In this document: positions 1 to 64,000 of the stretch, one piece after another
Layout: every line of letters starts with the position of its first letter
Numbering within the stretch: the first letter of the stretch is position 1
Origin: Salmonella phage vB_SenS-3
Sequence record: OR896822.1
Length of the DNA stretch: 64,000 nucleotides
Direction: 5' to 3' (one strand)
Translations under genes and position numbers: made by a program
Notes under the pieces: model-generated
Told to the model about the DNA's origin: nothing
Database searches by the model: none
The model's input: only the letters and a program-made list of their open reading frames with translations

Positions 1-1317
1 ATGAAAGTCTCTAGAGACTATATTAACACCACAGATGTTATTGACTTTGGTATTGACAAACGATTCTTTCGTCTACCAGTCTCTAGCATCCTAGCACAAG
101 AGGGAATTACACCTAATGCCCCTCAAATTGCAATTATTAATGCGTTGGAAGACCCAAGACACCGTTTCGTGACCGCATGTGTATCACGTCGTGTAGGTAA
201 GTCATTCATCGCATATACACTTGGGTTCCTAAAGCTTCTGGAGCCTAATGTGAAAGTGCTAGTAGTTGCACCTAACTACTCACTGGCTAACATCGGTTGG
301 TCTCAGATTCGTGGTCTTATTAAGAAATATGGGCTACAGACTGAACGTGAGAACGCCAAAGATAAGGAGATTGAACTAGCGAATGGTTCTCTCTTTAAGC
401 TGGCTTCTGCGGCACAGGCTGACTCCGCGGTTGGTCGTTCGTATGACTTCATCATCTTTGACGAAGCAGCTATTTCCGATGTTGGTGGTGCAGCTTTCGA
501 TATTCAGTTACGTCCTACCCTAGATAAACCAAACTCTAAAGCTCTATTTATTTCTACACCTCGTGGTGGTAACTGGTTCAAAGAGTTCTACGAGAAAGGA
601 TTTAATGAAACGTTACCTAACTGGGTATCTATTCATGGTACATATCGTGATAACCCACGTGCTGACCTGAACGATATCGAAGAAGCGCGTCGTACTGTTA
701 GTAAAAACTACTTCCGTCAAGAATATGAGGCTGACTTCTCTGTATTCGAAGGTCAGATCTTTGACACCTTCAATGCTATCGAACATGTTAAAGACCTCAA
801 AGGTATGCGTCACTTCTTTAAAGATGATGAGGCTTTCGAAACATTACTTGGTATCGACGTTGGTTATCGTGACCCTACAGCAGTTCTTACTATCAAGTAT
901 CACTATGATACTGATGTTTATTACGTACTAGAAGAGTATCAGCAGGCTGAAAAGACTACAGCCCAACATGCTGCTTATATCCAACACTGCATAGATCGTT
1001 ATAGTGTTGATCGTATATTTGTAGACTCCGCTGCTGCTCAGTTCCGTCAGGACTTAGCATATGAACATGAAATCGCTTCTGCTCCTGCTAAGAAATCTGT
1101 CCTAGATGGTTTGGCATGCCTGCAAGCACTGTTCCAGCAAGGTAAGATCATCGTAGATGCTTCATGTACCTCACTGATCCACGCCCTAGCGAACTACAAG
1201 TGGGACTTCCAGGAAGGCGAAGAGAAATTATCACGTGAAAAACCACGTCATGATGCGAACTCTCACCTTTGTGACGCACTGCGTTATGGAATTTACTCAA
1301 TTTCCCGTGGGAAATAA
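1..1317 (+). CDS. terminase large subunit
   Basis: 438-aa ORF starting at window base 1; P-loop-like RRVGKSF near N-terminus; sits immediately upstream of portal, protease and capsid genes; size matches T5-type TerL from memory. Confidence 0.85.
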   Translation: MKVSRDYINTTDVIDFGIDKRFFRLPVSSILAQEGITPNAPQIAIINALEDPRHRFVTACVSRRVGKSFIAYTLGFLKLLEPNVKVLVVAPNYSLANIGWSQIRGLIKKYGLQTERENAKDKEIELANGSLFKLASAAQADSAVGRSYDFIIFDEAAISDVGGAAFDIQLRPTLDKPNSKALFISTPRGGNWFKEFYEKGFNETLPNWVSIHGTYRDNPRADLNDIEEARRTVSKNYFRQEYEADFSVFEGQIFDTFNAIEHVKDLKGMRHFFKDDEAFETLLGIDVGYRDPTAVLTIKYHYDTDVYYVLEEYQQAEKTTAQHAAYIQHCIDRYSVDRIFVDSAAAQFRQDLAYEHEIASAPAKKSVLDGLACLQALFQQGKIIVDASCTSLIHALANYKWDFQEGEEKLSREKPRHDANSHLCDALRYGIYSISRGK

Positions 1318-1344
1318 ATAAGTATAGGATGGGATACTACTCAG

Positions 1345-1869
1345 TTGGTATCCCATTCCTGCATTTTAAAATCCCCTTTACAAATTCGACATGATTATGT
1401 ATACTATATTCATACAGTTGAGGAGAATACTGTGGCAGGAAATGTAAAATATAAACGTGATGCTATATCACTAATGCGAGACGGTATAAAAAGTCAATAT
1501 AAAAAAGCCAATCGCTGCGAAATCTGTGGTAATGGTGAAGAATTAGAGCTTCATCATTACCATACAGTGTCTCTACTAGTTAAAAAATTTGCTAAAGAAC
1601 TCCAGTTGGATTTCACTGACGAAGAAACAGTCCTCTCAAATAGGACGGCATTCTATGAAAGATATAGGCATGAGCTAGTAGATGACACTGTTACCCTTTG
1701 TGTCCACCATCACCAACTATTACACAAGGTGTACACTAAAGAACCTCCCCTTTTCTCTGCTAATAAGCAGAAGGTATGGGTTCTTAAACAAAAGGAAAAG
1801 CTACAGAATCCTCAAGAAAAGACACAAGTCAAGACTGAAATTAAATCAGGATTCGCAAGGTTCTTATAA
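1345..1869 (+). CDS. HNH endonuclease (free-standing, between terminase and portal)
   Basis: Motifs CEICG...ELHHYH...N...CVHHHQLLH (C-x2-C, HH, CxHHHx3H). Likely true start is GTG at 1432 preceded by GAGGAG RBS; possible own promoter TTTACA-17-TATACT at about 1385-1415. Confidence 0.65.
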   Translation: MVSHSCILKSPLQIRHDYVYYIHTVEENTVAGNVKYKRDAISLMRDGIKSQYKKANRCEICGNGEELELHHYHTVSLLVKKFAKELQLDFTDEETVLSNRTAFYERYRHELVDDTVTLCVHHHQLLHKVYTKEPPLFSANKQKVWVLKQKEKLQNPQEKTQVKTEIKSGFARFL

Positions 1870-3086
1870 TGGGTTTAAAAAGCTGGATTACTGAAAAGCT
1901 AAATCCGGGTCAACGTATTATAAGAGACATGGAACCCGTTAGTCATCGCACTAACCGTAAGCCATTTACCACTGGACAAGCCTACAGTAAGATTGAGATT
2001 CTCAACCGAACTGCTAACATGGTTATCGATAGTGCGGCGGAGTGTTCTTATACTGTCGGAGATAAATATAATATTGTCACGTACGCTAATGGCGTCAAGG
2101 CAAAGACTCTAGACACTCTCTTAAATGTACGACCTAATCCATTCATGGATATAAGCACATTCCGTAGACTTGTAGTCACTGACCTACTTTTTGAGGGTTG
2201 TGCATACATCTATTGGGATGGCACAGCACTTTACCATGTCCCTGCTGCACTAATGCAAGTAGAGGCAGATGCCAATAAGTTTATCAAAAAATTCATATTT
2301 AATAACCAGATAGACTATCGCGTAGATGAGATTATCTTTATAAAGGATAACAGTTACGTGTGTGGCACAAACTCCCAAATTTCTGGACAATCTCGTGTTG
2401 CTACAGTTATTGACTCTCTTGAGAAGCGTTCTAAAATGCTTAACTTTAAAGAGAAGTTCCTCGATAACGGCACAGTGATTGGTCTTATTCTTGAGACGGA
2501 TGAAATCCTGAACAAGAAATTGCGTGAGCGTAAACAAGAAGAATTACAACTCGATTATAATCCTAGTACTGGTCAGTCTACTGTCCTGATTCTAGATGGT
2601 GGTATGAAAGCAAAACCGTACTCCCAAATATCCTCTTTTAAAGATCTAGACTTCAAGGAAGATATCGAAGGATTTAATAAATCCATCTGTCTTGCCTTTG
2701 GTGTTCCGCAAGTGTTACTTGATGGTGGTAATAATGCTAACATTCGACCAAACATCGAATTGTTCTATTACATGACTATCATTCCTATGCTGAACAAGCT
2801 GACTAGTTCTCTTACTTTCTTCTTTGGCTACAAGGTTACTCCTAATACTAAGGAAGTAGCTGCACTGACGCCAGATAAAGAAGCTGAGGCTAAACATTTA
2901 ACCTCTTTGGTTAATAACGGTATCATGACTGGTAACGAAGCTCGTGAAGAGCTTAACCTTGAACCTTTAGATGATGAGCAGATGAATAAGATTCGTATTC
3001 CTGCTAACGTTGCTGGTTCTGCAACAGGTGTATCTGGTCAAGAAGGTGGTAGACCGCAAGGCACTGCCGATGGGGATAAAGAATGA
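1869..3086 (+). CDS. portal protein
   Basis: 405-aa ORF directly after terminase in the head module; start overlaps upstream stop (TAATG); size matches T5 pb7-type portal. Confidence 0.8.
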   Translation: MGLKSWITEKLNPGQRIIRDMEPVSHRTNRKPFTTGQAYSKIEILNRTANMVIDSAAECSYTVGDKYNIVTYANGVKAKTLDTLLNVRPNPFMDISTFRRLVVTDLLFEGCAYIYWDGTALYHVPAALMQVEADANKFIKKFIFNNQIDYRVDEIIFIKDNSYVCGTNSQISGQSRVATVIDSLEKRSKMLNFKEKFLDNGTVIGLILETDEILNKKLRERKQEELQLDYNPSTGQSTVLILDGGMKAKPYSQISSFKDLDFKEDIEGFNKSICLAFGVPQVLLDGGNNANIRPNIELFYYMTIIPMLNKLTSSLTFFFGYKVTPNTKEVAALTPDKEAEAKHLTSLVNNGIMTGNEAREELNLEPLDDEQMNKIRIPANVAGSATGVSGQEGGRPQGTADGDKE

Positions 3087-3565
3087 TTGATTATAATGGT
3101 CTAAAGGCCATTTTTGGTGAAAAGCTGCCAGAATCTCATATCTTCTTTGCTACGGTTGCAGCACACAAGTTCGTTCCAAACTACGCTACTCTACGTAAAG
3201 AGTTTGGAATGACCACTGCACATACCAACCGCAAGGTTTGGAATAAGTTCAAAGAAGCATACGAAGTTACTGCTCCGGTTGTTCCGGCTCTAGCTTTCAC
3301 GAAGAATCTGGCTAAAACTCTAGCTGTTGATACTAGTGCAGCAATTAATCTGGGCGTAACAGTTACTGGTGGTACTGCACCATATACTTATGCTTGGACT
3401 AAAGACGGTTCTCCACTTAGTGGTGTTACTGGCCCTAATTTCAACAAAGCTACAGCTGCTGCAGAAGATGCTGGTACTTACAAAGTTGTTGTAACGGATA
3501 GTAAATCTACTTCTATTACTTCTAACGAGTGCGTAACAACTATCAACCCTGCGCCGGAGGCTTAA
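3083..3565 (+). CDS. head decoration protein with C-terminal Ig-like domain (pb10-like)
   Basis: 160 aa; C-terminal segment GVTVTGGTAPYTYAWTKDGSPLSGVTGPNF...DAGTYKVVVTD looks like an Ig-like domain; located between portal and protease. Confidence 0.6.
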   Translation: MIDYNGLKAIFGEKLPESHIFFATVAAHKFVPNYATLRKEFGMTTAHTNRKVWNKFKEAYEVTAPVVPALAFTKNLAKTLAVDTSAAINLGVTVTGGTAPYTYAWTKDGSPLSGVTGPNFNKATAAAEDAGTYKVVVTDSKSTSITSNECVTTINPAPEA

Positions 3566-3568
3566 TAA

Positions 3569-4201
3569 ATGACAAATGCTGCTATTGACTATAACAAGTT
3601 AAAATCAGCACCGGTTCATTTAGACGCTTACATTAAGTCTATTGATAGCGAATCCAAAGAGGGTGTTATAAAAATCCGTGGATTCGCTAATACAATTAGT
3701 AAAGATCGTGCTGGTGACGTAATTCCTGCTTCGGCATGGAAAACGTCTAATGCACTTGCTAACTACATGAAAAACCCGATTATTCTTTTCGGCCACGACC
3801 ATCGTCGTCCAATCGGCAAGTGTATTGATCTTAACCCTACTGAAATGGGTCTCGAAATTGAATGCGAGATTTATGAAAGTTCTGATCCAGCTATCTTCTC
3901 ACTAATTAAAAACGGTGTACTGAAAACCTTCAGTATCGGATTCCGCTGCCTAGACGCAGAATGGGATGAAGCTACTGACATATTTATTATTAAAGATTTA
4001 GAACTATACGAAGTTTCGGTAGTTTCTGTACCTTGTAATCAGGACTCAACGTTCAACCTCGCTAAGAGTATGAATGGCCACGATTACACTGAATGGCGCA
4101 AATCTTTTACTGCAACAAGTTCTAAGGCTGTCCCAGCTCAAGAACGTAATCTTTCTGAACTAGAAAAACTTGCGATAGCTTTAGGCTACGTTAAAGAATA
4201 A
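3569..4201 (+). CDS. prohead maturation protease (HK97 family)
   Basis: 210 aa immediately upstream of the major capsid gene; His-containing segment LFGHDHRRPIGK; size and position as in T5 pb11. Confidence 0.75.
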   Translation: MTNAAIDYNKLKSAPVHLDAYIKSIDSESKEGVIKIRGFANTISKDRAGDVIPASAWKTSNALANYMKNPIILFGHDHRRPIGKCIDLNPTEMGLEIECEIYESSDPAIFSLIKNGVLKTFSIGFRCLDAEWDEATDIFIIKDLELYEVSVVSVPCNQDSTFNLAKSMNGHDYTEWRKSFTATSSKAVPAQERNLSELEKLAIALGYVKE

Positions 4202-4218
4202 CGGAGAATTATTTAAAA

Positions 4219-5595
4219 ATGACTATTGATATTAATAAGCTGAAGGAAGAACTTGGTCTGGGTGATCTGGCTAAATCTCTGGAAGGTCTGACTGCTGCTC
4301 AGAAAGCTGCGGAAGCTAAGCGTCTGCGTGAAGAGCAGGAAGAAAAAGAACTGGCTCGTATGAACGACCTAGTATCTAAAGCTGTTGGTGAAGACCGTAA
4401 GCGTCTGGAAGAAGCTCTGGATCTGGTTAAGAACCTGGACGAGAAGTCTAAGAAGAGCGCAGAACTGTTTGCACAGACTGTAGAAAAGCAACAGGAAACC
4501 ATCGTTGGTCTTCAGGACGAAATCAAGTCTCTGTTGGCAGCTCGTGAAGGTCGTTCCTTCGTTGGTGATAGCGTAGCTAAAGCTCTTTATGGCACTCAGG
4601 ATGCTTTCGAAGATGAAGTTGAGAAACTGGTTCTTCTGTCTTATATGATGGAGAAGGACGTATTCGAAACTGAACATGGTAAGGCTCACGTTAAAGCTGT
4701 TAACGGTTCTTCTTCCGTTTCCATGTCTAGCGAAGCATACGAAACTATCTTCTCTACCCGTATTATCCGTGACCTGCAGAAGGAACTGGTAGTTGGTGCA
4801 CTGTTCGATGAACTGCCAATGTCCAGCAAAATCCTTACTATGCTCGTTGAACCAGAAGCTGGTCGTGCTACTTGGGTAGATGCTTCCAAATTCGGTACTG
4901 ACGAAACTGTTGGTGACGAAGTTAAAGGTCAACTGACTGAAATCAGCTTCAAAACTTACAAGCTGGCTGCTAAGTCCTTCATCACTGATGAAACTGAAGA
5001 AGATGCAATCTTCTCCCTGCTGCCTCTGCTGCGTAAGCGTCTGATCGAAGCACACGCTGTTTCTATCGAAGAAGCTTTCATGTCCGGTAATGGTACTGGT
5101 CAGCCTAAGGGTCTGCTGAAACTGGCTGCTGATGATGGTGCTAAGGTTGTTACCGAAGCTAAAGCTGACGGTTCTGTTCTGGTAACTGCTAAAACTATCT
5201 CCAAGCTGCGTCGTAAACTGGGCCGTCACGGTCTGAAACTTAGCAAACTGGTACTGATCGTATCTATGGATGCTTACTACGATCTGCTGGAAGATGAAGA
5301 ATGGCAGGATGTTGCCCAGGTTGGTAACGATGCTGTTAAACTGCAGGGTCAGGTTGGTCGTATTTACGGTCTGCCGGTTGTAGTTTCTGAGTACTTCCCA
5401 GCTAAAGCTGCTTCCGCTGAATTCGCAGTTATTGTTTATAAAGATAACTTCGTAATGCCGCGTCAGCGTGCCGTTACTGTTGAACGTGAGCGCCAAGCTG
5501 GCAAACAGCGTGACGCATACTACGTTACCCAGCGTGTTAACCTGCAACGTTACTTCGAAAACGGCGTTGTATCTGGTGCTTACGCTGCATCTTAA
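4219..5595 (+). CDS. major capsid protein with N-terminal coiled-coil scaffolding (delta) domain
   Basis: 458 aa; N-terminal about 160 aa is charged and coiled-coil-like (EELGLGDLAKSLEGLTAAQKAAEAKRLREEQEEKELARM); strongly optimised codon usage; followed by a strong terminator; size equals T5 pb8. Confidence 0.85.
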   Translation: MTIDINKLKEELGLGDLAKSLEGLTAAQKAAEAKRLREEQEEKELARMNDLVSKAVGEDRKRLEEALDLVKNLDEKSKKSAELFAQTVEKQQETIVGLQDEIKSLLAAREGRSFVGDSVAKALYGTQDAFEDEVEKLVLLSYMMEKDVFETEHGKAHVKAVNGSSSVSMSSEAYETIFSTRIIRDLQKELVVGALFDELPMSSKILTMLVEPEAGRATWVDASKFGTDETVGDEVKGQLTEISFKTYKLAAKSFITDETEEDAIFSLLPLLRKRLIEAHAVSIEEAFMSGNGTGQPKGLLKLAADDGAKVVTEAKADGSVLVTAKTISKLRRKLGRHGLKLSKLVLIVSMDAYYDLLEDEEWQDVAQVGNDAVKLQGQVGRIYGLPVVVSEYFPAKAASAEFAVIVYKDNFVMPRQRAVTVERERQAGKQRDAYYVTQRVNLQRYFENGVVSGAYAAS

Positions 5596-5614
5596 TACAG
5601 GCTTTTCAGCCGAT

Positions 5615-5641
5615 AAGGAGAGCTTCGGCTCTCCTTTTTTA
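5615..5641 (+). terminator. rho-independent terminator after major capsid gene
   Basis: Hairpin GGAGAGC-TTCG-GCTCTCC followed by TTTTTT. Confidence 0.75.
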
Positions 5642-5654
5642 TTGGGAAAAATAA

Positions 5655-6167
5655 ATGCAAATCATCACTGTTGAAGATTATAAACTATATGGGAACTTAA
5701 AACGTCCTGATATGGAAACTCAGGTTGAGATGATGATTAAAGCTGCCAATACGCTGATTACAAGCCTTCTAGGTATGGATGATGCAGACGCGGTAGATCA
5801 ATTAATCACCACAAAACCTAGCCGTAGGAAATATTTTCTGAGTTCCCCCTCAGCCACATCTATTACAAAGATTACTATTAACGAGAAAGAAATAGACCCG
5901 GAACAGTTTAAACTGTATCCTGATGGTGTTATTCTTCTTAAGTTTAATCCTCCTGAAGGGTATATGGATGTAGAGTATACTCAAGGTGGTTTCAATCCAA
6001 TGCCTGAAGATCTTAAACTGGCAGCATGTCTGTTAGTAGACCACTGGCATAAGCAAGATTATCGTCAAGCCAAGACTATTGGTGGTGAGACAGTTACGTT
6101 TAACAATACTAAGTCTGGTATTCCAGAGCATATTCGTACAATCATCGAAGTCTACAGGAGAGTATAA
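5655..6167 (+). CDS. head completion / head-tail adaptor protein (p144-like, by synteny)
   Basis: 170-aa ORF directly after capsid terminator; position matches connector genes of T5-like phages; no motif evidence. Confidence 0.45.
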   Translation: MQIITVEDYKLYGNLKRPDMETQVEMMIKAANTLITSLLGMDDADAVDQLITTKPSRRKYFLSSPSATSITKITINEKEIDPEQFKLYPDGVILLKFNPPEGYMDVEYTQGGFNPMPEDLKLAACLLVDHWHKQDYRQAKTIGGETVTFNNTKSGIPEHIRTIIEVYRRV

Positions 6168-6934
6168 TGGCTCTTTCTGATCTAGCCACACAAATTATTA
6201 AAGAGCAGCTAGATACTGCAGGACGATCTGAGAATAATAAGAATACTGTTGTGTATACAGTTGAGACAGGTTTGAAAGATCCTACAAGAGATGGTACAGT
6301 TGCACAGGCATCTTTCAAATTCTCAAAACCAGTATCTCAAGACTTATTAAACGTTAGGACAGCATCTATACTGAAGGCTGTTTCTTCTAATTTAGATTTT
6401 TCTGGTGATTTAGGCGCTCTAGAGAATTTAATTCAAGCAACAGCAGGTAAACGTTCTGCTGTTGGTAAAAAACGTTCTACCGGTAGAGTTCAGGTAAACT
6501 TTGGAGATCCTAGAGATACTGAAGATGGCTATTCTGGTGTAGTAACAGGTGCTTCCGGTCGTTTCGTATCGAACAGTAACATGCGTGCTATTCTTGAGAT
6601 AGTTGCTAAGGAATATTTAATCAAGGATATGAAAAAAGCAGGGGCACCATTGAAGTTCAGAACTGGTCGCTTTGCTAACTCCTTAAAGATTAAAGACGTT
6701 ATGCTACGTGATGTAGAAACTAGTAAAGGTGCTCCAGAGCTGAATGTGACGTATAACTATATGGTTCGTCCTTACTCTGTGTTCAACCCCGCAGTTTCTA
6801 CATATCGAAGACTTTCTCTACGACCTTACCCTGGCGCTCGAAACCCTCAAAAACTTATTGGGGAGGCAATCGCAAAAGCTGCAAGAGACCTGATTCACTC
6901 TAGATATAAAATCAAGGTTAATCAAGGAACCTAA
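6167..6934 (+). CDS. head-tail connector protein (p143-like, by synteny)
   Basis: 255-aa ORF, start overlaps previous stop (TAATG); synteny only. Confidence 0.4.
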   Translation: MALSDLATQIIKEQLDTAGRSENNKNTVVYTVETGLKDPTRDGTVAQASFKFSKPVSQDLLNVRTASILKAVSSNLDFSGDLGALENLIQATAGKRSAVGKKRSTGRVQVNFGDPRDTEDGYSGVVTGASGRFVSNSNMRAILEIVAKEYLIKDMKKAGAPLKFRTGRFANSLKIKDVMLRDVETSKGAPELNVTYNYMVRPYSVFNPAVSTYRRLSLRPYPGARNPQKLIGEAIAKAARDLIHSRYKIKVNQGT

Positions 6935-6937
6935 TAA

Positions 6938-7423
6938 ATGGATCACAGAACAAGTATTGCACAAGCAGTGGTTGACCGAATCGCCACACAAATGGATGGT
7001 TCACAACCTGACGAGTATTTCAATAACCTTTATGGAAACGTTTCTCGTCAAACTTATAAATTCGAGGAAATCCGAGAATTTCCTTTCGTGGCAGTTCATA
7101 TCGGAACTGAAACTGGGCAGTATCTTCCTTCAGGCCAACAGTGGATGTTTTTAGAACTTCCAATCCTCGTGTATGACAAAGAGAAAACAGATATTCAAGA
7201 GCAACTTGAAAAACTCGTAGCTGACATAAAAACCGTCATTGACACAGGTGGAAATTTAGAATATACTGTTAGTAAACCTAATGGATCGACCTTCCCATGT
7301 GAGGCAACTGATATGAGCATCACCTCAGTAGCTACAGATGAGGGTCTACTGGCCCCATATGGTTTAGCGGAAATAAATGTAACAGTGAGGTATCAGCCAC
7401 CTCGTAGGGCGCTTCGCAGATAA
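6938..7423 (+). CDS. tail terminator / tail completion protein (p142-like, by synteny)
   Basis: 161-aa ORF immediately before tail tube gene; synteny only. Confidence 0.4.
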   Translation: MDHRTSIAQAVVDRIATQMDGSQPDEYFNNLYGNVSRQTYKFEEIREFPFVAVHIGTETGQYLPSGQQWMFLELPILVYDKEKTDIQEQLEKLVADIKTVIDTGGNLEYTVSKPNGSTFPCEATDMSITSVATDEGLLAPYGLAEINVTVRYQPPRRALRR

Positions 7424-7449
7424 GTTACAGATTAGGAGAATATAAATAA

Positions 7450-8859
7450 ATGTCTTTACAACTATTACGTAATACTCGAATCTTCGTGTCTACGGTTAAG
7501 ACTGGTCACGATAAGACCAACACGCAAGAGATTCTAGTTCAAGATGATATTTCTTGGGGTCAGGACAGTAACTCAACCGATATTACTGTTAACGAAGCTG
7601 GTCCGCGTCCAACTCGTGGTTCAAAACGTTTCAACGACTCCCTGAATGCAGCTGAGTGGAGTTTCTCTACTTACATCCTGCCTTACTTAGATAAGACTAC
7701 TAGTAAGCAGATCGTTCCGGACTACATGCTGTGGCATGCTCTTTCTAGTGGTAAGCCTATCAACCTAGATGGTGATACAGGTGCTCACACTAACGAAACT
7801 AACTTCATGGTTAACTTTAAGGATAACGCATACCACGAGCTGGCAATGCTACATATTTACATCCTTACTGATAAAGCATGGAGCTACATCGATTCCTGTC
7901 AGATCAACCAGGCTGAAGTAAACGTTGATATCGAAGATATCGGTCGTGTAACTTGGTCAGGTAATGGTAACCAGCTGATTCCTCTGGATGCTGCTCCATT
8001 TGATCCTGATACTGTAGGTATTGATGATGAAACTTACATGACTATCCAGGGTTCTTACATCAAGAACAAACTGACTATCCTCAAAATTAAGGATATGGAT
8101 ACTGGTAAGGCGTATGACATTCCGATCACTGGTGGTAGCTTTACAATCAACAACAACATCACCTATCTGACTCCGAACGTCATGTCCCGCGTTAACATCC
8201 CAATCGGTTCATTTACTGGTGCATTCGAGTTAACTGGTTCTCTAACTGCTTATCTTAACGATAAAGCTCTAGGTTCTATGGATCTGTACAAAGATCTGAT
8301 TAAGACTCTTAAAGTAGTTAACCGTTTCGAAATCGCCCTAGTACTTGGTGGTGAATATGATGATGAGCGCCCAGCTGCTGTTCTAGTTGCTAAGCAAGCT
8401 CATGTAAACATCCCAACTATTGAGACTGATGATGTACTTGGTACTTCTGTAGAATTCAAAGCAATTCCTACTGATCTGGATACTGGTGACGAAGGTTATC
8501 TTGGTTTCTCTAATAAGTACACCAAAGCTACTATTGCAAATCTGATTGCAACTGGTGACGGTGGTAAAGCAGCTCCGGTTAAGGTAACAGGTATTACTGT
8601 TAAATCTGCGGGCGATGCAACTTCCGTTGAGAATAGCGCAACTCTTCAGATGACTGTAGACGTTTTACCTGCTGAAGCTACTAATAAGGAAGTAACTTGG
8701 TCTATTTCCTCTGGTACTGCTGCTACTATTGATGCAACTTCTGGTTTACTGACCGCTGATGCTTCTAAGACTGGTGCAGTTACTGTGAAAGCTGTAGCTA
8801 AAGATGGTTCTGGTGTAGAAGGTACTAAGAGCATTACAGTTACTGCTTCTGGTGGCTAA
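7450..8859 (+). CDS. tail tube protein with C-terminal Ig-like (Big_2-type) domain
   Basis: 469 aa; AGGAG RBS upstream; C-terminal VKVTGITVKSAGDATSVENSATLQMTVDVLPAEATNKEVTWSISSG...VTVKAVAKDGSG resembles a bacterial Ig-like domain; size close to T5 pb6. Confidence 0.75.
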   Translation: MSLQLLRNTRIFVSTVKTGHDKTNTQEILVQDDISWGQDSNSTDITVNEAGPRPTRGSKRFNDSLNAAEWSFSTYILPYLDKTTSKQIVPDYMLWHALSSGKPINLDGDTGAHTNETNFMVNFKDNAYHELAMLHIYILTDKAWSYIDSCQINQAEVNVDIEDIGRVTWSGNGNQLIPLDAAPFDPDTVGIDDETYMTIQGSYIKNKLTILKIKDMDTGKAYDIPITGGSFTINNNITYLTPNVMSRVNIPIGSFTGAFELTGSLTAYLNDKALGSMDLYKDLIKTLKVVNRFEIALVLGGEYDDERPAAVLVAKQAHVNIPTIETDDVLGTSVEFKAIPTDLDTGDEGYLGFSNKYTKATIANLIATGDGGKAAPVKVTGITVKSAGDATSVENSATLQMTVDVLPAEATNKEVTWSISSGTAATIDATSGLLTADASKTGAVTVKAVAKDGSGVEGTKSITVTASGG

Positions 8860-8863
8860 TTAA

Positions 8864-9763
8864 ATGTACTACTCTCTAATGCGAGAGTCAAAAGTTATAG
8901 TTGAGTACGATGGCAGGGCTTATCATTTTGATGCCCTGTCAAATTACGATATCAATACGTCCTATGAGGAATTTAAAACTCTTCGTAGGACTATCCATCG
9001 TAGAACCAACTATGCTGACTCTATTATTAATGCACAAACTCCATCTTCAATATCGCTGGCTATAAATTTTAGTAATACCCTTACTGAGGCTAACTTCTTT
9101 GAATGGATGGGCTTTGATAGAGAGGGTAACACATTCTTACTACCACTTTATAGTACAAATATTGAGCCAACAATGTTTAATATATACATAGTTAATAAAG
9201 ATAATAACTGTGTGTACTTTGAGAATTGCTATGTATCTACTGTAGACTTTTCTCTAGACAAAAGCGTTCCTATCCTAAACGTAGGAATTGAATCTGGTAA
9301 GTTCTCTGAGGTGTCTACTTTTACTCCTGCTGGTTCTATTGTTCAGGGTGAAGTTATGTCATATAGTCCTCCTAGAGTATCTACCAACAGTAATGTTTTA
9401 CCAGCTCTTTTATCCGCTTCTATGTCATTCCAGCAACAATGTTCTTGGAGAGAAGATAAAAGCGTATTTGACATAAACAAAATATATAATAATAAGAGAG
9501 CTTATGTTAATGAAATGAATGCTTCGGCAACAATTGCATTTTACTACACTAAGCGATTTGCTGGTGATATGTTTTATAATATTGAACCCGAAACTGACAT
9601 ACCATTAACCATCCGAAATGAACATATTTCGATTGACTTTCCTTCAGCACGTATAACAAAACGCCTACAATTCTCGGATATATACAGAGTTGAATGGGAT
9701 GTAATCCCTACTGCAGACTCTGATCCGGTAAGAATCGACTTCTTTGGAGAAATAAAGAAATGA
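8864..9763 (+). CDS. tail-associated protein (possibly collar protein p140-like)
   Basis: 299-aa ORF between tail tube and chaperone genes; assignment by synteny only. Confidence 0.35.
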   Translation: MYYSLMRESKVIVEYDGRAYHFDALSNYDINTSYEEFKTLRRTIHRRTNYADSIINAQTPSSISLAINFSNTLTEANFFEWMGFDREGNTFLLPLYSTNIEPTMFNIYIVNKDNNCVYFENCYVSTVDFSLDKSVPILNVGIESGKFSEVSTFTPAGSIVQGEVMSYSPPRVSTNSNVLPALLSASMSFQQQCSWREDKSVFDINKIYNNKRAYVNEMNASATIAFYYTKRFAGDMFYNIEPETDIPLTIRNEHISIDFPSARITKRLQFSDIYRVEWDVIPTADSDPVRIDFFGEIKK

Positions 9764-10164
9764 TCAATTTAAAAGATATTACCCTTGAAACTCGTACTAT
9801 TGAGCTGGCTTACCCAGGTATGCCTAACTTCAAGCTGCAACTGAACTACATGTCTCGTGCTGCATCTAAGCGTGTTATCTCTTCCGCTAAGCGTGATGAG
9901 TGGGTTAACGGTACTATGATTCAGGTTCAGGACGATGATAAGTTTATTGAAGCTTTCGTTGATACTGCAATTGCTGGCTGGACTGGCTTGACGATTGGAG
10001 ATGTTGAGAAGCTGATGCTTATCGAAACTGAAGCTGATCCTACTACTGAAGTTCCGTTTAGTCGCGATAACGCTATCATGCTTATGCAGAACTCTGCTGC
10101 GTTTGATTCTTGGATCAACCAGACAGTGTTCCACTTAGACACTTTTCGTAGCTCAAAAGCGTAA
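9760..10164 (+). CDS. putative tail assembly chaperone (upstream ORF)
   Basis: 134-aa ORF located just before the tape measure gene, the usual chaperone position. Confidence 0.4.
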   Translation: MINLKDITLETRTIELAYPGMPNFKLQLNYMSRAASKRVISSAKRDEWVNGTMIQVQDDDKFIEAFVDTAIAGWTGLTIGDVEKLMLIETEADPTTEVPFSRDNAIMLMQNSAAFDSWINQTVFHLDTFRSSKA

Positions 10165-10225
10165 GCAGTTACTAGATGCTGTTGCCGATTTTGCAGATAA
10201 ATGCATTAAATCCTCAGCATCTAAA

Positions 10226-10594
10226 ATGACAAAACAACAATATTTAATGCTTTGCGAGTCTCTAGGTATTGAACCTGATCCTAAGGCAATGCCTGTTGAA
10301 CTCGAAGATTTTCCACCTATTGTATCTACTAGTATGAATATTTATAATAGTCTTATTGACTGTTTCATACCAGGTGACTTTCCTATCTTTATAGGAAAAG
10401 ACAAAAGTGCATTAGGTGTTTTATTTGATATCTATGGGATTACTGATCCTATAGAGAAAGAGTTTGTTCTACACATCATCAATATATTTGATTCGAAAGC
10501 TGTAGATGCAGCTCGTAAGAGAGCCGAGAAGCATAGTAAACCTAATGGTCGTACCCCGAACATTAAACCACATGCTAGATCTCGAGCTCAGTAA
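10226..10594 (+). CDS. putative tail assembly chaperone (downstream ORF; frame open from 10139)
   Basis: 122-aa ORF in the +1 frame relative to 9760..10164; its frame is open from 10139 and overlaps the end of the upstream ORF; no clear SD before the ATG at 10226. Confidence 0.35.
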   Translation: MTKQQYLMLCESLGIEPDPKAMPVELEDFPPIVSTSMNIYNSLIDCFIPGDFPIFIGKDKSALGVLFDIYGITDPIEKEFVLHIINIFDSKAVDAARKRAEKHSKPNGRTPNIKPHARSRAQ

Positions 10595-10628
10595 AAGTTT
10601 CCTCCAATGGGCGTTCCACGATGAGGCT

Positions 10629-10662
10629 TGGCTCTGGGTGATTTGCCCAGAGCCTTTTTTAT
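10629..10662 (+). terminator. rho-independent terminator immediately upstream of tape measure gene
   Basis: Hairpin GGCTCTGGG-tgatttg-CCCAGAGCC followed by TTTTTT. Confidence 0.7.
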
Positions 10663-10674
10663 TGGGAAAAATAA

Positions 10675-13600
10675 ATGACTGATAAGCTAATACGAGAACT
10701 ACTTATAGATGTAAAGCAGAAAGGGGCAACCCGTACTGCAAAATCTATTGAGAACGTTTCCGATGCGTTAGAAAATGCTGCTGCCGCTTCCGAACTGACT
10801 AATGAGCAGTTAGGAAAAATGCCCAAAACTCTTTACTCCATTGAGAGGGCAGCGGATAGAGCAGCTAAAAGTCTAACTAAAATGCAGGCTAGCAGAGGTA
10901 TGATAGGTATCACCAAATCTATGGATAGTATTGGTGCTAAGTTAGATGACCTTGCTATTGCTATGATTGAGGTATCCGATAAGCTAGAGTCTGGATTTAC
11001 ACATGTTGGTAAATCTGTTAAGGCGATGGGTAACGATGTAGCTGCTGCAACTGAAAAAGTTCAAGATAGATTATACGATACAAACCGTGTTTTGTCGGGT
11101 ACTACTAGAGGCTTCAATGATACTACCACATCCGCAGGTCGTGCTAGTCGTGCTCTAGGTAATACCTCTGGTTCTGCACGGGGTGCAACTCGTGACTTCG
11201 CAGCAATGGCTAAAGTTGGTGGTTCTCTACCTCTTATGTATGCTGCTATCGCATCTAACGTGTTCGTTCTACAATCTGCATTCGAACAACTTAAGATGGG
11301 TGACCAGTTAAACCGTCTGGAGAAGTTCGGTACTATTGTAGGTACTCAAACAGGTACTCCGGTACAAACTCTAGCTAGATCTCTACAAGAGGCTGCTGGT
11401 TATGCAATCTCCTTCGAAGAAGCAATGAGACAGGCATCCTCTGCTTCTGCATATGGATTCGATGCCGAACAACTTAATAAATTTGGTCTAGTAGCCCGTC
11501 GTGCTGCTGCTGTTCTTGGTGTTGATATGACTGATGCACTTAACCGTGTAATCAAAGGTGTATCTAAACAAGAAATCGAACTTCTGGACGAACTTGGTGT
11601 TACTATTCGTCTTAATGATGCTTACGCTGACTACGTTAAACAGTTAAATGCTGCTAACACAGGTATCACATATAACGTCAATAGTCTTTCCACTTTCCAA
11701 AAGCAACAAGCATATGCTAACGCAGTTATTGCTGAATCTACTAAACGTTTCGGCTACTTGGATGACGTACTCCGTGCAACTCCATGGGAACAGTTTGCTG
11801 CTAACGCTGATGCTGCACTAAGAAAGGTTCAACAGGCTGCTGCTAAGTATTTAGGGCCAGTAATTGATTCTATCAACGCAGTGTTCTATACTTCTCAAGC
11901 ATCTATCTCGGCCTCTGCTGCTAGAGCACAGGAAGAAACTAACCGCCAGATTGACCCAGCTAACATTGGTGCTGTAGCTTTAAGTCTTTCCGCTTCTGAG
12001 GAGGGATATAATAAAGCTCTTGATATGTATAAAGAGTCTCTGGATAAGCGTAATAAACTAAAGACTGAGTTTGATAAACGTATGTCCCAAGCAGATGCTA
12101 GTACTGCTGCCGCTATTAGATTAGTGGGTGAGGGAATGCCTGTTGGATTAGCTGCTGGGGGGTTTGAAGTAGGGGGAGTGCGCATAGGTTCTTCCGAAGC
12201 TAACAAAAAGTTTGTAGAAGAAACCGCAGCTATGGGACTACAGGTAGCAAGGTTAGGTAAAGAAGTTGATGATTCTACTGAAAACCTTAATGCTTGGAAA
12301 TCTGCGTATCAAGCTGCTGGTGCTGCGGCTGCTAAGACTAATCCAGAATTTCAGAAGCAGATTAATCTGCAGAAGGATATGAATGACCCTGATGCGGTTT
12401 ATGACTTTAACTCCGCAACTCTGAAAGGACTGACGGAACAGCAGAAAGCATATGATCAGGCTAAGAAAACTGCTAGTGATTTAGCTAACGATATCCAGAA
12501 CATCGCTCAGAATACTAATACTGCGGCTAAAACTAGTGCATCCCTATCAGATACGATTAAAACTATTGAGTCTCTTTCTGCTGGTACTGGTAAAAATGCT
12601 GATGAGTATGTTAAGAGTCTGAACTTAGGATATAATACTCTTAGTGAGATGAAGACTGCTTCACAAGCTCTTGCTGGTTACGTAAAATTAACTGGTAATG
12701 AGACTAAGAATCAGTTAGAAGTTCAGCAGAAGATTGCAGAAGTATACAACCAGACTAAGGACAAAGAGAAAGCACAGGAAGCTGGTAGACGTCTGGAAAT
12801 CCAACAGTTAGAAGAACAGGAAGCAGCTCTTAAACGTGTCCTAGAAACTAACAAGGGTAATAAAGCAATCGAGAATGAAATAGCTAAGATTCAGTTAGAA
12901 CGTATCAAAGTTACTAACCAGGGTATGGAAGCCCAGAAGAAGGTTAAGGACTATACGGATAAGATTCTTGGTGTTGATCGTGAAATTGCTCTCCTGAATA
13001 ACCGTACTATGACAGATACTCAGTATCGTTTAGCTCAGTTGAACCTTGAACTGACTGTCGAGAAAGAGAAATACACATGGTATACTAAGCAAGCAGATAA
13101 GCAGAAAGAAGCAGAACAGTCAAGACGTGCTCAGGCACAGATTGAACGTGAAATCTGGAAATTCCGTCAAGATCAGCAGATGGAAATGGCTTCTGGACGC
13201 GAAAGAGCTCTTAATATTTCACAGACTAGCAGAAACGTTACTGGGGAATCTCAGAGACTAACTGAACAGCAAGCTCTGTACCAAAGTTTACTGGAAATTA
13301 CAAAAGGAAATGCACAAGCTCAGGAAGAGTATAAGCGTAAAATCCAAGAAACTTCGGCAGCTCTAGCACAGCTTAAGATGCAACGCGATGCTCAGATGCA
13401 GCAGCAAGTCACTTCTTCTGTTGGTGGTGTTTACACTCCAACAACTGGACTGGAAGGAGATGATAAAGCAAATATGGATATGCAGAATAGAATGGCATCC
13501 TATGACCAGGCTATCTCTAAACTATCCGAGCTGAACTCTGAAGCAACTGCAGTGGCACAAAGTATGGGTAACCTAACTAATGCTATGATTCAGTTCTCTC

Positions 13601-14382
13601 AGGGATCTCTGGATACTACATCTTTAGTTGCTGCTGGTATGCAAACTGTGTCTTCAATGATTCAGTATAGTGTTGGTCAACAGGTAAGTGCTATTGATGC
13701 AGCTATTGCAGCAGAACAGAAACGTGATGGTAAATCTGAGCAATCCAAAGCTAAGATCAAGAAGTTAGAGGCTGAAAAGCTCAAGATCCAGCAAGATGCA
13801 GCTAAGAAGCAAATCATTATCCAGACGGCAGTAGCGGTGATGCAAGCAGCAACAGCTGTTCCATACCCATTTTCTATTCCTCTGATGGTTGCGGCTGGTT
13901 TAGCAGGTGCTATGGCTCTTGCTCAAGCATCCTCTGCATCTGGTATGTCTTCTATTGGGGACTCTGGTGCTGAGACAGCTGGTTACTTAACTCTTGGAGA
14001 GCGCCAGAAGAACGTAGACGTTTCTATGTCGGCTAACGCAGGAGAACTTTCTTATATTCGAGGGGACCAAGGGATTGGTAATGCTAACTCTTTCGTACCT
14101 CGTGCAGAAGGTGGTAATATGTATCCTGGAGTTAGTTACCAGATGGGTGAGCATGGTACCGAAGTAATCACTCCTATGGTTCCGATGAAGGCTACTCCTA
14201 CTGATGAACTCAAAGGATCTTCAAAGGGTACATCGGGTAGACCTATTGTGCTGAACATCAGTACGATGGATGCGGCTAGCTTCCGAGACTTTGCTTCGAG
14301 CAACAGTGCTGCTTTCAGGGATGCCGTGGAACAGGCTCTTAATGAGAATGGAACCACCCTGAAATCACTTGGTAATTCTTAA
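10675..14382 (+). CDS. tape measure protein (pb2-like)
   Basis: 1235-aa ORF, Ala/Gln/Lys-rich and coiled-coil-like throughout; hydrophobic segment near C-terminus (IIQTAVAVMQAATAVPYPFSIPLMVAAGLAGAMALAQA); located between chaperones and distal tail protein. Confidence 0.85.
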   Translation: MTDKLIRELLIDVKQKGATRTAKSIENVSDALENAAAASELTNEQLGKMPKTLYSIERAADRAAKSLTKMQASRGMIGITKSMDSIGAKLDDLAIAMIEVSDKLESGFTHVGKSVKAMGNDVAAATEKVQDRLYDTNRVLSGTTRGFNDTTTSAGRASRALGNTSGSARGATRDFAAMAKVGGSLPLMYAAIASNVFVLQSAFEQLKMGDQLNRLEKFGTIVGTQTGTPVQTLARSLQEAAGYAISFEEAMRQASSASAYGFDAEQLNKFGLVARRAAAVLGVDMTDALNRVIKGVSKQEIELLDELGVTIRLNDAYADYVKQLNAANTGITYNVNSLSTFQKQQAYANAVIAESTKRFGYLDDVLRATPWEQFAANADAALRKVQQAAAKYLGPVIDSINAVFYTSQASISASAARAQEETNRQIDPANIGAVALSLSASEEGYNKALDMYKESLDKRNKLKTEFDKRMSQADASTAAAIRLVGEGMPVGLAAGGFEVGGVRIGSSEANKKFVEETAAMGLQVARLGKEVDDSTENLNAWKSAYQAAGAAAAKTNPEFQKQINLQKDMNDPDAVYDFNSATLKGLTEQQKAYDQAKKTASDLANDIQNIAQNTNTAAKTSASLSDTIKTIESLSAGTGKNADEYVKSLNLGYNTLSEMKTASQALAGYVKLTGNETKNQLEVQQKIAEVYNQTKDKEKAQEAGRRLEIQQLEEQEAALKRVLETNKGNKAIENEIAKIQLERIKVTNQGMEAQKKVKDYTDKILGVDREIALLNNRTMTDTQYRLAQLNLELTVEKEKYTWYTKQADKQKEAEQSRRAQAQIEREIWKFRQDQQMEMASGRERALNISQTSRNVTGESQRLTEQQALYQSLLEITKGNAQAQEEYKRKIQETSAALAQLKMQRDAQMQQQVTSSVGGVYTPTTGLEGDDKANMDMQNRMASYDQAISKLSELNSEATAVAQSMGNLTNAMIQFSQGSLDTTSLVAAGMQTVSSMIQYSVGQQVSAIDAAIAAEQKRDGKSEQSKAKIKKLEAEKLKIQQDAAKKQIIIQTAVAVMQAATAVPYPFSIPLMVAAGLAGAMALAQASSASGMSSIGDSGAETAGYLTLGERQKNVDVSMSANAGELSYIRGDQGIGNANSFVPRAEGGNMYPGVSYQMGEHGTEVITPMVPMKATPTDELKGSSKGTSGRPIVLNISTMDAASFRDFASSNSAAFRDAVEQALNENGTTLKSLGNS

Positions 14383-14389
14383 TACTGGA

Positions 14390-14417
14390 GGAGGACTTTA
14401 TGTCCTCCTTTTCTTTA
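14390..14417 (+). terminator. rho-independent terminator after tape measure gene
   Basis: Hairpin GGAGGAC-tttat-GTCCTCC followed by TTTTCTTT. Confidence 0.65.
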
Positions 14418-14435
14418 TGGAAAAATAAAAATTTC

Positions 14436-14464
14436 TTGATAAAATTTTCCAATCCTATTATAAT
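14436..14464 (+). promoter_or_regulatory. sigma70-like promoter upstream of distal tail protein gene
   Basis: TTGATA at 14436-14441, 17-nt spacer, TATAAT at 14459-14464, then AAGAGGAG RBS and ATG at 14491. Confidence 0.5.
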
Positions 14465-14490
14465 ATTGTTATTAAGAGGAGAAATTAACT

Positions 14491-15105
14491 ATGAGACTAC
14501 CAGACCCATACACGAACCCAGAGCTATCAGGGTTAGGTTTTGAAAGCGTTAACTTAGTAGACAATGACCCTATGATTCGTGATGAATTACCTAATGGTAA
14601 AGTTAGGGAGGTTAAGGTGTCTGCTCAATATTGGGGTATTAATATCTCTTATCCAGAATTATTCCCAGATGAATTTGCTAAATTAGACTCATTCATTCTA
14701 GATTATAAAAGAACAGGTAGCTATATTGATGTGTTATTACCACAATATGAAGCTTTCCGAGTTCGTGGTGATACTAGTGCTGTAAATATTCCTGCTGGAC
14801 AAAAAGGTTCAACAGTTATTATGGACACTAAAGGTACACTTCGTGGACTGCCTAAACCAGGCGATTTATTTAAATTGTCCAACCATCCAAAAGTGTATAA
14901 AATCACTTCTATCAACACAGCAGGAAATACTTGGAATATAAGTGTTTATCCTGATCTATTCATTACTACTACGGGTAGTGAGAAACCGGTATTTAATGGT
15001 ATTCTGTTTAGAACTAAATTAATGAACGGAGACAGTTTTGGCTCTACGTTAAATAGTAATGGTACATATACTGGTATTTCACTTTCCTTGAGGGAAAGTC
15101 TATGA
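14491..15105 (+). CDS. distal tail protein (pb9-like)
   Basis: 204-aa ORF immediately after tape measure and before the baseplate hub; size equals T5 pb9. Confidence 0.6.
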   Translation: MRLPDPYTNPELSGLGFESVNLVDNDPMIRDELPNGKVREVKVSAQYWGINISYPELFPDEFAKLDSFILDYKRTGSYIDVLLPQYEAFRVRGDTSAVNIPAGQKGSTVIMDTKGTLRGLPKPGDLFKLSNHPKVYKITSINTAGNTWNISVYPDLFITTTGSEKPVFNGILFRTKLMNGDSFGSTLNSNGTYTGISLSLRESL

Positions 15106-17951
15106 AGAAAATTCTTGACAGTGCAAGAGAGTATTTAAGAACCAATAATAAAATAAAAACTGCATGCCTTATTACTCTTGAATTGCCAAGCTCTACCGGA
15201 TCAAGTTCTGCGTACATTTATCTTACAGACTATTTTAGGGATGTAATTTATAATGGTATTCTTTACACATCTGGTAAAGTTAAGTCTATAACAACACATA
15301 AACAAAATAGAAAACTTTCCATTGGTAGCCTTTCTTTTACTATCACAGGTACTGCTGAAGATGAAGTATTAAAACTAGTCCAAAATGGTGTATCCTTCCT
15401 AGATAGATCCATCTCAATCCATCAAGCGGTTATTGATGAAGAAGGTAACATTCTTACTGTAGATCCAGACACTAATGGTCCTTTACTTTACTTCCGTGGT
15501 AAAATCACTGGTGGTGGTATTAAGGATAACATTGGTACTTCTGGAGTTAGTACATCTGTTATTACATGGAACTGTTCAAACCAATTCTATGACTTTGATA
15601 GAGTAAACGGACGTTTCACAGATGATGCTGACCATAGGGGACTTGAGATTGTTGCTGGCCAATTAGTTCCATCTAATGGTGCTAAACGACCTGAATATCA
15701 AGAGGACTACGGATTCTTCCACGCTAACAAGAGTATTTCTATTCTTGCTAAGTATCAGGTTCAGGAAGAACGTTATAAGTTACAATCTAAGAAAAAGTTA
15801 TTTGGTCTTTCTAGAAGCTATAGCCTAAAGAAATACTATGAGACTGTAACTAAGGAAGTCGATCTTGATTTTAACTTAGCAGCTAAATTCCTTCCAGTAG
15901 TATACGGAGTTCAGAAAATTCCTGGAATCCCAGTATTTGCAGATACTGAACTGCATAACCCTAATATCGTATATGTAGTATACGCTTTCTGTGAGGGTGA
16001 GATTGATGGATTTCTAGATTTCTACTTTAGTGATGTACCAATGATCTGTATTGATCCTAATGATAGTAAGTCTCGTACTTGTTTTGGTACTAAGAAAGTA
16101 GCTGGTGATACCATGCAACGTATTGCTTCTGGTCAACCAAGCTCTGAACCTTCTGTTCATGGACAGGAATATAAGTATAATGATGGTAATGGCGATATCC
16201 GTATCTGGACTTATCATGGTAAGGCTGATCAATCTGCTGCTGATGTTCTAGTTAACATTGCAAAAGAGAAAGGTTTCTATCTACAGAACATGAATGAGAA
16301 TGGACCGGAATACTGGGACTCTCGTTATAAACTGTTAGATACTGCTTATGCTATCGTTCGCTTTACTATTAATGAAAACAGAACAGAAATTCCAGAAGTT
16401 AGTGCTGAAGTTCAAGGTAAGAAGATTAAGATCTATCATTCAGATGGTAGAGTAACTGCTGATAAGACCAGCTTAAATGGTATATGGCAAACTCTGGACT
16501 ACCTAACCTCTGATCGCTACGGTGCTAATATCACTATCGATCAGTTCCCACTCCAGCAACTTATTCAAGAAGCAGCTATTTTGGATATCATTGATGAATC
16601 CTACCAGGTTTCTTGGCAACCCTATTGGAGATACGTTGGATGGACTGATGCTGTAGGAGAGAATAGACAAATAGTTCAAATGAACACTATTCTCGATACC
16701 TCTGAGTCCGTATTTAAAAACGTGCAGGGATTAATAGAGTCTTATGGTGGTGCTATCAACAACTTATCTGGTCAATATAGAATAACTGTTGAGAAGTTCT
16801 CAAACACCCCATTAGAGATTGACTTCTTAGATACCTACGGTGATTTGGAGCTATCAGATACCACAGGTAGAAATAAGTTCAACTCAGTACAAGCCTCCAT
16901 ATTAGATCCTGCATTAAGCTGGAAGACTAACTCCATTACATTCTTTAACTCTATATTTAAGGAACAAGATAAAGGATTAGATAAAAAACTTCAGCTTTCT
17001 TTTGCAAATATCACTAACTACTATACTGCACGTAGCTTTGCAGATAGAGAACTGAAAAAGTCTCGTTACTCACGAACTCTCACATTCTCATTACCATATC
17101 ATTTCATAGGCATTGAGCCTAACGATCCGATTGCTTTTACATATGGTCGTTATGGTTGGAATAAGAAATACTTCCTAGTTGATGAGGTTGAAAACTCTAG
17201 AGAAGGTAAGATTAATATTACACTGCAAGAGTATGGTGAGGATGTATTTATTAACTCCGAGCAGGTTGATAATAGTGGTAACGATATCCCTGATGTTAGT
17301 AATAATGTACTGCCTCCTAGAGACTTTATGTATACACCAACACCGGGTGGACAAGTAGGATCTATTGGTAAGAATGGTGAGTTATCTTGGCTTCCTAGCT
17401 TAACTAATAACGTTGTTTACTACTCCATTGTTCATTCTGGACATGCTGATCCTTACATCGTACAGCAATTAGAAACTAATCCAAATCTACGAATGATCCA
17501 AGAAATTATTGGAGAACCTGCTGGTTTAGCAGTCTTTGAGATTAGAGCTGTAGATATTAATGGTAGACGAAGTTCTCCTGTAACACTATCGGTAGAACTT
17601 AACTCTGCTAAAAACTTAAGCGTCGTTAGTAATTTCAGGGTTACTAATACAGCTTCAGGAGATGCATCGGAGTTTGTAGGACCAGACGTTAAGTTGGCCT
17701 GGGATAGAATTCCAGAAGAAAATATCATTGATGGAATCTTCTACACTCTCGAAATCTACGATAACCTAGATCGTTTATTAAGAAGTGTACGAATTGAAGA
17801 TCAGTATGTCTACGATTATCTACTGATATACAATAAGGCAGACTATGCTCTTCATAACGAGGATGCTCTAGGTATTAATAGGAAGTTACGCTTCCGTATA
17901 AGAGCAGAAGGTGATAATGGCGAGCAATCTGTGGATTGGGCATCTATTTAA
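15102..17951 (+). CDS. baseplate hub / tail tip protein (pb3-like)
   Basis: 949-aa ORF following the distal tail protein; size equals T5 pb3; synteny. Confidence 0.65.
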   Translation: MKKILDSAREYLRTNNKIKTACLITLELPSSTGSSSAYIYLTDYFRDVIYNGILYTSGKVKSITTHKQNRKLSIGSLSFTITGTAEDEVLKLVQNGVSFLDRSISIHQAVIDEEGNILTVDPDTNGPLLYFRGKITGGGIKDNIGTSGVSTSVITWNCSNQFYDFDRVNGRFTDDADHRGLEIVAGQLVPSNGAKRPEYQEDYGFFHANKSISILAKYQVQEERYKLQSKKKLFGLSRSYSLKKYYETVTKEVDLDFNLAAKFLPVVYGVQKIPGIPVFADTELHNPNIVYVVYAFCEGEIDGFLDFYFSDVPMICIDPNDSKSRTCFGTKKVAGDTMQRIASGQPSSEPSVHGQEYKYNDGNGDIRIWTYHGKADQSAADVLVNIAKEKGFYLQNMNENGPEYWDSRYKLLDTAYAIVRFTINENRTEIPEVSAEVQGKKIKIYHSDGRVTADKTSLNGIWQTLDYLTSDRYGANITIDQFPLQQLIQEAAILDIIDESYQVSWQPYWRYVGWTDAVGENRQIVQMNTILDTSESVFKNVQGLIESYGGAINNLSGQYRITVEKFSNTPLEIDFLDTYGDLELSDTTGRNKFNSVQASILDPALSWKTNSITFFNSIFKEQDKGLDKKLQLSFANITNYYTARSFADRELKKSRYSRTLTFSLPYHFIGIEPNDPIAFTYGRYGWNKKYFLVDEVENSREGKINITLQEYGEDVFINSEQVDNSGNDIPDVSNNVLPPRDFMYTPTPGGQVGSIGKNGELSWLPSLTNNVVYYSIVHSGHADPYIVQQLETNPNLRMIQEIIGEPAGLAVFEIRAVDINGRRSSPVTLSVELNSAKNLSVVSNFRVTNTASGDASEFVGPDVKLAWDRIPEENIIDGIFYTLEIYDNLDRLLRSVRIEDQYVYDYLLIYNKADYALHNEDALGINRKLRFRIRAEGDNGEQSVDWASI

Positions 17952-20009
17952 ATGATTTCGAATAATGCACCAGCCAAGATGGTCTTAAATAGTATTATGA
18001 CTGGATATACTATGGCGTATATCCAGCATTCTATCTATACCGACTACGATGTTATCGGTAGATCATTCTGGCTTAAACTTGGCGAAGAAGTGGATAGAAG
18101 AGATTTCACTGGAATCGACACTTTCTTTGTTATGATCAATAACTTAACTCCCTCAACTACCTATCAGGTTCAGGGAGCTTTTTATGACTCAATTATTGAC
18201 TCAGAACTTTTAAATGCAAAAATTGGTATTAACCTCTCTAATGAAACTAACTTTAAAACAAAAGAGAAGCCAATAATTGTTACAGCAAGGTCTGAGTCAG
18301 AACCAGTGGATGTTGGGGTGGGCGCACCGATAGTTGTTGTGGAAACTACTGGTGAAGCAAGTTACTGTACTATTGAGTTAAAAAGTACAGCCACGGAAGA
18401 TAGTCCTTGGACTAAGTATTACATTGGGGCTTTAGGTTCTACTATTAAATTTGGTGGAGTTCCTATCGGAGATTATAAGATCAGAATATCTGGTCAAGTA
18501 ACTATGCCTGATGGTGTTACAGTTGATTCTTCTGGTTACTATGAGTTCCCTAGTATTCTAACTGTAGCTTATAATTTTGTTCCTCCTACTGCACCTATCG
18601 ATATTGTTTTTAAAGCTGCACGAATTGCTGATGGTAAAGAACGATATGATGTTAGAATTGAGTGGGATTGGGAACGCGGTGCTGGTGCTAATGTTCGTGA
18701 GTTCTTGGTTACTTATATAAACTCCGAAGAATACGCTAAGACTGGCTGGGCTAAAGCTCAAAAGATAAACGTGGGGGCTGCTAGAGCTGCAACGATTATA
18801 TCATTCCCCTGGAAAGTTGAACATACCTTTAAGGTTTCATCAATTGCCTGGGGACCAAATAAGCAAGATATAACAGAATCAGCTCCTGTAACATTTATTC
18901 TGAATGAGGATACTCCTCTAGATAACAGTTTTGTCAATGAGACGGGTATTGATGTTAACTATGCCTTTATTAAGGGTAGTATGAAAGATGGGGAAATCTG
19001 GAGACAGACATTCTTAATTGATGCAGCTACTGGTGCTATTAACATTGGTCTGCTCGATGAAGAAGGAAAAGCACCTATTTCTTTCGACCCTATAAATCGT
19101 GTTGTTAACGTTGATGGTAAAGTAATTACTAGAGATATTAATGCTGCGAACTTTATCATGACTAACTTGTCTGGTAAAGATAATCCAGCAATTTACACTC
19201 AAGGTAAATCTTGGGGAGATAATAATTCTGGTATTTGGATGGGTATGGATAATACCTCTGCCAAAGCGAAACTAGACATTGGTAATGCTACACAATGGAT
19301 ACGTTATGATGGTACTACTCTGCGCATCTCTAGTGGTGTAGTAATTGGAACGCCAAATGGTGACGTAGATATTGGAACTGGTTTACAAGGTAAGCAAACA
19401 GTATTTGTTTATAAGTTAGCAACATCTTTACCGGCCAAACCGCTAGAACAAGATTATCCGCCTCCTGGTTGGTCAAAAACTCCACCTAATCGTACAGATA
19501 TGACACAAAATATCTATGCTACTACGGGTACACTTGATCCAGTTACTAACAAACTTCTTGAAGGTACTAGCTGGTCTGATGTGGTTCAGTGGAGTGGTAC
19601 TGAAGGTACTATAGGGCATGATGGACAGCGTGGTCCTGGGATGTACTCCATGGGTATTCCTGGATTAGGTGGTTGGGATGATGGACAGGCTAATGCATTC
19701 TTCCAAAATAACTTTGGAAAACCTCCAGTTAAATACGATGTCTTAACACAATTTAACAGTAATGCTCCACAAACAGCATTTACCCGCCAATGGAACGGGG
19801 GTGGATGGATTAACCCTGCAATGGTTCTTCATGGCAATATGATTGTTAATGGAACTGTTACTGCGGATAAGATTGTGGCAGGAAATGCCTTCTTATCACA
19901 AATCGGTGTTAATATAATCTACGATAGAAATGCTGCGTTATCAGGGAACCCTGAAGCATACTACAAGATGAAGATAGACCTAAATAGTGGGTATATCCAT
20001 ATAAGGTAA
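17952..20009 (+). CDS. tail tip central fibre protein (pb4-like)
   Basis: 685-aa ORF after the hub gene; close to T5 pb4 in size; synteny. Confidence 0.55.
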
Positions 20010-20014
20010 TTATA

Positions 20015-20437
20015 ATGAGTACAGAAAACCGAGTTATTGATATTGTTGTTGATGAGAAAGTACCTTATGGTCTTATCATGCAGTTTATGGATGTTGATGA
20101 CAGTGTATATCTACCAACAGAAGTTCCTGTTAACTTAACCGGATATTCACTCCGAGGAACTATTAAATCTAGTCTAGATGAGAACGCCGAGGTTCTAGCT
20201 AATTTTAAAACTCATATTATTGATGCTACTCAAGGTGCTGCTGCAATTAGTCTTTCCATTGCAGACACTACTAATATTAGTGAAAAAGCATCTAAAGAAC
20301 GTGATAAGTATAACCCAAGACAACGTTTTGCTGGTTATTATGATATCATAATGACTCGTGATGTAATTGGCTCTGAAGTCAATTCTTTCCGTATTATGGA
20401 AGGTAAAGTATACATCAGCGATGGAGTAACTCAATAA
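20015..20437 (+). CDS. tail collar protein (p132-like)
   Basis: 140-aa ORF between pb4-like and fibre genes; same size as T5 p132. Confidence 0.45.
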
Positions 20438-22704
20438 TGGCACTTAAAACTAAAATTATTGTACAGCAGATTATGAACATAGATGACACTACAACTACTG
20501 CTAGTAAATATCCTAAGTACACAGTAGTTTTAGGTACTTCTATTAGTTCTATTACTGCTAGCGAACTAACAGCGGCTGTTGAGGTCTCTGCTGCTTCTGC
20601 TGCGGCAGCAAAAGATTCTGAAATTGCAGCAAAAGAATCTGAAATAAATGCTAAGGACTCTGAGAACCTATCTGCAAATTATGCTAACTCTTCAGAAGCT
20701 TCTGCAACTCAATCTGCTACTTCTGCTACTGAAGCGAAGAGACAAGCTGATTTATCTAAAGATAGTGCTGATGCCTCTGCTATTTCTGCTTCTCAATCTG
20801 CTGCGTCCGCTACTAAAGCTGCAGAATCATCAGCTGCAGCAAAAACTAGTGAGACTAACACTCTAGAATCATCAGCTGCAGCAAAAACTAGTGAGACTAA
20901 TGCAAAAACTAGTGAGACTAATGCAAAAACTAGTGAGACTAATGCAGCAGCATATGCAGCAGCAGCAAAAACTAGCGAGACTAATGCTGCTGATTCCGCT
21001 GCCTCTGCTTCTGACTCCAAAGGATTCAGGGATGAAGCAGAAGCATTCGCTGCACAAGCCTCCACATCAGCATTAGCAGCAAAAAACTCAGAAACTAATA
21101 CAAAGACTAGCGAAATTAACTCAAAAGCTAGTGAAGACGCTGCTAAGCTAGCTCAGCAAGGTGCATCAGATAGCGCGAACACAGCTACGCAAGCGATGAC
21201 CACAATACAGGGTCTTAAGTCCGATGTTGAACAGCTTAAAGCTGACACTCAGACCATTAAAGAAGGTGCGGCGACAGAGATTAGAGCAGCTAAGACGGAG
21301 GCAGTAGGAGCAATTGACACAGCTAAGGTAAACGCAATTGCTGAAATCACCCCGTTAAAACAAGCTGCGGAAGACGCTGCCACCTTAGCTGGACAAAAGG
21401 CAGTAACGGCTACAGAACAGGCTACAGCCGCGGCTGGAAGCGCTACAACCGCAGGAGAACAAGCCGTAGCAGCATCCAGTTCCGCAACTCGAGCTGAGAC
21501 CGCAGCAAACAAAGCTGAACAAACTTTGAGCATATCTTTGTTAAAGGATCAGAACCTTGCAGACTTAAGTGACAAGGTACAGGCTCGTATAAACCTAAGT
21601 GTGGATCGTCTTAAACAGAGCGCTGATAGTTCCCGCATTTATGACCCGACAAACCGCTACAACTTAGTTGTAATGGATACAGGGTCTTGGGGTGTCTATG
21701 ACGATACTAGTAATGTATTTAAACCTTTAGGAGTAGGACAGGGCGGCACGGGAGCTTGGGACGCAGAGGGTGCTCGCAACAACATCGGGGCGCTGTCCAA
21801 AGGTGGTGACACTGCGACCGCCATGATTGCTACTAAACATTCTTATCCTGCTGGCTCAACAGGGCAAATTTTGGGTTGGTCGTGGCGATCAATTGTAGAA
21901 GGCTATGGTATCGGAACGGCGACTGCTGATTTTTACGTAAACCACACAGTAGGAAGCGTCACATATGCCTGCATTAAGCCTACTCGAGTGACCGGTGAAA
22001 GCTGGGAGTATCTTTTTAGCGACTTTGGCGAAATGTCTAATATTAGAAGCCTGATTATTAGTCGTAACACAGGTGCGGCAGGAGAGGCGTCCGGTAACAT
22101 GGAGTTGAGTTATGGGGCGGGGCAGGTGACACAGTACGCCGCTCGTGTAGATTTTTACGATGGAACTGCACGATCTGTTTTAGATACCTACGATGCTACT
22201 CGCTTAACAACTCTCTTACCCTCGGCAGGTGTCATTTGCCGTAGAGGTATTGGTGGTAATTACCAAGCAAATAGCTATTCTTTCTCGTGGGAAAATCCTG
22301 GAGTAGATGTATGGATTGATAGTACTCGTATTGGGCGAGTAACGCTGGATCCTACAAGCGACATTGATTATAAAGAACAGGTTGAGCCATGGGACGGTAA
22401 GAGTGCGTTAAACAATATCAATCAGTTAGAGCTCGTGACGTTTATCTTCAAAGATGATATAAAGCGTCGGGTACGTCGTGGAATCATTGCACAGCAAGCG
22501 GCAACCATAGACCCTGAATACACACACTCAAGCGAGGATAAGGAGGGAAATACAATTCTTTCGCTTGATACTAACGTGCTGTTACTGGATGCGCTTGCTG
22601 CTATCCAGGTGCTAAGCGCCCGTGTCAGTAAATTAGAGTCTTTGTTAGAAGATAAACCAACCACTCTACCTGAAGACCCCGCTCCAAATCAAGACCTTCC
22701 TTAA
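20437..22704 (+). CDS. L-shaped tail fibre protein with C-terminal intramolecular chaperone domain
   Basis: 755 aa; Ala/Ser/Thr-rich shaft with perfect tandem repeats (AKTSETN); C-terminal segment GIIAQQAATIDPEYTHSSEDKEGNTILSLDTNVLLLDALAAIQVLSARVSKLESLL resembles the self-cleaving chaperone domain of T5 pb1 and endosialidases. Confidence 0.7.
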   Translation: MALKTKIIVQQIMNIDDTTTTASKYPKYTVVLGTSISSITASELTAAVEVSAASAAAAKDSEIAAKESEINAKDSENLSANYANSSEASATQSATSATEAKRQADLSKDSADASAISASQSAASATKAAESSAAAKTSETNTLESSAAAKTSETNAKTSETNAKTSETNAAAYAAAAKTSETNAADSAASASDSKGFRDEAEAFAAQASTSALAAKNSETNTKTSEINSKASEDAAKLAQQGASDSANTATQAMTTIQGLKSDVEQLKADTQTIKEGAATEIRAAKTEAVGAIDTAKVNAIAEITPLKQAAEDAATLAGQKAVTATEQATAAAGSATTAGEQAVAASSSATRAETAANKAEQTLSISLLKDQNLADLSDKVQARINLSVDRLKQSADSSRIYDPTNRYNLVVMDTGSWGVYDDTSNVFKPLGVGQGGTGAWDAEGARNNIGALSKGGDTATAMIATKHSYPAGSTGQILGWSWRSIVEGYGIGTATADFYVNHTVGSVTYACIKPTRVTGESWEYLFSDFGEMSNIRSLIISRNTGAAGEASGNMELSYGAGQVTQYAARVDFYDGTARSVLDTYDATRLTTLLPSAGVICRRGIGGNYQANSYSFSWENPGVDVWIDSTRIGRVTLDPTSDIDYKEQVEPWDGKSALNNINQLELVTFIFKDDIKRRVRRGIIAQQAATIDPEYTHSSEDKEGNTILSLDTNVLLLDALAAIQVLSARVSKLESLLEDKPTTLPEDPAPNQDLP
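20824..20990 (+). repeat. perfect tandem DNA repeats inside tail fibre gene
   Basis: 35-nt block gaatcatcagctgcagcaaaaactagtgagactaa occurs twice (20824 and 20866), followed by three exact 21-nt units gcaaaaactagtgagactaat and a degenerate copy. Confidence 0.85.
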
Positions 22705-22712
22705 TCCTAAAA

Positions 22713-22738
22713 TACGCGGCTTCGGCTGCGTATTTTTA
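22713..22738 (+). terminator. rho-independent terminator after tail fibre gene
   Basis: Hairpin TACGCGGC-TTCG-GCTGCGTA (one G-U pair) followed by TTTTT. Confidence 0.75.
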
Positions 22739-22860
22739 TCACTTTTAACTTTACAAAACTTTACATCAGATGCCAGGTAAACTTTTTGTTATGCACTATG
22801 CTTAACTCGTAATATGCGTGTTACATGTGTTTAACAATCAACTCTCAGGAGTGTTTACTA

Positions 22861-23189
22861 TGTCTGACAGGACTCTTTTACCGACCAACATGGGCGGGCT
22901 CGGTGGTGACGGTGTTATGCCTGGTATCGCTGCTTTTAGTGGTGCGCTGATTGATTCCTGGTTAGGTAATGGTGCGGGTGGTCGTGGTGTTGGTGCGGGT
23001 GGTGTGGATGGCGCGGTTTCCGTTGCTAGTACTGCTGCAAACATGCTGACTACTTCACTGGTAAGCGATATCGAATCCATTCAGAGCGGACTGAACAATC
23101 TGGGCCTAACTGTTGTACAGGGTCAGGGTACAACCAATCTGGCAATCGCTAACACAGGCGCAATGAACCTGAACGCTATTACCCAATAG
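22861..23189 (+). CDS. glycine-rich hypothetical protein (moron-like); in-frame TAG at 23187-23189 followed by a 65-codon open extension
   Basis: ATG at 22861 with AGGAG RBS 8 nt upstream; GC-rich Gly/Ala-rich ORF (GGLGGDGV...GNGAGGRGVGAGGVDG); frame stays open after the TAG to TGA at 23385-23387. Confidence 0.45.
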
Positions 23190-23334
23190 AATACTCAAAA
23201 CCTGTTGGCGTCTGTCCAGGGTTTTGTAGAGCTGAACACTGCGATCACCTCCAGCACTAGTACCATCGCTGGCGCGATCTCTGCTCAGTCGTTTGATCAA
23301 CAGCGTACAGCATTCCAGGAGCAACTTGCCACTG

Positions 23335-23358
23335 AAAAAAAAAAAAAAAAAAAAAAAA
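23335..23358 (+). repeat. 24-nt poly(A) homopolymer tract
   Basis: Uninterrupted run of 24 A, in frame within the open extension downstream of the TAG (would encode Lys8). Confidence 0.9.
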
Positions 23359-23554
23359 TATTGCTGCGAAACAAGCCTGAGTCTTGATTATCCTAGCAAC
23401 GCAATGCATGTTCTACTGTATTAACAGTTCGCTGATTCTTAGGCTGTTCTTATGTACAATATGAAAACACAAAATGCAAGAGGTTCGTTTTGCACCCTCT
23501 CAGAAAAAAAATTAATAAAATAAAGGAATTAGTAAAACAACTCCTTACTAAATA

Positions 23555-23592
23555 AGAGAAAACCCCAGTGGATTGTTCACTGGGGTTTTTTA
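23555..23592. terminator. bidirectional rho-independent terminator between convergent late (+) and early (-) units
   Basis: Hairpin CCCCAGTG-gattgtt-CACTGGGG flanked by an A-run upstream and T-run downstream. Confidence 0.75.
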
Positions 23593-23769
23593 TTACTCTT
23601 TACCTCCTGCGATAATACCTAAGTTATACACGGCAAGCATATCACTAATGGTAGGATCTTGAGACTCAGAACACAGTTTAATAAACCCTTCTTCATCCCA
23701 TTGCTCTACATTGCCAAACATATCCACTTTTAGTACTACCTTATCAAGGGTAGGGGGTGCTATAATCAT
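23593..23769 (-). CDS. small hypothetical protein (58 aa)
   Basis: ORF MIIAPPTLDKVV...GIIAGGKE lying between the dUTPase stop and the bidirectional terminator; no convincing SD. Confidence 0.2.
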   Translation of the reverse strand: MIIAPPTLDKVVLKVDMFGNVEQWDEEGFIKLCSESQDPTISDMLAVYNLGIIAGGKE

Positions 23770-23831
23770 ATCATAGAAATTCGGGTGTTGATTAGCATCA
23801 ATCTCTATTTGATTAGGATCAACAAAATTAC

Positions 23832-24278
23832 TTACTTACTTCCTGAGCTTCCAAAGCCGCCTTCTCCACGATCAGTCTCCTCTAGTTCGTCAACGATTTC
23901 AAAATGATTAATTGAGTAGTGTGGTAGTACTACTAGCTGACAAAGTCTCTCGAAATTCTCTAGAGTTTGCATTTCAGAACCGTAGTTAAACAGGTTCATC
24001 TTAATAGTACCACGGTAGTCTGAGTCGATCACTCCTGCGGTATTTGCGATCATTAGTTTACGCTTACCTAAAGAGCTGCGAGGAACTACCAAACCAAACC
24101 AACCTCGCGGAATTTCCACCGCGACACCGGTGTCTATCATAAGGGATTTGCCTGGTGCAATAGCACGTAAATCTGCTGCAAGGTTAGTACCGAAGAATGC
24201 ACGCAGATCCATACCTGCAGCATCATCAGAACCAATCTTTGGCATGCAATCTGGATGGGTTAGTTTAATTTTAATCAT
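23832..24278 (-). CDS. dut: dUTP diphosphatase (dUTPase)
   Basis: 148 aa with dUTPase motifs AGMDL, RSSL, GVIDSDYRG and C-terminal GGFGSSG. Confidence 0.85.
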   Translation of the reverse strand: MIKIKLTHPDCMPKIGSDDAAGMDLRAFFGTNLAADLRAIAPGKSLMIDTGVAVEIPRGWFGLVVPRSSLGKRKLMIANTAGVIDSDYRGTIKMNLFNYGSEMQTLENFERLCQLVVLPHYSINHFEIVDELEETDRGEGGFGSSGSK

Positions 24279-25150
24279 TGTCCTGCGATCTCCAAAATAT
24301 CTTTCGTAAACTTATCTAATACGTCTTGACCTACAGCAGCAATAGCATCTATACAATAGGTCGGTAAATCAACCAGAATCAGATTTCGGAAAAGCAACTC
24401 CTCCGATGCGTTCAGATTCTGTATATATTTCTGTTTCCCAGGCAGAGGGAGTTGATCAATAATATCCAGAACATTACCAAATTCACGGATAATATTATAA
24501 CCACGTTTTGCACCGATGCCTTCAACACCACGGATGTTATCACCAAGATCTCCCATAATTGCTTTCAGAGAGATAAACTGATCTACATCATCAACGTTAT
24601 GATGTTCATACATATCACGAAGATGGTACTCACGACGTGTGGTGAAGGAGAAGCGAGAAACTCGATCAGTTAATAGAGTATCCCAGTCACCATCAGTAGA
24701 GATCAGCCAAACGTGATCATATAAATGACCAATGAGCTTAACAATATAAGCTGCCATATCGTCTGCTTCTACACCACGAATAGTGAAAGTTGGGAATGTG
24801 GTTTCACACAACTCGAAAGCATCACGAAGATACTCAAAGAACTGTTCATCTAGTGCTTTCTCTTCTTCTGTACGTTGTGCATACTTTTCGTCACGGTTCC
24901 CTTTGTAATCAGGAAGATGTTCTAAACGGAATACAGACTTTCCTTTATCGCCTAGAACGATTGTAGTTCTAGCTGAATAGGATTTTGCTAAAGATTGAAT
25001 TGTAGAAACATAACTTGAAGCGAATGGTTTCTTACTATTATTATGTTTGAAGCGGAAGCCTAAGTTAGTTCCATCAACAATCATTAGGTTGCGACGAGAA
25101 GCCAGCTCAGCTTCTTCCTCTTCAATAAATTTTCCCCAGGATTTACTCAT
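24275..25150 (-). CDS. 5'-3' exonuclease / flap endonuclease (T5 D15-like)
   Basis: 291 aa, same length as T5 D15; N-terminal MIVDGTNLGFR and acidic clusters typical of FEN/5'-nuclease family. Confidence 0.85.
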   Translation of the reverse strand: MSKSWGKFIEEEEAELASRRNLMIVDGTNLGFRFKHNNSKKPFASSYVSTIQSLAKSYSARTTIVLGDKGKSVFRLEHLPDYKGNRDEKYAQRTEEEKALDEQFFEYLRDAFELCETTFPTFTIRGVEADDMAAYIVKLIGHLYDHVWLISTDGDWDTLLTDRVSRFSFTTRREYHLRDMYEHHNVDDVDQFISLKAIMGDLGDNIRGVEGIGAKRGYNIIREFGNVLDIIDQLPLPGKQKYIQNLNASEELLFRNLILVDLPTYCIDAIAAVGQDVLDKFTKDILEIAGQ

Positions 25151-25632
25151 TATTTAATTAAGTCCTCAACAGATGCGTGATGTAACCACGGTTCGAATAA
25201 CCCGATTACGATTTCCATGTCTTTCTTATTTAACACCATATGGGTACGACTCATTAAGTTGTCAACCATCGGGTCTGAGCTATCCAAAGCAATTAACCAC
25301 TGTCCTCTGTCTTTCTTGAATATTAAAGCTGGTTTGGAGTTCATCTGTTCACCCTCACGGGAACACTGCTGCCACCATTTCTCTAGAGTGGATTCACCAA
25401 CGTTAAATAAATTACTTGATATGTTATCATCTTTATACCACTTAACTTCGAAGCAGTATTTACTAATGTGTCCGCTTTGTGGTGGAAGGTAGATGTCGCC
25501 CTTCAGTCCATGGCTCTGGCCAAAAGCACCAGAACCTGGAACACGTTCCCACTCAAGACCTGTACGTTCACGTAGTATATCTCTTACCTGATATTCACCA
25601 CGTTTACCTTTCTCTCTACTATCTACGGCCAT
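25150..25632 (-). CDS. hypothetical protein (D14-like; possible nuclease)
   Basis: 160-aa ORF between flap endonuclease and Rad50-like gene; N-terminal EKGKRGEYQVRDIL is reminiscent of Hjc-type resolvases (weak). Confidence 0.4.
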   Translation of the reverse strand: MAVDSREKGKRGEYQVRDILRERTGLEWERVPGSGAFGQSHGLKGDIYLPPQSGHISKYCFEVKWYKDDNISSNLFNVGESTLEKWWQQCSREGEQMNSKPALIFKKDRGQWLIALDSSDPMVDNLMSRTHMVLNKKDMEIVIGLFEPWLHHASVEDLIK

Positions 25633-25635
25633 GTT

Positions 25636-27474
25636 TTATTCTAAGTAGGAAAATCCTTCTGCATCTTTTTTGACAGTAATCTTATGAGCTAATGGATGCG
25701 TATGCCCATGAGAAACAATGATAGAATTCAGACTATCTTCTTCATTTAATAATTCAACGAGAGTATCAAGTCCTTTCGTATCAATAAAGCTAATAACTTC
25801 GTCAAGGAACAGAAGATTAATATTAACTTTACTAATAGATGTTAACAGCATTCGAATAGCTAACAGAGTTGCTAGGTTAATTCTACTCTGCTGACCAGTA
25901 GAGCAGTTCTCCATACTGGTGCGGTTTCCATCATTGAAGATTACTACTTGTAATTTAGTTTCATCAAGTTCAAATCCAAGTGCGAACTTACCACCAGTCA
26001 TAATAGAAAGATATTTATTAATCAATTCCTCAAATACTTTCACACTATGCTCTAGTTTATATCCTACCAGATTTTTCAATGCAGCGATCAGAATATCAAG
26101 ATCAGCAACAGCTTCTGATACTCCATCCAGTTTGGACGTTATCTCAGACATTTCTGCCTCAGCTTTTTCAATCTGTTCTAGTTTCGCTTTATATTTTGCA
26201 TTGGCTAATTCGACATTTGCATTATGCTCTTTGGCAATTGCAACTTTAGAACGGCCATCAGCGATTTCCTGTTCTAATTGTCGGATTTGCACCTGTAGGA
26301 TCTGCACATTGAGTTCTTCAAAAGAAGCATCACTCATTGAATTTTTGAACTCGTCTCTAGCTGCTACTGCCTTATCCAAAGCATCCTTAGCTCTAGTATA
26401 TGCAGTGTACTCGACTTGTTCTTTCTTCAACTGCTCTAGTGTAGCTTCAAGGGATTGTTTCTCTTTAAACAGAGGATCATACTCTGTTCTAGCCATATCC
26501 ATTGCTTTTTGAGCAGCAGTTGTATCAAGGTGAGTACCACAAGTAGGACATTCAGTATTTGAAGCCTCTTGCTTGAACTTCTGATAACGTTTCTTGACTT
26601 CTCCCGCACGTGAGGTAACAATCGTTAGGTCACGCGTAACACTTGAGATCTCTTCAGATTGGTCAGTGGGCGCAGGGAAATTTTTGAAAGGCTCGAAAGA
26701 TTGTTCGGCAACTTGTACAGCTTTGTCCAAATTACGAAGTTTAGTAATATTAGCCTCTTGTGACTTGGCTAATGCCGCCTTAATTTTCGATTCAGTAAGT
26801 TCTTGTGCTAACGGTTCTTCATCAAACTCTGGAATTTCGACTGGCTCCTGTAAACTTCCGAGATTACCTTTTCCATTGAGGATCTTCGTAATTACGGCCA
26901 TCTGGCCTTGCAAATTACTTAACGTACTTGCCACTTCTTTACGATCAGCCTTAATAGTTTCTGACATCTCTTTATACTGTTCCTGATTGAACAGGTTAAC
27001 AAGAAAAGCTTTACGTGTTGCATCAGTTGCTTTGAGGAAGTCTAGATTGGAACCGACAGATTGATAGATCAGCTTAGTGAATGTTTGGAAGTCACCACCC
27101 ATAATCTCTTCAATCATCTTGTACGTTTGAGTTGCTGTGTGTCCACTGATATCTTCTCCATTCTTAATCAGTGTAACCTTAGCAGTTGATTTAACTACTT
27201 TATGTAACTCATACTCATCTTCATCTTTCGAGAAGTAAGCGTGCATATCGTACTCTTTCTTCGGAGAACCCCAAGAGAATAAGGCGTCCTTCTTGATACC
27301 ACGTGAGTTCTTGTTATAAAACAATTCCTCAATAACAGTAGCAATAGTGGACTTCCCTAGACCGTTTCCTCCGATTAACTGAGTAACTGGATTTTTATCG
27401 AAATGAATTACGATATCCTTACCATAAGACATAACGTTGCTGAATTTTAGTGTCTTAATTATAATCTTTGACAT
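25636..27474 (-). CDS. SbcC/Rad50-like recombination ATPase (D13-like)
   Basis: Walker A GGNGLGKST; zinc hook CPTCGT; long coiled-coil middle; D-loop/Walker B LLFLDEV near C-terminus. Start moved to ATG at 27474 (MSKIIIKTLKF), which limits overlap with the upstream gene to 20 nt; ORF track gives 27549. Confidence 0.8.
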   Translation of the reverse strand: MSKIIIKTLKFSNVMSYGKDIVIHFDKNPVTQLIGGNGLGKSTIATVIEELFYNKNSRGIKKDALFSWGSPKKEYDMHAYFSKDEDEYELHKVVKSTAKVTLIKNGEDISGHTATQTYKMIEEIMGGDFQTFTKLIYQSVGSNLDFLKATDATRKAFLVNLFNQEQYKEMSETIKADRKEVASTLSNLQGQMAVITKILNGKGNLGSLQEPVEIPEFDEEPLAQELTESKIKAALAKSQEANITKLRNLDKAVQVAEQSFEPFKNFPAPTDQSEEISSVTRDLTIVTSRAGEVKKRYQKFKQEASNTECPTCGTHLDTTAAQKAMDMARTEYDPLFKEKQSLEATLEQLKKEQVEYTAYTRAKDALDKAVAARDEFKNSMSDASFEELNVQILQVQIRQLEQEIADGRSKVAIAKEHNANVELANAKYKAKLEQIEKAEAEMSEITSKLDGVSEAVADLDILIAALKNLVGYKLEHSVKVFEELINKYLSIMTGGKFALGFELDETKLQVVIFNDGNRTSMENCSTGQQSRINLATLLAIRMLLTSISKVNINLLFLDEVISFIDTKGLDTLVELLNEEDSLNSIIVSHGHTHPLAHKITVKKDAEGFSYLE

Positions 27475-28432
27475 ATTTAGCAGCTCTAGCCAAGATTCTA
27501 TCGATGTCGTCTTGAGACAGCTTTTCAACTTCACGGAAGTAAAGTTCAAGTTCGCCTAACATATCAAGATCAACAAGATTTAACTTAGCATCTTTAGTAA
27601 CTCGATGGTTAATCTTTTTATCTAAGAGATCGGAATCTTTAATAGACTTTAACTGAACAACGTCACCAGTGACTTCATAAATTACACGGTCATAGTCACT
27701 AGGCTCCATTTCCTCACCAACTCCGATTGTTTTACGAATCAGTTGAGGTAAGTCACCAAGTTCAATCCATTCTACTTTTAATGTGTCGGTATCAATGATA
27801 AAACAACCATTTGTACCTTTTGTGCGTTCTCTATGGAACGATGTAGTTAATGGAGATCCTGGATATAGAAGTTTAGTAGAGCCAACAGTTTGACTATTAG
27901 TATAAGAATGTAAATCGCCAGCAATTACAGTGTCATAACAGTTATACCTCGTTAGATCAATCTCTGGTTTTACATGTGGAGGGATTTCACCACGAACATG
28001 CGTGAAACATAATTTTGATTCAGATGGTTTCCACTTTGGTTTGTGGATTTCATCATAGGGGATAATATCAAATTCAGGAGAACGATATGGTTTAGTAATG
28101 ACTTCCCAATTTCCGTTTGTTACTTTATTAATAACTCCTGCATAATGATATAGGCATGAAATAGTTTTAGTTAACATTTCATGGTTCCCTGTGAAGATCT
28201 TGCCTGGATGGTCAAGTCTTGACATGAACTGTTCAAGAAGTTCTATTTCTTCCGACGATGGGTCGGCAACATCAAGAATATCACCACCAGCAATATGCAG
28301 ATCACAGTTATGATTATGGAATATGTCATTTAACCGTTCTCCTAGCATCAGGAAGCGACGCTTCTGCCACTCCTTTGGAACTTTATCTTGTCCTAGTTTG
28401 ATATGATGATCAGCACTAAATAGTATTCTCAT
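27455..28432 (-). CDS. SbcD/Mre11-like nuclease (D12-like)
   Basis: N-terminal MRILFSADHH phosphoesterase motif, GDILD, GNHE motifs of calcineurin-like phosphoesterases; paired with Rad50-like gene. Confidence 0.8.
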   Translation of the reverse strand: MRILFSADHHIKLGQDKVPKEWQKRRFLMLGERLNDIFHNHNCDLHIAGGDILDVADPSSEEIELLEQFMSRLDHPGKIFTGNHEMLTKTISCLYHYAGVINKVTNGNWEVITKPYRSPEFDIIPYDEIHKPKWKPSESKLCFTHVRGEIPPHVKPEIDLTRYNCYDTVIAGDLHSYTNSQTVGSTKLLYPGSPLTTSFHRERTKGTNGCFIIDTDTLKVEWIELGDLPQLIRKTIGVGEEMEPSDYDRVIYEVTGDVVQLKSIKDSDLLDKKINHRVTKDAKLNLVDLDMLGELELYFREVEKLSQDDIDRILARAAKYVKDYN

Positions 28433-28471
28433 AAGTTAAAAAGAAAGGGAGCCGTAGCTCCCCTTGGTTTA

Positions 28472-29245
28472 TTAGTCGTCCAGATCGCTAGCAGCTTCAG
28501 CGTCGATGCCTTTCTGAGAACCAGCATCTCCACCAGACTTAGCGTCACCGCCGTCTTGCTTCTCACGACCTTCCATGAAGGCGAGAATAGCTTCTTTCTG
28601 CTCTTCATAGGACGGAACCGGGTAGGTTTCTTCCAGAGAAGGAACTTTTTCGAACTTGATGAACTCACCAGTATCATCACACATAGCTTCACCGAGGATA
28701 TCAACATCAGCGGCGTGCAGTTTAGACTCAGCACTGGTAGGATCTTTCAGTTTCATCTGGAACTGCATTGCTGCGATCTGCTGTACATCGTACTCAGTAT
28801 CGAAGCCTTTACCTTTCTTCTCGATAGAAATATCGATATCGAATGGATCTGCCAGTTCAAGCTGCTTCATGATAGACTGGATGCCTTTCAGGATAGTAGC
28901 TTTAACTTCCATAACTTTCAGTTTGTTATCGGAACGGTCGATAACGAAGGCGATGTAGTTTTTCTTCGGTTTCAGCGGAACACGATTACCATCTTTGTCC
29001 AGCTCTTTCTCGAAGAAGCCCATTTCGTGAATCGGGTCAGCTTTACCGCGAACGAAGCTCTCTTTAGTACGGTTGAAACGCAGACACTCAAACGGAGCTG
29101 CATTACCATCTTTGTTAGTCAGCCAGTAGACATAACGTGGAAGAACACCAGAAACGATACGAACACGAGTTACACCGTTGTTGAATTTCAGGAAGTCGAT
29201 TTTATCGTTAGAACCGCCAGTAGTTTCGCCCCAAGACTTAGCCAT
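28472..29245 (-). CDS. putative ssDNA-binding protein (D11-like; acidic C-terminal tail)
   Basis: 257 aa; AAAGAGGAAA RBS; C-terminus DAEAASDLDD is acidic as in SSB-type proteins; weak inference. Confidence 0.4.
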   Translation of the reverse strand: MAKSWGETTGGSNDKIDFLKFNNGVTRVRIVSGVLPRYVYWLTNKDGNAAPFECLRFNRTKESFVRGKADPIHEMGFFEKELDKDGNRVPLKPKKNYIAFVIDRSDNKLKVMEVKATILKGIQSIMKQLELADPFDIDISIEKKGKGFDTEYDVQQIAAMQFQMKLKDPTSAESKLHAADVDILGEAMCDDTGEFIKFEKVPSLEETYPVPSYEEQKEAILAFMEGREKQDGGDAKSGGDAGSQKGIDAEAASDLDD

Positions 29246-29600
29246 ATTTTATTTCCTCTTTAAAGATTATCTTCGATTTATTGATTGCAATTAGTGGGTT
29301 AGTGTCGATTACAGAACGTGGTATCCATATGGGAACATATTGCATGTCCAAACTCGGATCGTTTGTAACCTTATATTCGGCATAATTTCGTAGACTTAGA
29401 ATTCCTAGATATTCTGCCAGTTGTCTATTAGACAATTTGTAAGGGTTATCAACAATAGTTGATTCATTCAAGATGAATGAAGAACCGACCAGTAGTTGGT
29501 GAGCATCAGGCTCTGCAAGCATTCTATTAAATAGCTTGACAATCAGGTCGGAGTTTCCTCTAGCTAAGAGGTAAATTCTCTCGTAATCAAAGAATTTCAT
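29238..29600 (-). CDS. hypothetical protein
   Basis: 120-aa ORF downstream of two tandem T5-type promoters on the minus strand. Confidence 0.4.
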   Translation of the reverse strand: MKFFDYERIYLLARGNSDLIVKLFNRMLAEPDAHQLLVGSSFILNESTIVDNPYKLSNRQLAEYLGILSLRNYAEYKVTNDPSLDMQYVPIWIPRSVIDTNPLIAINKSKIIFKEEIKYG

Positions 29601-29627
29601 TTTTGTCTCTCATCAATTTATGTATAT

Positions 29628-29657
29628 ATTATACATTAAATCGGGAGGATTTGACAA
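29628..29657 (-). promoter_or_regulatory. T5 early-type sigma70 promoter (proximal of tandem pair)
   Basis: Minus strand TTGTCA-18-TATAAT followed by ATATACATAAATTGATGAGAG element. Confidence 0.6.
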
Positions 29658-29728
29658 GTACAATTTTTATTTTTCTGCCTCGGACTTTCTTATCAATCCG
29701 AAACTTTCTCTCTCAAATTTATGTATAT

Positions 29729-29757
29729 ATTATACAATAATTATGAGTAGTTGCCAA
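29729..29757 (-). promoter_or_regulatory. T5 early-type sigma70 promoter (distal of tandem pair)
   Basis: Minus strand TTGGCA-17-TATAAT followed by ATATACATAAATTTGAGAGAG; shares an exact 21-nt block with the proximal promoter. Confidence 0.6.
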
Positions 29758-29765
29758 ATGCAATT

Positions 29766-30296
29766 TTACTTATCTAAGTCCTCACGTCGGCAAATATATC
29801 CTTTAAATAGTTCTTGCCTGGAATCCATACCTAGATGCTGTACTCTAAGTTCATTAGCTTTATTTATAGCTAATTCTAATTCCTCATAAGGGAATAATCC
29901 ACCATATATTTTAACACCTATACAGTTAGTTATTTCTACCTTCCATTTAGAAGAATTAGTATCCCAATGTACGCCTAAGTATCCAGAAGTACTTCTAGTG
30001 TTTCTATTTCTGCAGTTTTGCTGATGTGTGGTCTCTCGCAAGTTACTCCACCTATTATCCCACCTTATACGATTAATATGGTCTATCTCTTCTGGAAACC
30101 TGCCTTCCATATATAGGAAGGCAAGCCTATGTGCAGGATAAGATATTTTATCTATTTTTATATAGACATAATCATTAGAGTTACGAGATCCAGCAATACT
30201 TCCCTTTGCAGCTCTACCTTTAGCTACTCTACGAGTAAAATCACCTGTATCTGGATTATACTCGAAAAGTTCTTTGAGCTTATCTTGTGTTATCAT
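29766..30296 (-). CDS. HNH homing endonuclease
   Basis: 176 aa; motif YPAHRLAFLYMEGRFPEEIDHINRIRWDNRWSNL; N-terminus MITQ...FEY shared with the HNH at 42416..42874. Confidence 0.7.
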   Translation of the reverse strand: MITQDKLKELFEYNPDTGDFTRRVAKGRAAKGSIAGSRNSNDYVYIKIDKISYPAHRLAFLYMEGRFPEEIDHINRIRWDNRWSNLRETTHQQNCRNRNTRSTSGYLGVHWDTNSSKWKVEITNCIGVKIYGGLFPYEELELAINKANELRVQHLGMDSRQELFKGYICRREDLDK

Positions 30297-30297
30297 T

Positions 30298-31644
30298 TTA
30301 TACCTTAAATACTTCCTGGGCTAATCTAACTGCTTTCTCCGGAGTCATAGTAATAGTTTTCCATGCGTTATTGCGATATACGGCCATACGTCCAGAAGCC
30401 TGTCTTAAACCAGTACCTCCTTTCATAATTAAATCTACAACAATCGGATCTAGTTTTCCGTCAACAATACGTTGAACGCGACCTGCTAGCTGTTCTATGA
30501 GAGATTCATTATTAATGAGACTTCCCATTATTAAACAAGATAGCTCGTTAAGAGAAATACCTTCTGAGAAGATACTCTGAGCTGATGCAAGTACACAAGG
30601 TCCGCCCTCCGCTACATCTTTCTGGATTCTCAATCGATCATCCAAAGGAGTTGCACCTATAATCTCATAGGTTGTAACACCACGTTGTGCGAGAGCTTCT
30701 AGTATTGTTTGAATTAGTTCTGTTCTATCACTTACAAAGAGAACCTTATGCCCCATAGACACATATAAATGAGCTAGATTTATAATAGTCTCTCGATATT
30801 CAGGATGGTTATACACATCGTTAGCACGTAATGCCCACGGTACGTTCTGGTTTCCTGATAACTCAACAGGCACGGAGTACCTATGGATTGTGGGTGGAAT
30901 AGTGTTATTGACAGGTGGACTAAAGATCTTATATCCAAAGAAATCTTTGAACATAACTTGTAGGCCATCTTTACGTTTTAACGTACCCGATAAACCAATC
31001 TTGTAGCGAGCACATGAGATCTCTAGGAAATTAGTGAAAGTTGTAGCTACACAGTGGTGAACTTCATCAACTATAACAGTACCGAACACCTTAGAAAGAT
31101 TATTCGCATGTTTGTTCACTGTTTGTATATTACTGACCACGATTGGTGGATCAGTGTTATACTTTCCAGAACCTATAATACCAGGCTCAAATCCAAACCA
31201 TTTACGAACTTCTGCAGCCCACATTTCACGAATGGATGTGTTGGTACAGATTACCAGAGTTTTCTGGCCAAACTTATATGCAAGAGCTAGCGCTAAGATA
31301 GTTTTACCAAATCCAGGCTTACCATTAATAATACAAGTATCATCACACTCTTCATATATAGGAAGCTGATCTTCTTCACGTAGCTTGAACTGAGGTTCTG
31401 GTATTTCTACAGGAGCTAACGTGCGTTTATCAACTAATTCGTATTTCACTCCCTTAGCATCTAGTAAATCCAGACGCGTAATGGGGATCCACTTAATCTC
31501 TTTAGCAACAACACCACTATTCTTATACATAATAGGGTATTTACTAGTCATTGTCTCAATGTGATAAGTGGTTTGCTTACTACAATAATCCCAGAGTTCA
31601 TCATCGGGCTTGAAATAGGCTTTATTAGATATAACAACCTTCAT
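30298..31644 (-). CDS. SF2 DNA helicase (D10-like)
   Basis: 448 aa; Walker A GKPGFGKT; DEVH box VIVDEVHH; helicase C-terminal domain motifs. Confidence 0.75.
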   Translation of the reverse strand: MKVVISNKAYFKPDDELWDYCSKQTTYHIETMTSKYPIMYKNSGVVAKEIKWIPITRLDLLDAKGVKYELVDKRTLAPVEIPEPQFKLREEDQLPIYEECDDTCIINGKPGFGKTILALALAYKFGQKTLVICTNTSIREMWAAEVRKWFGFEPGIIGSGKYNTDPPIVVSNIQTVNKHANNLSKVFGTVIVDEVHHCVATTFTNFLEISCARYKIGLSGTLKRKDGLQVMFKDFFGYKIFSPPVNNTIPPTIHRYSVPVELSGNQNVPWALRANDVYNHPEYRETIINLAHLYVSMGHKVLFVSDRTELIQTILEALAQRGVTTYEIIGATPLDDRLRIQKDVAEGGPCVLASAQSIFSEGISLNELSCLIMGSLINNESLIEQLAGRVQRIVDGKLDPIVVDLIMKGGTGLRQASGRMAVYRNNAWKTITMTPEKAVRLAQEVFKV

Positions 31645-32138
31645 AATTTTATTCTAAGTCTAGGAATTTCAGGCTCCTCTTGATGGACTTGATAAATAAC
31701 AGGGCTATTATTTACCAGAATATAGCTTATATAAGCTGGAACGTAGGATAGCACGAATGGGTATGGGACTTTAGCCACATAACATTGATACTTTCCATTA
31801 TAAATTCTTGCAGAATGCAGAACTTTAGACGTGATAACATCGTAGAACGTAGTTTTCTTCCAGTTAATGAGATTTCCATCAGAATCTATGAACTGGCTAC
31901 GCTTTGACCCAACTAATTGGGACAACATTGATATTCTACCACGAATAGGGTAGAGCTTATACGGTAATTCTTTCCGCTTCTCAAATAAGGCTAACCTACG
32001 TTGAGAGAATGTGCCAGGCAACTCCCTGTTATCTAGCACATATTTATTATATCTTGTTGTAATTACGGAATAATCACCTTCCTGCTCAATTGATACAAAC
32101 GCCCGTAAAGCATATACGGGCAATTTGAAATCAAGCAC
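31641..32138 (-). CDS. hypothetical protein
   Basis: 165-aa ORF between DNA polymerase and helicase genes, overlapping both by a few nt. Confidence 0.45.
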   Translation of the reverse strand: MLDFKLPVYALRAFVSIEQEGDYSVITTRYNKYVLDNRELPGTFSQRRLALFEKRKELPYKLYPIRGRISMLSQLVGSKRSQFIDSDGNLINWKKTTFYDVITSKVLHSARIYNGKYQCYVAKVPYPFVLSYVPAYISYILVNNSPVIYQVHQEEPEIPRLRIKL

Positions 32139-34698
32139 CTAAAATCCTTTTCACATTATCCAGATCTTTACATACAGCAATAAACTTATCATCCTTGTAC
32201 TTGCTGTGGTCTGGATGCTCTTTATCCATTGCAGCTAACTTCTTATACTCGAAATCTGCATCGAGTAATACACCCTTAACATAACGAGTATATTCATCAT
32301 CATCAATACAAGCGATTGATGGGTGCTGTTTCTTCATCTTACCACAAGAGTAGTCGCGAGAACCACCTTTCTCAGAATCAGAATCAATACCGATTGGGCA
32401 ACCAGGGATACTAATACCACGATCCTTCTGGATGTTACGAATCAGAATCTCGTTATACTGATCGATCAGATCTTCACGTACAATGGCAACCACGGAGTCG
32501 TGAACCAACATGACGATCTTCATCTCTTTTCCTAGACCCAGTGACAGGATTTCTTCATCAGCATCAATAGCACCTAACAACAGGCTATCAGAAGATGCAG
32601 ACTGAATGATTGCGTTAAATCCAGAACGGATTTCTTCACCTTGAACACCACGATCTTCGGAATGGATGTTGTGCAGACGACGCTTACGACCAAAGTGACT
32701 ATAGATGAATCCAAAGTTCTTGATCTGATCGTGGCACTTATCAATCCAACGCTTAAGCTGAGGGAACTGACCGAAGTAAGTTTCGATATAGTCCTTAGCA
32801 TCTGCAACGGTACATTCAACAAACGGTTCGCCTGTCTTAGCAGCCTGTTCCAGAAGAGCTTCGTTAACAGAATGAGCTACTTTCGCTGGGCCAGAACCAT
32901 ACAGAATACCGAAGGTAATTGCCTTAGCAGCCTGACGCAGAGCTGGGAACAGCTTTTTAACATCACGTGGTTCACAGGTCAGTTTAAATACCATGTGTGC
33001 GATGTTTGAGTGGAAGTCAGGGTATTTATCCGGCTCATTCTTCATGTTGATAAATACTTGTTGCATGTTTCTGTCACCAGACAGTACAGCAGCGTAATAA
33101 ACTTCCGCAGTTGTTAAGTCCCATGCGATTACACGATATCCAGGGGGAGCTACTACACAACCCTTGATAATAGATTCATCACGTGGTAACTGTTGCAGGT
33201 TTAGCTTACCAGAAGAACTCAGACGACCAGAAGTAGTCATGTGTTCGTGGAAACCGGTACGAATGCAACCATCTGCATCGATGCTCAGAAGAATCTTCTC
33301 AACATAAGTAGAGATCAGCTTAGTCAGCTTACGAATCTCTAGCAGAGTTTTAGCAATCGGGTGCTGAGTAGCCAGTTCATTCAGAGCTTCTGCATTTGTA
33401 GAATCTGCACCTGTATCCGTCAGTTTACCAGTTGGAGTCAAACCAACATAATCAAACAGAAGAACACGGAGTTGCTTAACAGAGTTCGGGTTAAACGCCT
33501 CGTTCTGATTCTTCTCCAGCTGAACGACTTCTGGATAAGTATACAGCTTCTCACGAGCCATATTTAATCGATGTGTCAACTGATACTGAGCTTCTTTCAA
33601 GCGATCAACGGAAATCGGTACACCACGATCTTCAACACGTTGCAGGAATACACAACCAGGCATCAGAACTTCGTAGTATAGACTGCAAAGCTTTTCGTTC
33701 TTCTCAATTTTTGGTAAGAAGAAGTTATGCAGACGCAGAGTAGCATCGGTATCTTTTGCAGCATATGGCCACATAATATCAAAAGGAATCAGATCATAGC
33801 TGAAATCCTCTTTTTTGATCTTATGTGCCTTGCAATAATCATCCTTGAACTTATCCAGTTCAAAGTCATAATCGCCCATGTCAGTATACTTCATAGCCAG
33901 AGATTTCAAGCCGTGAGTACCACGACGTTCATCAAGAACATAGTGTTGCAACATGGTATCATGAAGTCTACGCTCTTTATGTGCTTTCTCGAAGGAAAGT
34001 CTTAGATGATAGGAGTAAAAGTGCATATCGAACTTCAAGTTATGAAAAACGATCTGATGATTCTTGCTATCCAGAATTTTCTGGAGATAATGTACAGCTA
34101 CTTCGGTAATGCTGTCAGAGTCAATATAGACACCCTGATACTCTTGGTGAGACATAGAAACACCAAGAAGATAACCATCACGAGCATACAGAGCTGAGGT
34201 TTCGGAGTCGAATGCGATAGGTCCGATAACCATGTTATACACCATCTTGATGTATTCTTCAGCTTCGTCTGGATCAGTAATAGGACGATAATCACCAGCT
34301 TTTGCAATCTTCTCACGACCATTAATAATGTCGTGAATACTTTCAACAGTAGCATCGAAAACTGGTTTCATTTCAGGTTTAAAGTGTAGCTGAGCTGGAC
34401 TAATACTTGCAATCCAGTTGGCATAGCCACCATGCTCTACACGTTTACCAGTATAATCACCGATACCTTTCTTACCTGCGAAGTACAGGAAAGGTTCAGC
34501 ACCGACTAGCACAACAAAATCGTAATCGTTCGGATCGAACGGGTTATCTGGAGTTCCGATTGTAATATGCTTTTTCAGCAAACGACCAGATAACTTCTCG
34601 TTACACATATGGAATACATCAACTTCCTCACCATAAAGCTGGAAGTGTTTATCATAACGAGTGTTATTTAGAGCTTTATCAACTACTGCAATTTTCAA
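32131..34698 (-). CDS. DNA polymerase (family A, with 3'-5' exonuclease domain)
   Basis: 855 aa; exo motif IAFDSETSAL; motif B-like KAITFGILYGSG; motif C-like LVHDSV; apparent TTG start with AAAGGAGA RBS; same length as T5 polymerase. Confidence 0.9.
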   Translation of the reverse strand: MKIAVVDKALNNTRYDKHFQLYGEEVDVFHMCNEKLSGRLLKKHITIGTPDNPFDPNDYDFVVLVGAEPFLYFAGKKGIGDYTGKRVEHGGYANWIASISPAQLHFKPEMKPVFDATVESIHDIINGREKIAKAGDYRPITDPDEAEEYIKMVYNMVIGPIAFDSETSALYARDGYLLGVSMSHQEYQGVYIDSDSITEVAVHYLQKILDSKNHQIVFHNLKFDMHFYSYHLRLSFEKAHKERRLHDTMLQHYVLDERRGTHGLKSLAMKYTDMGDYDFELDKFKDDYCKAHKIKKEDFSYDLIPFDIMWPYAAKDTDATLRLHNFFLPKIEKNEKLCSLYYEVLMPGCVFLQRVEDRGVPISVDRLKEAQYQLTHRLNMAREKLYTYPEVVQLEKNQNEAFNPNSVKQLRVLLFDYVGLTPTGKLTDTGADSTNAEALNELATQHPIAKTLLEIRKLTKLISTYVEKILLSIDADGCIRTGFHEHMTTSGRLSSSGKLNLQQLPRDESIIKGCVVAPPGYRVIAWDLTTAEVYYAAVLSGDRNMQQVFINMKNEPDKYPDFHSNIAHMVFKLTCEPRDVKKLFPALRQAAKAITFGILYGSGPAKVAHSVNEALLEQAAKTGEPFVECTVADAKDYIETYFGQFPQLKRWIDKCHDQIKNFGFIYSHFGRKRRLHNIHSEDRGVQGEEIRSGFNAIIQSASSDSLLLGAIDADEEILSLGLGKEMKIVMLVHDSVVAIVREDLIDQYNEILIRNIQKDRGISIPGCPIGIDSDSEKGGSRDYSCGKMKKQHPSIACIDDDEYTRYVKGVLLDADFEYKKLAAMDKEHPDHSKYKDDKFIAVCKDLDNVKRILGA

Positions 34699-34760
34699 AT
34701 TTAGTCTCCTTTTGGTAAGTAAGTATAACTTCAGTGTTTCTTCTCTAACTTACCAATATA

Positions 34761-35651
34761 TTATACCAAATCTTTGAGCGATTCGGCAACTAAAATTTCA
34801 ATACGTTGAGCCAACATATCGATCTCTTCTTTATTTAAATCACCTGGGTCTTTGCCTTCTGGAAGAAGGAAGTTACCAACTATAGGTGTTAAACGTGTTT
34901 TTGTACGAATTAGCTTCGCTAGTGCTTGGGCAGCTTTATTACCAGAGGCATCATTATCTAGCAAGATAACAACTACTCTTACTCCAGCAATAATGTAAGG
35001 ACTAAACTTATCCGCAATGTTATCAGATGTAAACTGATGTGTACCAAAGCAGCAAGAAGCATAATCTACACCATTGTCTTCTAGATTTAACATATCAAAG
35101 ATACCTTCAACTAGAACAAGAACTGGTGTATTATATCGTACAGGGAAAATCGGTGGTGAAACTTGTTTTGGTTTTACTAAGTATTTAGGAGGGGCAGAAC
35201 TGTTTATAGAACGTCCCAGGAATAGGATATTGCGTCCAACAGCATCTGTTATTGGGAATACAATTCTGCCTTCCCAGTCTGCTTGATGTTGGAAAGCAAA
35301 ATATTTCTTCAAGGTCTTAGAACTGATACCTCGGAAATCACCTTCGAAAAGGTAAGCAGATTCAGGAATTGCAAGATTCGTAGATCCATTCCTAATCTCT
35401 GAAATCTTTTTACGTACTTGTGACAATCTTGGGGACTGTCTGTACTGAGTCTCATTAAAATAATGGTAAATGCTCGGTATTCCTCTACCGAAGCCACAGC
35501 TCAAGCAATGCATAATACCTGATTCAGGATCAATACGCAAGCTTGGGTGTTTATCATCATGATCTGGATTGAGACAACAGATGAGGATGTCCCCACCTGT
35601 GTCTTTGTATTCAATGCCTTTCAGATCAAGTAGTTCTGTTATTCTACTCAT
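34761..35651 (-). CDS. DNA primase (DnaG-like, zinc finger + TOPRIM)
   Basis: 296 aa; zinc ribbon CLNPDHDDKHPS...CLSCGFG; TOPRIM-like LVEGIFDMLNL and acidic DNDASG. Confidence 0.75.
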   Translation of the reverse strand: MSRITELLDLKGIEYKDTGGDILICCLNPDHDDKHPSLRIDPESGIMHCLSCGFGRGIPSIYHYFNETQYRQSPRLSQVRKKISEIRNGSTNLAIPESAYLFEGDFRGISSKTLKKYFAFQHQADWEGRIVFPITDAVGRNILFLGRSINSSAPPKYLVKPKQVSPPIFPVRYNTPVLVLVEGIFDMLNLEDNGVDYASCCFGTHQFTSDNIADKFSPYIIAGVRVVVILLDNDASGNKAAQALAKLIRTKTRLTPIVGNFLLPEGKDPGDLNKEEIDMLAQRIEILVAESLKDLV

Positions 35652-37120
35652 ATATCGCTGGCCTGTTCACCTGTTGAATTTTCAGCTTTGTCTTTCTTAG
35701 CACGTTTAGGTTGAGCTGGTTTATCCTTTTCAATAGGAATAACGAACTCAGCTTCCATTTGCGCAATATCTTCCATTGCTAGGTTGGTAGTGTTATCCAT
35801 TCGCAGAGTTTCCCAGTTCATCTTAGGCATAAACTTCACACTATCAGAGGAACGAGTCTTAACGAAGTCAAACATAATAGCACCTTGACCATTATCAGCT
35901 TTTGCAGCATTAAGATTAGCAGCCATATCTGCGGAATCAAGAATCCCTTTAGACATACGCGTTCTACCATCTTGGTCAATCTGATAAGGAGCAACACCAG
36001 CCACGTTATGTTTCTGGCAGATAGATTTGAAAGACGAACTAACAACCATCTGTTCTTTCCAGTCATACATGTCAATGGTCTTTGAATCTGGAAGTCTTGT
36101 TTGGTTAATATAGTCTAGAAGAGCTACAGTAACCTTATCACCATACTTAGCAACTAGTTTATTTAATTCTACGTCAACCGTCGTAATAGACAGTTCAGGA
36201 TCGTAAACGATGATCATAGGAGTGTGAAGTTCATAGCTTTCAAGGAGTTTACTTTCCATATCATAGAAGTCACTCATTTTAGCCATAGTGTACTGCTTAA
36301 CGAAACTATCGAAAAGCTCTTCACCACCATTAAACATTCTAGCCCTAGTTCTGGCTAATCTCAACAGAGCAGCACCTTCAAGAGTGTTATTACGCATTGC
36401 TAATGCAGATACTCCAGCTAACATAGCCAGATTACGTCTAAACACTTCGTGCTCTTTCATCTCAATTGAGAAATATGGAGCAATGTCTCCATTCAAATAT
36501 TGCTGAACCTGTATGTTTGAACAGATAATGGATTTACCAGTACCACGCCAACCACCAAGCAGTAACGTTTCTGTGCGAGCTAAACCAATTTGAGCGTCGA
36601 ACTCATTACAAATACCAAGAGCGATCAAGTTCAGTTTGGTATCTTCTTCTCTCTGGAAAATACGCATTGTGTCCGCGTTGAATACCTTTCCAGTATTCGT
36701 TACTTTCTCTTCTAATTTTAAGTGAAGGGAGGCAACTCGATTGAGAATTTCTCCCTGATCCAGCATTGTTAAATCTTGAAGCACGTCTGTTTCTAGAAGT
36801 TTCAGGAATAGATCCTGTGTATATTCAGCTTCTAGGACTTCAAGTGCCTGTTCCATGCTCACTTCTGGAATTTGAGTGTTAGCTAAGACGACAAGAGCTT
36901 GAGAAAGGCGGGCGTTCCTATTGGCCTCAAGCATCAGTGCGTCAATGGACGGCATTGCGTTATATTTCTTATAATAATTCTGGACGGCTTGGTAAATTGA
37001 GGAGAAAGCGTCATTAAAATGATCTTTATGCAGTTTTGAGAATGTTTCCAATGCTATTTGCTTCTGTTCAGAAGCGAGAAGCATCTTCAACACTACAGCT
37101 TGCACGTTAAACAAGGTCAT
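35648..37120 (-). CDS. replicative DNA helicase (DnaB-like)
   Basis: Walker A GGWRGTGKS; RecA-like core. Start moved to ATG at 37120 with AAAGGAGA RBS; ORF track gives 37171. Confidence 0.75.
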   Translation of the reverse strand: MTLFNVQAVVLKMLLASEQKQIALETFSKLHKDHFNDAFSSIYQAVQNYYKKYNAMPSIDALMLEANRNARLSQALVVLANTQIPEVSMEQALEVLEAEYTQDLFLKLLETDVLQDLTMLDQGEILNRVASLHLKLEEKVTNTGKVFNADTMRIFQREEDTKLNLIALGICNEFDAQIGLARTETLLLGGWRGTGKSIICSNIQVQQYLNGDIAPYFSIEMKEHEVFRRNLAMLAGVSALAMRNNTLEGAALLRLARTRARMFNGGEELFDSFVKQYTMAKMSDFYDMESKLLESYELHTPMIIVYDPELSITTVDVELNKLVAKYGDKVTVALLDYINQTRLPDSKTIDMYDWKEQMVVSSSFKSICQKHNVAGVAPYQIDQDGRTRMSKGILDSADMAANLNAAKADNGQGAIMFDFVKTRSSDSVKFMPKMNWETLRMDNTTNLAMEDIAQMEAEFVIPIEKDKPAQPKRAKKDKAENSTGEQASDI

Positions 37121-37202
37121 TCTCCTTTGCACGCTTTCGTGCCTTCTAAATGCAAAAAGGGGAAGGAGCATAGCCCCCTCCCCTTAGGTTTAATTTACCA
37201 GA

Positions 37203-37970
37203 TTATTCAGCAGCCGCAGCTTTTGCATCCAGTTTAGCACGCTTAGCGGCACCATCATAGTCCTTAGCAACCAGACCACGACGAGACAGCATAGATTTAA
37301 CACCGCGCTCAGACTTACCAGTTTTCTCAGCGATCTCAGCAACAGTCATGTTAGCCAGATCCAGACCTTCTAACAGATCTTCACGAGTTTTAGCACTTGA
37401 AGTTTCCTGTACCGGCATAGCAGCGATACGACCTTCACGAAGCAGGCTCAGAGCTTTACCACGGATCTGCTTAATATTGCGACCGAAGTGAGCAGCGATA
37501 GCTTCAATAGTAGCACCAGCAACAACCTGATTAACGAAATCAGTTTCTTCGTCAGGAGTGAAGGAACGAACAGCAGCAGTTTTTTCAGTTGGCTTAACAG
37601 AAGCAGTCATTTCCAGACTCAGGATCTTACCCTGTACCTGCTTAGCACCGAACTGACCACCAGCTACAGCAGCAGCGATTTCAGCGTAAGTATACTGACC
37701 AGCATGAGCGTTCAGGAAATCAACCAGTTCAGCTTCCTGTTCAGGAGTCCACGGGGATTTCTGTACTTCGTTAGCTTTCTGTACTTCGAAACCTTCTTTA
37801 CGCAGCTTAGAGCCAACAGAGCGAGCGGTAACGTCTTTACCAGTCTCGGTAGCCAGTTCAGCAGCGATAGCAGCTACTTGTTCTTGAGAGATTACAGCAA
37901 CACCCAGAGCAGTGGCTTTTGCTTTCAGAGACTCGGTTACACCTTCTACGTTCCAGTTCAGTTTAGACAT
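37203..37970 (-). CDS. DNA-binding protein with four HTH-like repeats (possibly D5-like)
   Basis: 255 aa; repeated units AEIAAAVAGGQFGAKQVQGKILSL / IEAIAAHFGRNIKQIRGKALSL / VAEIAEKTGKSERGVKSMLSRRGL; optimised codon usage; GGAG RBS. Confidence 0.5.
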   Translation of the reverse strand: MSKLNWNVEGVTESLKAKATALGVAVISQEQVAAIAAELATETGKDVTARSVGSKLRKEGFEVQKANEVQKSPWTPEQEAELVDFLNAHAGQYTYAEIAAAVAGGQFGAKQVQGKILSLEMTASVKPTEKTAAVRSFTPDEETDFVNQVVAGATIEAIAAHFGRNIKQIRGKALSLLREGRIAAMPVQETSSAKTREDLLEGLDLANMTVAEIAEKTGKSERGVKSMLSRRGLVAKDYDGAAKRAKLDAKAAAAE

Positions 37971-38745
37971 TATTATTTTTCTCCAATAGTTCTTTAATCG
38001 ACAGGATTTCTATCCCATTCGTTTCGGCTTTCTTATAAGATGAGGAAGAACGTTTTGATTCATCCTCACAGATTAGGTATTTGACGTCTTTGGTAACGGA
38101 CTTCTTGACCGTATATCCTAGACTTTCTAAATAGTTTGTTGCATCCGTTCGATTTGCAAAATCTTGCAAAGATCCGGTAATACAGATCGTGATTCCATTT
38201 GGCTGGGCAACTAAATCATCCGTAATGATGATATCAGCTTTAGTACCTCGAATACCAGTTGAGAATTTCCATGGTAATTCAATAACATCCTTGCCTTGTG
38301 GGGAATTTAGCCAGGTTTTGTAATTTTCTCCAGCCTTGCCGTCAGCCTTCACATCGTGGAAGCTAGTGCAATTTTGGGACAGTTTCTTTGCTGCAACCTC
38401 TCCAATAAGAGGAATTCCTAAAGAACCGAGAACCGAACCAAAGTCAATGTCTCCGCGAACCTTAGTATTTAACTCGCTAATCAACTTAGCGGCAACCTTG
38501 CTACCAACAGCTCCGACCAAATCTTCTTCGGTCAGGTAAAACAGTTCTGAGATCTTAGTCAGTTCCAGCTTCTCAATAGTTTTCGGGCCAAAGCCCTTTA
38601 ACTTCATTTTTGTGCAGAAGTTCTCGATTAACTTACTTGATTGCGCTGGACAGTTGGACTTATTCCTACAGAATAATTGCCCGTTGACAAGATCTAGCTT
38701 AGAACCACAAGAGGGACATTGTGTTGGAATTTCGATTTTCATCAA
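37963..38745 (-). CDS. NAD-dependent DNA ligase, C-terminal part (zinc finger, HhH, BRCT; subunit B)
   Basis: 260 aa beginning with zinc finger CPSCGSKLDLVNGQLFCRNKSNCPAQ, then HhH-like GFGPKTIEKL; own promoter upstream. Confidence 0.75.
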   Translation of the reverse strand: MMKIEIPTQCPSCGSKLDLVNGQLFCRNKSNCPAQSSKLIENFCTKMKLKGFGPKTIEKLELTKISELFYLTEEDLVGAVGSKVAAKLISELNTKVRGDIDFGSVLGSLGIPLIGEVAAKKLSQNCTSFHDVKADGKAGENYKTWLNSPQGKDVIELPWKFSTGIRGTKADIIITDDLVAQPNGITICITGSLQDFANRTDATNYLESLGYTVKKSVTKDVKYLICEDESKRSSSSYKKAETNGIEILSIKELLEKNNNV

Positions 38746-38772
38746 ATTTCTTCCTTATCAATTTATATAAAT

Positions 38773-38801
38773 ATTATAGCAAGTATTTAAGCATTTAGCA
38801 A
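38773..38801 (-). promoter_or_regulatory. T5 early-type promoter for ligase B part
   Basis: Minus strand TTGCTA-17-TATAAT followed by ATTTATATAAATTGATAAGGAAG and ATG. Confidence 0.6.
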
Positions 38802-38865
38802 CTACAATTTTAACTAACTTTGCTTACCCTCGCCATAACTTTCTATCCCTCAACTGAATGATAAT

Positions 38866-38894
38866 AGTATATACCTAAGCGGCGAAAATGTCAA
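38866..38894 (-). promoter_or_regulatory. second sigma70 promoter between ligase parts
   Basis: Minus strand TTGACA-17-TATACT. Confidence 0.45.
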
Positions 38895-38944
38895 TAACCA
38901 CTTTATAATTCCGACATGGTAAACGGGTAGCAAAGGGTTACGAA

Positions 38945-39919
38945 TTAGTCGTATACTCGCTCTACTATACAAGGGATTACACCACCAGCACGAATCACTC
39001 GAATCTGGCAACCGATCTCTAAATCGAGAGCGTTAATATAATCAACGTTATTAAGAGTTGCTTTAACGATTGTGGCATCATCAATAATCACCGGCTCGAA
39101 ATAACCAACTGGAGTTACTTTACCAGAAGCCCCTACTTGCCATTCAACTTTAACAAGTGTGGTAATTTCGCCTTCTTCATCCTCTTTAATAGCAAATGCA
39201 CCGCGAGGAAATTTATTAGTCCAACCTTCACGGAAGAATTTGTTGTTATCATTAATACGAACAACTTTACCATCCGTCGGAATCCACTTAAAGAAGGAAC
39301 GAACATTAACAACTGTCAAGAAGTTCTCATTCTCTAGCCAAAGCATATCTTTTAAATAGGCTTCTGTAATACCGACTGTTTCCGCTGAACACTGGATACC
39401 ATATGCAACGAAGATTAAACCACCTTCACCAATACGTTGCATGAAATCATCACTATCTTTCAGGTTAATAGCACCAGAAGCATAGTTACGTTTGTTCTCT
39501 ACTTCTTTAGTAATGAGAACTTCACCAGTGATTTGAGTTGGTACTTTTTGGGAAATAGTTTTGGGGATGTTCAGCATTTTAACATTATGCGTTACATCAT
39601 TCCCTAGAATACCGTTACCACGAGTTAACGCTTGAACAAACTCACCATTAATATATAATAGAGAAATCGCACAACCATCTAACTTATCAGTTTCAACCTG
39701 ACCAAGTGGGTTGAATGGAGCTTTATCACCACGATCGTAATAGACTTTCTGCAAAGAATACATACGATACAAATGAGGGATATCACCTTTCGGTCCGATT
39801 TCTTCCTCTAGTGGGAATCTTTTAATCAGACGATCATATTCTTCATCGGAAATAAGACTCATTCCCTGGTAGTACGCTTCTTGACAACGTTTAATAAAGT
39901 CTTTTACATTATTCATCAT
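38945..39919 (-). CDS. NAD-dependent DNA ligase, N-terminal part (adenylation + OB domains; subunit A)
   Basis: 324 aa; adenylation active-site motif KLDG (DKLDGCAISLLYING); ends exactly after the OB-fold region, where the zinc finger would follow. Confidence 0.8.
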   Translation of the reverse strand: MMNNVKDFIKRCQEAYYQGMSLISDEEYDRLIKRFPLEEEIGPKGDIPHLYRMYSLQKVYYDRGDKAPFNPLGQVETDKLDGCAISLLYINGEFVQALTRGNGILGNDVTHNVKMLNIPKTISQKVPTQITGEVLITKEVENKRNYASGAINLKDSDDFMQRIGEGGLIFVAYGIQCSAETVGITEAYLKDMLWLENENFLTVVNVRSFFKWIPTDGKVVRINDNNKFFREGWTNKFPRGAFAIKEDEEGEITTLVKVEWQVGASGKVTPVGYFEPVIIDDATIVKATLNNVDYINALDLEIGCQIRVIRAGGVIPCIVERVYD

Positions 39920-40109
39920 CTGCGATTTCCATTTTGAGTTCTTTATTATACTGAGCAGCCATACCAGCTAAATCAGCAGCTTCTTTTAACCACGCATCTT
40001 TGTACGCTTTCTGGTTTGGAGTGCCAGTATTGTCCTGATAATTGATCTTTGCTATGGAAAGCAAATTAAGTTTTGCTTGAATCTTTGGAAGTGTTATTGT
40101 CATTGCCAT
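39909..40109 (-). CDS. small hypothetical protein
   Basis: Start placed at ATG 40109 (MAMTITLPK) with GAGAGGA RBS directly after a T5-type promoter; ORF track start is 40127. Confidence 0.35.
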   Translation of the reverse strand: MAMTITLPKIQAKLNLLSIAKINYQDNTGTPNQKAYKDAWLKEAADLAGMAAQYNKELKMEIADDE

Positions 40110-40138
40110 AATTGATCCTCTCATCAATTTATATAAAT

Positions 40139-40167
40139 ATTATATATGAAAACTGAGTCGAAAGCAA
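40139..40167 (-). promoter_or_regulatory. T5 early-type promoter
   Basis: Minus strand TTGCTT-17-TATAAT followed by ATTTATATAAATTGATGAGAGG. Confidence 0.6.
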
Positions 40168-40194
40168 GTACATTTATAAAGAAAAAGCCAAGAA

Positions 40195-40503
40195 CTAGGC
40201 ATTCTTGGCTTTGAGTTCTTCAGCTCGTTTCTGTACTTCATGCAAGACCTCGGATTCACTGAGGATTTGCGTAAAAGCGTAGAATAGCTGTGACGTAGTT
40301 TCTAGGGTATAAGGAAAAGAGAAGCCGGATTTCGTTGGAAACCACTCTCCAGTAATATCTTGGAGCCAGTAACGAATTCCCATGTATAGATTCCCACGAA
40401 ATTCAGATACGGTTAGTCTTACTTGTTCTCCCTCCTTCTCCCAAAGCATGATGGACTGGTCGTCAACGTGTCCTTCATAGTTTTGATTTACCTGATCGCT
40501 CAT
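40195..40503 (-). CDS. small protein, possibly PC4-like ssDNA-binding fold
   Basis: 102 aa; segment VRLTVSEFRGNLYMGIRYW resembles the PC4/YdbC-type motif (vs...EFkGk.yidiReyw); from memory, unverified. Confidence 0.4.
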   Translation of the reverse strand: MSDQVNQNYEGHVDDQSIMLWEKEGEQVRLTVSEFRGNLYMGIRYWLQDITGEWFPTKSGFSFPYTLETTSQLFYAFTQILSESEVLHEVQKRAEELKAKNA

Positions 40504-40553
40504 TTACATATCCCAAATACACAAAAAGCCCCATATAGGGGCTAATTGGTTTC

Positions 40554-40850
40554 TTATCGGCCTACTGGAGAAGCACGATCTAACTCTGACTGGAGGCTCG
40601 TCACACGGCGAACTTTCGCAACAGGAATGAAACGGAAGCTATCATTAGTACGAGAGAAAACGAGGATTTCATCTTCTTTCGGCTTACGGATGCGCTCACG
40701 TTTAATACGCTCAGCCAGGTATTTATCCTGAGCTGGATCAAATTCCATCGTACCCTGAAGGTACGTGGTTCCTTTCTGACGAAGTTTTTCGTAATGAAGA
40801 TAAAACTCACCAAATTTTTCGCATTGAGCAATAATTTCAGCTTTATTCAT
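40554..40850 (-). CDS. hypothetical protein
   Basis: 98-aa ORF in early minus-strand operon. Confidence 0.4.
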   Translation of the reverse strand: MNKAEIIAQCEKFGEFYLHYEKLRQKGTTYLQGTMEFDPAQDKYLAERIKRERIRKPKEDEILVFSRTNDSFRFIPVAKVRRVTSLQSELDRASPVGR

Positions 40851-40886
40851 AACTGTATTCCTTGTGTTGGTGGATTTATCTAAGAA

Positions 40887-41297
40887 TTACTTAGTGATAG
40901 CTCGGATAGCTTCTGCCAGATGAGCAGCTGCTTTACCGGTCAGCTTGTCGATGATTGCGTAGTCCAGGAAGTCCGGGGCTAAGCCAGCATCAGAGAATGC
41001 AGAGCGAAGATCGGAGTGAGCCTGAGCTTTGGAAGTACGAGAACCACCAGAAGCTTTTTCTCCAGTAGATGCGCTTGATTTAGAAGTAGAGCCAGCAGCT
41101 TTCTTGATATACAGACCTGCTTTGGTCAGCTTCATACGAAAACCGTTCGGAGTTACACCATTTTCCTGAGCAATTTCGCTAACAATTTCCATGCTAACGC
41201 CCGGACGCTCATCCTCTGGGAATTGCTCCATACGAGCAACGTAGTCGGAAGACATTTTTTCGAACAGTTCATCAGTCCACTGAGTTGGAGTAGTCAT
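40887..41297 (-). CDS. hypothetical protein
   Basis: 136-aa ORF with a low-complexity Ser/Thr/Ala linker in the middle. Confidence 0.4.
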   Translation of the reverse strand: MTTPTQWTDELFEKMSSDYVARMEQFPEDERPGVSMEIVSEIAQENGVTPNGFRMKLTKAGLYIKKAAGSTSKSSASTGEKASGGSRTSKAQAHSDLRSAFSDAGLAPDFLDYAIIDKLTGKAAAHLAEAIRAITK

Positions 41298-41404
41298 ATT
41301 TTTCGATTTCCTTAATTAAGAATTAAACAGAATAGTTCTTTCAAACTATGAGAATATTATATCAATAATTACAGGATTAAGCAACTGAAATTTTTCAGTA
41401 ACTG

Positions 41405-41650
41405 CTACACATCTAGTTCAACGATCTCCCAATCGTCAGCCAGGGCTTCGTCTAGGGAGAGTTCTACCTCTTGCTTATACGCTCGCTTTACATCCTCAGC
41501 CGTATCGTTAGGTAATGGCACAAACCTTTTAACAGTATCGGCATCAACGTTAAACTCGAAAAGCATAGTAAATGTTTTACTATTTTCCCAGCAATCTCGC
41601 TGGAGATATTTTACGTCTCCAGCTTTTAACAGATCAGTTAGTTTACTCAC
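41405..41650 (-). CDS. hypothetical protein
   Basis: 81-aa acidic ORF overlapping upstream gene stop by 8 nt. Confidence 0.35.
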   Translation of the reverse strand: MSKLTDLLKAGDVKYLQRDCWENSKTFTMLFEFNVDADTVKRFVPLPNDTAEDVKRAYKQEVELSLDEALADDWEIVELDV

Positions 41651-42347
41651 GGCGTTTTCCTTTCTCTTTATCGAGTTTTAGGGCAGCTTTAACAGCTTCA
41701 TTAACCAACGTGATAACTTCTTCACGACTCCATTTAAAGCCCAGAGCCTTAACATCAACTCCCAGCTTTTCCAGATGTTTAACAGAGGCTAATTCGTAGT
41801 GCATATAGTGAACGTTCTGTTGTTTACCTTCTGATAACAACCAAACACGATAGCAACCAACTGGATTAGTCATTGCTTTCTTGATTTCACCAATACACTG
41901 ATAGCCAGGAACCCAAACAAGTTCACCAACTTCAAATTCTTCTGCCATCGCATCATCAGGAATCAGCGGTGGATTCAATGGATCAACAATATCGTTTAAA
42001 CGAAGCAAAGCACCATAACGTTCCAGAACAGATTTAATCATCGCTACAGAACGATAATTACGATCTGCGATTTCTTCAAAAGAATCACCAGAAAGATACT
42101 GTTCAATTACGTTTGCAAGCTCAACACCTTCAATCAGTGTTCCACGCTTCTTCTTTTTCATTTCCGCAACCTGAACCTGACGATCTCTCCATTCTTCAAT
42201 CATTCGTTCCATAGTTGGGTTAGAAGAAACACCGAGCATTTCACATGCTGCTTTCTTAGTACCACCATTCTCTAGATGTTCAATAACCTTTTTAAAGGTT
42301 TCATCAGGGATTTCATGGATAAGTTTCTTTCTACGAGAACCAGCCAT
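41643..42347 (-). CDS. putative HTH DNA-binding protein
   Basis: 234 aa; HTH-like segment GTKKAACEMLGVSSNPTMERMIEEW; driven by a promoter near-identical to the classical T5 PN25 promoter; GAGGAG RBS. Confidence 0.45.
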   Translation of the reverse strand: MAGSRRKKLIHEIPDETFKKVIEHLENGGTKKAACEMLGVSSNPTMERMIEEWRDRQVQVAEMKKKKRGTLIEGVELANVIEQYLSGDSFEEIADRNYRSVAMIKSVLERYGALLRLNDIVDPLNPPLIPDDAMAEEFEVGELVWVPGYQCIGEIKKAMTNPVGCYRVWLLSEGKQQNVHYMHYELASVKHLEKLGVDVKALGFKWSREEVITLVNEAVKAALKLDKEKGKRRE

Positions 42348-42378
42348 ATTTAAACTCCTCTCTCAAATTTATGAATCT

Positions 42379-42407
42379 ATTATACAGAAAAATTTTCCTG
42401 AAAGCAA
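42379..42407 (-). promoter_or_regulatory. T5 PN25-like strong early promoter
   Basis: Minus strand TTGCTTTCAGGAAAATTTTTCTGTATAATAGATTCATAAATTTGAGAG, matching the PN25 promoter as I recall it. Confidence 0.7.
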
Positions 42408-42415
42408 ATAAATTT

Positions 42416-42874
42416 TTAAGCTGGATATAGCTCGGCTTTGAAAGCAGCTCTAACTTCTATGGCCTCTTCTAACGAATTGCATTGTTGGTACTTACGAGTA
42501 TTTCCTTTTTGCATAAGTACACAGTATTTTTCACCGCGCATATAGATATTAGATTCTCCTAACTTATTGTCCTTTCTCACATCTATATTATGCATTTGAT
42601 CAGATCTATTGGAATCTTCTAGATTCTCTATGAAATTACAATCCTTAATTCTGTTATTATGGTCTATCTCTTCAGGAATATATCCTTTATGATACAGAAA
42701 GACTAACTGATGTTCTCCCCATTTCTTGCCTTTGAAACCAATCCTGATATACCCTTTGTGCTTCCCACCCGCAAACTGCCCTATTAACCTCTTTTGGTTA
42801 GTTTTCCTCCATTTGAGGTGGCCAGTTTCTGAATCATATTCAAAGGCTTCTCTAACCTCTTCTTGAGTTATCAT
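42416..42874 (-). CDS. HNH homing endonuclease (paralog of 29766..30296)
   Basis: 152 aa; N-terminus MITQEEVREAFEYDSETGHLKW and HQLVFLYHKGYIPEEIDHNNRIKDCN align with the other HNH. Confidence 0.7.
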   Translation of the reverse strand: MITQEEVREAFEYDSETGHLKWRKTNQKRLIGQFAGGKHKGYIRIGFKGKKWGEHQLVFLYHKGYIPEEIDHNNRIKDCNFIENLEDSNRSDQMHNIDVRKDNKLGESNIYMRGEKYCVLMQKGNTRKYQQCNSLEEAIEVRAAFKAELYPA

Positions 42875-43103
42875 CTTCTTTAATTAATTCTCCTAATTCC
42901 TTATAAACACGTTCTAACTCAAAAGGGATACGTAAGGATATTCGTACCTTACGTTGTTTTAACAGCCATATAGATACGTTCGGAATACCAGCCAATCTGG
43001 GAGGGACCACTCGGCATAGTTTCTCCGCAGTATCGTAAACAGAAGTTTTCCGTTCTTTTACTGAAAACTTCCTTGTTTCCCACTTTTTATTCTTCGCTGT
43101 CAT
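42852..43103 (-). CDS. small hypothetical protein
   Basis: ATG at 43103 (MTAKNKKWETRKF...) overlapping the 3' end of the upstream gene; weak RBS. Confidence 0.2.
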   Translation of the reverse strand: MTAKNKKWETRKFSVKERKTSVYDTAEKLCRVVPPRLAGIPNVSIWLLKQRKVRISLRIPFELERVYKELGELIKEDDNSRRG

Positions 43104-45876
43104 TTCTAGCCCCCAATTCAGCAAGAGCTTCCTCATGCATCTGACGTTCTTCATCTGTCATAAACTTAACTGGAATCGGCATACATTCGATCTTACAGTA
43201 AGTTCTGTACCAGTCCACAATCTTTTCCGTATCCAGATCTTTACCGATACCCATCATGCCAAGATACATACGAGCATATTTTGGGTTAGCGCTCTGACCT
43301 GTCTTAAGGAAGAAATCCTTCTTCTTATTCTTAAGAGCTTCGATAAACGGTTTGATTGTTACGTTTGAACACTTTTTAATATCTTCCCAGAACATGTCGT
43401 GCATCTTATGGAAGAATGCAGCTCTATCGTTTGGTTTATCCTTGATATACTGTTCAACGTGTTCCACTGTTACATCTTTAATAGAATCCAGATGATAATA
43501 GCGAACCAGAAGTAACTTGGCTTCATAGGCATCTGCATGACGTGGTGCACAATATTCAGGAGTTGAGTGCAAAATAGCTTTGATTCGCTCTTCTGTATAC
43601 TCTTTGCCTGCACCTTCGATAGTCCCCCAGCTTTCACTGAAGATATCAATAGTTGCACCTTGATCGAGAAGATAATAACGCAAAGTACTGGTATAGTTTC
43701 TAGATTCCAGCTCACGACGGCGTGCGTACAGTTGCTGAGCTAACTCAATCCAACCCTCGTCAATATTATATTGCTCGGAACCAGCAGAGAATCCACTCGT
43801 AGATTTATCAATAAAATAATAAATGTTCTGAGCACCACGGTCGCGCCTGATTGCTTGAAAACGCATGTTTGGCGCTTGGTTTGAGGTTCTAGTGATTACG
43901 AATACGTTATCAAAATAGTTAAAGTCAACACCACTCGTTACAGATGGACTACATAACAAACAATCAATCTGTTGATCAATTAGCTCATTAGTTGTATAAT
44001 CCAGAATACGTCGGATATCTACATCAGACGTAGAGTTTGAGTGAATTTCTTTAACTAACGCACCAGTATTACGACGTAATGCCATTCCCTTCTCATTCAG
44101 TTCATCCGGGCCACAGTCAGATACTAGGATTGATTTCTCCCCCATCTCTAAAGATGTTTGAAGTGCAACCCAAATACTGGATTCATCAGGGAACTCATAT
44201 GCATGAGCTTTTGCCAGCATTTTACGGTGATGATTATAGAACGCGACCGGTTTATCAAAATCAATCAAAGAACCATAGGCTTCAATCGTTTCTGCACTGA
44301 TATCACCATCAGATAAGATAACCGTTTTTGCAGTAATAAGAATATCGCGAAGAACCTGAATACATTCACGACGGTTTTTAACAACCGGGGCGAATAACAG
44401 ATCATTCATTACTGCGTCACATTCATCAATAAAGATCGTATCAATCTGACCCACAAAGCTCTTGAACTTATGGATAGAGTGAATAGTTGAAGACATACGA
44501 TCAATAGCACCACGTTTGAAGTTCAGCATATCAACTGACTTATCATACTGACCAGCACCGAATTTCTTCGCGTTTGAAGATACAAGTGCCCTAGTATTTG
44601 TGATTGCAATAAAGTTTCCTGGAAGAACACCTGCATCTAGCCACTTAGTTACTGCTGTGGTTTTACCTGTACCAAGACTTGCCTTAACAAATGTTAAATG
44701 TCCTTTTGGGGGTACAATGTTAATCTTCAAGTATGGAACTTCTGGCGGTGAATCTGTGTCCAGACGCTTTAGTGGTACACCTTTTAAGTTGGGTGGAATC
44801 TCACGTTTGGAGTTATTCACAAAGGCTTTTAGAGCCTGCTTACGACCGTTATTAAAGTAATCTTGAATATTACGACTATTATCTTTAGTTGCAATATATT
44901 CAGATAAAGCTGGTTTAATCTCACGTTCTAACCACGTAAAGTCAACACCATCTTCTAACGCTCTGTGATAAAGTTTTGGGATAATACGCAGGTACACCCC
45001 ATCCTCAGCTTCTTCTAGTTCGCTGATGGTTTCTTCCACTTTATCAGATGCAGCTTTCTTGCCTTTAATTTGGTCAAGTAAGGAGTAGAATTCTTCTTTA
45101 AACTCACCTCTAGTTGTTTCAAAGTCAACTAGGTTATTGGGTAGATTCACTTTCGAACCCTTAACATACACAAGACGTGGTTTATTCTCCGCTTTAAACG
45201 GATCGACTATACCATCATCAAACAAGGGATCTGCGAAATAGTGAAGCTGAACAGAAGAATAATAAGCTAAGTCAGCAATATCAAAGCCATACTTTTGCTT
45301 ACTACTGTCATTGATAGATGTAAATAAGAACTTTAACTGTCCCTGCGTTACCTTGACATTAGATTCTAGCATTAAGTGCATTCGGATACCTGGTTTTAAT
45401 CCAGCCGAAGACGATGCATGGGCAATAAACCCTGCATCAAGAGGAAACATATCCTCACTAATACTATTCAACATCTTAATAATATGACGTGCCATGCCAA
45501 CAAGATTAAACTTGTCATAGCCACCAGTATCTACAATACCATCCACGTCCATAGCGATAATATGACTAGGATTGGATACGTTAAAGTTTCCTCTGGTACG
45601 ACGCACATTATCTTTTGGAGCTAGACATTTACCACGAATAGCTACAATATGCGGGTCTTTGGTAAGACGACGCATGATAGATAACATTTCAGCAAGGTTT
45701 TGCGGGTCAAGTTCTTCAAGTACATCAAATTTGAAGGGCATGGAAGCTGGTTTACCTTCTGGATGCTCTTTAGAGAATCGCTTTGCAAAGGTATAATCTT
45801 CCACTTTGATCTCTTTCCAGATGCCAGTGGCTTTATCTCTGGAAAATCCTGCGTGACCTTGTAGGATTGAGAACAC
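43087..45876 (-). CDS. putative primase-polymerase (AEP-like) / P-loop helicase fusion protein
   Basis: Start moved to GTG at 45876 with AGGAG RBS 7 nt upstream (ORF track ATG at 45999 has no RBS); N-terminal D-x-D motif HIIAMDVDG resembles AEP primase motif I; central Walker A SLGTGKTT and DExD-like IFIDECD. Confidence 0.6.
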   Translation of the reverse strand: MFSILQGHAGFSRDKATGIWKEIKVEDYTFAKRFSKEHPEGKPASMPFKFDVLEELDPQNLAEMLSIMRRLTKDPHIVAIRGKCLAPKDNVRRTRGNFNVSNPSHIIAMDVDGIVDTGGYDKFNLVGMARHIIKMLNSISEDMFPLDAGFIAHASSSAGLKPGIRMHLMLESNVKVTQGQLKFLFTSINDSSKQKYGFDIADLAYYSSVQLHYFADPLFDDGIVDPFKAENKPRLVYVKGSKVNLPNNLVDFETTRGEFKEEFYSLLDQIKGKKAASDKVEETISELEEAEDGVYLRIIPKLYHRALEDGVDFTWLEREIKPALSEYIATKDNSRNIQDYFNNGRKQALKAFVNNSKREIPPNLKGVPLKRLDTDSPPEVPYLKINIVPPKGHLTFVKASLGTGKTTAVTKWLDAGVLPGNFIAITNTRALVSSNAKKFGAGQYDKSVDMLNFKRGAIDRMSSTIHSIHKFKSFVGQIDTIFIDECDAVMNDLLFAPVVKNRRECIQVLRDILITAKTVILSDGDISAETIEAYGSLIDFDKPVAFYNHHRKMLAKAHAYEFPDESSIWVALQTSLEMGEKSILVSDCGPDELNEKGMALRRNTGALVKEIHSNSTSDVDIRRILDYTTNELIDQQIDCLLCSPSVTSGVDFNYFDNVFVITRTSNQAPNMRFQAIRRDRGAQNIYYFIDKSTSGFSAGSEQYNIDEGWIELAQQLYARRRELESRNYTSTLRYYLLDQGATIDIFSESWGTIEGAGKEYTEERIKAILHSTPEYCAPRHADAYEAKLLLVRYYHLDSIKDVTVEHVEQYIKDKPNDRAAFFHKMHDMFWEDIKKCSNVTIKPFIEALKNKKKDFFLKTGQSANPKYARMYLGMMGIGKDLDTEKIVDWYRTYCKIECMPIPVKFMTDEERQMHEEALAELGARNDSEE

Positions 45877-46372
45877 AACAATACTCCTATGTTGGTTATT
45901 CGAATATCTTTCTTTAGGACTATTCAAAAGAATAGAACAACTATTACTACCATTTACACAAACATTAATCATCATCAAGCAGTATGAATAAGTTATCATA
46001 CCTCAGTGCTGCGCTCTCTTAACTCTTATCCAGATCAGAACCTAGGTCATTGGCCGCTAAGCCGATTCTGATTGCCCTCACTATCCTATTGGTAGGTGGC
46101 TACTGGACGTGTCACCATTCGCTGCTCTTTTCGTTCGCACCCCCATATAAAGCTCTGCCTATATAACGAGCTAAATATGCACGGTTTGGATTTACCTTTC
46201 CGAATTCAGGGTACGCAGATCACTTAATTGATAATTAACTAATGCAGTATAAACACTAGTAATAGTTAAAACAACCCTTAATGGGGCAGCCTAACTGTTC
46301 CGTATTGCGGACTGTAAACAAGAAAAATTAGCAAAATCAATTTTTACTAATGTCTCTCAATTCAATATAAAT

Positions 46373-46401
46373 ATTATATCAAGATTTTGAGCATCCTGCA
46401 A
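46373..46401 (-). promoter_or_regulatory. T5 early-type promoter about 480 nt upstream of primase-helicase start
   Basis: Minus strand TTGCAG-17-TATAAT followed by ATTTATATTGAATTGAGAGACA. Confidence 0.55.
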
Positions 46402-46440
46402 GTAAAATTTTTCCGAAGGTGCTATCAGTGTCCTTGAGCA

Positions 46441-46468
46441 CAGAGAAAACCGAGTCAAAATGACTCGG
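46441..46468 (-). terminator. rho-independent terminator (minus strand)
   Basis: Minus strand hairpin CCGAGTC-atttt-GACTCGG followed by TTTTCTCTG. Confidence 0.6.
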
Positions 46469-46492
46469 TAATCAGGATTGAGCTAATGAAAA

Positions 46493-46816
46493 TCAATCAT
46501 CATTTAGGCCTGGGACATAGATTCCAATGCGATTTAATTGACCTTTAGCTTCTTCGAGAATATCTTCGGTGTACTCCCAAATATCATCTTCTACTTGCAA
46601 AAGATAAGGGGATTCACCAGTTTCGGGCTCACGTGTAATGGCTAAGCCACGTGGATGGAATATAGAGAAGTTGAGGGCAACAATCAAGCCCATGCTGGAC
46701 AATTCATTCCAGTCAGCTTCCCAGCCATCATCTTCATCTTCGTCCACAAATACACCTACACTAGGGTCTGTTACAGAAGTAAACGGAAATGTTACACTAA
46801 CCTTGTCAACCCCCAA
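46493..46816 (-). CDS. hypothetical protein, paralog of 46898..47326; N-terminus interrupted by in-frame TAG (possible pseudogene)
   Basis: C-terminal 70 aa align with the neighbour (DWNELSSMGLIVALN...GIYVPGL vs DWKELDEMGLVFALN...GYMIPGL); an in-frame ATG at 46888 with TAAGGAGG RBS gives MEQVFWRQIDPSLV, then TAG at 46844-46846. Confidence 0.4.
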   Translation of the reverse strand: MGVDKVSVTFPFTSVTDPSVGVFVDEDEDDGWEADWNELSSMGLIVALNFSIFHPRGLAITREPETGESPYLLQVEDDIWEYTEDILEEAKGQLNRIGIYVPGLNDD

Positions 46817-46897
46817 CCAACGTGCAAGGAGCCCCTCAGCACGCTATACCAAACTAGGATCTATCTGACGCCAAAATACTTGTTCCATTCTGCCTCC

Positions 46898-47326
46898 TTA
46901 AGCAGTTAAACCTGGGATCATATACCCGAAACGACGAAGTTTCTGAATCCCCTCATTTACTTCCTCGGGCGAATATGACCAGCCCTCACGTTCATTTACC
47001 TGGAAAGCAGGAGCTTCACCAGTGCGATAGTTTACAATAAGACGGTGATTTGCAGGCATAAACAGCTTATGGTTCAAGGCAAAAACCAGACCCATTTCAT
47101 CGAGTTCTTTCCAGTCTACAATTTCTTCTACTCCCCCACCTAAATCCACGCTAACTCCAATACACGGAGCTTCCTCTAGTGGGCCTTTAAAAGACAGGAA
47201 GATATCGTTATTCTCACACCAAATCTTAAGCAGATTGATGGTTTCATTGTACATACCATTAGGGAGAGAACGCCAGAAGTTGAGGAGCATAGGATTTACC
47301 TCTTTCATGAAAATATTATTGAACAT
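46898..47326 (-). CDS. hypothetical protein (paralog pair member A)
   Basis: 142-aa ORF; start 2 nt after upstream stop; homologous to the downstream ORF. Confidence 0.5.
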   Translation of the reverse strand: MFNNIFMKEVNPMLLNFWRSLPNGMYNETINLLKIWCENNDIFLSFKGPLEEAPCIGVSVDLGGGVEEIVDWKELDEMGLVFALNHKLFMPANHRLIVNYRTGEAPAFQVNEREGWSYSPEEVNEGIQKLRRFGYMIPGLTA

Positions 47327-47328
47327 GC

Positions 47329-47868
47329 TTATACCTTAAGTTTCTGAAGAGCCTTACACATTTCAAGATCTGGACTAAATTCCAGCATATAGCTTATAGC
47401 ATTTAAATCTTGAAGGTTTATTCCAGTCCTGCCATTTACAATAACAGTAGGAAATTGGTACATCATAGCACCAGCATCATCTAGGACGCACCAATGCTTG
47501 AGCTTATGTTTTTCTACGAAACGTAAGACAGAATTACCTCGAGATAAACCACCTCCAGTAAAATCTGTTGTACCAAGAAAACGATCGATCAAACCGAGTC
47601 CGGTCATAATCTGAACGTTCTCCATTTCATTTCGTACAGAAAACCATGAAGATACCCCAACAATCATTATTGGGGATGGCTTAAGAAAGTTCTGAAAAGC
47701 CTGGAGTAATGGCTTGTAAACCCAATCACCACCAAAGAATAGCTTTTCACTATCTGGAGCATGATGGTGAGAGATGCTCGAATTGAGCACCCCATCAATA
47801 TCCGGGAAAATCACAGGAGTATTACTTATTTCCACCAGTAGCATCCCACGTCCAGACTTTAACTTCAT
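47329..47868 (-). CDS. HAD-superfamily phosphatase, 5'(3')-deoxyribonucleotidase-like
   Basis: Motif I FPDIDGVLN (DxDGxL) near N-terminus as in NT5C-type nucleotidases; true start may be the internal Met (MLLVEIS). Confidence 0.5.
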   Translation of the reverse strand: MKLKSGRGMLLVEISNTPVIFPDIDGVLNSSISHHHAPDSEKLFFGGDWVYKPLLQAFQNFLKPSPIMIVGVSSWFSVRNEMENVQIMTGLGLIDRFLGTTDFTGGGLSRGNSVLRFVEKHKLKHWCVLDDAGAMMYQFPTVIVNGRTGINLQDLNAISYMLEFSPDLEMCKALQKLKV

Positions 47869-48007
47869 CAGTAAAAGGAACTGGAACCTTCAATTCACCT
47901 TTACCCCACATAACAGATAGGAACAGAGAATAAATGGTAATCATACCGATTAGGTTGACAAACCATACTAGACCTTTCCAGATACCCTTAAAAATCTTCT
48001 TCACCAT
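47822..48007 (-). CDS. small membrane protein (61 aa)
   Basis: ATG at 48007 with AAGGAGG RBS; single hydrophobic helix GLVWFVNLIGMITIYSLFLSVMW. Confidence 0.35.
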   Translation of the reverse strand: MVKKIFKGIWKGLVWFVNLIGMITIYSLFLSVMWGKGELKVPVPFTDEVKVWTWDATGGNK

Positions 48008-48170
48008 ATTCTCCCTCCTTAATAAGGAACTCTTTCCATTCTGCTGTATCCTCATAGATAACGCAGAAATCATCACTCTTCCATGAGAAGTCATCAGTAG
48101 CAAATTCGAAACGGTAGCACCAACTACCGTCTGGCCATACTAAAAGATCACACATGCTTTTCTGGGACAT
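47988..48170 (-). CDS. small acidic protein (60 aa)
   Basis: ATG at 48170 with GGAGGG RBS; acidic C-terminus EGEYGEEDF. Confidence 0.3.
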   Translation of the reverse strand: MSQKSMCDLLVWPDGSWCYRFEFATDDFSWKSDDFCVIYEDTAEWKEFLIKEGEYGEEDF

Positions 48171-48999
48171 AAATATTTCCCTCCATAAAAGCTTCAACTT
48201 GATCAATAAAGTGTTTATTACCAAAAACTTCGGCAGCTCCAGCACGCCATACAGTAACACCACGTTTCTCATATTCAAGCTGTTCATCATAGCGAACTTG
48301 AGGGTTAACAACCATCATCTTAGTTCCACGACATACAGCAGGGAATAGTTCCCAGTTGAAGTCAATCACTTGGTTGCTACAACCTACTACAATAACCATA
48401 TCATTGCTAGTAAGTGTATCAAACAGGTTAATCTGACCCATATACCACGGAGCCGTCTCACCAAAGAATGTTACGTTTGGTTTTACCCATTCGTAATCTT
48501 CAGGAACAATTGCAGTGTATCCAACATCTTCGATGATTTGATTGCGACCCCGACGATAGATCACCTCTTTCAAGTACCCGTGAGCGTGAATGATTTCATC
48601 ACGAGGGATACCAGCACGTTCCAGAAGGTCATCAACGTTAGTAGTGAAGTTCTTCACGCTATCCGCACCATAACGCTGGAACCATTCTGCAATTCGCAGA
48701 TGGGCAATGTTAGGCTCAACAGTCTGTAATTCCTGACGACGCATGTTGTAGAACTCATGAGTCTTGAGATACAGATCGTTACCCTCTTCATCAATGCCAG
48801 GGAAACGAGCACTGAAGTAGTTAGGATCATCTTCACCACAGAAGCGACGGAAGCCAGCTTCAAAGTTAGGCAAGCTACATACTTCCTCTAGATCGTACTC
48901 ATCCCACAAAGATTTTCCACTAGCAGTATCAGTACGGAAAGCACGAACACCACTATCAACACTTAAACCAGCACCACTAACAATGATTAGTCTACGCAT
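48148..48999 (-). CDS. Sir2-family (sirtuin-like) NAD-dependent protein
   Basis: 283 aa; N-terminal Rossmann motif IIVSGAGLSVDSGVRAFR (cf. GAGIS..SGIP.FR); His-containing IIHAHGYL; C-terminal VVNPQ; no obvious zinc ribbon. Confidence 0.65.
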   Translation of the reverse strand: MRRLIIVSGAGLSVDSGVRAFRTDTASGKSLWDEYDLEEVCSLPNFEAGFRRFCGEDDPNYFSARFPGIDEEGNDLYLKTHEFYNMRRQELQTVEPNIAHLRIAEWFQRYGADSVKNFTTNVDDLLERAGIPRDEIIHAHGYLKEVIYRRGRNQIIEDVGYTAIVPEDYEWVKPNVTFFGETAPWYMGQINLFDTLTSNDMVIVVGCSNQVIDFNWELFPAVCRGTKMMVVNPQVRYDEQLEYEKRGVTVWRAGAAEVFGNKHFIDQVEAFMEGNIYVPEKHV

Positions 49000-49193
49000 T
49001 ATACGATTCCTTGCTTGAATCCTTCGATGATATTTTGGAGCAGAATTGCTTCTTCTGGGCGAACCTTCTCTTGCTTAATAAGCATATCCAAACCAGCAAT
49101 ACAGGTAGCTACTCCAGCATTATACCCAGCATTCCACTGCTCCATAAGCATATTTTCTAAATTACTTTTTAGATTCTGATTCAAGAAGTCCAT
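48999..49193 (-). CDS. small hypothetical protein
   Basis: ATG at 49193 (MDFLNQ...) with GGAGGA RBS; ORF track start 49277 lacks RBS. Confidence 0.35.
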   Translation of the reverse strand: MDFLNQNLKSNLENMLMEQWNAGYNAGVATCIAGLDMLIKQEKVRPEEAILLQNIIEGFKQGIV

Positions 49194-49365
49194 AAAGTTT
49201 TTCCTCCAATTCCATAATACGATTTTCGTAAGAAGCACGCAGCTTCTCGATGGACAAAGCACGAACTGTAACTTCATCTGAATTGATCGCTAGCTGAGCT
49301 AGATCTTCTGTTTCCATACGTCCGTTGTAAATTAAGCGATATTTAAGATGTTTTACGTTTTTCAT
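49162..49365 (-). CDS. small hypothetical protein
   Basis: 67 aa, ATG with TAAGGAAC RBS; overlaps next gene start by 32 nt. Confidence 0.35.
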   Translation of the reverse strand: MKNVKHLKYRLIYNGRMETEDLAQLAINSDEVTVRALSIEKLRASYENRIMELEEKLYGLLESESKK

Positions 49366-49374
49366 TCTTGTTCC

Positions 49375-49656
49375 TTAGTTCTGTACTGTAAATTCATTCT
49401 TATCACAGTGAGCATAATAATACCCATACATACGATAAATTTTCACAGCCTTAGTAGACCCCTTCGATTCTTCATAATCAATCCAGAGCCACTTGTCTTT
49501 ACCTACATAATGTACCCGAAACTTCTTAACTTTCTTATCATTCCATGTTGCAACAACACGACGATAATCAAATCCGCCCAACCAATCTAGAGCCTTACGT
49601 TCTTCACTAGGCTCTCCAAGATGGGAAACATCTACTTTCGGAAGCAATTCGCTCAT
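49375..49656 (-). CDS. hypothetical protein
   Basis: 93 aa; first gene downstream of a T5-type promoter; GAGGAG RBS. Confidence 0.45.
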   Translation of the reverse strand: MSELLPKVDVSHLGEPSEERKALDWLGGFDYRRVVATWNDKKVKKFRVHYVGKDKWLWIDYEESKGSTKAVKIYRMYGYYYAHCDKNEFTVQN

Positions 49657-49684
49657 AGCTTTCTCCTCTCAAATTTATAAATCA

Positions 49685-49713
49685 ATTATACATAAGTTTT
49701 AGCTCGAAAGCAA
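49685..49713 (-). promoter_or_regulatory. T5 early-type promoter
   Basis: Minus strand TTGCTT-17-TATAAT followed by TGATTTATAAATTTGAGAGGAG. Confidence 0.6.
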
Positions 49714-49747
49714 ATAAAATAAAAGCCAGGTCGACTAGCAACCTGGC
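49712..49747 (-). terminator. rho-independent terminator after nrdD (minus strand)
   Basis: Minus strand hairpin GCCAGGT-tgctagtcg-ACCTGGC followed by TTTTATTTTATTT. Confidence 0.65.
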
Positions 49748-49754
49748 TGATTCA

Positions 49755-51629
49755 TTATTTAGCGCGAATGTCTTGATGTTTCACTCGACCCATAACCTCA
49801 TGTTGTTTACCTGGGTTAAACGGACGAGCACCTGGATTTCCAAGATATCCACAAACTCGACGAGTTACCTCAAGAGTCTCAGGATCATGATTGCCACAAA
49901 TTGGGCATTTGAAACCATCCTCAGAAGCTATAGTTTCACCCAAGAACCCACATTCCCCACAAGAGTCTACTGGAGTATTAATACCGAAGTAATGAACTTT
50001 ACTTGCAGCATAGTTAATAACCCATTCCAGTGCATCAGGGAATCGTTTCATATCAGGCAATTCCACATAGGAAATGCACCCACCAGAAGCAATTGGGGTA
50101 AAGTTAGACTCATAATCGAACTTCACGTTCGGAGCAACCTTACGCTCCACATCAAGGTGATGAGAGTTAGTGTAATATCCTTTAACCAGAATATCTTCAT
50201 GCTCTGGGAAATACTCACGATCTAGACGACAGAAGCGATCACATAGAGATTCAGATGGTGTAGCATACAGACTATACCCTAATTGAGTCTCTTCCTTCTT
50301 CTGATCAGCACGATCACGCATGTATTGTAGCACACGTTGAACGAACTTGATACAGGATTCAGACATTGTATCTACATCTTTACCAAACATGAACTGTAAC
50401 ATTTCGTGGCAGCCAATATATCCTAGAGATACAGAAGCACGCTTGTAGAAATGATCAAATACATATTCATCTGGCCCCAGACGTAATCCAAAGGCTCCTG
50501 ACATATAGAGGATGGGCGCAGCTTTAGCTTGAATGTACTTTAAGCGATCAACCCTCCACTCCAATGCTTTTAACGCGGTATCCACACGCAGCTCAAGCAG
50601 ATCGAAGAATAGATCAATATTACCTTCCGCTTCGATAGCAATTCGAGGTAGGTTTACAGAAACAACGCCTAAGTTGTTACGACCAGAAGTTTCACCATCT
50701 TCCGCAGCAGCCAGGAATGAACGACAGCCCATAGAGACTTTGTAGTCTCCCGTAACTTCTACAACCTTATCATAACTGATGTAGTCAGGATACATACGTT
50801 CAGCAGTACATTTCATAGCTAACTTCTTGATATCATAGTTAACATCACCAGGTTTCATGTTTACGCCATCACGCAAAACAAATACCAGTTTAGGGAAGAT
50901 AGCTGTACGTTTATTGATACCCAAACCATCCATACGCACTTCTAGGATTGCTTTCTGTACAAGACGTGCTTCCCAAGAAGTTCCTAGACCAAACCCAAAG
51001 GTAATAAACGGACTTTGACCATTAGAGTTGAACATCGTATTGATTTCATACTCCAGGCCCTGACAGGCATCGTAAACTTCTTTCTCAGTCATTTCCGTAG
51101 CCATTACAGATGCTTTAGCTTCATCCTTAGTCCAACGCTTTGCAAACGCATGATTCTTATCATAAGACTTACGAACATAAGGAGCCAATACTTCATCTAA
51201 TCGGTCTACAGAAGTACCCCCATATTGATGTGAACTAACCTGAGTGATAATCTGAGCTGTGATAGCAGCCGCAGTAGTAATAGAGTTTGGTGTACTGATT
51301 TCAGCATTACCAACCTTCATACCATTCTTCAACATATCTTCCAAAGCAACCAGGCAACAGTTAGTCATACCTAACGCAGCGTAATCAGCATCATGGAAGT
51401 GAATATCACCAATCATGTGAGCATTTCGAATCTGGATTGGCATTTCTTCCAGAATCAGATGTTTACTCAATTCCCCTGCAAGCATGTCCCTTTGTGTAGG
51501 GAAACGTTCGCTTGGTTTGTTCGCATTATTAAAGAGTAGCTCTTCATCTGCTGATCCTTCGATAATTTCTTTGCAGTTTCGAATTAAGGACTGCACTCCT
51601 TTATACTTTAGTTCTTCATTGCGATTCAT
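49755..51629 (-). CDS. nrdD: anaerobic ribonucleoside-triphosphate reductase (class III)
   Basis: 624 aa; C-terminal glycyl-radical motif RVCGYLG; zinc ribbon CGECGF...CPICGN; GAAGGAGGG RBS. Confidence 0.85.
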   Translation of the reverse strand: MNRNEELKYKGVQSLIRNCKEIIEGSADEELLFNNANKPSERFPTQRDMLAGELSKHLILEEMPIQIRNAHMIGDIHFHDADYAALGMTNCCLVALEDMLKNGMKVGNAEISTPNSITTAAAITAQIITQVSSHQYGGTSVDRLDEVLAPYVRKSYDKNHAFAKRWTKDEAKASVMATEMTEKEVYDACQGLEYEINTMFNSNGQSPFITFGFGLGTSWEARLVQKAILEVRMDGLGINKRTAIFPKLVFVLRDGVNMKPGDVNYDIKKLAMKCTAERMYPDYISYDKVVEVTGDYKVSMGCRSFLAAAEDGETSGRNNLGVVSVNLPRIAIEAEGNIDLFFDLLELRVDTALKALEWRVDRLKYIQAKAAPILYMSGAFGLRLGPDEYVFDHFYKRASVSLGYIGCHEMLQFMFGKDVDTMSESCIKFVQRVLQYMRDRADQKKEETQLGYSLYATPSESLCDRFCRLDREYFPEHEDILVKGYYTNSHHLDVERKVAPNVKFDYESNFTPIASGGCISYVELPDMKRFPDALEWVINYAASKVHYFGINTPVDSCGECGFLGETIASEDGFKCPICGNHDPETLEVTRRVCGYLGNPGARPFNPGKQHEVMGRVKHQDIRAK

Positions 51630-51658
51630 TACACCCTCCTTCTCTAATTAAGACTACT

Positions 51659-51687
51659 ATTATAACTCATTCGAAGGCGGATGTCAA
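51659..51687 (-). promoter_or_regulatory. consensus sigma70 promoter for nrdD
   Basis: Minus strand TTGACA-17-TATAAT (perfect consensus hexamers). Confidence 0.7.
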
Positions 51688-51737
51688 CAATATTTTACCA
51701 TAAAGTTCTGTAACATGATCTGAGTCAAAAAATTTTA

Positions 51738-51766
51738 TTTGCCAACCTCTATTAAAAATAGTATAA
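51738..51766 (+). promoter_or_regulatory. sigma70 promoter (plus strand, divergent from nrdD promoter)
   Basis: TTGCCA-17-TATAAT. Confidence 0.5.
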
Positions 51767-51879
51767 TCACACGCCCGTGTACGCGATATAAAATGATTAT
51801 CTAGTACCATACATCTCCCAATAAAAGCAAGTAAATTTTTTATTTAAAAGCAATATCATGGGTTTATTTAAAATTATAC

Positions 51880-51908
51880 TTGCTTTTTGCTGTAAACCTT
51901 GTTATAAT
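51880..51908 (+). promoter_or_regulatory. T5 early-type promoter upstream of phoH
   Basis: TTGCTT-17-TATAAT followed by ATATTTGTAAGTTGAT. Confidence 0.6.
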
Positions 51909-51984
51909 ATATTTGTAAGTTGATAAACAAGATCTCTTTGTTGATCCTCTGTTAGAAGCGAAGTACACTATAGGAGTGTTATTT

Positions 51985-52737
51985 ATGGGAAAAGCACGTC
52001 AAAAAAGAGAGAACCGCAATGGTTCAAGAAAGCGTGGCAACAAGTATGATAGTAACGTAATTCAAGCAGATTTCTCTGGTGATTACGCCAATCCAGTTGC
52101 TAAATCCCTAGTTGGTAAAAACCGTGAGCAAAAATCATATATCAATATGATCAAGAACAACACAGTGACTGTTGGTATTGGTGAACCAGGTACTGGTAAA
52201 ACCTTTATTCCGTCCGTTCTTGCAGCTCAGGAACTCGTAGACATTCACTCAGATATTGAGCAAGTGATCCTCGTGCGTCCGAACGAACCTCTAGGTAAAT
52301 CTCTTGGTATGCTCCCAGGTGATCTGGCAGAAAAGCTAGAGCCTTGGTTGGAACCAATAGCCGATGGCATGAAATGGGCAATCGGTGATCACGCCTACAA
52401 AGGATATGTCGAACGTCAGAAAATTAAATTCCTGGCTATCGAACATGCCCGTGGCCGAACTTTCAACAACTCCTATGTAATTGTCGATGAAGCTCAGAAT
52501 ATCTCCGTTGAAGCAATGATCTGTCTCCTGACTCGTGTAGGACAAGATTGTCGTTTAATTATCTGTGGGGATATAGCGCAGAAAGACATCAAGGGTGATT
52601 CAGGTCTAGCACTTCTTATGGAAGTCTATGAGAAGTATGAAAACTCTCCTTTCTCTATGATCGAACTGATCGACAACGTTCGCTCACCAGAGTCTAAAGC
52701 ATTCTACGATATCTTTAAGGATATGGGGAAGGTGTAA
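51985..52737 (+). CDS. phoH: PhoH-like ATPase
   Basis: Walker A GEPGTGKT; Walker B YVIVDEAQN; ATG at 51985 with TAGGAG RBS (ORF track GTG 51976 sits within the RBS). Confidence 0.8.
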   Translation: MGKARQKRENRNGSRKRGNKYDSNVIQADFSGDYANPVAKSLVGKNREQKSYINMIKNNTVTVGIGEPGTGKTFIPSVLAAQELVDIHSDIEQVILVRPNEPLGKSLGMLPGDLAEKLEPWLEPIADGMKWAIGDHAYKGYVERQKIKFLAIEHARGRTFNNSYVIVDEAQNISVEAMICLLTRVGQDCRLIICGDIAQKDIKGDSGLALLMEVYEKYENSPFSMIELIDNVRSPESKAFYDIFKDMGKV

Positions 52738-52738
52738 T

Positions 52739-52981
52739 ATGGGAAACGTCGTACATCTGCACCGCAAAACTAAGATTCACCGTACTTCACTGAGTGCTGC
52801 TAATATGATTACACGTAAGGAAGGGGAAGAAAGTCCTAAGACTACCCTAGCGTGGAAAATTGTAGCCTCTAATCCAAATCGGCCTTTTAATTATAACGAA
52901 TTGAGTACTTCTATAGACATTCTTATGGCTAAGGAAATACGACAGAAACTAACTGATATGACCGATAAACTTAAATGGTAA
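52739..52981 (+). CDS. hypothetical protein
   Basis: 80-aa ORF between phoH and a terminator. Confidence 0.4.
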   Translation: MGNVVHLHRKTKIHRTSLSAANMITRKEGEESPKTTLAWKIVASNPNRPFNYNELSTSIDILMAKEIRQKLTDMTDKLKW

Positions 52982-52989
52982 GACAGACG

Positions 52990-53023
52990 AGCCTGGGTAT
53001 GAAAATATCCGGGCTCTTTTTAT
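52990..53023 (+). terminator. rho-independent terminator
   Basis: Hairpin GAGCCTGG-12 nt-CCGGGCTC followed by TTTTTAT. Confidence 0.6.
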
Positions 53024-53037
53024 CTGTAAAATTGTAC

Positions 53038-53066
53038 TTGCAAAATGACCCAAAACAAAGTAGAAT
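53038..53066 (+). promoter_or_regulatory. sigma70 promoter for nrdA
   Basis: TTGCAA-17-TAGAAT; overlaps the ORF-track N-terminal extension, supporting the later start. Confidence 0.55.
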
Positions 53067-53104
53067 ATTTCCTAAATCCTGATAACTACAAAAAGGAAAG
53101 CCAA

Positions 53105-55435
53105 ATGAGCCATCGCATCGAAAAAGTAATTAAACGTGACGGTACTGTTCAGGACTTTGCTCCTGAAAAACTCAATGATTGGGCTGCATGGGCATGTAAA
53201 GATACTGACGTAAGTTGGTCTGCCGTAGTTATGGCTGCCCTGAAAAATCTACCCAAAGGTGTTGTAGACTCCGATACACTCCAAGATGTGTTAATTAAAG
53301 CCGCTGAAGGTCTTATCAAAGACAACCCAGCATATGATACTGTAGCAAAGGAATTACGTCTTGCGCAGATGCGTAAACGCCTATATGATTCCTTTGAACC
53401 TCCTTCTCTGCGTTTCTTCCACGATCATATGATTCGTGTTGGCGCCTGGGAAGACATGAGTGCATGGATTAGCGATGATCAGTTTGATGCTCTGAATCAA
53501 GTTATTGATCATGATCGCGATCGTTTATTCACCAGTGGTGGACTGAAACAGTTCTTCGACAAGTATTCCCGTCGTAATATTGCAACTGGTGAAATTTATG
53601 AAACCCCGCAGTTTGCCTACATGGGTATGGCAATGGCGATGTTATCTCAACCTAACTGGACAATTCTCGATGCAATCGACCTCTACAACGCAATGTCACT
53701 CCATAAAATCAACGTGCCGACTCCACCTCTCGTGGGTCTTAGGAGCAGCGACCGCGGTTTTGCTTCTTGTTGTCTTGTTGATAGTACTGATACCCTCGAT
53801 TCAATCGACACAGCCGAGCACATCGTCTTCAAAATGGTCGCAGCCAGAGCGGGAATCGGGTATCATCTTGAAAGCCGATCAATTGCTGATCCGGTGCGAA
53901 ATGGGGCATTCCCGCATTCCGGAAAACTGCCATATTATCGACACATTGACCGATCAGTAAAAGCTAACACTCAGCAAACCCGTGGTGGTTCTGCTACTGT
54001 GTCTTACCCATACTTCGATCCTGAAATCATTCAGTTGATGCAGGTTAAGCAGCAACGTGCTACAGACGAGAATAAAATCGATAAGATGGATTACTCTCTG
54101 AGCTTTAACAACCTTCTGTTAAAACGTTACCTGAAAAATGAAGATATTACGCTAATGTCCTACTTCTACGCACCAGAAGTTCATGAAGCGTTTTATGGCG
54201 AAGATGAGGCTAAGTTTGAAGAAATCTACGTGGCAGCGGAGAAACGTGTGGCATCTCTTACAAAGATCGACCACGAAGGAAAAACAATTCCAGCAGCTCC
54301 TAGAATCTCTGCAAAAGAAATCCTAGATACTTGGTTACGTATCCGTATGGAAACAGGGCGTATGTATGCTCATCACATTGGTGAATCTAACCGTCATGGT
54401 AACTTCCTTGACCCGATTCGTATGACCAACCTTTGTGTTGAAATTACTCAGCCAACCCGTCCATTCCATCACATTACGGAGCTGTATAAGACCCAAGATC
54501 AGTTAGACGATATGCGTCCAGAAGATATTGGTGAAGTATCTCTGTGTAACTTAGGTGGTGTTGTACTAGGTCGTATGGAATCTCTGGCTGAATGGGAGAA
54601 AACTTGCTACATTCTTCTGAAATTCGTTGATACAATCATCGAGATTCAGGATTACCCATTCCCAACTATGGAGTACACGGCTAAGAAACGTCGTAACGTT
54701 GGTATTGGTCTGATGAACGCAGCAGGTGCAATGGCAGCAGAAGGTTTGGCTTACGAAGGTGTTGAAGCCCGTAACTGGATTCACCGTGAAGCTGAAAAGC
54801 TGTCCTACTTCCTACATAAAGCCTCTGTACGTCTGGCTAAAGAACAAGGTGCATGTGACTGGTTTAATCGTACTAAGCCTTCGCAAGGAACTCTGGTAAT
54901 CGACACGTACAAGAAAACTGTTGATGAACTGGTAACTGTAGGTCTAGAAATGGATTGGGAATCTCTGCGTGCAGATATTCTGAAATATGGTATGCGCAAC
55001 TCTGTTCTGACTGCTCAGATGCCAGGTGAAAGTTCCTCTGTACTGCTAGGTGTTACTAACTCTATCGAACCGCCCCGTAAGATCGTATCTATCAAGGGTA
55101 GTGCAGTGAATAAAGTAATTGCAATTGCTCCAGGTGCAACTGATTGGGATACATTAATGAGCTATAAACTGGCTTATGATGTAGATCGTATCGAGTGGAT
55201 CAAATGGGTAGCAACCATGCAGAAATTATTCAGCCAGTCTATCAGTACGAATATGTACTATGACTACACCAAGTTCGAGAATGAAATCATTCCCGGCCCA
55301 GTAGTAGTTCGTGACTTTATGACTGCTGTTAAGTACGGTTGGAAAACTTGGTACTACGCTAACTTCAACACTGAAAATGGTGGTGGAGCTGGTGAAGAAG
55401 CAGCAGGTTGTGCATCAGGTGGTTGTAACCTATAA
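53105..55435 (+). CDS. nrdA: ribonucleoside-diphosphate reductase alpha subunit (class Ia)
   Basis: ATP-cone start MSHRIEKVIKRDG; uninterrupted 776-aa frame; AAGGAAAG RBS; C-terminal Cys/Gly-rich tail. Confidence 0.85.
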   Translation: MSHRIEKVIKRDGTVQDFAPEKLNDWAAWACKDTDVSWSAVVMAALKNLPKGVVDSDTLQDVLIKAAEGLIKDNPAYDTVAKELRLAQMRKRLYDSFEPPSLRFFHDHMIRVGAWEDMSAWISDDQFDALNQVIDHDRDRLFTSGGLKQFFDKYSRRNIATGEIYETPQFAYMGMAMAMLSQPNWTILDAIDLYNAMSLHKINVPTPPLVGLRSSDRGFASCCLVDSTDTLDSIDTAEHIVFKMVAARAGIGYHLESRSIADPVRNGAFPHSGKLPYYRHIDRSVKANTQQTRGGSATVSYPYFDPEIIQLMQVKQQRATDENKIDKMDYSLSFNNLLLKRYLKNEDITLMSYFYAPEVHEAFYGEDEAKFEEIYVAAEKRVASLTKIDHEGKTIPAAPRISAKEILDTWLRIRMETGRMYAHHIGESNRHGNFLDPIRMTNLCVEITQPTRPFHHITELYKTQDQLDDMRPEDIGEVSLCNLGGVVLGRMESLAEWEKTCYILLKFVDTIIEIQDYPFPTMEYTAKKRRNVGIGLMNAAGAMAAEGLAYEGVEARNWIHREAEKLSYFLHKASVRLAKEQGACDWFNRTKPSQGTLVIDTYKKTVDELVTVGLEMDWESLRADILKYGMRNSVLTAQMPGESSSVLLGVTNSIEPPRKIVSIKGSAVNKVIAIAPGATDWDTLMSYKLAYDVDRIEWIKWVATMQKLFSQSISTNMYYDYTKFENEIIPGPVVVRDFMTAVKYGWKTWYYANFNTENGGGAGEEAAGCASGGCNL

Positions 55436-55444
55436 TAAAAACAA

Positions 55445-55470
55445 GGAGATCTTCGGGTCTCCTTTTTTCT
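55445..55470 (+). terminator. rho-independent terminator after nrdA
   Basis: Hairpin AGGAGATC-TTCG-GGTCTCCT followed by TTTTTT. Confidence 0.7.
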
Positions 55471-55482
55471 TTGAAATTTTAC

Positions 55483-55511
55483 TTGCTAATCTCTACCAGA
55501 TTTGCTATAAT
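55483..55511 (+). promoter_or_regulatory. T5 early-type promoter for nrdB
   Basis: TTGCTA-17-TATAAT with TG extension (TGCTATAAT). Confidence 0.65.
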
Positions 55512-55542
55512 ATTCCTGAAATAGTGAGAAAGAGGAAAATCA

Positions 55543-56688
55543 ATGACTACTTTACTAAACCTGAATTGGGATCATACTAACGCTGACCTTTTCCTGGGCG
55601 ATTCTCTTGGTATCGCAGATTACGTTCGTGTAGCACATCCTGAACTTGAGCGTCTAGCACTTCTGCAACGTTCTCAATTTTGGACTGAAACTGAAATCAG
55701 TCTGGAAGCTGATAAGAAACAATGGCCAAACCTCCCGCGTGATATCCAGGAAATTACTCTCCTGAACTTAGCATGGCAAACTCAAACAGATTCTTTCATT
55801 AGTCGTGCTCCTGAGGCAGCTATTATGCCACTTGTAAGCCGTCCTGAATTGGAAGGTATGCTCAAGCAGTGGAGCTACTTCGAAGATCTACATAGCCGTG
55901 CGTATAGTAACATTATTCGTAACGTTCTGACTGACCCAGCAGAATTTATTGATTCTGTAACTAAAAACCAAGAAGCATTTGCACGTATCGCAGATTCTGT
56001 TGAACTGTTTGATGAATTGTATCTGTTAGGTCAGTATTTCCTTGCAGTACGTGATCATCGTGGTGATAATACTTATCCAGAAACTGAGTTCCCTGAAGTT
56101 AAACGTGAAACTCAGGCTAAACTGTTAGACGCTTACTTTGCAATCTACGGTCTGGAAGCAATGCAGTTCTACGCATCCTTTGCATGTACCTTTGCTCTAG
56201 CAGAGAACGATATTCTGCAAGGTATTGCTAAGAACCTGCAATTAATCGCTAAAGATGAAGCTCTACATACTCAAATGTCTAAAGCTATCATCCAGATTAT
56301 GTTCCAGCAGTTTGATAAAGATCTGGTAGATGAAGCATTAGCTAAAGCACCAGCACAACTCCTAAAAACTCTGAAAACTGAGATTGAATGGGGCCACTTT
56401 ATCTTTAAAGGCCGCAGTCTGATTGGTTTGAACGCAGAATTGCTTGAAGAATACCTTTACTTTGTAGGACGTAACGCATTTATGCACATTGGTGTAGAAT
56501 GGCCAAGCCACTTACCTGTAATTACTAAGAACCCTATTCCGTGGATTATGAACTGGTTGGATACTACATCTTTACAACCTGCTCCACAAGAGATTCAGAT
56601 TGGTGCAGCGTACCGTGTAGGTCAAGTAACTGAAACCTCTGCTGATACTCTGAAAGATCTTGGCAACGAATTTGAGGATATGTTCTAA
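55543..56688 (+). CDS. nrdB: ribonucleoside-diphosphate reductase beta subunit
   Basis: 381 aa; di-iron ligand motifs (E..H pairs, e.g. DEALH) and size typical of NrdB; AGAGGAAA RBS. Confidence 0.85.
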   Translation: MTTLLNLNWDHTNADLFLGDSLGIADYVRVAHPELERLALLQRSQFWTETEISLEADKKQWPNLPRDIQEITLLNLAWQTQTDSFISRAPEAAIMPLVSRPELEGMLKQWSYFEDLHSRAYSNIIRNVLTDPAEFIDSVTKNQEAFARIADSVELFDELYLLGQYFLAVRDHRGDNTYPETEFPEVKRETQAKLLDAYFAIYGLEAMQFYASFACTFALAENDILQGIAKNLQLIAKDEALHTQMSKAIIQIMFQQFDKDLVDEALAKAPAQLLKTLKTEIEWGHFIFKGRSLIGLNAELLEEYLYFVGRNAFMHIGVEWPSHLPVITKNPIPWIMNWLDTTSLQPAPQEIQIGAAYRVGQVTETSADTLKDLGNEFEDMF

Positions 56689-57218
56689 TGATAGCAGCAA
56701 TCTATGCAACTGGGCCGAATGGGGAGTTCGGCCTCAATGGTAAGCTCCCCTGGGGTTCTTTCAAAGAAGAACTAGATATCTTCTATGCTACATTGGATTC
56801 TCTGGCACCTGACAATATTATTGTAGGAGCAGGAACTTGGTTAGCATTCCCTGAGACTCTGCAAAAAAGAATACTAGGAGATTCTGACCTATTTATTTAT
56901 GCAAATAGACCACTACCGAACTCTATAAGATCAGCTACACGCATAAGCAACATTGGATACCGTCTGCCTGATTTTCTCAAGGAAGAGGTAACTGTAGTAT
57001 TAGGGGGAGCAACTCTGCTTCTTGAAATGTATGTCAAAAATCATCTAGATATGGCGTATATCTCTACTGTTACTTCAGCCACACCATTATCTGCTGATGT
57101 ACATCTGCATCATCATATTACTTTAACTAATTCAATGGCAACTAGAATGGACTATGTGGCAGGACAGAATGCAGATAAAACGCTTTCATTCTTACAAGAA
57201 TTGGTGATATTTAAATGA
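56688..57218 (+). CDS. dihydrofolate reductase
   Basis: 176 aa; N-terminal [22 protein letters not shown] resembles DHFR N-terminus (MISLIAA...IGMENAMPW); start overlaps nrdB stop (TAATG); precedes thymidylate synthase. Confidence 0.7.
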
Positions 57219-58069
57219 AGCAATATATTGAAACTGGAAAACGTATTCTTGAAGAGGGTGTATGGGTAACGAATCCTAGAACAGGGGTTCGTTGCCTAAC
57301 CATTATTGATGCAGACTTTACCTTTAACGTAGGAGCAGGAGAACTGCCGCTAGTAACTACTCGTAAAGCATTTGCTAAACAAGCAATAATGGAAATGATC
57401 GGATATCTACGTGGGTACGACTCAGCAGCACAATTCCGCGCTATTGGTGTTAATACATGGAATGCTAATGCAAATGAAAATATTGCCTGGCTAGGTAATC
57501 CATTCCGTAAAGGCGAGGATGATATGGGACGAGTCTATGGTGTTCAAGGACGTCATTGGACTAATTCTGATGGTATGGTATTTGATCAGTTAGCCAAAGT
57601 CTACCATAATTTGAAAAGAGGGATTGACGATCGTGGAGAAATTTTAACTTTTTGGAACCCTGGGGAATTTCGTAAAGGATGCCTACGTCCGTGTATGCAT
57701 ACCCATCAATTCTCTATTTTAGGTGATACACTATACCTAAACTCTTTCCAGAGGTCTAATGATTTCTTGCTGGGCCAAGTATTTAATATGGTGCAATGCT
57801 ATGCACTTCTAGCTATTATGGCACAGATTACAGGTCTTAAGCCAGGTATTGCTCGTCAAAAGATTATTAATCTTCATATCTATGAAGATCAGTATAATGT
57901 TCTGATGGAGCACAAGCAATTCGATCGTGAACCTTTTGCACCTCCTACTTTAGAAATCAATCCAAATATTAGAACTTTGGATGATGTATTAACGTGGGTA
58001 AGTAAGGATGATTTTACTGTTCGTGGCTATGAACACCATCCTGCTATTGCATATCCATTTACGGTGTAA
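57215..58069 (+). CDS. thyA: thymidylate synthase
   Basis: Motifs RPCMHTHQF (catalytic Cys) and [21 protein letters not shown] (RSxD...LG.PFN..SYALL). Confidence 0.8.
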
Positions 58070-58072
58070 CAT

Positions 58073-58426
58073 ATGTTAATTATACTATTATTTGTCATAT
58101 TCTTTCTAAAACATTTTATGGCCGATTATCCACTCCAAACACCATATATGCTAAGAAAGACGCATAAAATAGGGTGGAAACTTCCATTATTAACCCATTC
58201 GCTAGTACATGCTGGATTAACATTTGCAATTCTAATCCTATTCACATCACCAGGAATGTCTATAGCTTTAGCTATTATGGAATTAATTCTACACTTTATT
58301 ATAGATTATTGGAAAGCACAACGCTGTAAATACGCTATAAGCGATGCTAAGTTTTGGATAGCTTTAGGATTTGATCAGTTACTGCATTATCTGACATACG
58401 CCCTAATAATCTTGATTATAATCTAA
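58073..58426 (+). CDS. hydrophobic membrane protein
   Basis: 117 aa with at least three hydrophobic helices. Confidence 0.45.
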   Translation: MLIILLFVIFFLKHFMADYPLQTPYMLRKTHKIGWKLPLLTHSLVHAGLTFAILILFTSPGMSIALAIMELILHFIIDYWKAQRCKYAISDAKFWIALGFDQLLHYLTYALIILIII

Positions 58427-58431
58427 TTCAA

Positions 58432-58456
58432 ATAGCCCTTCGGGGCTATTATATTT
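58432..58456 (+). terminator. rho-independent terminator
   Basis: Hairpin ATAGCCC-TTCG-GGGCTAT followed by TATATTT. Confidence 0.6.
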
Positions 58457-58465
58457 AAATTTCAT

Positions 58466-58494
58466 TTGCTTACTGAGTGAAATTCAAATATAAT
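58466..58494 (+). promoter_or_regulatory. T5 early-type promoter
   Basis: TTGCTT-17-TATAAT. Confidence 0.6.
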
Positions 58495-58524
58495 ATACTT
58501 CTAATTTGACAGAAGGATTTAATA

Positions 58525-59103
58525 ATGACAGCCATAGTAGCATTTAAATATAAAGATAAAGTATACTTAGCTGGTGATCGTATGGGTTCTAATGGCTATA
58601 CGAAACTGCTGGTTAAAAATCCGAAAGTATTCAAAATCTCTGATGATTTGTACTTCGGATACACTAGTTCCTTCTACATGGGACAATTACTAGAGCATAG
58701 CTTTACTGTACCACCACGTTTAGCAGATATTTCCGATGATAAATATTTATATACGGAAATAGTACCTAAATTACGTGATATGTTTAACCAGAAAGATTTT
58801 GGCGAAAAGAAAAATGAAAAATATGCTGAACCTAATCTGGGACAATTTATTATGCTCTACAAAGGAAGAATCTTTATTTTCCAATCTAATGCTTCTATTC
58901 TAGAAGTTGAATATGCCGGTGTAGGCTGTGGAGGAGAAGATGTACTTTCCAGTATTCGTACAGGTTTAGCTATTGCGGATTGTCGAGCCACAGATTTAGA
59001 TGTAGATGATATATTTGAAATCATTGATCTGGCTTTTACGCATTGTGCAGATTATATGTGTGGTGTATCTTCCCAACATGATGTTTTAGTAATTGGAGAA
59101 TAA
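58525..59103 (+). CDS. HslV/proteasome-beta-like Ntn-hydrolase family protein
   Basis: 192 aa; N-terminus MTAIVAFKYKDKVYLAGD (Thr at position 2, cf. HslV MTTIVSV...AGD); GVGCGGEDV resembles HslV GSGG motif; from memory. Confidence 0.5.
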   Translation: MTAIVAFKYKDKVYLAGDRMGSNGYTKLLVKNPKVFKISDDLYFGYTSSFYMGQLLEHSFTVPPRLADISDDKYLYTEIVPKLRDMFNQKDFGEKKNEKYAEPNLGQFIMLYKGRIFIFQSNASILEVEYAGVGCGGEDVLSSIRTGLAIADCRATDLDVDDIFEIIDLAFTHCADYMCGVSSQHDVLVIGE

Positions 59104-59105
59104 AT

Positions 59106-59375
59106 ATGTCTATTCTTTTATCTGCTTTAGAAGCAAAACAAAATACTATTGCTAGCATTAAAAAGGAAGTAATTGACCTAGAATCACTTATTGCCGTAGA
59201 GATTGACAAAGCTATTAAAGATAAAGAATTTAACTGTCACATCCAGGGATTAACTGAATACTCAGAAAACGCTAGAAATAGCGTCATGCAAAAACTTAGC
59301 AAACTAGGTTATGTTGTAGAAGCTAAGTATGAACAGCGTGAAGGTTTTTGGCTTGAAATTGATTGGAGCAAATAA
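59106..59375 (+). CDS. hypothetical protein
   Basis: 89-aa ORF, stop overlaps RNase H start (TAATG). Confidence 0.4.
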   Translation: MSILLSALEAKQNTIASIKKEVIDLESLIAVEIDKAIKDKEFNCHIQGLTEYSENARNSVMQKLSKLGYVVEAKYEQREGFWLEIDWSK

Positions 59376-59851
59376 TGTCGGTTTTCCACATATATACAGA
59401 TGGTGCATGTAAGGGCAATCCTGGTTTAGGTGCGTGGGGATTCGTTGTCTATAATGATAATGATGATCGTATTGGCTCTAAATCTGGCTTCAGCCATAAA
59501 ACTACTAATAACGAAATGGAACTTACTGCAATTGTTGAAGTTCTTCGTTGGTCTACTAAGAAAGATAATCGTCCAGTAATTATCTACACTGATTCTGCTT
59601 ACTGCAAAAATGGTATGGAAAGCTGGATGTGGTCTTGGCAGAAGAAAGGATGGAAGAAAGGAGATGGTGAAACTCCTCTTAATCTAGAACTCTGGCAAGA
59701 AGCGTTTAAACTAACTCAACAGTATATTAATTTCCATGATACTAACCCAACCTTTGTTAAGGTTAAAGGTCACTCAGGTATTCGTGGTAATGAAGAAGTT
59801 GATGCTCTATGCAATACTGTAATTACTGAGCAAGAACTTGCTGAGATGTAA
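59375..59851 (+). CDS. rnhA: ribonuclease H (RNase HI)
   Basis: N-terminal IYTDGACKGNPG; TDS, and GHSG..GNEEVD motifs of RNase HI; ATG at 59375 with GGAG RBS (ORF track TTG 59363). Confidence 0.8.
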   Translation: MSVFHIYTDGACKGNPGLGAWGFVVYNDNDDRIGSKSGFSHKTTNNEMELTAIVEVLRWSTKKDNRPVIIYTDSAYCKNGMESWMWSWQKKGWKKGDGETPLNLELWQEAFKLTQQYINFHDTNPTFVKVKGHSGIRGNEEVDALCNTVITEQELAEM

Positions 59852-59871
59852 TAAATAAATTAAAAATTCAC

Positions 59872-59900
59872 TTGCTTAAAGCCCTCGAATTTATTATAAT
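59872..59900 (+). promoter_or_regulatory. T5 early-type promoter
   Basis: TTGCTT-17-TATAAT; a 9-bp inverted repeat (AAAGCCCTC at 59878-59886 / GAGGGCTTT at 59917-59925) spans the promoter and the downstream RBS. Confidence 0.6.
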
Positions 59901-59927
59901 ATTCGTATTGAAAGTGAGGAGGGCTTT

Positions 59928-60206
59928 ATGCGAATTTACAACTCAAATTCATTAGGATTTAAACCTTTGAGAAAACGCGCACAATCTCCGCGTCAGATCA
60001 GAAAGGCAAATATTGGTGAGCCAGAAACTAGGCTTCCACCACCTCCGGAGCAACGTCTAGTTTACTTAGACGAAGAATTAGCCGAAAGGGAACGTAAAGC
60101 TCAAGAAGAAATTGAGCGTAAGAAACTGTGTACTGCTCCTGCATATAATAAGGGTGGTTATCAGTACGTTTCCAGTGAGGAACAAGCTAAGATGATCGGC
60201 AGATAA
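59928..60206 (+). CDS. hypothetical protein
   Basis: 92-aa ORF with GAGGAG RBS. Confidence 0.4.
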   Translation: MRIYNSNSLGFKPLRKRAQSPRQIRKANIGEPETRLPPPPEQRLVYLDEELAERERKAQEEIERKKLCTAPAYNKGGYQYVSSEEQAKMIGR

Positions 60207-60222
60207 TTTTTAAAAAATTCAT

Positions 60223-60251
60223 TTGCTAAACGCTTCAAAATTTCGTATAAT
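60223..60251 (+). promoter_or_regulatory. T5 early-type promoter
   Basis: TTGCTA-17-TATAAT followed by ATATCTCATAAATTGATCAAC. Confidence 0.65.
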
Positions 60252-60289
60252 ATATCTCATAAATTGATCAACAAAAAGGAAAACAAATA

Positions 60290-60805
60290 ATGGCTAAGCA
60301 GAAAAACGCAAAAACTCAGGCAGCTCCGGCAGTTAAAACTTTCGCTCAGACCGAAGCCAATCGTAAGGCTCGTCTGGAACGTCATCTGCGTAAGCATCCT
60401 ACTGATGCTCAGGCTCAGACTGCCCTGAAGTCTGCGGCTCCGGTTCGCCAGAAGCCGAAGGCCAAGAACTCTACTCGCGCAACTGCTAAGCAGGTTGTGT
60501 TCATCAAGGGTGAAGGTCATAAGTCTGTACCGGTAACTCTGAGCTTTAACGGTGGTGCTGAGATGTTCGCCCGCAACGGTATGGCTCTGAAAGACTACGA
60601 AAAAGCAGTCAATCAGAAGCGTAAGCCAATGGCTGACGTAATGCGTGAATCGCGTGGACAGTTTGGCTCCGTTAAACCGAATATCTTCGGTGTAGAGTAC
60701 AGCCGTGACAACGTTCGCGCTCTGTGCTACGGTATCGGTATTAAGTTTACTGGTGCTTCTGATCGTAAATCCGCTAAACCTACTCGTAAGCGTAAAGCGA
60801 AGTAA
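60290..60805 (+). CDS. basic Lys/Arg/Ala-rich protein, possibly abundant nucleic-acid-binding protein
   Basis: 171 aa; strongly optimised codon usage; own promoter and downstream hairpin; function inferred only from composition. Confidence 0.5.
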   Translation: MAKQKNAKTQAAPAVKTFAQTEANRKARLERHLRKHPTDAQAQTALKSAAPVRQKPKAKNSTRATAKQVVFIKGEGHKSVPVTLSFNGGAEMFARNGMALKDYEKAVNQKRKPMADVMRESRGQFGSVKPNIFGVEYSRDNVRALCYGIGIKFTGASDRKSAKPTRKRKAK

Positions 60806-60813
60806 TGATTGAT

Positions 60814-60827
60814 GGGGCGAAAGCCCC
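60814..60827 (+). terminator. GNRA-tetraloop hairpin (GGGGC-GAAA-GCCCC), weak terminator or RNA-stability element
   Basis: Perfect 5-bp GC stem with GAAA loop; downstream U-tract is poor. Confidence 0.4.
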
Positions 60828-60866
60828 ATATACTAACTCTTTCTCTGACTAATCAAGGATATTTTT

Positions 60867-61082
60867 ATGTTCTCTAAGAAACCACGTTCCGTTACTGAAA
60901 TCGTTGCTTCCTTTACCACTATTACTGATGAACTTCAAGCTCGTATTGAAGCTGACCAGAAAACTGCTGCTGATATTCAGAAACAGCAGGAAGAACTCGC
61001 TCTGAAACTGGCTGAAACCAATAAGAGTGAAAAATCTGCTCAAACTATTAAGGAAAATATCCTTAAACTGCTGGGCAAGTAA
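60867..61082 (+). CDS. hypothetical protein
   Basis: 71-aa ORF, coiled-coil-like. Confidence 0.4.
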   Translation: MFSKKPRSVTEIVASFTTITDELQARIEADQKTAADIQKQQEELALKLAETNKSEKSAQTIKENILKLLGK

Positions 61083-61091
61083 TTTAAATCA

Positions 61092-61112
61092 GGGGGCGAA
61101 AGCCCCTCTTAT
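61092..61112 (+). terminator. hairpin GGGGGC-GAAA-GCCCCT plus U-rich tail
   Basis: Same GGGGCGAAAGCCCC core as at 60814; followed by CTTATTT. Confidence 0.45.
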
Positions 61113-61123
61113 TTGGAGAAACT

Positions 61124-61336
61124 ATGCGTAACTTCGTTGCAAAGAATGATTTTAACCGTGCTAGCACTCACAAGTCTGCTAGAGACTACACTCGTCTTTC
61201 TAAACATGAGCTTCTAGAAGAAATCATGGAAGAAAACTGGGATGTTAGTGAAAATGGAACAGACCTGTTTGAAGAAGAGGAACTTCCTCTGAAAGACCCC
61301 AAACAGTGGGAGTCTATTAAAGAGACAGCTCTTTAA
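61124..61336 (+). CDS. hypothetical protein
   Basis: 70-aa ORF. Confidence 0.4.
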   Translation: MRNFVAKNDFNRASTHKSARDYTRLSKHELLEEIMEENWDVSENGTDLFEEEELPLKDPKQWESIKETAL

Positions 61337-61366
61337 TAGTTTTCTACAACAATAAAGGACATAATT

Positions 61367-62068
61367 ATGAAATTCAAGCCCTTTGGTATGCTGGACATTG
61401 AATCTCTAGGTACTCCAGGAAATTGCGGTACTACTCATATTGCAATGCCTTCTTTCGCTTTTGTAGCGATGCACGGAATTGATAAAGATCCTGATCTGGT
61501 ATTCGTTACTCTAGACGTTCAAGATCAGCTTAATGCGGGTGCTAAGGTAACTGCCTCTACTATTGCATTCTGGATGGATCAAGCTAAAAACAGTCCATCT
61601 GCGCTCCATATTATGGAGGCTCTAAATGGTCGTAATCCTAAACTGATTGCCTTCCGTGATGGTAAGCATCACTGCACTAATGACGTAGGCTCTAATTATG
61701 CTGCCTTCTCTATGGCTCAGAACATTATGGAATTGTCTCTAGGAGATAATGCTCTGTATTATGGCAATGGCCCAGAGTTTGATATGACAATCTACTCTGC
61801 AAATACGTTCCATGCCGGAACCCATGAAGAAATAGTTCCGTGGAAATTCTGGAACTTAGGTAACGTTCGATCTTTCCGTAATCAGTGGATGCAAGCTGGT
61901 TATAGCTATAAAGATCTAGAAGCCGAAGGTGCTAGCTGGGCAAAAGCTAAAATGGAAAAGATGGACACCATTCGTTATGGAATCTATCCTGTGAAGCATG
62001 ATCCAGCATTCGATGCTTTAGTTGAAAGTTATTGTGTAGCCGTCATGATCGAAAAAATCAAAATTTGA
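61367..62068 (+). CDS. putative DEDDh-type 3'-5' exonuclease-like protein
   Basis: N-terminal MLDIESLGT (Exo I DxE motif) and C-terminal KHDPAFDALVESY (Exo III H-x4-D motif); middle motif less clear. Confidence 0.45.
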   Translation: MKFKPFGMLDIESLGTPGNCGTTHIAMPSFAFVAMHGIDKDPDLVFVTLDVQDQLNAGAKVTASTIAFWMDQAKNSPSALHIMEALNGRNPKLIAFRDGKHHCTNDVGSNYAAFSMAQNIMELSLGDNALYYGNGPEFDMTIYSANTFHAGTHEEIVPWKFWNLGNVRSFRNQWMQAGYSYKDLEAEGASWAKAKMEKMDTIRYGIYPVKHDPAFDALVESYCVAVMIEKIKI

Positions 62069-62069
62069 T

Positions 62070-62098
62070 TTGCTTTCAGCTCCAAAATTCTGTATAAT
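62070..62098 (+). promoter_or_regulatory. T5 PN25-like early promoter
   Basis: TTGCTTTCAGCTCCAAAATTCTGTATAAT followed by ATATTCATAAATTTGAGAGAAC. Confidence 0.65.
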
Positions 62099-62138
62099 AT
62101 ATTCATAAATTTGAGAGAACAACAAAAGGAAAATAATT

Positions 62139-62321
62139 ATGCCAGTATCTAAAAACGTCCGTAAAAATGGTAAAGTAGCAAAACGTAACCTGGGTCTGCG
62201 TCGTATGGCTGAGCGTCAGTCCGGCATCCAGAAAATCTTTAATGTGCTGAATCGCGCCAACCCGAATATTGATAACAGTTCTGATACTGTTCTGCGCACT
62301 CTGCTGGCAATCGGTCTGTAA
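62139..62321 (+). CDS. hypothetical protein
   Basis: 60-aa basic ORF with optimised codons, first gene after promoter. Confidence 0.35.
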   Translation: MPVSKNVRKNGKVAKRNLGLRRMAERQSGIQKIFNVLNRANPNIDNSSDTVLRTLLAIGL

Positions 62322-62374
62322 TAGACCATTTTTAAAACAAATTCAAATCTCAAACTTCATATAAGGAAGAAATA

Positions 62375-63013
62375 ATGACTACTCGTATCTCTAAAACTCG
62401 TGCTCTGGCAACTATCAAGTCTCTAGAAGCTAAAATCCGTAAAGCTACTGAACAACAGCTTTTGATTGCTGTTGGTGAAGGTAAGGATAAGAACCAAGTT
62501 GTAGTTGGCGCTGCAATCGAAGTAGATGCTCTGTCTACTCGTATTAAGACTGATTTCCAGTCTCTGTTGGATATGATGTCCCAGCGTGATCATCTGAAAG
62601 CAGCGCTGATCAAGAGCAATGCTGAAACTGTTGTAGAGATCGGTTCCCGATCTATGACTGTTGCGGAAGCAATCGAAGCTAAGCGTTCTATGGAACTCAA
62701 AGCTCAGTTGCTGGCTAACATGCGTAAGCAGTTCCATGCTGCTACTGTTAAGTTTAACACTCAGAAGGCTCAGTTTGATAACAAGTATGAGCGTTTGCAG
62801 GATACCATGGCTACCCGCGACAAGAAGACTTCTGAGGATGAAGTTAAGATGCAGCTTAACCTGCTGGAACTCAAGAACACTCCGTTCCTGATCGATCCGC
62901 TGGAGCTGGAAAAGCTGATCAAGCAACACGACGAAGAATACCAGGATTTTGCAACCAACGTTGACTTTGTTATGTCTGAGTCCAACGCCTCTACTTTTAT
63001 CGAAGTAGAGTAA
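62375..63013 (+). CDS. hypothetical protein
   Basis: 212-aa ORF, optimised codon usage, AAGGAAGA RBS. Confidence 0.45.
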   Translation: MTTRISKTRALATIKSLEAKIRKATEQQLLIAVGEGKDKNQVVVGAAIEVDALSTRIKTDFQSLLDMMSQRDHLKAALIKSNAETVVEIGSRSMTVAEAIEAKRSMELKAQLLANMRKQFHAATVKFNTQKAQFDNKYERLQDTMATRDKKTSEDEVKMQLNLLELKNTPFLIDPLELEKLIKQHDEEYQDFATNVDFVMSESNASTFIEVE

Positions 63014-63403
63014 TGATTTAAAAGACTAGTAAATCGGTAGACGAAAGCCCAAGCATCTTACCTCGCAGCAGCGGTTGAAATACGAGGTTAAATAAGACCG
63101 CTGACCATACTATAAAGTATAATCTATTGGAGATTATCTTAATTTATTTTTCGGCAGATGTTGCATCTGTCAAAATAAAACAAGACGTCGTTGGTAGTAC
63201 CAACACAACTTCAAAGATCAACGCTCAAGTATGAAAGCTGAAAAGTTAAAAGCACTCAAACTTCTAACCTTCTAAAGCTAAAAGATGCAAAGTATTCGTT
63301 GATGATTCAAACCCTAGATCAAAGGTACATGGCTCATAAGATATGGCCTGTGGCGCCTCTAGGCTATTTATCGGTTTACTAGTTTCACAATTTAAAAATG
63401 TAT

Positions 63404-63432
63404 TTGCTAATTAGTTTAGTTTTCTGTATAAT
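63404..63432 (+). promoter_or_regulatory. T5 early-type promoter
   Basis: TTGCTA-17-TATAAT followed by ATATTTTTAAATTGATGAGACGAGG. Confidence 0.65.
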
Positions 63433-63462
63433 ATATTTTTAAATTGATGAGACGAGGCTATT

Positions 63463-63780
63463 ATGATTTTTCATATTCTTATTGATGATGTGCGTAACCT
63501 TCATGGAATGGACATTATAATTCGAACCCCCGAAGCCGCTGTTGAGTTTCTGAATAAAACCGATACCACAGGTCATTTCGTTTATATGGATAACGATCTG
63601 GCTGTAGATGATATGGAAGGTTATCAAATTCTTCGTTTACTCCTAGAATTTGGTCAGAGACCCAAGAAAGTGGTACTAGTAACCTCGAACCCAGTAGCTA
63701 AAGAGACCATGCGTAATGATCTCTTAGACGAAGGGTATCAAGAAAGCCCTAATCGTATTGAGTACGATTGGCCGGAGTAA
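63463..63780 (+). CDS. hypothetical protein
   Basis: 105-aa ORF with GAGG RBS; spacing of acidic and Ser/Thr residues is faintly receiver-domain-like, not supported. Confidence 0.4.
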   Translation: MIFHILIDDVRNLHGMDIIIRTPEAAVEFLNKTDTTGHFVYMDNDLAVDDMEGYQILRLLLEFGQRPKKVVLVTSNPVAKETMRNDLLDEGYQESPNRIEYDWPE

Positions 63781-63785
63781 ATAAA

Positions 63786-64000
63786 ATGAAGGCAGCTTTG
63801 CTTTTAATAGCTGCCCTAACCTATAGCTTCAATAGTCATGCTACCTACGACGCTAAACAGATTGATTGCATTGCAAAAAATGTCTATTTTGAGAGCCGAG
63901 GTGAGGGCACGAAGGGAATGGTTGCAGTTGCACAGGTCACCAAAAACCGTGTTAACTCTGGTACATTCCCGGATTCTTACTGTAAAGTAGTATATCAGTC
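63786..64000 (+). CDS. secreted cell-wall hydrolase, SleB/CwlJ-like (3' partial at window edge)
   Basis: ATG at 63786; signal-peptide-like MKAALLLIAALTYSFNSHA; motif AKNVYFESRGE...GMVAVAQVTKNRV...FPDSYCKVVYQ resembles the Hydrolase_2 (SleB) family; truncated by window end. Confidence 0.5.
   Translation, partial: MKAALLLIAALTYSFNSHATYDAKQIDCIAKNVYFESRGEGTKGMVAVAQVTKNRVNSGTFPDSYCKVVYQ

What the first reader, a model, noticed from the sequence alone, without database searches (positions are those of the whole stretch)
37963..39919. NAD-dependent DNA ligase split into two separately promoted genes
ORF 38945..39919 carries the adenylation (KLDG) and OB domains and stops exactly at the domain boundary. 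ORF 37963..38745 begins with the zinc finger and continues with HhH/BRCT-like regions. They are separated by about 200 nt of non-coding DNA containing two minus-strand promoters (TTGACA-17-TATACT and TTGCTA-17-TATAAT), so the two halves are made as separate polypeptides. I recall split ligase genes (subunits A and B) being annotated in T5, but the arrangement is unusual and the spacer could be an insertion scar (e.g. lost homing element).
Basis: partly seen in the sequence, partly recalled or inferred. Interest (0 to 1): 0.5.

Follow-up and report, generated by a model that had tools for sequence, protein, structure and literature searches.

The report
T5-type two-subunit NAD-dependent DNA ligase
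This is the already known split DNA ligase of T5-like phages, made as a catalytic half (LigA) and a DNA-binding half (LigB) from two adjacent genes separated by a short promoter-bearing spacer; it is real but ordinary for this phage family.

Summary
The window is a T5-like phage, 100% identical here to Salmonella phages S147 and vaffelhjerte. ORF 38945..39919(-) encodes domain Ia, the adenylation domain (KLDG, K79) and the OB fold. ORF 37963..38742/38745(-) encodes the Zn finger, HhH and BRCT domains. The break maps to the OB|Zn linker of E. coli LigA (about residues 393-400). The 199-nt spacer carries two sigma-70 promoters that the T5 record annotates as P-K 28b and P-K 28a.

The split is already known. 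T5 ligA/ligB have been annotated as subunits A and B for years. PDB entries 9hu3/9i5i hold both chains of the Providencia phage orthologue, about 60-65% identical by eye from the printed alignments.

New detail from this work:
- All 85 related loci examined, down to 38% identity, break at the same place and none is fused.
- A promoter just upstream of ligB is conserved family-wide.
- The spacer is more conserved than third codon positions of the flanking genes.
- The gap is an insertion hot spot: a GIY-YIG endonuclease in Salmonella phage SP3, and DprA-like and radical-SAM genes elsewhere.

Intein, intron, bypass and pseudogene readings are excluded. A "lost homing element" scar is not supported as the origin of the split. 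Novelty: already known. Interest: low.

The parts
38945..39919 (-). [quoted passage not shown] It ends at the OB|Zn linker.
   Evidence: ORF. Pfam PF01653 and PF03120. 96% identical to T5 AAU05253. Aligns end to end with PDB 9hu3_A (E=1e-106), and residues 215-321 align to E. coli LigA 284-390.
38746..38944 (-). 199-nt non-coding spacer between ligA and ligB (202 nt if ligB starts at the ATG). About the first 35 nt are variable. The remaining roughly 160 nt are almost invariant among T5-like phages.
   Evidence: The gap is exactly 199 nt in all T5, Epseptimavirus and Klebsiella-clade loci. Mean pairwise identity is 98.7%, against 87.7% and 93.1% at third codon positions of the flanking genes. 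No Rfam match. RNA fold z-score -0.69. No terminator.
38866..38894 (-). Upstream promoter TTGACA-17-TATACT, equivalent to T5 promoter P-K 28b.
   Evidence: 11/12 consensus match. Annotated in the T5 record. Aligned and conserved in the Klebsiella, Proteus and L070 relatives.
38773..38801 (-). Downstream promoter TTGCTA-17-TATAAT with an extended -10 TG, equivalent to T5 promoter P-K 28a. Its -10 hexamer ends 27 nt before the ligB TTG.
   Evidence: A promoter at this position is found in 40 of 55 distinct gaps across the family.
38750..38756 (-). Shine-Dalgarno-like AAGGAAG in front of ligB.
   Evidence: Read from the sequence. Conserved in the alignment.
37963..38745 (-). ligB: NAD-dependent DNA ligase subunit B, comprising a C4 zinc finger, HhH region and BRCT domain. 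260 aa from the TTG at 38745; more probably 259 aa from the ATG at 38742.
   Evidence: ORF. Pfam BRCT. Alignment to E. coli LigA 402-529 and 585-666, and to PDB 9hu3_B (E=9e-80). 96% identical to T5 AAU05254.
37203..37970 (-). Downstream gene D5 (DNA-binding protein / putative transcription factor). Its ATG overlaps the end of ligB by 8 nt, so it is probably co-transcribed and translationally coupled with ligB from the spacer promoters.
   Evidence: ORF. Annotations. The ligB-D5 adjacency is kept in the Proteus and Vibrio relatives.

Best explanation
This is the T5-type heterodimeric NAD+-dependent DNA ligase.

An ancestral single-chain LigA was cut once, in an ancestor of the Demerecviridae, in the short linker between the OB fold and the zinc finger. 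LigA (Ia + adenylation + OB) carries the chemistry: reaction with NAD+, formation of lysyl-AMP on K79, and nick adenylation and sealing. LigB (Zn + HhH + BRCT) supplies the DNA-clamping and nick-binding half. The two proteins associate non-covalently to rebuild the ring around nicked DNA that single-chain LigA forms.

The spacer is not a remnant to be spliced or translated. It is a functional intergenic region with tandem sigma-70 early promoters (T5 P-K 28b and 28a). These start a transcription unit with ligB, D5 and probably the replication genes downstream.

Shown here: gene structure, domain content, break point, conservation of the split and of the promoter, and purifying selection on the spacer. 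Shown by others: existence of an A+B structure (the PDB deposit).

Inferred: division of labour between the subunits, taken from fragment studies of bacterial LigA recalled from my own knowledge. Promoter activity in this particular phage is also inferred.
For: - Identity with known annotated genes: 100% DNA identity to phages S147 and vaffelhjerte, whose records name subunits A and B. 96% protein identity to T5 ligA/ligB. T5 ligA/ligB are cited as AAU05253/AAU05254 in PMC3632103.
- Domain content and break point.
- Solved two-chain structure 9hu3/9i5i ('DNA ligase (NAD(+))' plus 'DNA ligase subunit B'), whose chain B matches Providencia phages PSTCR5 and PR1 at 100%.
- The same break point, same gene order and no fusion in all 85 loci examined, down to 38% LigB identity.
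- Residues corresponding to the E. coli NAD+-recognition residues Y22/D32/Y35/D36 are present in domain Ia (Y16, D25, Y28, D29).
- A promoter upstream of ligB is conserved: 40 of 55 distinct gaps score at least 10/12, and the mean is 9.9 against 7.2 in dinucleotide shuffles. The tandem layout can be aligned in distant genera.
- The spacer is more conserved than synonymous sites of the flanking genes.
- Both genes are under purifying selection: codon positions 1 and 2 are 98-99.6% identical, against 88-93% at position 3.
Against: - No biochemical data for this phage's enzyme, and no published paper on the heterodimer, was found in the searchable library.
- The subunit interface and the need for LigB in nick sealing are inferred, not shown here.
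- The promoter count in the local scan is not above chance on its own.
- Some distant loci have only 9/12 or weaker promoter matches (L038, L064, L070).
- No terminator separates ligA from ligB, so the two genes are not fully independent transcription units.
Confidence: 0.9

Rival explanations
1. The spacer is the scar of a lost mobile element, such as a homing endonuclease gene, whose insertion split an intact ligase gene.
For: The gap is clearly a landing site. Salmonella phage SP3 and vB_Sen_SG_WM_RUS_R2 carry a 218-aa GIY-YIG endonuclease ORF that starts inside the last 23 nt of ligA. The last roughly 190 nt of SP3 ligA are heavily recoded, as expected next to a homing endonuclease. Other relatives carry DprA-like, radical-SAM, crAss001_48-like and unknown ORFs in the gap.
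Against: The split is family-wide and always at the same residue, whereas the endonuclease is present in only 3 records of the phage collection; for scale, 456 records matched the ligase region by DNA. The endonuclease sits upstream of an intact, nearly identical promoter block, so it is a recent arrival in a pre-existing gap. The shortest gaps (55-90 nt) hold only a promoter and a ribosome-binding site. The spacer in this window is under purifying selection and is not decaying. An ancient mobile-element origin cannot be excluded, but it leaves no trace here.
Confidence: 0.07
2. The two ORFs are joined into one protein by an intein, split inteins, an intron, or translational bypass or frameshift.
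For: None found. This is only the general precedent of interrupted phage genes and 'fractured genes' with split inteins (PMC2677866, listed).
Against: - LigA ends, and LigB begins, within a few residues of the bacterial OB|Zn junction, leaving no room for intein halves.
- The ORFs are in different frames here, and the frame relation varies among relatives.
- Gap length ranges from 55 to 1374 nt, and some gaps hold whole genes.
- No intron or other Rfam family matches, even at E<=10, and there is no significant RNA structure.
- The PDB entry has two separate chains.
Confidence: 0.01
3. The halves work independently. LigA alone would be a minimal ligase, and LigB a separate DNA-binding or BRCT scaffold protein with another role, for example together with D5 in replication or transcription.
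For: ligB has its own promoters and is translationally coupled to D5, not to ligA. Mosaic phages exist in which LigA is 83% and LigB 95% identical to the window's proteins (L026), so the genes can be exchanged separately.
Against: ligA and ligB are adjacent and in the same order in all 85 loci. Both chains were deposited together in 9hu3/9i5i as subunits. From my own knowledge of E. coli and Bacillus LigA fragment studies, Ia-NTase-OB fragments adenylate themselves but seal nicks poorly without the HhH domain.
Confidence: 0.05
4. A broken, decaying ligase gene (pseudogene) or an assembly error.
For: None.
Against: The arrangement is found in 429 phage records that cover at least 80% of the region and in 339 stretches of viral contigs that encode a LigB relative. 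There is strong purifying selection on both ORFs. Catalytic and zinc-binding residues are invariant.
Confidence: 0.005

Closest known systems
Bacteriophage T5 ligA/ligB (T5p114/T5p115; AAU05253/AAU05254), NAD-dependent DNA ligase subunits A and B
   Same: Orthologous at 96% protein identity. Same 199-nt spacer, with the two promoters that the T5 record names P-K 28b and P-K 28a. Same neighbours: a PC4-like gene upstream, and D5 and the dnaB-like helicase downstream.
   Different: Only point differences. The window belongs to the Epseptimavirus S147 lineage rather than Tequintavirus. The T5 record does not annotate the 72-aa ORF that overlaps the ligA start here.
PDB 9hu3 / 9i5i: two-chain NAD+ DNA ligase of Providencia phage PSTCR5 / vB_PreS_PR1
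   Same: Both chains align end to end with the window's LigA (E=1e-106) and LigB (E=9e-80). The N- and C-termini fall at the same break point.
   Different: Roughly 60-65% identity, estimated by eye from the printed alignments. No accompanying paper was found in the searchable library, so I cannot say what the depositors showed beyond the existence of a two-chain structure.
Single-chain bacterial LigA (E. coli 2owo; Thermus filiformis 1v9p)
   Same: Same domain order Ia-NTase-OB-Zn-HhH-BRCT, the KxDG lysine, four zinc cysteines and domain Ia NAD+-contact residues.
   Different: Cut into two polypeptides between about E. coli residues 393 and 400. The N-terminal part is shorter: K79 here against K115 in E. 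coli. No bacterial genome with the T5-type split was found among the species representatives (185,579 per the tool's description). The scan used two peptide patterns, so its sensitivity is limited.
Single-chain phage LigA (Acinetobacter phage Ab1-TPeters, 613 aa; Vibrio phage vB_pir03, 645 aa)
   Same: The closest non-Demerecviridae phage homologues, at 28-31% identity to LigA.
   Different: Not split. This shows the split is specific to the T5-like lineage rather than general to phage LigA.
Free-standing homing endonuclease genes in intergenic gaps of lytic phages (the situation in Salmonella phage SP3)
   Same: In SP3 a GIY-YIG ORF occupies the ligA-ligB gap next to a recoded ligA 3' end.
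   Different: The window has no such gene, and its spacer shows no remnant of one.

Membership tests
NAD+-dependent DNA ligase (LigA family) | Nucleotidyltransferase domain with the motif I lysine (KxDG) | tested here: met
   PF01653, E=1.3e-23. KLDG at residues 79-82 aligns with E. coli K115-LDG and is invariant in the family.
NAD+-dependent DNA ligase (LigA family) | OB-fold domain following the NTase domain | tested here: met
   PF03120, E=9.4e-22. Residues 215-321 align to E. coli 284-390.
NAD+-dependent DNA ligase (LigA family) | N-terminal domain Ia with the NMN-contact residues (E. coli Y22, H23, D32, Y35, D36) that specify NAD+ | tested here: inconclusive
   The motif AYYxG..ISDEEYDRL aligns with E. 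coli/Tfi ..YY/YH....PDAEYDRL. Y16, Y17, Y28 and D29 are invariant in the family. The local alignment scores are below significance, and which residues are essential is taken from my own knowledge (Sriskanda & Shuman 2002, cited within PMC9503650).
NAD+-dependent DNA ligase (LigA family) | C4 zinc finger, HhH domain and BRCT domain C-terminal to the OB fold | tested here: met
   Present, but on the second polypeptide. BRCT PF00533, E=7.5e-9. The Zn and HhH Pfam hits are below their cut-offs, but LigB residues 4-123 align to E. coli 402-529 and residues 170-254 to 585-666. C10, C13, C26 and C32 are invariant.
NAD+-dependent DNA ligase (LigA family) | All domains on a single polypeptide | tested here: not met
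   Stop codon after the OB fold, a 199-nt gap and a different frame.
NAD+-dependent DNA ligase (LigA family) | NAD+-dependent nick-sealing activity | not testable with these tools
   Needs purified LigA and LigB and a nicked-DNA assay.
T5-type two-subunit ligase (LigA/LigB of Demerecviridae) | Break at the OB|Zn linker, with ligA immediately upstream of ligB on the same strand | tested here: met
   Same break and same order in all 85 loci. The alignments show a shared C-terminus for LigA and a shared N-terminus for LigB.
T5-type two-subunit ligase (LigA/LigB of Demerecviridae) | Orthology to T5 ligA/ligB and to the solved A/B pair | tested here: met
   96% identity to T5. E=1e-106 and 9e-80 to 9hu3 chains A and B.
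T5-type two-subunit ligase (LigA/LigB of Demerecviridae) | Physical association of the two subunits | not testable with these tools
   Only indirect evidence: both orthologous chains are in the same PDB entries.
Intein / split-intein 'fractured gene' | Intein sequence blocks at the junction, in frame with the host protein | tested here: not met
   No extra residues at the LigA C-terminus or the LigB N-terminus relative to bacterial LigA. The ORFs are in different frames.
Self-splicing intron (group I/II) | Match to intron covariance models, or a stable conserved RNA structure in the intervening sequence | tested here: not met
   No intron hit in Rfam even at E<=10. Fold z-score -0.69. Promoters and, in relatives, whole genes lie in the gap.

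The most novel reading that the evidence does not exclude
The split may be an adaptive regulatory device rather than a neutral accident. A strong early promoter sits at the domain boundary in essentially every member of the family. The phage may therefore make the catalytic half (LigA) and the DNA-clamping half (LigB, co-expressed with the DNA-binding protein D5) in different amounts or at different times. Ligase activity could then be tuned, for example so that the site-specific single-strand nicks typical of T5 genomes are not resealed late in infection. The nearly invariant 160-nt spacer could also act as a recombination joint that lets the ligA and ligB modules be exchanged between phages.
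Probability: 0.1. Interest if true: 0.5.

Novelty: already known. Interest (0 to 1): 0.15.

Why it matters
It matters little as a discovery. The split ligase of T5-like phages is annotated in hundreds of genomes and an orthologue has a deposited structure.

The added value is descriptive:
- The break point is invariant across cultured and uncultured relatives.
- It always comes with a promoter for the downstream half.
- The spacer is under selection.
- The gap is a recurrent insertion site for accessory genes, including a homing endonuclease that public annotation mislabels.

A natural, stable two-piece LigA is a useful reference for protein-engineering work on split ligases, and for asking why T5-like phages keep the halves apart. 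No new kind of system is involved.

Tried and rejected
- Intron: Rfam scan of 37700-40300 at E<=10 gave only four chance-level hits and none to an intron. Folding of the spacer gave z=-0.69.
- Intein or split intein: rejected from end-to-end alignments with bacterial LigA and 9hu3.
- Homing-endonuclease scar: I looked at all gaps longer than 250 nt among the 85 loci. Only SP3-type phages carry an endonuclease (GIY-YIG). The Vibrio and metagenomic gaps carry unrelated genes. The window's spacer shows no remnant.
- Regulatory repeat: a possible direct repeat between the two promoters (GAGGGATAGAAAGTT and GAGGGTAAGCAAAGTT) is only weakly kept in the Klebsiella clade and not in Proteus phage. I make no claim for it.
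- Bacterial counterpart: a scan of genome contigs found only a phage-like 3-kb MAG contig and a normal 696-aa LigA.
- Literature: eight successful searches found no paper on the biochemistry or structure of the two-subunit enzyme. A ninth attempt was rejected for a term that was too short. Gentz & Bujard 1985, the source of the T5 promoter names, is not held in the library.
- Heavy searches not run: I did not run structure prediction or the large protein-database searches. A solved orthologue and hundreds of annotated relatives already answer the question.
Full report
**What is there**

On the minus strand, ORF 38945..39919 encodes a 324-aa protein. After a TAA stop and 199 nt, ORF 37963..38745 encodes a 260-aa protein.

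- The first protein matches the Pfam NAD-dependent ligase adenylation domain (E=1.3e-23) and the ligase OB domain (E=9.4e-22).
- The second matches BRCT (E=7.5e-9). It also has sub-threshold hits to HhH and to the ligase C4 zinc finger.
- Against solved structures, K79 of KLDG aligns with E. coli LigA K115, and LigA residues 215-321 align with E. coli 284-390.
- LigB residues 4-123 align with E. coli 402-529, so C10 corresponds to C408. Residues 170-254 align with the BRCT region 585-666.

The break therefore lies in the few residues that link the OB fold to the zinc finger, and almost nothing is missing. The N-terminus keeps a short domain Ia with the motif AYYxG..ISDEEYDRL. This aligns with the E. 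coli and Thermus NAD+-contact residues.

**The spacer**

The promoter scan finds TTGACA-17-TATACT (38894-38866, 11/12) and TTGCTA-17-TATAAT with a TG extension (38801-38773, 10/12), both on the minus strand. They are the two best-scoring matches in the 2.6-kb region scanned. The total number of promoter-like sites in that region is no higher than in shuffled sequence.

No terminator-like site lies in the gap. No RNA family matches even at E<=10. The spacer RNA folds no better than shuffled sequence, with z=-0.69.

The TTG at 38745 is immediately followed by an ATG at 38742. That ATG is the probable start:
- The Klebsiella-phage clade has no TTG at that position.
- Other records annotate the ATG.
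- The PDB orthologue starts MKIQ.

**Where it comes from and what is already known**

The 2.3-kb region is 100% identical to Salmonella phages S147, vaffelhjerte and PMBT36 (Demerecviridae, Epseptimavirus). In the phage collection, 429 records cover at least 80% of it. [quoted passage not shown]

The T5 record AY692264 annotates ligA (AAU05253) and ligB (AAU05254). It also marks the two spacer promoters as 'P-K 28b' and 'P-K 28a'. From my own knowledge, those names come from the functional promoter cloning of Gentz and Bujard (1985). That paper is cited in PMC7472727, but I could not read it.

Papers mention the two subunits in passing (PMC3632103; PMC4319617).

PDB entries 9hu3 and 9i5i contain a 339-aa 'DNA ligase (NAD(+))' chain and a 248-aa 'DNA ligase subunit B' chain. 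These align end to end with the window's LigA and LigB (E=1e-106 and 9e-80). Chain B is 100% identical to Providencia phages PSTCR5 and vB_PreS_PR1.

The finding is therefore a correct re-discovery of a known arrangement.

**How conserved is the split?**

I collected 85 loci: five annotated phages plus 80 viral contigs found with a LigB alignment. I located both genes in each.

- In every locus ligA lies directly upstream of ligB on the same strand.
- LigA stops within 0-2 residues of the same alignment position in nearly all loci. The exceptions run 5, 9 or 15 residues further.
- LigB always starts at MK/QI..P..CP.CG.
- No locus has the two fused, down to 38% LigB identity.
- The frame relation between the genes varies. 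The gap ranges from 55 to 1374 nt. It is exactly 199 nt in every locus of the T5/Epseptimavirus group except SP3 (791 nt), and in the Klebsiella-phage clade at 72% identity.

Outside this lineage the nearest phage homologues are single-chain: Acinetobacter phage Ab1-TPeters at 613 aa and Vibrio phage vB_pir03 at 645 aa.

A pattern scan of one genome per bacterial and archaeal species found no bacterial split. It returned only a 3-kb MAG contig that looks like phage DNA and an ordinary 696-aa LigA.

The split is thus a single old event that marks T5-like phages and their uncultured relatives.

**What the gap contains**

In 40 of 55 distinct gaps, a sigma-70-type promoter scoring at least 10/12 has its -10 hexamer ending 15-45 nt before the ligB start. 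The mean best score is 9.9, against 7.2 in dinucleotide shuffles. The shortest gaps hold essentially a promoter and a ribosome-binding site.

The tandem two-promoter layout can be aligned between the window, T5, the Klebsiella clade, Proteus phage 2 and a 44%-identity contig.

Among 27 distinct T5-like sequences:
- the spacer has 98.7% mean pairwise identity, about 99.5% over its last 160 nt;
- third codon positions are 87.7% identical in the ligA tail and 93.1% in the ligB head;
- first and second codon positions are 98-99.6% identical.

So both genes and the spacer are under purifying selection.

The ligB stop overlaps the start of gene D5 by 8 nt. The ligB-D5 adjacency is kept in distant genera. 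The spacer promoters therefore most likely drive ligB, D5 and probably the helicase and primase genes beyond.

**The 'scar' idea**

Longer gaps contain unrelated cargo:
- a DprA-like gene plus two small ORFs in Thalassavirus-type Vibrio phages;
- a radical-SAM protein in a metagenomic contig;
- a crAss001_48-like protein in another locus.

One T5-like phage, Salmonella phage SP3, has a 791-nt gap; a relative, vB_Sen_SG_WM_RUS_R2, carries the same ORF. The gap holds a 218-aa GIY-YIG endonuclease ORF that begins 23 nt before the ligA stop. It sits upstream of an intact promoter block. It is also flanked by a heavily recoded last 190 nt of ligA. This is the usual picture for a recently arrived free-standing homing endonuclease.

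So the gap is a landing site. However, the endonuclease is rare and recent, whereas the split is ancient. The window's own spacer shows no remnant of such a gene.

**Mechanism**

The best-supported account has three parts.
- LigA performs NAD+-dependent self-adenylation and the nick chemistry.
- LigB provides the Zn/HhH DNA clamp and the BRCT domain.
- The two associate non-covalently to encircle nicked DNA as single-chain LigA does.

The division of labour follows from fragment studies of bacterial LigA, which I recall from my own knowledge and have not tested here. The association is suggested by the joint PDB deposit. Joining of the halves by intein, intron, frameshift or bypass is excluded by the alignments, the frames, the variable gap and the embedded promoters. 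Decay or an assembly artefact is excluded by conservation and selection.

**Verdict**

The arrangement is already known. Interest is low. The family-wide promoter at the break point and the insertion hot spot are modest additions.

Noticed in passing
L030 4187-4843 (= Salmonella phage SP3 MG387042, 64007-64660); L092: A 218-aa GIY-YIG endonuclease ORF sits in the ligA-ligB gap of phage SP3; a 90%-identical copy is in vB_Sen_SG_WM_RUS_R2. The last roughly 190 nt of ligA next to it are strongly recoded. In the SP3 GenBank record the product names are shifted by one gene: the endonuclease is labelled 'ligase subunit A', the true LigA is 'hypothetical protein', and D5 is 'portal vertex protein'.
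   Followed up: partly
window 39909-40127 (-): A 72-aa ORF overlaps the ligA start by 11 nt (ATGATGA). It is annotated as a hypothetical protein in vaffelhjerte and PMBT36. The T5 record does not annotate it and places a 'putative promoter' in the equivalent stretch instead.
   Followed up: no
window 38816-38851 (-): Two adjacent copies of a 15-16-nt motif lie between the two spacer promoters: GAGGGATAGAAAGTT and GAGGGTAAGCAAAGTT. They are invariant in T5-like phages, only weakly kept in the Klebsiella clade, and absent in Proteus phage. The second copy overlaps a tiny ORF, ATGGCGAGGGTAAGCAAAGTTAGTTAA (8 codons). Function unknown; possibly a protein-binding site in the leader.
   Followed up: partly
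window 37963-37970 (-): The ligB stop and the D5 start overlap by 8 nt (ATGTCTAA), which suggests translational coupling of ligB and the D5 DNA-binding protein.
   Followed up: no
L026 (IMGVR_UViG_2974499565; probably a TrudiGerster-like phage): A mosaic pair: LigA is only 83% identical to the window's protein, while LigB is 95% identical and the spacer is the standard 199 nt. This suggests recombination at or near the conserved spacer.
   Followed up: no
L087 2106-4090 (Serratia phage 2050HW NC_048668): A jumbo phage whose NAD-dependent ligase is annotated in three pieces (65 aa, 59 aa and 535 aa), broken near the N-terminus at a different place from the T5 split. It could be a separate domain Ia, a second kind of split, or sequencing errors.
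   Followed up: no
L040 564-1568; L004 4127-4687; L033 4281-4844: Accessory genes are inserted between ligA and ligB in relatives: a 334-aa radical-SAM protein in a metagenomic contig, and a DprA-like protein (phrog_768) in Vibrio phages of the Achelous/Pontus type.
   Followed up: partly
window 40184-40212 (-): A terminator-like hairpin (12-bp stem followed by a T run) spans the stop codon of the PC4-like gene 40195-40503. It probably ends the upstream transcription unit before the ligA unit.
   Followed up: no

What the first reader, a model, noticed from the sequence alone, without database searches (positions are those of the whole stretch)
37203..37970. Abundant-looking DNA-binding protein built from four HTH-like repeats
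The 255-aa product contains four approximately 40-residue repeats each ending in a helix-turn-helix-like (I/V)AxxxG(K/R)xxxx(V/I)xxKxLSL unit, has highly optimised codons and a strong RBS, and sits between the replicative helicase and the ligase genes. It may correspond to the T5 D5-type DNA-binding regulator of the early-to-late switch, but that assignment is by position and composition only.
Basis: inference. Interest (0 to 1): 0.4.

Follow-up and report, generated by a model that had tools for sequence, protein, structure and literature searches.

The report
Phage T5 D5 DNA-binding protein orthologue

Summary
The ORF at 37203-37970 (minus strand, 255 aa) is real. It is 98% identical (251/255) to D5 (T5.118) of phage T5 and sits in the same gene order: ligA, ligB, D5, D6 helicase, primase, polymerase. 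The window comes from an Epseptimavirus-type Salmonella phage.

The four-repeat idea holds. An AlphaFold2 model (pLDDT 94) shows four helix-turn-helix units plus a C-terminal helix. Units 2 and 3 are clearly homologous by sequence. Units 1 and 4 are linked only by profile and fold. In every unit the third helix is basic and is the best conserved helix.

Codon bias is the highest, or among the three highest, in the window. The Shine-Dalgarno site is only moderately strong, in an unstructured A/T-rich leader.

The most likely mechanism is that a monomer places four recognition helices in successive major grooves and coats duplex DNA.

Verdict: already known protein. The modular anatomy is a modest addition.

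The parts
37203..37970 (-). D5 coding sequence: 255 aa, 27.1 kDa, pI 6.8, no cysteine
   Evidence: ORF list and translation. 98% identity to T5 D5. PHROG 323 at E = 3e-71. Composition and charge.
37981..37984 (-). Shine-Dalgarno core GGAG, 10 nt upstream of the ATG, inside the 3' end of ligB
   Evidence: Sequence. Anti-SD pairing -6.4 kcal/mol, rank 13 of 52; leader folding energy -2.5 kcal/mol. Identical in T5.
37963..37970 (-). 8-nt overlap (ATGTCTAA) of the D5 start codon with the ligB stop codon: same operon, possibly translationally coupled
   Evidence: ORF coordinates. The same arrangement is in T5. A 14-nt overlap occurs in a marine relative at 53% identity.
37782..37958 (-). HTH unit 1 (aa 5-63): helices 11-22, 29-43 and 49-58. 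Recognition helix ARSVGSKLRK, with R50, K55 and R57 invariant
   Evidence: AF2 secondary structure. Invariant columns. Helix 3 conservation 0.88 and charge +4. hhalign against the GcrA DBD 81%.
37608..37754 (-). HTH unit 2 (aa 73-121): W74, helices 76-88, 95-101 and 109-118. Q113, G114, K115 and L117 invariant
   Evidence: R2-R3 z = 7.9. hhalign R2-R3 96%. The R2/R3 profile hits Myb-type repeats in the PDB at E = 1e-3 to 2e-2.
37425..37565 (-). HTH unit 3 (aa 136-182): helices 139-150, 155-162 and 166-178. G171, K172 and S175 invariant.
   Evidence: hhalign against the GcrA DBD 77% over 46 columns.
37266..37391 (-). HTH unit 4 (aa 194-235): weak first helix, then helices 210-217 and 221-231. 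Sigma-70 region 4.2-like. G223, L228, R230 and R231 invariant
   Evidence: Pfam Sigma70_r4_2 at 29.1 bits against a 25.7-bit cutoff. AF2. Conservation.
37209..37253 (-). C-terminal basic, alanine-rich helix (aa 240-254, net charge +3)
   Evidence: AF2. Charge and conservation. Its role is unknown.
37157..37185 (-). 13-bp GC-rich hairpin followed by a U-run, directly after the D5 stop codon. Its 5' arm is the D6 Shine-Dalgarno and its loop holds the D6 ATG. It probably acts as a terminator or attenuator that separates high D5 expression from lower helicase expression
   Evidence: Terminator scan. RNA fold -25.6 kcal/mol, z -2.5. Identical in T5. The D6 leader has the strongest predicted structure of 52 genes, -25.3 kcal/mol. 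The function is inferred.
38773..38894 (-). Two sigma-70-type promoter-like sites upstream of ligB (11/12 and 10/12 matches). They lie in the position where the T5 record annotates two promoters upstream of ligB, P-K 28a and 28b
   Evidence: Promoter scan. T5 annotation. The correspondence between the two is inferred from position.

Best explanation
The gene encodes the orthologue of phage T5 protein D5. D5 is an abundant early protein that binds double-stranded DNA and is required for phage DNA replication, for turning late genes on and for turning early genes off.

Shown here:
- The protein is a string of four small helix-turn-helix modules plus a C-terminal helix. Three modules are full three-helix bundles and the fourth resembles sigma region 4.
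- In each module the third helix is basic and is the most conserved helix. The first helices are acidic. The whole protein has no net charge.
- The gene is co-transcribed with the ligase B subunit inside the replication module.
- Its codon usage is as biased as that of the capsid gene.

Inferred:
- A monomer lays its four recognition helices into successive major grooves, covering a few helical turns of DNA with little sequence specificity.
- Acidic-to-basic contacts between neighbouring molecules make binding cooperative, so the protein coats phage DNA.
- The coat changes the template. It occludes the strong early sigma-70 promoters. It limits polymerase action at the natural nicks of T5 DNA. 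It produces the replicating template on which late transcription depends.

My estimates: identity as D5 is near certain. I put four functional DNA-binding HTH modules at about 0.85. I put coating, rather than site-specific activation, as the basis of the switch at about 0.5.
For: Identity:
- 251/255 residues identical to T5 D5.
- PHROG 323 at E = 3e-71.
- 514 phage records carry the gene.
- The same gene order is found in Epseptimavirus Sepoy and in a marine relative at 53% identity.

Function from the literature:
- The T5 record's note describes a DNA-binding protein required for DNA replication and late transcription and involved in shutoff.
- McCorquodale et al. [quoted passage not shown]

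Architecture:
- AF2 model with pLDDT 94 and four HTH units.
- Internal repeat statistics.
- Pfam Sigma70_r4_2 above cutoff for unit 4 and sub-threshold HTH hits for the other units.

Functional constraint:
- Helix 3 of each unit has a majority-residue fraction of 0.88/0.86/0.71/0.80 against 0.64 overall, and charge +4/+2/+4/+3.
- 14 of the 22 invariant columns lie in the four third helices (R50, K55, R57, Q113, G114, K115, L117, G171, K172, S175, G223, L228, R230, R231).
- The G-K pairs of R2 and R3 align with G38-K39 of GcrA, which contact DNA in the crystal structure (PMC5887438).

Abundance:
- CAI 0.724, the highest in the window.
- Nc 31.8, third lowest of 53 genes.
- The D5 homologue was among the major proteins by spectral count in Yersinia phage phiR2-01 preparations (PMC8624392).

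Biochemistry from a 2026 preprint (PMC13405049):
- T5 D5 is a 26 kDa monomer by mass photometry.
- It is toxic to E. coli on its own.
- It triggers retron-Kva2 defence. The authors attribute this to an AlphaFold3-predicted HTH-msdDNA interface; binding itself was not assayed.
- Of the four D5 changes in the escape phage, G53D lies in the recognition helix of unit 1, G232D one residue after that of unit 4, V149I in helix 1 of unit 3, and W74* at the start of unit 2.

From my memory of Rice et al. 1979 (J Biol Chem) and Fujimura & Roop 1983 (J Virol), not checked here: purified D5 binds duplex DNA cooperatively and inhibits T5 polymerase at nicks.
Against: - No DNA-binding experiment or DNA complex model was possible here. 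Coating and cooperativity rest on old literature that I could not open (PMC353123 is not held).
- pTM is only 0.55, so the relative arrangement of the four modules is uncertain.
- Strong conservation of base-contacting-type positions in all four recognition helices would also fit sequence-specific recognition.
- The mechanism of the T5 early-to-late switch is still described as unknown, and D5 is not among the proteins reported to co-purify with RNA polymerase (PMC7472727).
- The retron escape phage carries a nonsense codon (W74*) in a gene reported as essential. This is unexplained.
- Units 1 and 4 are tied to units 2 and 3 only by weak profile scores.
Confidence: 0.65

Rival explanations
1. 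D5 is a sequence-specific late-gene activator that works as a sigma-70 cofactor in the manner of GcrA. One or more of its GcrA/sigma-4-like modules reads a DNA element at late promoters, while another surface contacts RNA polymerase holoenzyme.
For: - The closest solved fold is the GcrA DNA-binding domain.
- hhalign of the GcrA DBD against unit 1 gives 81% and against unit 3 gives 77%, both full length.
- GcrA is a monomeric sigma-70 cofactor (PMC4647560, PMC9976885).
- T5 late genes are transcribed by sigma-70 holoenzyme and the switch factor is unidentified (PMC7472727).
- Some records annotate D5 as a 'late gene transcription factor'.
- Recognition-helix positions are invariant across the family.
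Against: - D5 lacks the GcrA sigma-interacting domain. That domain needs a CCCH zinc finger (PMC5887438), and D5 has no cysteine at all.
- There is no Pfam GcrA match.
- D5 is not listed among the proteins that co-purify with RNA polymerase from T5-infected cells.
- Capsid-level codon bias points to stoichiometric rather than catalytic amounts.
- D5 mutants also fail in DNA replication.
Confidence: 0.2
2. D5 is primarily a replisome or template-organising factor of the replication module. The loss of late transcription and of early shutoff in D5 mutants is then a secondary consequence of failed DNA replication.
For: - The gene sits inside, and is co-transcribed with, the conserved module ligA-ligB-D5-helicase-primase-polymerase. 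This holds from T5 to marine relatives at 53% identity.
- The T5 annotation lists a DNA replication requirement first.
- From memory of Fujimura & Roop 1983, D5 modulates T5 DNA polymerase on nicked duplex DNA.
- This reading is compatible with the best explanation rather than exclusive of it.
Against: - Nothing in the sequence links D5 to a specific replisome partner.
- No origin-like repeat array was examined.
- The classical genetics, as summarised in the record, treats the late-transcription and shutoff effects as functions of D5 itself.
Confidence: 0.3
3. D5 acts as a sigma region 4 mimic. Its sigma-4-like modules compete with sigma-70 region 4 for -35 elements, or for the beta-flap, and so shut off early promoters directly.
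For: - Unit 4 passes the Pfam Sigma70_r4_2 gathering score.
- The GcrA DBD, the best structural match, is itself closest to sigma-4 (PMC5887438).
- D5 is toxic to uninfected E. coli (PMC13405049).
Against: - T5 early and late promoters are reported to differ mainly in the discriminator, not in the -35 element (PMC7472727).
- D5 is not reported in RNA polymerase preparations.
- The Pfam match covers only the 27-residue HTH core.
Confidence: 0.07

Closest known systems
Bacteriophage T5 D5 protein (T5.118, YP_006946.1; PHROG 323 'transcriptional regulator, D5-like')
   Same: - 251/255 residues are identical and the length is the same.
- Neighbours and orientation are the same, as are the overlap with ligB and the downstream hairpin.
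- The four substitutions (A25D, T41A, T131A, A206V) fall outside the third helices.
   Different: Nothing of substance. The host phage is an Epseptimavirus-type Salmonella phage rather than Tequintavirus T5.
Caulobacter crescentus GcrA DNA-binding domain (PDB 5yiu; Pfam PF07750)
   Same: - It shares the pattern W-T-x-E ... G ... IA ... G ... G-K in the recognition helix.
- It acts as a monomer with sigma-70 holoenzyme.
   Different: - GcrA has one such domain plus a long linker and a CCCH zinc sigma-70-binding domain. D5 has four such domains and no cysteine.
- D5 gives no PF07750 match.
- GcrA reads N6-methyladenine sites. Nothing of that kind is known for D5.
Myb/SANT and other homeodomain-like tandem HTH arrays (c-Myb R1-R3, SNAPC4, Timeless DBD, Tc3 and paired bipartite domains, Sulfolobus Cbp1)
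   Same: - These are tandem three-helix modules joined by linkers, each placing helix 3 in the major groove.
- A profile of units 2 and 3 finds SNAPC4 (E = 1.2e-3), Timeless (6.4e-3), MYB21 (9.4e-3) and c-Myb (0.024) in the PDB.
   Different: - All scores are below family thresholds. Pfam Myb_DNA-binding gives 17.8 bits against a 24.4-bit cutoff.
- D5 lacks the three regularly spaced tryptophans of Myb repeats.
Phage phi29 protein p6 (functional analogue; from my own knowledge, not tested here)
   Same: It is an abundant early phage protein that binds duplex DNA cooperatively along the genome. It is needed for initiation of replication and takes part in early-promoter repression and the early-to-late switch.
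   Different: The fold is unrelated, it binds the minor groove, and it acts as a dimer or oligomer. D5 is a four-HTH monomer. The analogy concerns role only.

Membership tests
T5 D5 orthologue group (PHROG 323) | Full-length sequence similarity to T5 D5 | tested here: met
   98% identity over 255/255 residues. PHROG 323 at E = 3e-71 covering aa 1-253.
T5 D5 orthologue group (PHROG 323) | Position in the replication module between ligase subunit B and the DnaB-like helicase | tested here: met
   Window ORFs, T5, Sepoy and a marine relative.
T5 D5 orthologue group (PHROG 323) | Cooperative binding to double-stranded DNA; requirement for replication and late transcription | not testable with these tools
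   Taken from the T5 record note, the title of McCorquodale 1979 and my memory of Rice 1979 and Fujimura 1983.
GcrA family (PF07750) | N-terminal three-helix DNA-binding domain | tested here: met
   [not shown]
GcrA family (PF07750) | Match to the family profile | tested here: not met
   No PF07750 hit at E <= 10 for the whole protein or for single units. Only sub-threshold hits appear in distant relatives P0192 and P0253.
GcrA family (PF07750) | C-terminal sigma-70-interacting domain with a CCCH zinc finger | tested here: not met
   D5 contains no cysteine. The feature is defined in PMC5887438.
Sigma-70 family | Region 4.2 helix-turn-helix | tested here: met
   Sigma70_r4_2 at 29.1 bits against a 25.7-bit cutoff, aa 204-230.
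Sigma-70 family | Region 2 (core binding and -10 recognition) | tested here: not met
   No Sigma70_r2 hit at E <= 10. The rest of the protein is three more HTH units.
Myb/SANT repeats (PF00249) | Match to the family profile above the gathering score | tested here: not met
   17.8 bits against a 24.4-bit cutoff for aa 71-100; 13.1 bits for unit 2 alone.
Myb/SANT repeats (PF00249) | Tandem three-helix bundles with helix 3 as the recognition helix | tested here: met
   [not shown]

The most novel reading that the evidence does not exclude
D5 may be the unidentified nonspecific factor that hides replicating T5-like phage DNA from host DNA enzymes.

On this reading, an abundant array of four GcrA/sigma-4-like readers coats the major groove. 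The coat would keep Dam, Dcm and restriction-modification methylases off the DNA. The same template state would silence early promoters and license late ones.

Both Tequintavirus and Epseptimavirus genomes are reported to escape host methylation by an unknown, nonspecific mechanism (PMC10644984). D5 is conserved in both genera.

Nothing here tests this idea.
Probability: 0.12. Interest if true: 0.6.

Novelty: already known. Interest (0 to 1): 0.25.

Why it matters
D5 has been known genetically and biochemically since the 1970s, so finding its orthologue in a T5-like Salmonella phage is ordinary.

What the analysis adds is an explicit anatomy:
- four HTH modules, each with a conserved basic recognition helix;
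- the GcrA DNA-binding domain as the nearest solved fold;
- a variable number of modules in the wider family.

It also bears on two recent observations. One is that D5 triggers a type IX retron. The other is that T5-like phages evade host methylation.

Tried and rejected
- **PDB sequence search with the full family profile.** No relative with a solved structure was found. The best hit was an engineered engrailed homeodomain at E = 0.012.
- **Pfam on single units.** This was run to test GcrA membership and gave no PF07750 hit.
- **Klimuk 2020.** It concerns gpT5.026, not D5, and was useful only for the state of the field.
- **McCorquodale 1979 (PMC353123).** It is not held in the library.
- **Literature searches for 'T5.118', 'D5-like', 'protein D5', 'T5 D5', 'D5 gene' and 'gpD5'.** Unrelated D5 and D52 proteins swamped the results. 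The only relevant paper returned was the retron preprint.
- **Wong & Sayers 2013.** It does not discuss D5.
- **D5 as a sigma factor or as a GcrA family member.** I considered both and rejected them on the missing region 2 and the missing zinc domain.
- **Search for a D5 binding motif in the window.** I did not attempt it. Without binding data it would have been uninterpretable.

Full report
**What is there.** The window holds an ATG-to-TAA ORF of 255 codons at 37203-37970 on the minus strand. Its neighbours are all on the same strand. In transcription order they are:
- ligase subunit A (38945-39919);
- ligase subunit B (37963-38745);
- this ORF;
- a DnaB-like helicase (35648-37171);
- a primase (34761-35651);
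- a family A DNA polymerase (32131-34698).

The start codon overlaps the ligB stop codon by 8 nt (ATGTCTAA).

**Identity.**
- Megablast finds the gene in 514 phage records, almost all of them T5-like phages of Salmonella, Escherichia and Klebsiella. It is annotated as 'D5 protein', 'putative transcription factor D5', 'late gene transcription factor' or hypothetical.
- In the T5 reference genome the same position holds D5 (T5.118). The record's note reads 'DNA-binding protein; required for DNA replication and late transcription; also is involved in shutoff of expression of ...'.
- The two proteins are 251/255 identical without gaps. PHROG 323, 'transcriptional regulator, D5-like', matches at E = 3e-71.
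- The 100%-identical records include Salmonella phage Sepoy, an Epseptimavirus of the Demerecviridae.

**The repeats.**
- Smith-Waterman scores between the four segments were compared with 1000 shuffles each. Segments 2 and 3 are clearly related (z 7.9, no shuffle as good). Pairs 1-4, 3-4 and 2-4 are marginal (z 3.6, 2.9, 2.4). Pairs 1-2 and 1-3 are not detectable.
- Using profiles cut from an alignment of 39 homologues at 50-80% identity, hhalign gives 96% probability for 2-3, 75% for 3-4 and 56% for 1-4.
- An AlphaFold2 model built on that alignment is confident within domains (mean pLDDT 94) and less so about their arrangement (pTM 0.55). It shows three complete three-helix bundles (aa 11-58, 76-118, 139-178). 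A fourth unit has a clear helix-turn-helix (210-217, 221-231) but a weak first helix. A C-terminal helix spans 240-254.
- 'Four HTH-like repeats' is therefore right. The units are about 45-60 residues rather than 40. The quoted consensus fits unit 3 exactly, unit 2 with a shift, and units 1 and 4 loosely.
- Pfam gives Sigma70_r4_2 above its gathering score for unit 4, and only sub-threshold HTH families for the others.

**Constraint.** In the family alignment the third helix of each unit is the most conserved helix. The majority-residue fractions are 0.88, 0.86, 0.71 and 0.80, against 0.64 overall. These helices carry the positive charge (+4, +2, +4, +3), while the first helices are acidic. 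The protein as a whole has 34 basic and 34 acidic residues, a pI of 6.8 and no cysteine. Fourteen of the 22 invariant columns lie in those four helices. I read this as all four units being working DNA-contact modules. That is an inference.

**Expression signals.**
- The codon adaptation index, using E. coli weights recalled from Sharp & Li, is 0.724. That is the highest of 64 ORFs in the window, just above the capsid-like gene at 4219-5595.
- A memory-independent measure agrees. The effective number of codons is 31.8, third lowest of 53 genes (median 44.1). Codon choices are typical of highly expressed E. coli genes (GCT 39/44, GGT 18/19, CTG 17/19).
- The Shine-Dalgarno is a GGAG core 10 nt from the ATG. 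It ranks 13th of 52 by pairing energy, and its leader is almost unstructured. It is good, not outstanding.
- The D5 homologue of Yersinia phage phiR2-01 was among the most abundant proteins in mass spectrometry of phage preparations (PMC8624392). This fits high abundance.

**Fold relatives.**
- No solved structure is related by sequence.
- Foldseek with the whole model finds nothing significant in the PDB.
- My recalled GcrA sequence was verified against the PDB. Its family profile aligns full length to unit 1 (81%) and unit 3 (77%), and less well to units 2 and 4.
- The conserved G-K pairs of units 2 and 3 align with GcrA G38-K39, which contact DNA in the crystal structure (PMC5887438).
- That paper also notes that the GcrA domain is closest to sigma region 4. 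This agrees with the Pfam hit of unit 4.
- A profile of units 2 and 3 hits Myb-type repeats in the PDB at E = 1e-3 to 2e-2, and GcrA at E = 0.38.
- D5 is not a GcrA family member. It has no PF07750 match and lacks the CCCH zinc domain that binds sigma-70, having no cysteine at all.

**Family breadth.**
- The word-indexed search found 759 proteins.
- The exhaustive profile search found 531 cluster representatives at E <= 1e-3. About 55 of these are full-length four-unit proteins of 233-262 aa.
- A marine relative at 53% identity keeps the order PC4-like, ligA, ligB, D5, DnaB helicase, primase, PolA, with D5 again overlapping ligB.
- Variants exist with five units (P0121, P0192, P0193, P0234). 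Others have about nine tandem units by the profile search (P0255, 9 matched stretches), or an N-terminal LuxR/sigma-4-type HTH followed by four to six D5-like units (P0253, P0236, P0263).
- The module is therefore a duplicating unit.
- The predicted structure of Vibrio phage D5 superposes on the whole model at TM 0.72-0.75.

**What is known about function.**
- The T5 switch from early to late sigma-70 transcription is still described as mechanistically unknown. D5 is not among the proteins reported to co-purify with RNA polymerase (PMC7472727).
- A 2026 preprint reports several findings on T5 D5 (PMC13405049):
  - T5 D5 (255 aa) is the trigger of the type IX retron Kva2.
  - It is a 26 kDa monomer by mass photometry.
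  - It is toxic on its own.
  - In an AlphaFold3 model an HTH of D5 binds the retron msdDNA stem-loop.
  - An escape phage carries G53D, W74*, V149I and G232D.
- On my map these changes fall in the recognition helix of unit 1, at the start of unit 2, in helix 1 of unit 3, and one residue after the recognition helix of unit 4.
- From memory only, Rice et al. 1979 and Fujimura & Roop 1983 found cooperative binding to duplex DNA and inhibition of T5 polymerase at nicks.

**Mechanism.** My best reading is as follows.
- A monomer inserts four recognition helices into successive major grooves.
- It binds with low specificity and cooperatively.
- It coats phage DNA and thereby changes the template for both replication and transcription.

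The rivals are:
- a GcrA-like site-specific sigma-70 cofactor;
- a primarily replicative role, with transcription effects secondary;
- a sigma-4 mimic.

None can be excluded without binding data. The sigma-4 and GcrA versions are weakened by the missing RNA polymerase contact domains and by the capsid-level expression.

**Verdict.** The protein is already known. The explicit four-module anatomy, the GcrA-type fold and the helix-3 conservation are modest additions. They make the open T5 switch question, and the retron trigger, easier to dissect.

Noticed in passing
window 37157-37185 (minus strand): A 13-bp GC-rich hairpin (-25.6 kcal/mol) followed by UUUUUGCAUUU lies directly after the D5 stop codon. 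Its 5' arm is the D6 helicase Shine-Dalgarno (GGAGG) and its loop holds the annotated D6 ATG (37171). The D6 leader is the most structured of 52 genes. The sequence is identical in T5, whose record annotates no terminator there. It looks like a combined terminator and translational mask between an abundant and a scarce protein.
   Followed up: partly
window 40887-41297 (minus strand), D3 protein: Residues 34-68 of the 136-aa D3 'DNA binding protein' resemble D5 unit 1 (hhalign 76%, 40% identity over 35 columns, including the KxGxxVxKA tail) and D5 unit 4 (57%). Some D3 and some D5 homologues carry the same precomputed Pfam family, PF26822, which is absent from the Pfam copy I could search. D3 also has high codon bias (CAI 0.63). 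D3 was mutated in the second retron-Kva2 escape phage (PMC13405049).
   Followed up: partly
proteins P0121, P0192, P0193, P0234, P0253, P0236, P0263, P0255: Relatives of D5 have different module counts. Some have five units, one of them with unit 2 duplicated. One 599-aa protein gave 9 matched stretches to the D5 profile. Proteins of 447-569 aa have an N-terminal LuxR/sigma-4-type HTH region followed by four to six D5-like units. Their genomic context was not examined.
   Followed up: no
window 5633-5657 and 10653-10677 (plus strand): An identical 25-nt leader, CCTTTTTTATTGGGAAAAATAAATG, precedes two late genes (5655-6167 and 10675-14382). In each case it follows a different GC-rich terminator-like hairpin. 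None is expected by chance in 100 shuffles.
   Followed up: partly
window 28472-29245 (-), 4219-5595 (+), 60290-60805 (+), 62375-63013 (+): These genes share D5's extreme codon bias (Nc 31-33, CAI 0.57-0.71). The first corresponds by position to T5 D11 (annotated single-strand DNA-binding protein) and the second is the capsid-like gene. The last two were not identified.
   Followed up: no
literature: PMC13405049: The retron escape phage T5.1 is reported to carry a premature stop (W74*) in D5, a gene classically described as required for replication and late transcription. D5 expressed alone also depleted tRNA-sized RNA. Neither observation is explained.
   Followed up: no
database records: Near-identical D5 sequences (98-99%) appear in records labelled Campylobacter phage A148 and Listeria phages, and as 'partial' proteins of Enterococcus faecalis (P0020, P0039). 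These are probably mislabelled or contaminating T5-like phage sequence.
   Followed up: no

What the first reader, a model, noticed from the sequence alone, without database searches (positions are those of the whole stretch)
40195..40503. Small PC4-like ssDNA-binding candidate in a PN25-promoter-driven operon of unknown genes
Segment VRLTVSEFRGNLYMGIRYW resembles the conserved core of PC4/YdbC-type ssDNA-binding domains. It sits in a run of five small uncharacterised genes (40195-42347) transcribed from a PN25-like promoter, including an HTH protein. These are candidate host-takeover or transcription-modulating factors.
Basis: inference. Interest (0 to 1): 0.35.

Follow-up and report, generated by a model that had tools for sequence, protein, structure and literature searches.

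The report
Phage T5 PC4-like ssDNA-binding protein

Summary
The 102-aa ORF at 40195-40503 (minus strand) is real. It matches Pfam PC4 (PF02229) above the curated cut-off (E 1.5e-8, 34.5 bits against 25). It is 97/102 identical over its full length to PDB 4BG7, the crystal structure of the phage T5 PC4 homologue (T5.115). The window is a T5-like Salmonella/Escherichia phage (Demerecviridae), and the gene lies in the early replication module: origin-binding helicase, D3, this gene, ligase A/B, D5, D6 helicase, primase, polymerase, D10. Published work reads the T5 protein as the phage's replicative and recombination ssDNA-binding protein. It is not described as a host-takeover factor.

The PN25 promoter is truly present (42379-42407) and base-identical to the annotated T5 P-N25. 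The "five-gene PN25 operon" does not hold up, however. A second early promoter, PN26, lies at 41356-41384. A stable terminator-like hairpin (40527-40543) sits directly in front of the PC4-like gene, and another overlaps its stop codon. The gene is therefore most likely expressed by read-through from PN26.

Verdict: correct identification, already known, low interest.

Side leads:
- The 81-aa gene after PN25 is hypervariable, with a repeated but sub-threshold Tad2-like signal.
- The conserved 98-aa upstream neighbour has a WYL-like barrel fold.
- The 234-aa protein is labelled "helicase" in databases, apparently by mistake.

The parts
40195..40503 (-). PC4-like ssDNA-binding protein gene (102 aa), the orthologue of T5.115 and PDB 4BG7. 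The PC4 domain is residues 24-64 (nt 40312-40434). The N-terminus is acidic (6 D/E against 1 K/R in residues 1-24).
40527..40543 (-). GC-rich hairpin AGCCCC-TATAT-GGGGCT followed by UUUUUGUGUAUUU, between the 98-aa gene and the PC4-like gene. It looks like an intrinsic terminator or attenuator and is annotated as a putative terminator in T5.
   Evidence: 100% identical to T5; stem kept and loop changed in Klebsiella phage RCIP0070; dG -16.2 kcal/mol, z -3.6
40184..40212 (-). 12-bp hairpin plus U-tract that overlaps the stop codon of the PC4-like gene. It is the likely terminator of the PN26 transcription unit.
   Evidence: dG -15.9 kcal/mol, z -4.3. Analogous terminators follow the orthologues in the Klebsiella and Providencia phages.
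40554..40850 (-). 98-aa conserved protein (T5.114 orthologue, phrog_3696) that always lies directly upstream of the PC4-like gene. The predicted fold is a helix plus a small beta-barrel with WYL-like structural neighbours.
40887..41297 (-). 136-aa D3 orthologue (phrog_1725 'DNA binding protein'), the first gene after PN26.
   Evidence: 97% identical to T5 D3
41356..41384 (-). T5 early promoter PN26 orthologue (TTGCTT-17-TATAAT).
41405..41650 (-). 81-aa protein in the T5.112 slot. Its termini are conserved and its middle is hypervariable. It shows a sub-threshold similarity to Tad2-like (DUF2829).
41643..42347 (-). 234-aa protein (T5.111 orthologue) with weak N-terminal HTH matches. It is the first gene after PN25. 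It carries the database label 'helicase' but has no Walker A motif.
42379..42407 (-). T5 early promoter PN25 orthologue (TTGCTT-17-TATAAT), identical to the annotated T5 P-N25.
40139..40167 (-). Next early promoter (TTGCTT-17-TATAAT), downstream of the PC4-like gene. It drives the 72-aa ORF and ligA and marks the end of the unit.

Best explanation

By homology to 4BG7 and to the PC4 C-terminal domain, it folds as beta-beta-beta-beta-alpha plus an extra C-terminal helix. It forms a swapped homodimer whose two concave beta-sheets each hold one ssDNA strand through aromatic stacking and basic contacts. The candidate contact residues are F35, Y40 and W46 (aromatic) and R29, R36, R44 and K58 (basic).

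Its inferred role is to coat and stabilise unwound DNA at T5 replication forks and recombination intermediates, acting as the phage's replicative SSB during origin- and recombination-dependent replication.

It is an early gene. It is most likely transcribed from PN26 together with D3 and the 98-aa gene, by read-through of a conserved hairpin, and terminated at the hairpin that overlaps its stop codon.

What is shown here: sequence, family and structure identity; locus; promoters; hairpins; purifying selection. What is inferred or taken from the literature: ssDNA binding in vivo, the replicative role, and read-through transcription.
For: - Pfam PC4 match above the gathering score.
- 97/102 identical over the full length to PDB 4BG7.
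- phrog_4053, E 4e-54.
- Identical or near-identical proteins occur in several hundred T5-like phages, and orthologues at 47-63% identity occur in Klebsiella, Providencia, Proteus and Vibrio Demerecviridae.
- Columns invariant across the phage orthologues and the human PC4 C-terminal domain include F35 (PC4 F77), G37, R44 (PC4 R86), P56 and G60.
- Against T5, 22 codons differ synonymously and 5 non-synonymously. Three of the five lie in the 48-52 loop.
- The gene order from the origin-binding helicase through D3, T5.114, the PC4-like gene, ligA/ligB and D5 is conserved across genera, and downstream of D5 the window (ORF sizes) and the T5 record continue with D6 helicase, primase, polymerase and D10.
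- Held papers describe 4BG7 as the T5 PC4 homologue, SSB, or a protein proposed to promote recombination-dependent replication.
- Promoters and hairpins.
Against: - No biochemical or genetic data were generated here.
- Several held papers still call the T5 protein a 'predicted', 'putative' or 'much less characterized' SSB.
- PC4 W89 aligns with L47 rather than a tryptophan. W46 is adjacent, so the DNA-contact geometry need not be identical.
- A gene expected to be needed in stoichiometric amounts sits behind a terminator-like hairpin with no promoter of its own, which is unexpected for an abundant SSB.
- The absence of another SSB in the genome was not tested here. The window covers only part of the genome.
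Confidence: 0.85

Rival explanations
1. The protein is a transcription factor or coactivator, as its RefSeq and PHROG label 'transcriptional regulator' and its PC4 ancestry suggest. It would bind melted promoter DNA to modulate early or late phage transcription by the host RNA polymerase.
For: The family founder, PC4, is a Pol II coactivator, and the database labels follow it. An unrelated phage ssDNA-binding protein (Drc of N4-like phages) acts as an RNA polymerase cofactor and was compared with 4BG7. T5 D5, three genes downstream in T5, couples replication and late transcription (annotation note).
Against: The labels are name transfers from the Pfam family, not experiments. The gene is embedded in the replication and recombination module in every genus sampled. 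The protein lacks the regulatory N-terminal region of PC4 and matches only the ssDNA-binding core. The primary literature title implicates it in recombination-dependent replication.
Confidence: 0.08
2. The protein is a host-takeover or anti-defence factor, for example a DNA-topology modifier like the PC4-fold nickase AcrIIA22, rather than a replication protein.
For: AcrIIA22's closest structural relative is 4BG7. The adjacent PN25 unit contains a hypervariable gene with a weak Tad2-like signal.
Against: Unlike anti-defence genes, this gene is highly conserved (>=95% identity in about 395 phage records) and is a core, syntenic gene under purifying selection. AcrIIA22 lacks the C-terminal helix and shares only 15% matched residues. 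T5 host takeover is attributed to pre-early genes elsewhere in the genome (established T5 biology, from my own knowledge).
Confidence: 0.04

Closest known systems
Bacteriophage T5 PC4 homologue (T5.115, YP_006943; PDB 4BG7; Steigemann, Schulz & Werten, J Mol Biol 2013; Werten, Bacteriophage 2013)
   Same: Same length (102 aa) and 97/102 identical. Same position between T5.114 and ligA. Identical flanking hairpins and promoters.
   Different: Five substitutions: D3E, M19I, Q48L, T51N and G52D. The host-range clade differs, being Salmonella Epseptimavirus-like rather than T5 itself. An extra 72-aa ORF lies between the downstream promoter and ligA.
Human PC4 C-terminal domain / yeast Sub1 (Pfam PF02229; PDB 1PCF, 2C62)
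   Same: Same Pfam family. Shared F77/F35, K78/R36, G79/G37, R86/R44, P98/P56, R100/K58 and G102/G60. It is a dimeric ssDNA-binding fold.
   Different: Only about 25-30% identity. It has no lysine/serine-rich N-terminal regulatory region, has an additional C-terminal helix, and aligns PC4 W89 with L47. The context is a phage replication module, not Pol II coactivation.
Bacterial PC4-like proteins (BPSL1147, PDB 5A4N; YdbC/DUF2128, PDB 2LTT; SP_0782)
   Same: Small homodimeric PC4-fold ssDNA binders. BPSL1147 is the next-best PDB sequence hit (E 0.042).
   Different: The sequence similarity is marginal.
Classical OB-fold phage SSBs (T4 gp32, T7 gp2.5, E. coli SSB)
   Same: The proposed job is the same: coating ssDNA at forks and recombination intermediates. 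Like them it has an acidic terminal segment, but here it is N-terminal (the function is from the literature).
   Different: The fold is unrelated (PC4 fold against OB fold). It is a dimer with two antiparallel ssDNA channels.

Membership tests
PC4 / Sub1 ssDNA-binding domain family (Pfam PF02229) | Profile match at or above the curated gathering score | tested here: met
   34.5 bits against a cut-off of 25, E 1.5e-8, residues 24-64
PC4 / Sub1 ssDNA-binding domain family (Pfam PF02229) | Four-stranded antiparallel sheet plus helix that forms a swapped homodimer | tested here: met
   No new model was made. The protein is 97/102 identical over its full length to the solved chain 4BG7. The review PMC7549692 describes that structure as a type II PC4-like dimer with beta4-alpha-alpha topology.
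PC4 / Sub1 ssDNA-binding domain family (Pfam PF02229) | Conservation of ssDNA-contact residues (PC4 F77, R86, W89 and basic residues) | tested here: inconclusive
   F35 (=F77) and R44 (=R86) are invariant in all phage orthologues and PC4. PC4 W89 aligns with L47, with W46 adjacent. The identity of the PC4 contact residues comes from my own knowledge.
PC4 / Sub1 ssDNA-binding domain family (Pfam PF02229) | Binds ssDNA or unwound DNA in vitro | not testable with these tools
   Needs EMSA or fluorescence anisotropy with the purified protein.
Orthologue of T5.115 (Demerecviridae core replication-module gene) | Near-identical sequence and conserved synteny (D3, T5.114, PC4-like gene, ligA) | tested here: met
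   95% aa identity to T5, with the same neighbours and flanking regulatory elements. Synteny holds in the Klebsiella, Providencia, Vibrio and Proteus phages.
   Identical to the annotated T5 P-N25 across the whole promoter from the upstream A/T tract to the RBS, apart from a 1-nt indel just before the start codon.
   The PN26 orthologue lies at 41356-41384. A terminator-like hairpin at 40527-40543 is annotated as a terminator in T5.
Tad2 / DUF2829 (Pfam PF11195), considered for the neighbouring 81-aa gene | Profile match above the gathering score, or a fold match to solved Tad2 structures | tested here: not met
   16 of 21 family members hit PF11195, but all are below 25 bits (best E 1.7e-4). 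Foldseek against the PDB finds no Tad2 (model pLDDT 69.5). hhalign against real Tad2 chains aligns only the C-terminal 14 residues, with probability 37%.
WYL domain (Sm/SH3-like ligand-sensing barrel), considered for the neighbouring 98-aa gene | Sequence profile match or significant fold match | tested here: inconclusive
   No Pfam WYL hit in any of 19 members. Foldseek against the PDB gives BrxR WYL as best hit at E 0.011, TM 0.52. BFVD gives 'WYL domain containing protein' at E 3.5e-4. The model has pLDDT 91.

The most novel reading that the evidence does not exclude
The known PC4-like SSB may not act alone. It may form a conserved two-gene module with the uncharacterised 98-aa T5.114 protein. 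In distant genera the two genes overlap by 17-20 nt, which suggests translational coupling. T5.114 is predicted with high confidence to be a small WYL-like barrel, and WYL domains sense ssDNA in CapW, DriD and PafBC. T5.114 could therefore be an SSB mediator or loader, or an ssDNA-sensing partner, with the conserved intergenic hairpin setting the ratio of the two proteins. Separately, the hypervariable 81-aa gene expressed from the strong PN25 promoter could be a divergent Tad2-type immune-signal sponge.
Probability: 0.15. Interest if true: 0.45.

Novelty: already known. Interest (0 to 1): 0.1.

Why it matters
For the finding itself, little changes. It re-identifies a protein whose structure and likely role were published in 2013 and which is present, near-identical, in hundreds of sequenced T5-like phages.

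Three practical points follow:
1. The widespread label 'transcriptional regulator' for this gene is a name transfer from PC4. 'PC4-like ssDNA-binding protein' would be more accurate.
2. The classic PN25 promoter does not drive this gene directly.
3. Three neighbours remain truly uncharacterised: the WYL-like T5.114, the hypervariable T5.112 slot, and the 234-aa HTH protein labelled 'helicase', apparently by mistake. These are better targets for future work than the PC4-like gene.

Tried and rejected
1. The generic sigma-70 scan missed the T5 early promoters because their -35 hexamer is TTGCTT. A dedicated pattern found 13 in the window against 0.16 expected.
2. I looked for a dedicated promoter between the 98-aa gene and the PC4-like gene, by scan and by eye. 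None was found.
3. NCBIfam gave no hits for any of the six small proteins.
4. PDB sequence searches for the 81-aa, 234-aa, 136-aa and 98-aa proteins gave only chance or low-complexity hits.
5. The Tad2 hypothesis for the 81-aa protein was tested several ways:
   - Pfam on all family members stayed sub-threshold.
   - The profile against the PDB found nothing.
   - AF2 plus Foldseek found no Tad2.
   - An exhaustive profile search of 1.84 billion proteins found only 7 proteins and no bridge to DUF2829.
   - hhalign against genuine Tad2 chains matched only the C-terminal motif.
   The hypothesis is kept as an unconfirmed lead, not a claim.
6. An Rfam scan of 38.5-43.5 kb found nothing near threshold.
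7. The primary papers, Steigemann 2013 and Werten 2013, are not held in the library. Their content is cited through papers that quote them and, where stated, from memory.
8. A literature search for T5 transcript mapping found nothing usable.
9. I ran no further search on the PC4-like protein itself, because a 95%-identical crystal structure exists.

Full report
**1. The observation**

The minus-strand ORF at 40195-40503 encodes 102 aa. The quoted segment VRLTVSEFRGNLYMGIRYW is residues 28-46 (nt 40366-40422). Small ORFs on the opposite strand (32-40 aa) have no support.

The similarity to PC4 is statistically solid. Pfam PF02229 (PC4) scores 34.5 bits against a gathering score of 25, with E 1.5e-8, aligning residues 24-64 to profile positions 3-42 of 52. 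PHROGs places the protein in phrog_4053 at E 4e-54.

**2. What it is**

The window is a T5-like phage. The 2.5-kb region is 95-98% identical in nucleotides to Salmonella Epseptimavirus genomes such as Sepoy, and it matches more than 400 Demerecviridae records.

A search of PDB sequences returns 4BG7, a 102-aa chain deposited as 'putative transcriptional coactivator p15', at E 6e-63 with 97/102 identities over the full length. [quoted passage not shown] Neither paper is held in the library. They are cited and summarised in held papers:
- The PC4-fold review describes 4BG7 as a type II swapped dimer with 25% identity to PC4 and an additional C-terminal helix.
- One paper calls it the 'SSB in bacteriophage T5'.
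- One lists critical DNA-binding residues, including Y40, R29 and W46.

In the T5 RefSeq record the gene is T5.115.

**3. Conservation**

A tblastn search finds the protein in 903 phage records, about 395 of them at 95% identity or more. Orthologues at 47-63% identity occur in Klebsiella, Providencia, Proteus and Vibrio Demerecviridae.

In an alignment with the human PC4 C-terminal domain, the invariant columns are F35 (PC4 F77), G37, R44 (PC4 R86), D49, P56 and G60. PC4 W89 aligns with L47, and W46 is adjacent.

Against T5, 22 codons differ synonymously and only 5 non-synonymously (D3E, M19I, Q48L, T51N, G52D). Three of these fall in one loop, which indicates purifying selection. The protein is acidic (pI 4.7) with an acidic N-terminal 24 residues.

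**4. Context**

On the minus strand, in the direction of transcription, the order is:
- the 970-aa origin-binding helicase (43087-45999);
- an HNH endonuclease;
- PN25;
- the 234-aa HTH protein;
- the 81-aa protein;
- PN26;
- D3;
- the 98-aa protein;
- a hairpin;
- the PC4-like gene, with a hairpin overlapping its stop codon;
- a promoter;
- the 72-aa ORF;
- ligA, ligB, D5, the D6 helicase, primase, DNA polymerase and D10.

This is the early DNA-replication module. It is not the pre-early host-shutoff region (the location of pre-early functions is established T5 biology, from my own knowledge). The core order from the origin-binding helicase through D3, T5.114, the PC4-like gene, ligA/ligB and D5 recurs in the Klebsiella and Providencia phages, and from the helicase to ligA in Vibrio phage Quinn. 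Partial loci from Proteus PM135 and Vibrio D420 are consistent with it.

**5. Transcription units**

T5 early promoters use TTGCTT as the -35 hexamer, so the generic scan missed them. The pattern TTGCT-N16-18-TATAAT occurs 13 times in the window against 0.16 expected.

The site at 42379-42407 is base-identical to the annotated T5 'P-N 25' across the whole promoter, from the upstream A/T tract to the ribosome-binding site, apart from a 1-nt indel just before the start codon.

A second site at 41356-41384 matches the annotated 'P-N 26' in front of D3. A third, at 40139-40167, lies downstream of the PC4-like gene.

Two stable hairpins flank the gene:
- 40527-40543: 6-bp GC stem, dG -16.2 kcal/mol, z -3.6, followed by UUUUUGUGUAUUU.
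- 40184-40212: 12-bp stem, dG -15.9 kcal/mol, z -4.3, followed by a U-tract.

Both are 100% identical in T5, where the first is annotated as a putative rho-independent terminator. In Klebsiella phage RCIP0070 the first hairpin keeps its stem and changes its loop. In Providencia PR1 it is absent. In Vibrio phage Quinn and Proteus PM135 the annotated PC4-like gene overlaps the upstream gene by 17-20 nt.

I found no promoter in the 50-nt spacer or in the end of the upstream gene. The best reading is that the gene belongs to the PN26 unit (D3, the 98-aa gene and the PC4-like gene) and is reached by read-through of an attenuating hairpin. This is inference; no transcript data were found. The 'five-gene PN25 operon' is therefore not supported as stated.

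**6. Mechanism**

By homology, the protein is a swapped homodimer with two concave beta-sheet channels. These hold ssDNA through aromatic stacking (F35, Y40, W46) and basic contacts (R29, R36, R44, K58). It stabilises unwound DNA at forks and recombination intermediates.

The rival reading of a true transcription factor rests only on the family name and on labels transferred from it. The rival reading of an anti-defence or takeover factor conflicts with the gene's strong conservation and core synteny.

I give 0.85 to the SSB reading, 0.08 to a transcription cofactor and 0.04 to takeover or anti-defence.

**7. The other four genes (side findings)**

(a) The 234-aa protein is labelled 'D2 / helicase' in RefSeq and PHROGs. 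The experimentally characterised T5 'D2' bipolar helicase is a 2787-bp ORF with its Walker A motif at residues 399-406. That corresponds to the 970-aa ORF here, which has a Walker A motif at residue 440. The 234-aa protein has none and shows only weak HTH hits. The label looks like a gene-name collision.

(b) The 81-aa protein is only 34% identical to T5.112, while all its neighbours are 94-97% identical. The family has near-invariant termini and a hypervariable 40-residue middle. Only 10 of 437 phage records are at least 95% identical. Sixteen of 21 members, and T5.112 itself, hit Pfam Tad2-like (DUF2829), always below threshold. The AF2 model (pLDDT 69.5) has an N-terminal helix followed by a beta-sheet, which is consistent with the published Tad2 topology. 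Even so, Foldseek, the exhaustive profile search and hhalign against real Tad2 chains did not confirm the relationship. It remains unconfirmed.

(c) The 98-aa protein is conserved next to the PC4-like gene in every genus sampled. It models confidently (pLDDT 91.3). Its best structural neighbours are WYL domains: BrxR, PafBC, CapW and DriD in the PDB at E about 0.01, and phage 'WYL domain containing' proteins in BFVD at E 3.5e-4. There is no sequence-level WYL signal.

(d) D3 remains a 'DNA binding protein' by label only.

**8. Verdict**

The identification is correct. The object is already known: it has a solved structure, a published interpretation, and near-identical copies in hundreds of genomes. 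The operon and host-takeover parts of the interpretation are not supported. Interest is low (0.1). The neighbouring uncharacterised genes are the only place where something new might be found.

Noticed in passing
window 41643-42347 (-) and 43087-45999 (-): The 234-aa HTH protein is labelled 'D2 / helicase' in RefSeq T5 and phrog_3611. The published T5 D2 bipolar helicase (Wong et al. 2013, PMC3632103) is the 928-aa origin-binding protein, which is the 970-aa ORF here (Walker A at residue 440). The 234-aa protein has no Walker A motif. This is a likely annotation carry-over from two conflicting uses of the gene name D2.
   Followed up: partly
window 41405-41650 (-): The 81-aa gene in the T5.112 slot is hypervariable: 34% identity to T5 while its neighbours are 94-97% identical. 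It has invariant termini and a variable middle. It shows a recurrent sub-threshold Pfam Tad2-like (DUF2829) signal in 16 of 21 family members. Fold search, exhaustive profile search and hhalign did not confirm the relationship.
   Followed up: yes
window 40554-40850 (-): The 98-aa T5.114 orthologue always lies immediately upstream of the PC4-like gene, and the annotated genes overlap in Vibrio phage Quinn and Proteus phage PM135. Its AF2 model is confident (pLDDT 91). Its best structural neighbours are WYL domains (BrxR, CapW, DriD, PafBC, and stand-alone phage WYL proteins at E 3.5e-4 in BFVD). No Pfam WYL hit was found.
   Followed up: partly
window 40527-40543 (-): A terminator-like hairpin lies directly in front of a gene that is presumably needed in abundance and has no promoter of its own. 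It is 100% conserved in T5. Its stem is conserved and its loop changed in a Klebsiella phage. It is absent in the Providencia and Vibrio relatives. It may act as an attenuator or an mRNA-stability element.
   Followed up: partly
window 39909-40127 (-): A 72-aa ORF (phrog_8267, unknown function) lies between the early promoter at 40139-40167 and ligA. It is absent from T5, where ligA follows the promoter directly. Other genera carry different small genes in this slot.
   Followed up: no
window 42416-42874 (-): An HNH homing-endonuclease gene (Pfam HNH_3, E 1.9e-9) is inserted just upstream of PN25. It is present in some close relatives (Sw2, SmurfNell) and absent from others (Sepoy), which is typical mobile HNH mosaicism in T5-like phages.
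   Followed up: no
L006 (Aeromonas phage vB_AdhS_TS3) 2935-3114 and 3074-4156: The PC4-like ORF is cut to 59 aa, and the remainder runs in another frame into an N-terminally extended ligA ORF. The gene is not annotated there. This is either a frameshift or sequencing error, or a truly disrupted gene.
   Followed up: no
whole window: Thirteen TTGCT-N16-18-TATAAT sites occur against 0.16 expected. They are on the minus strand from 38.7 to 49.7 kb and on the plus strand from 51.9 kb onward, which marks a divergent switch of early transcription near 50-52 kb.
   Followed up: no
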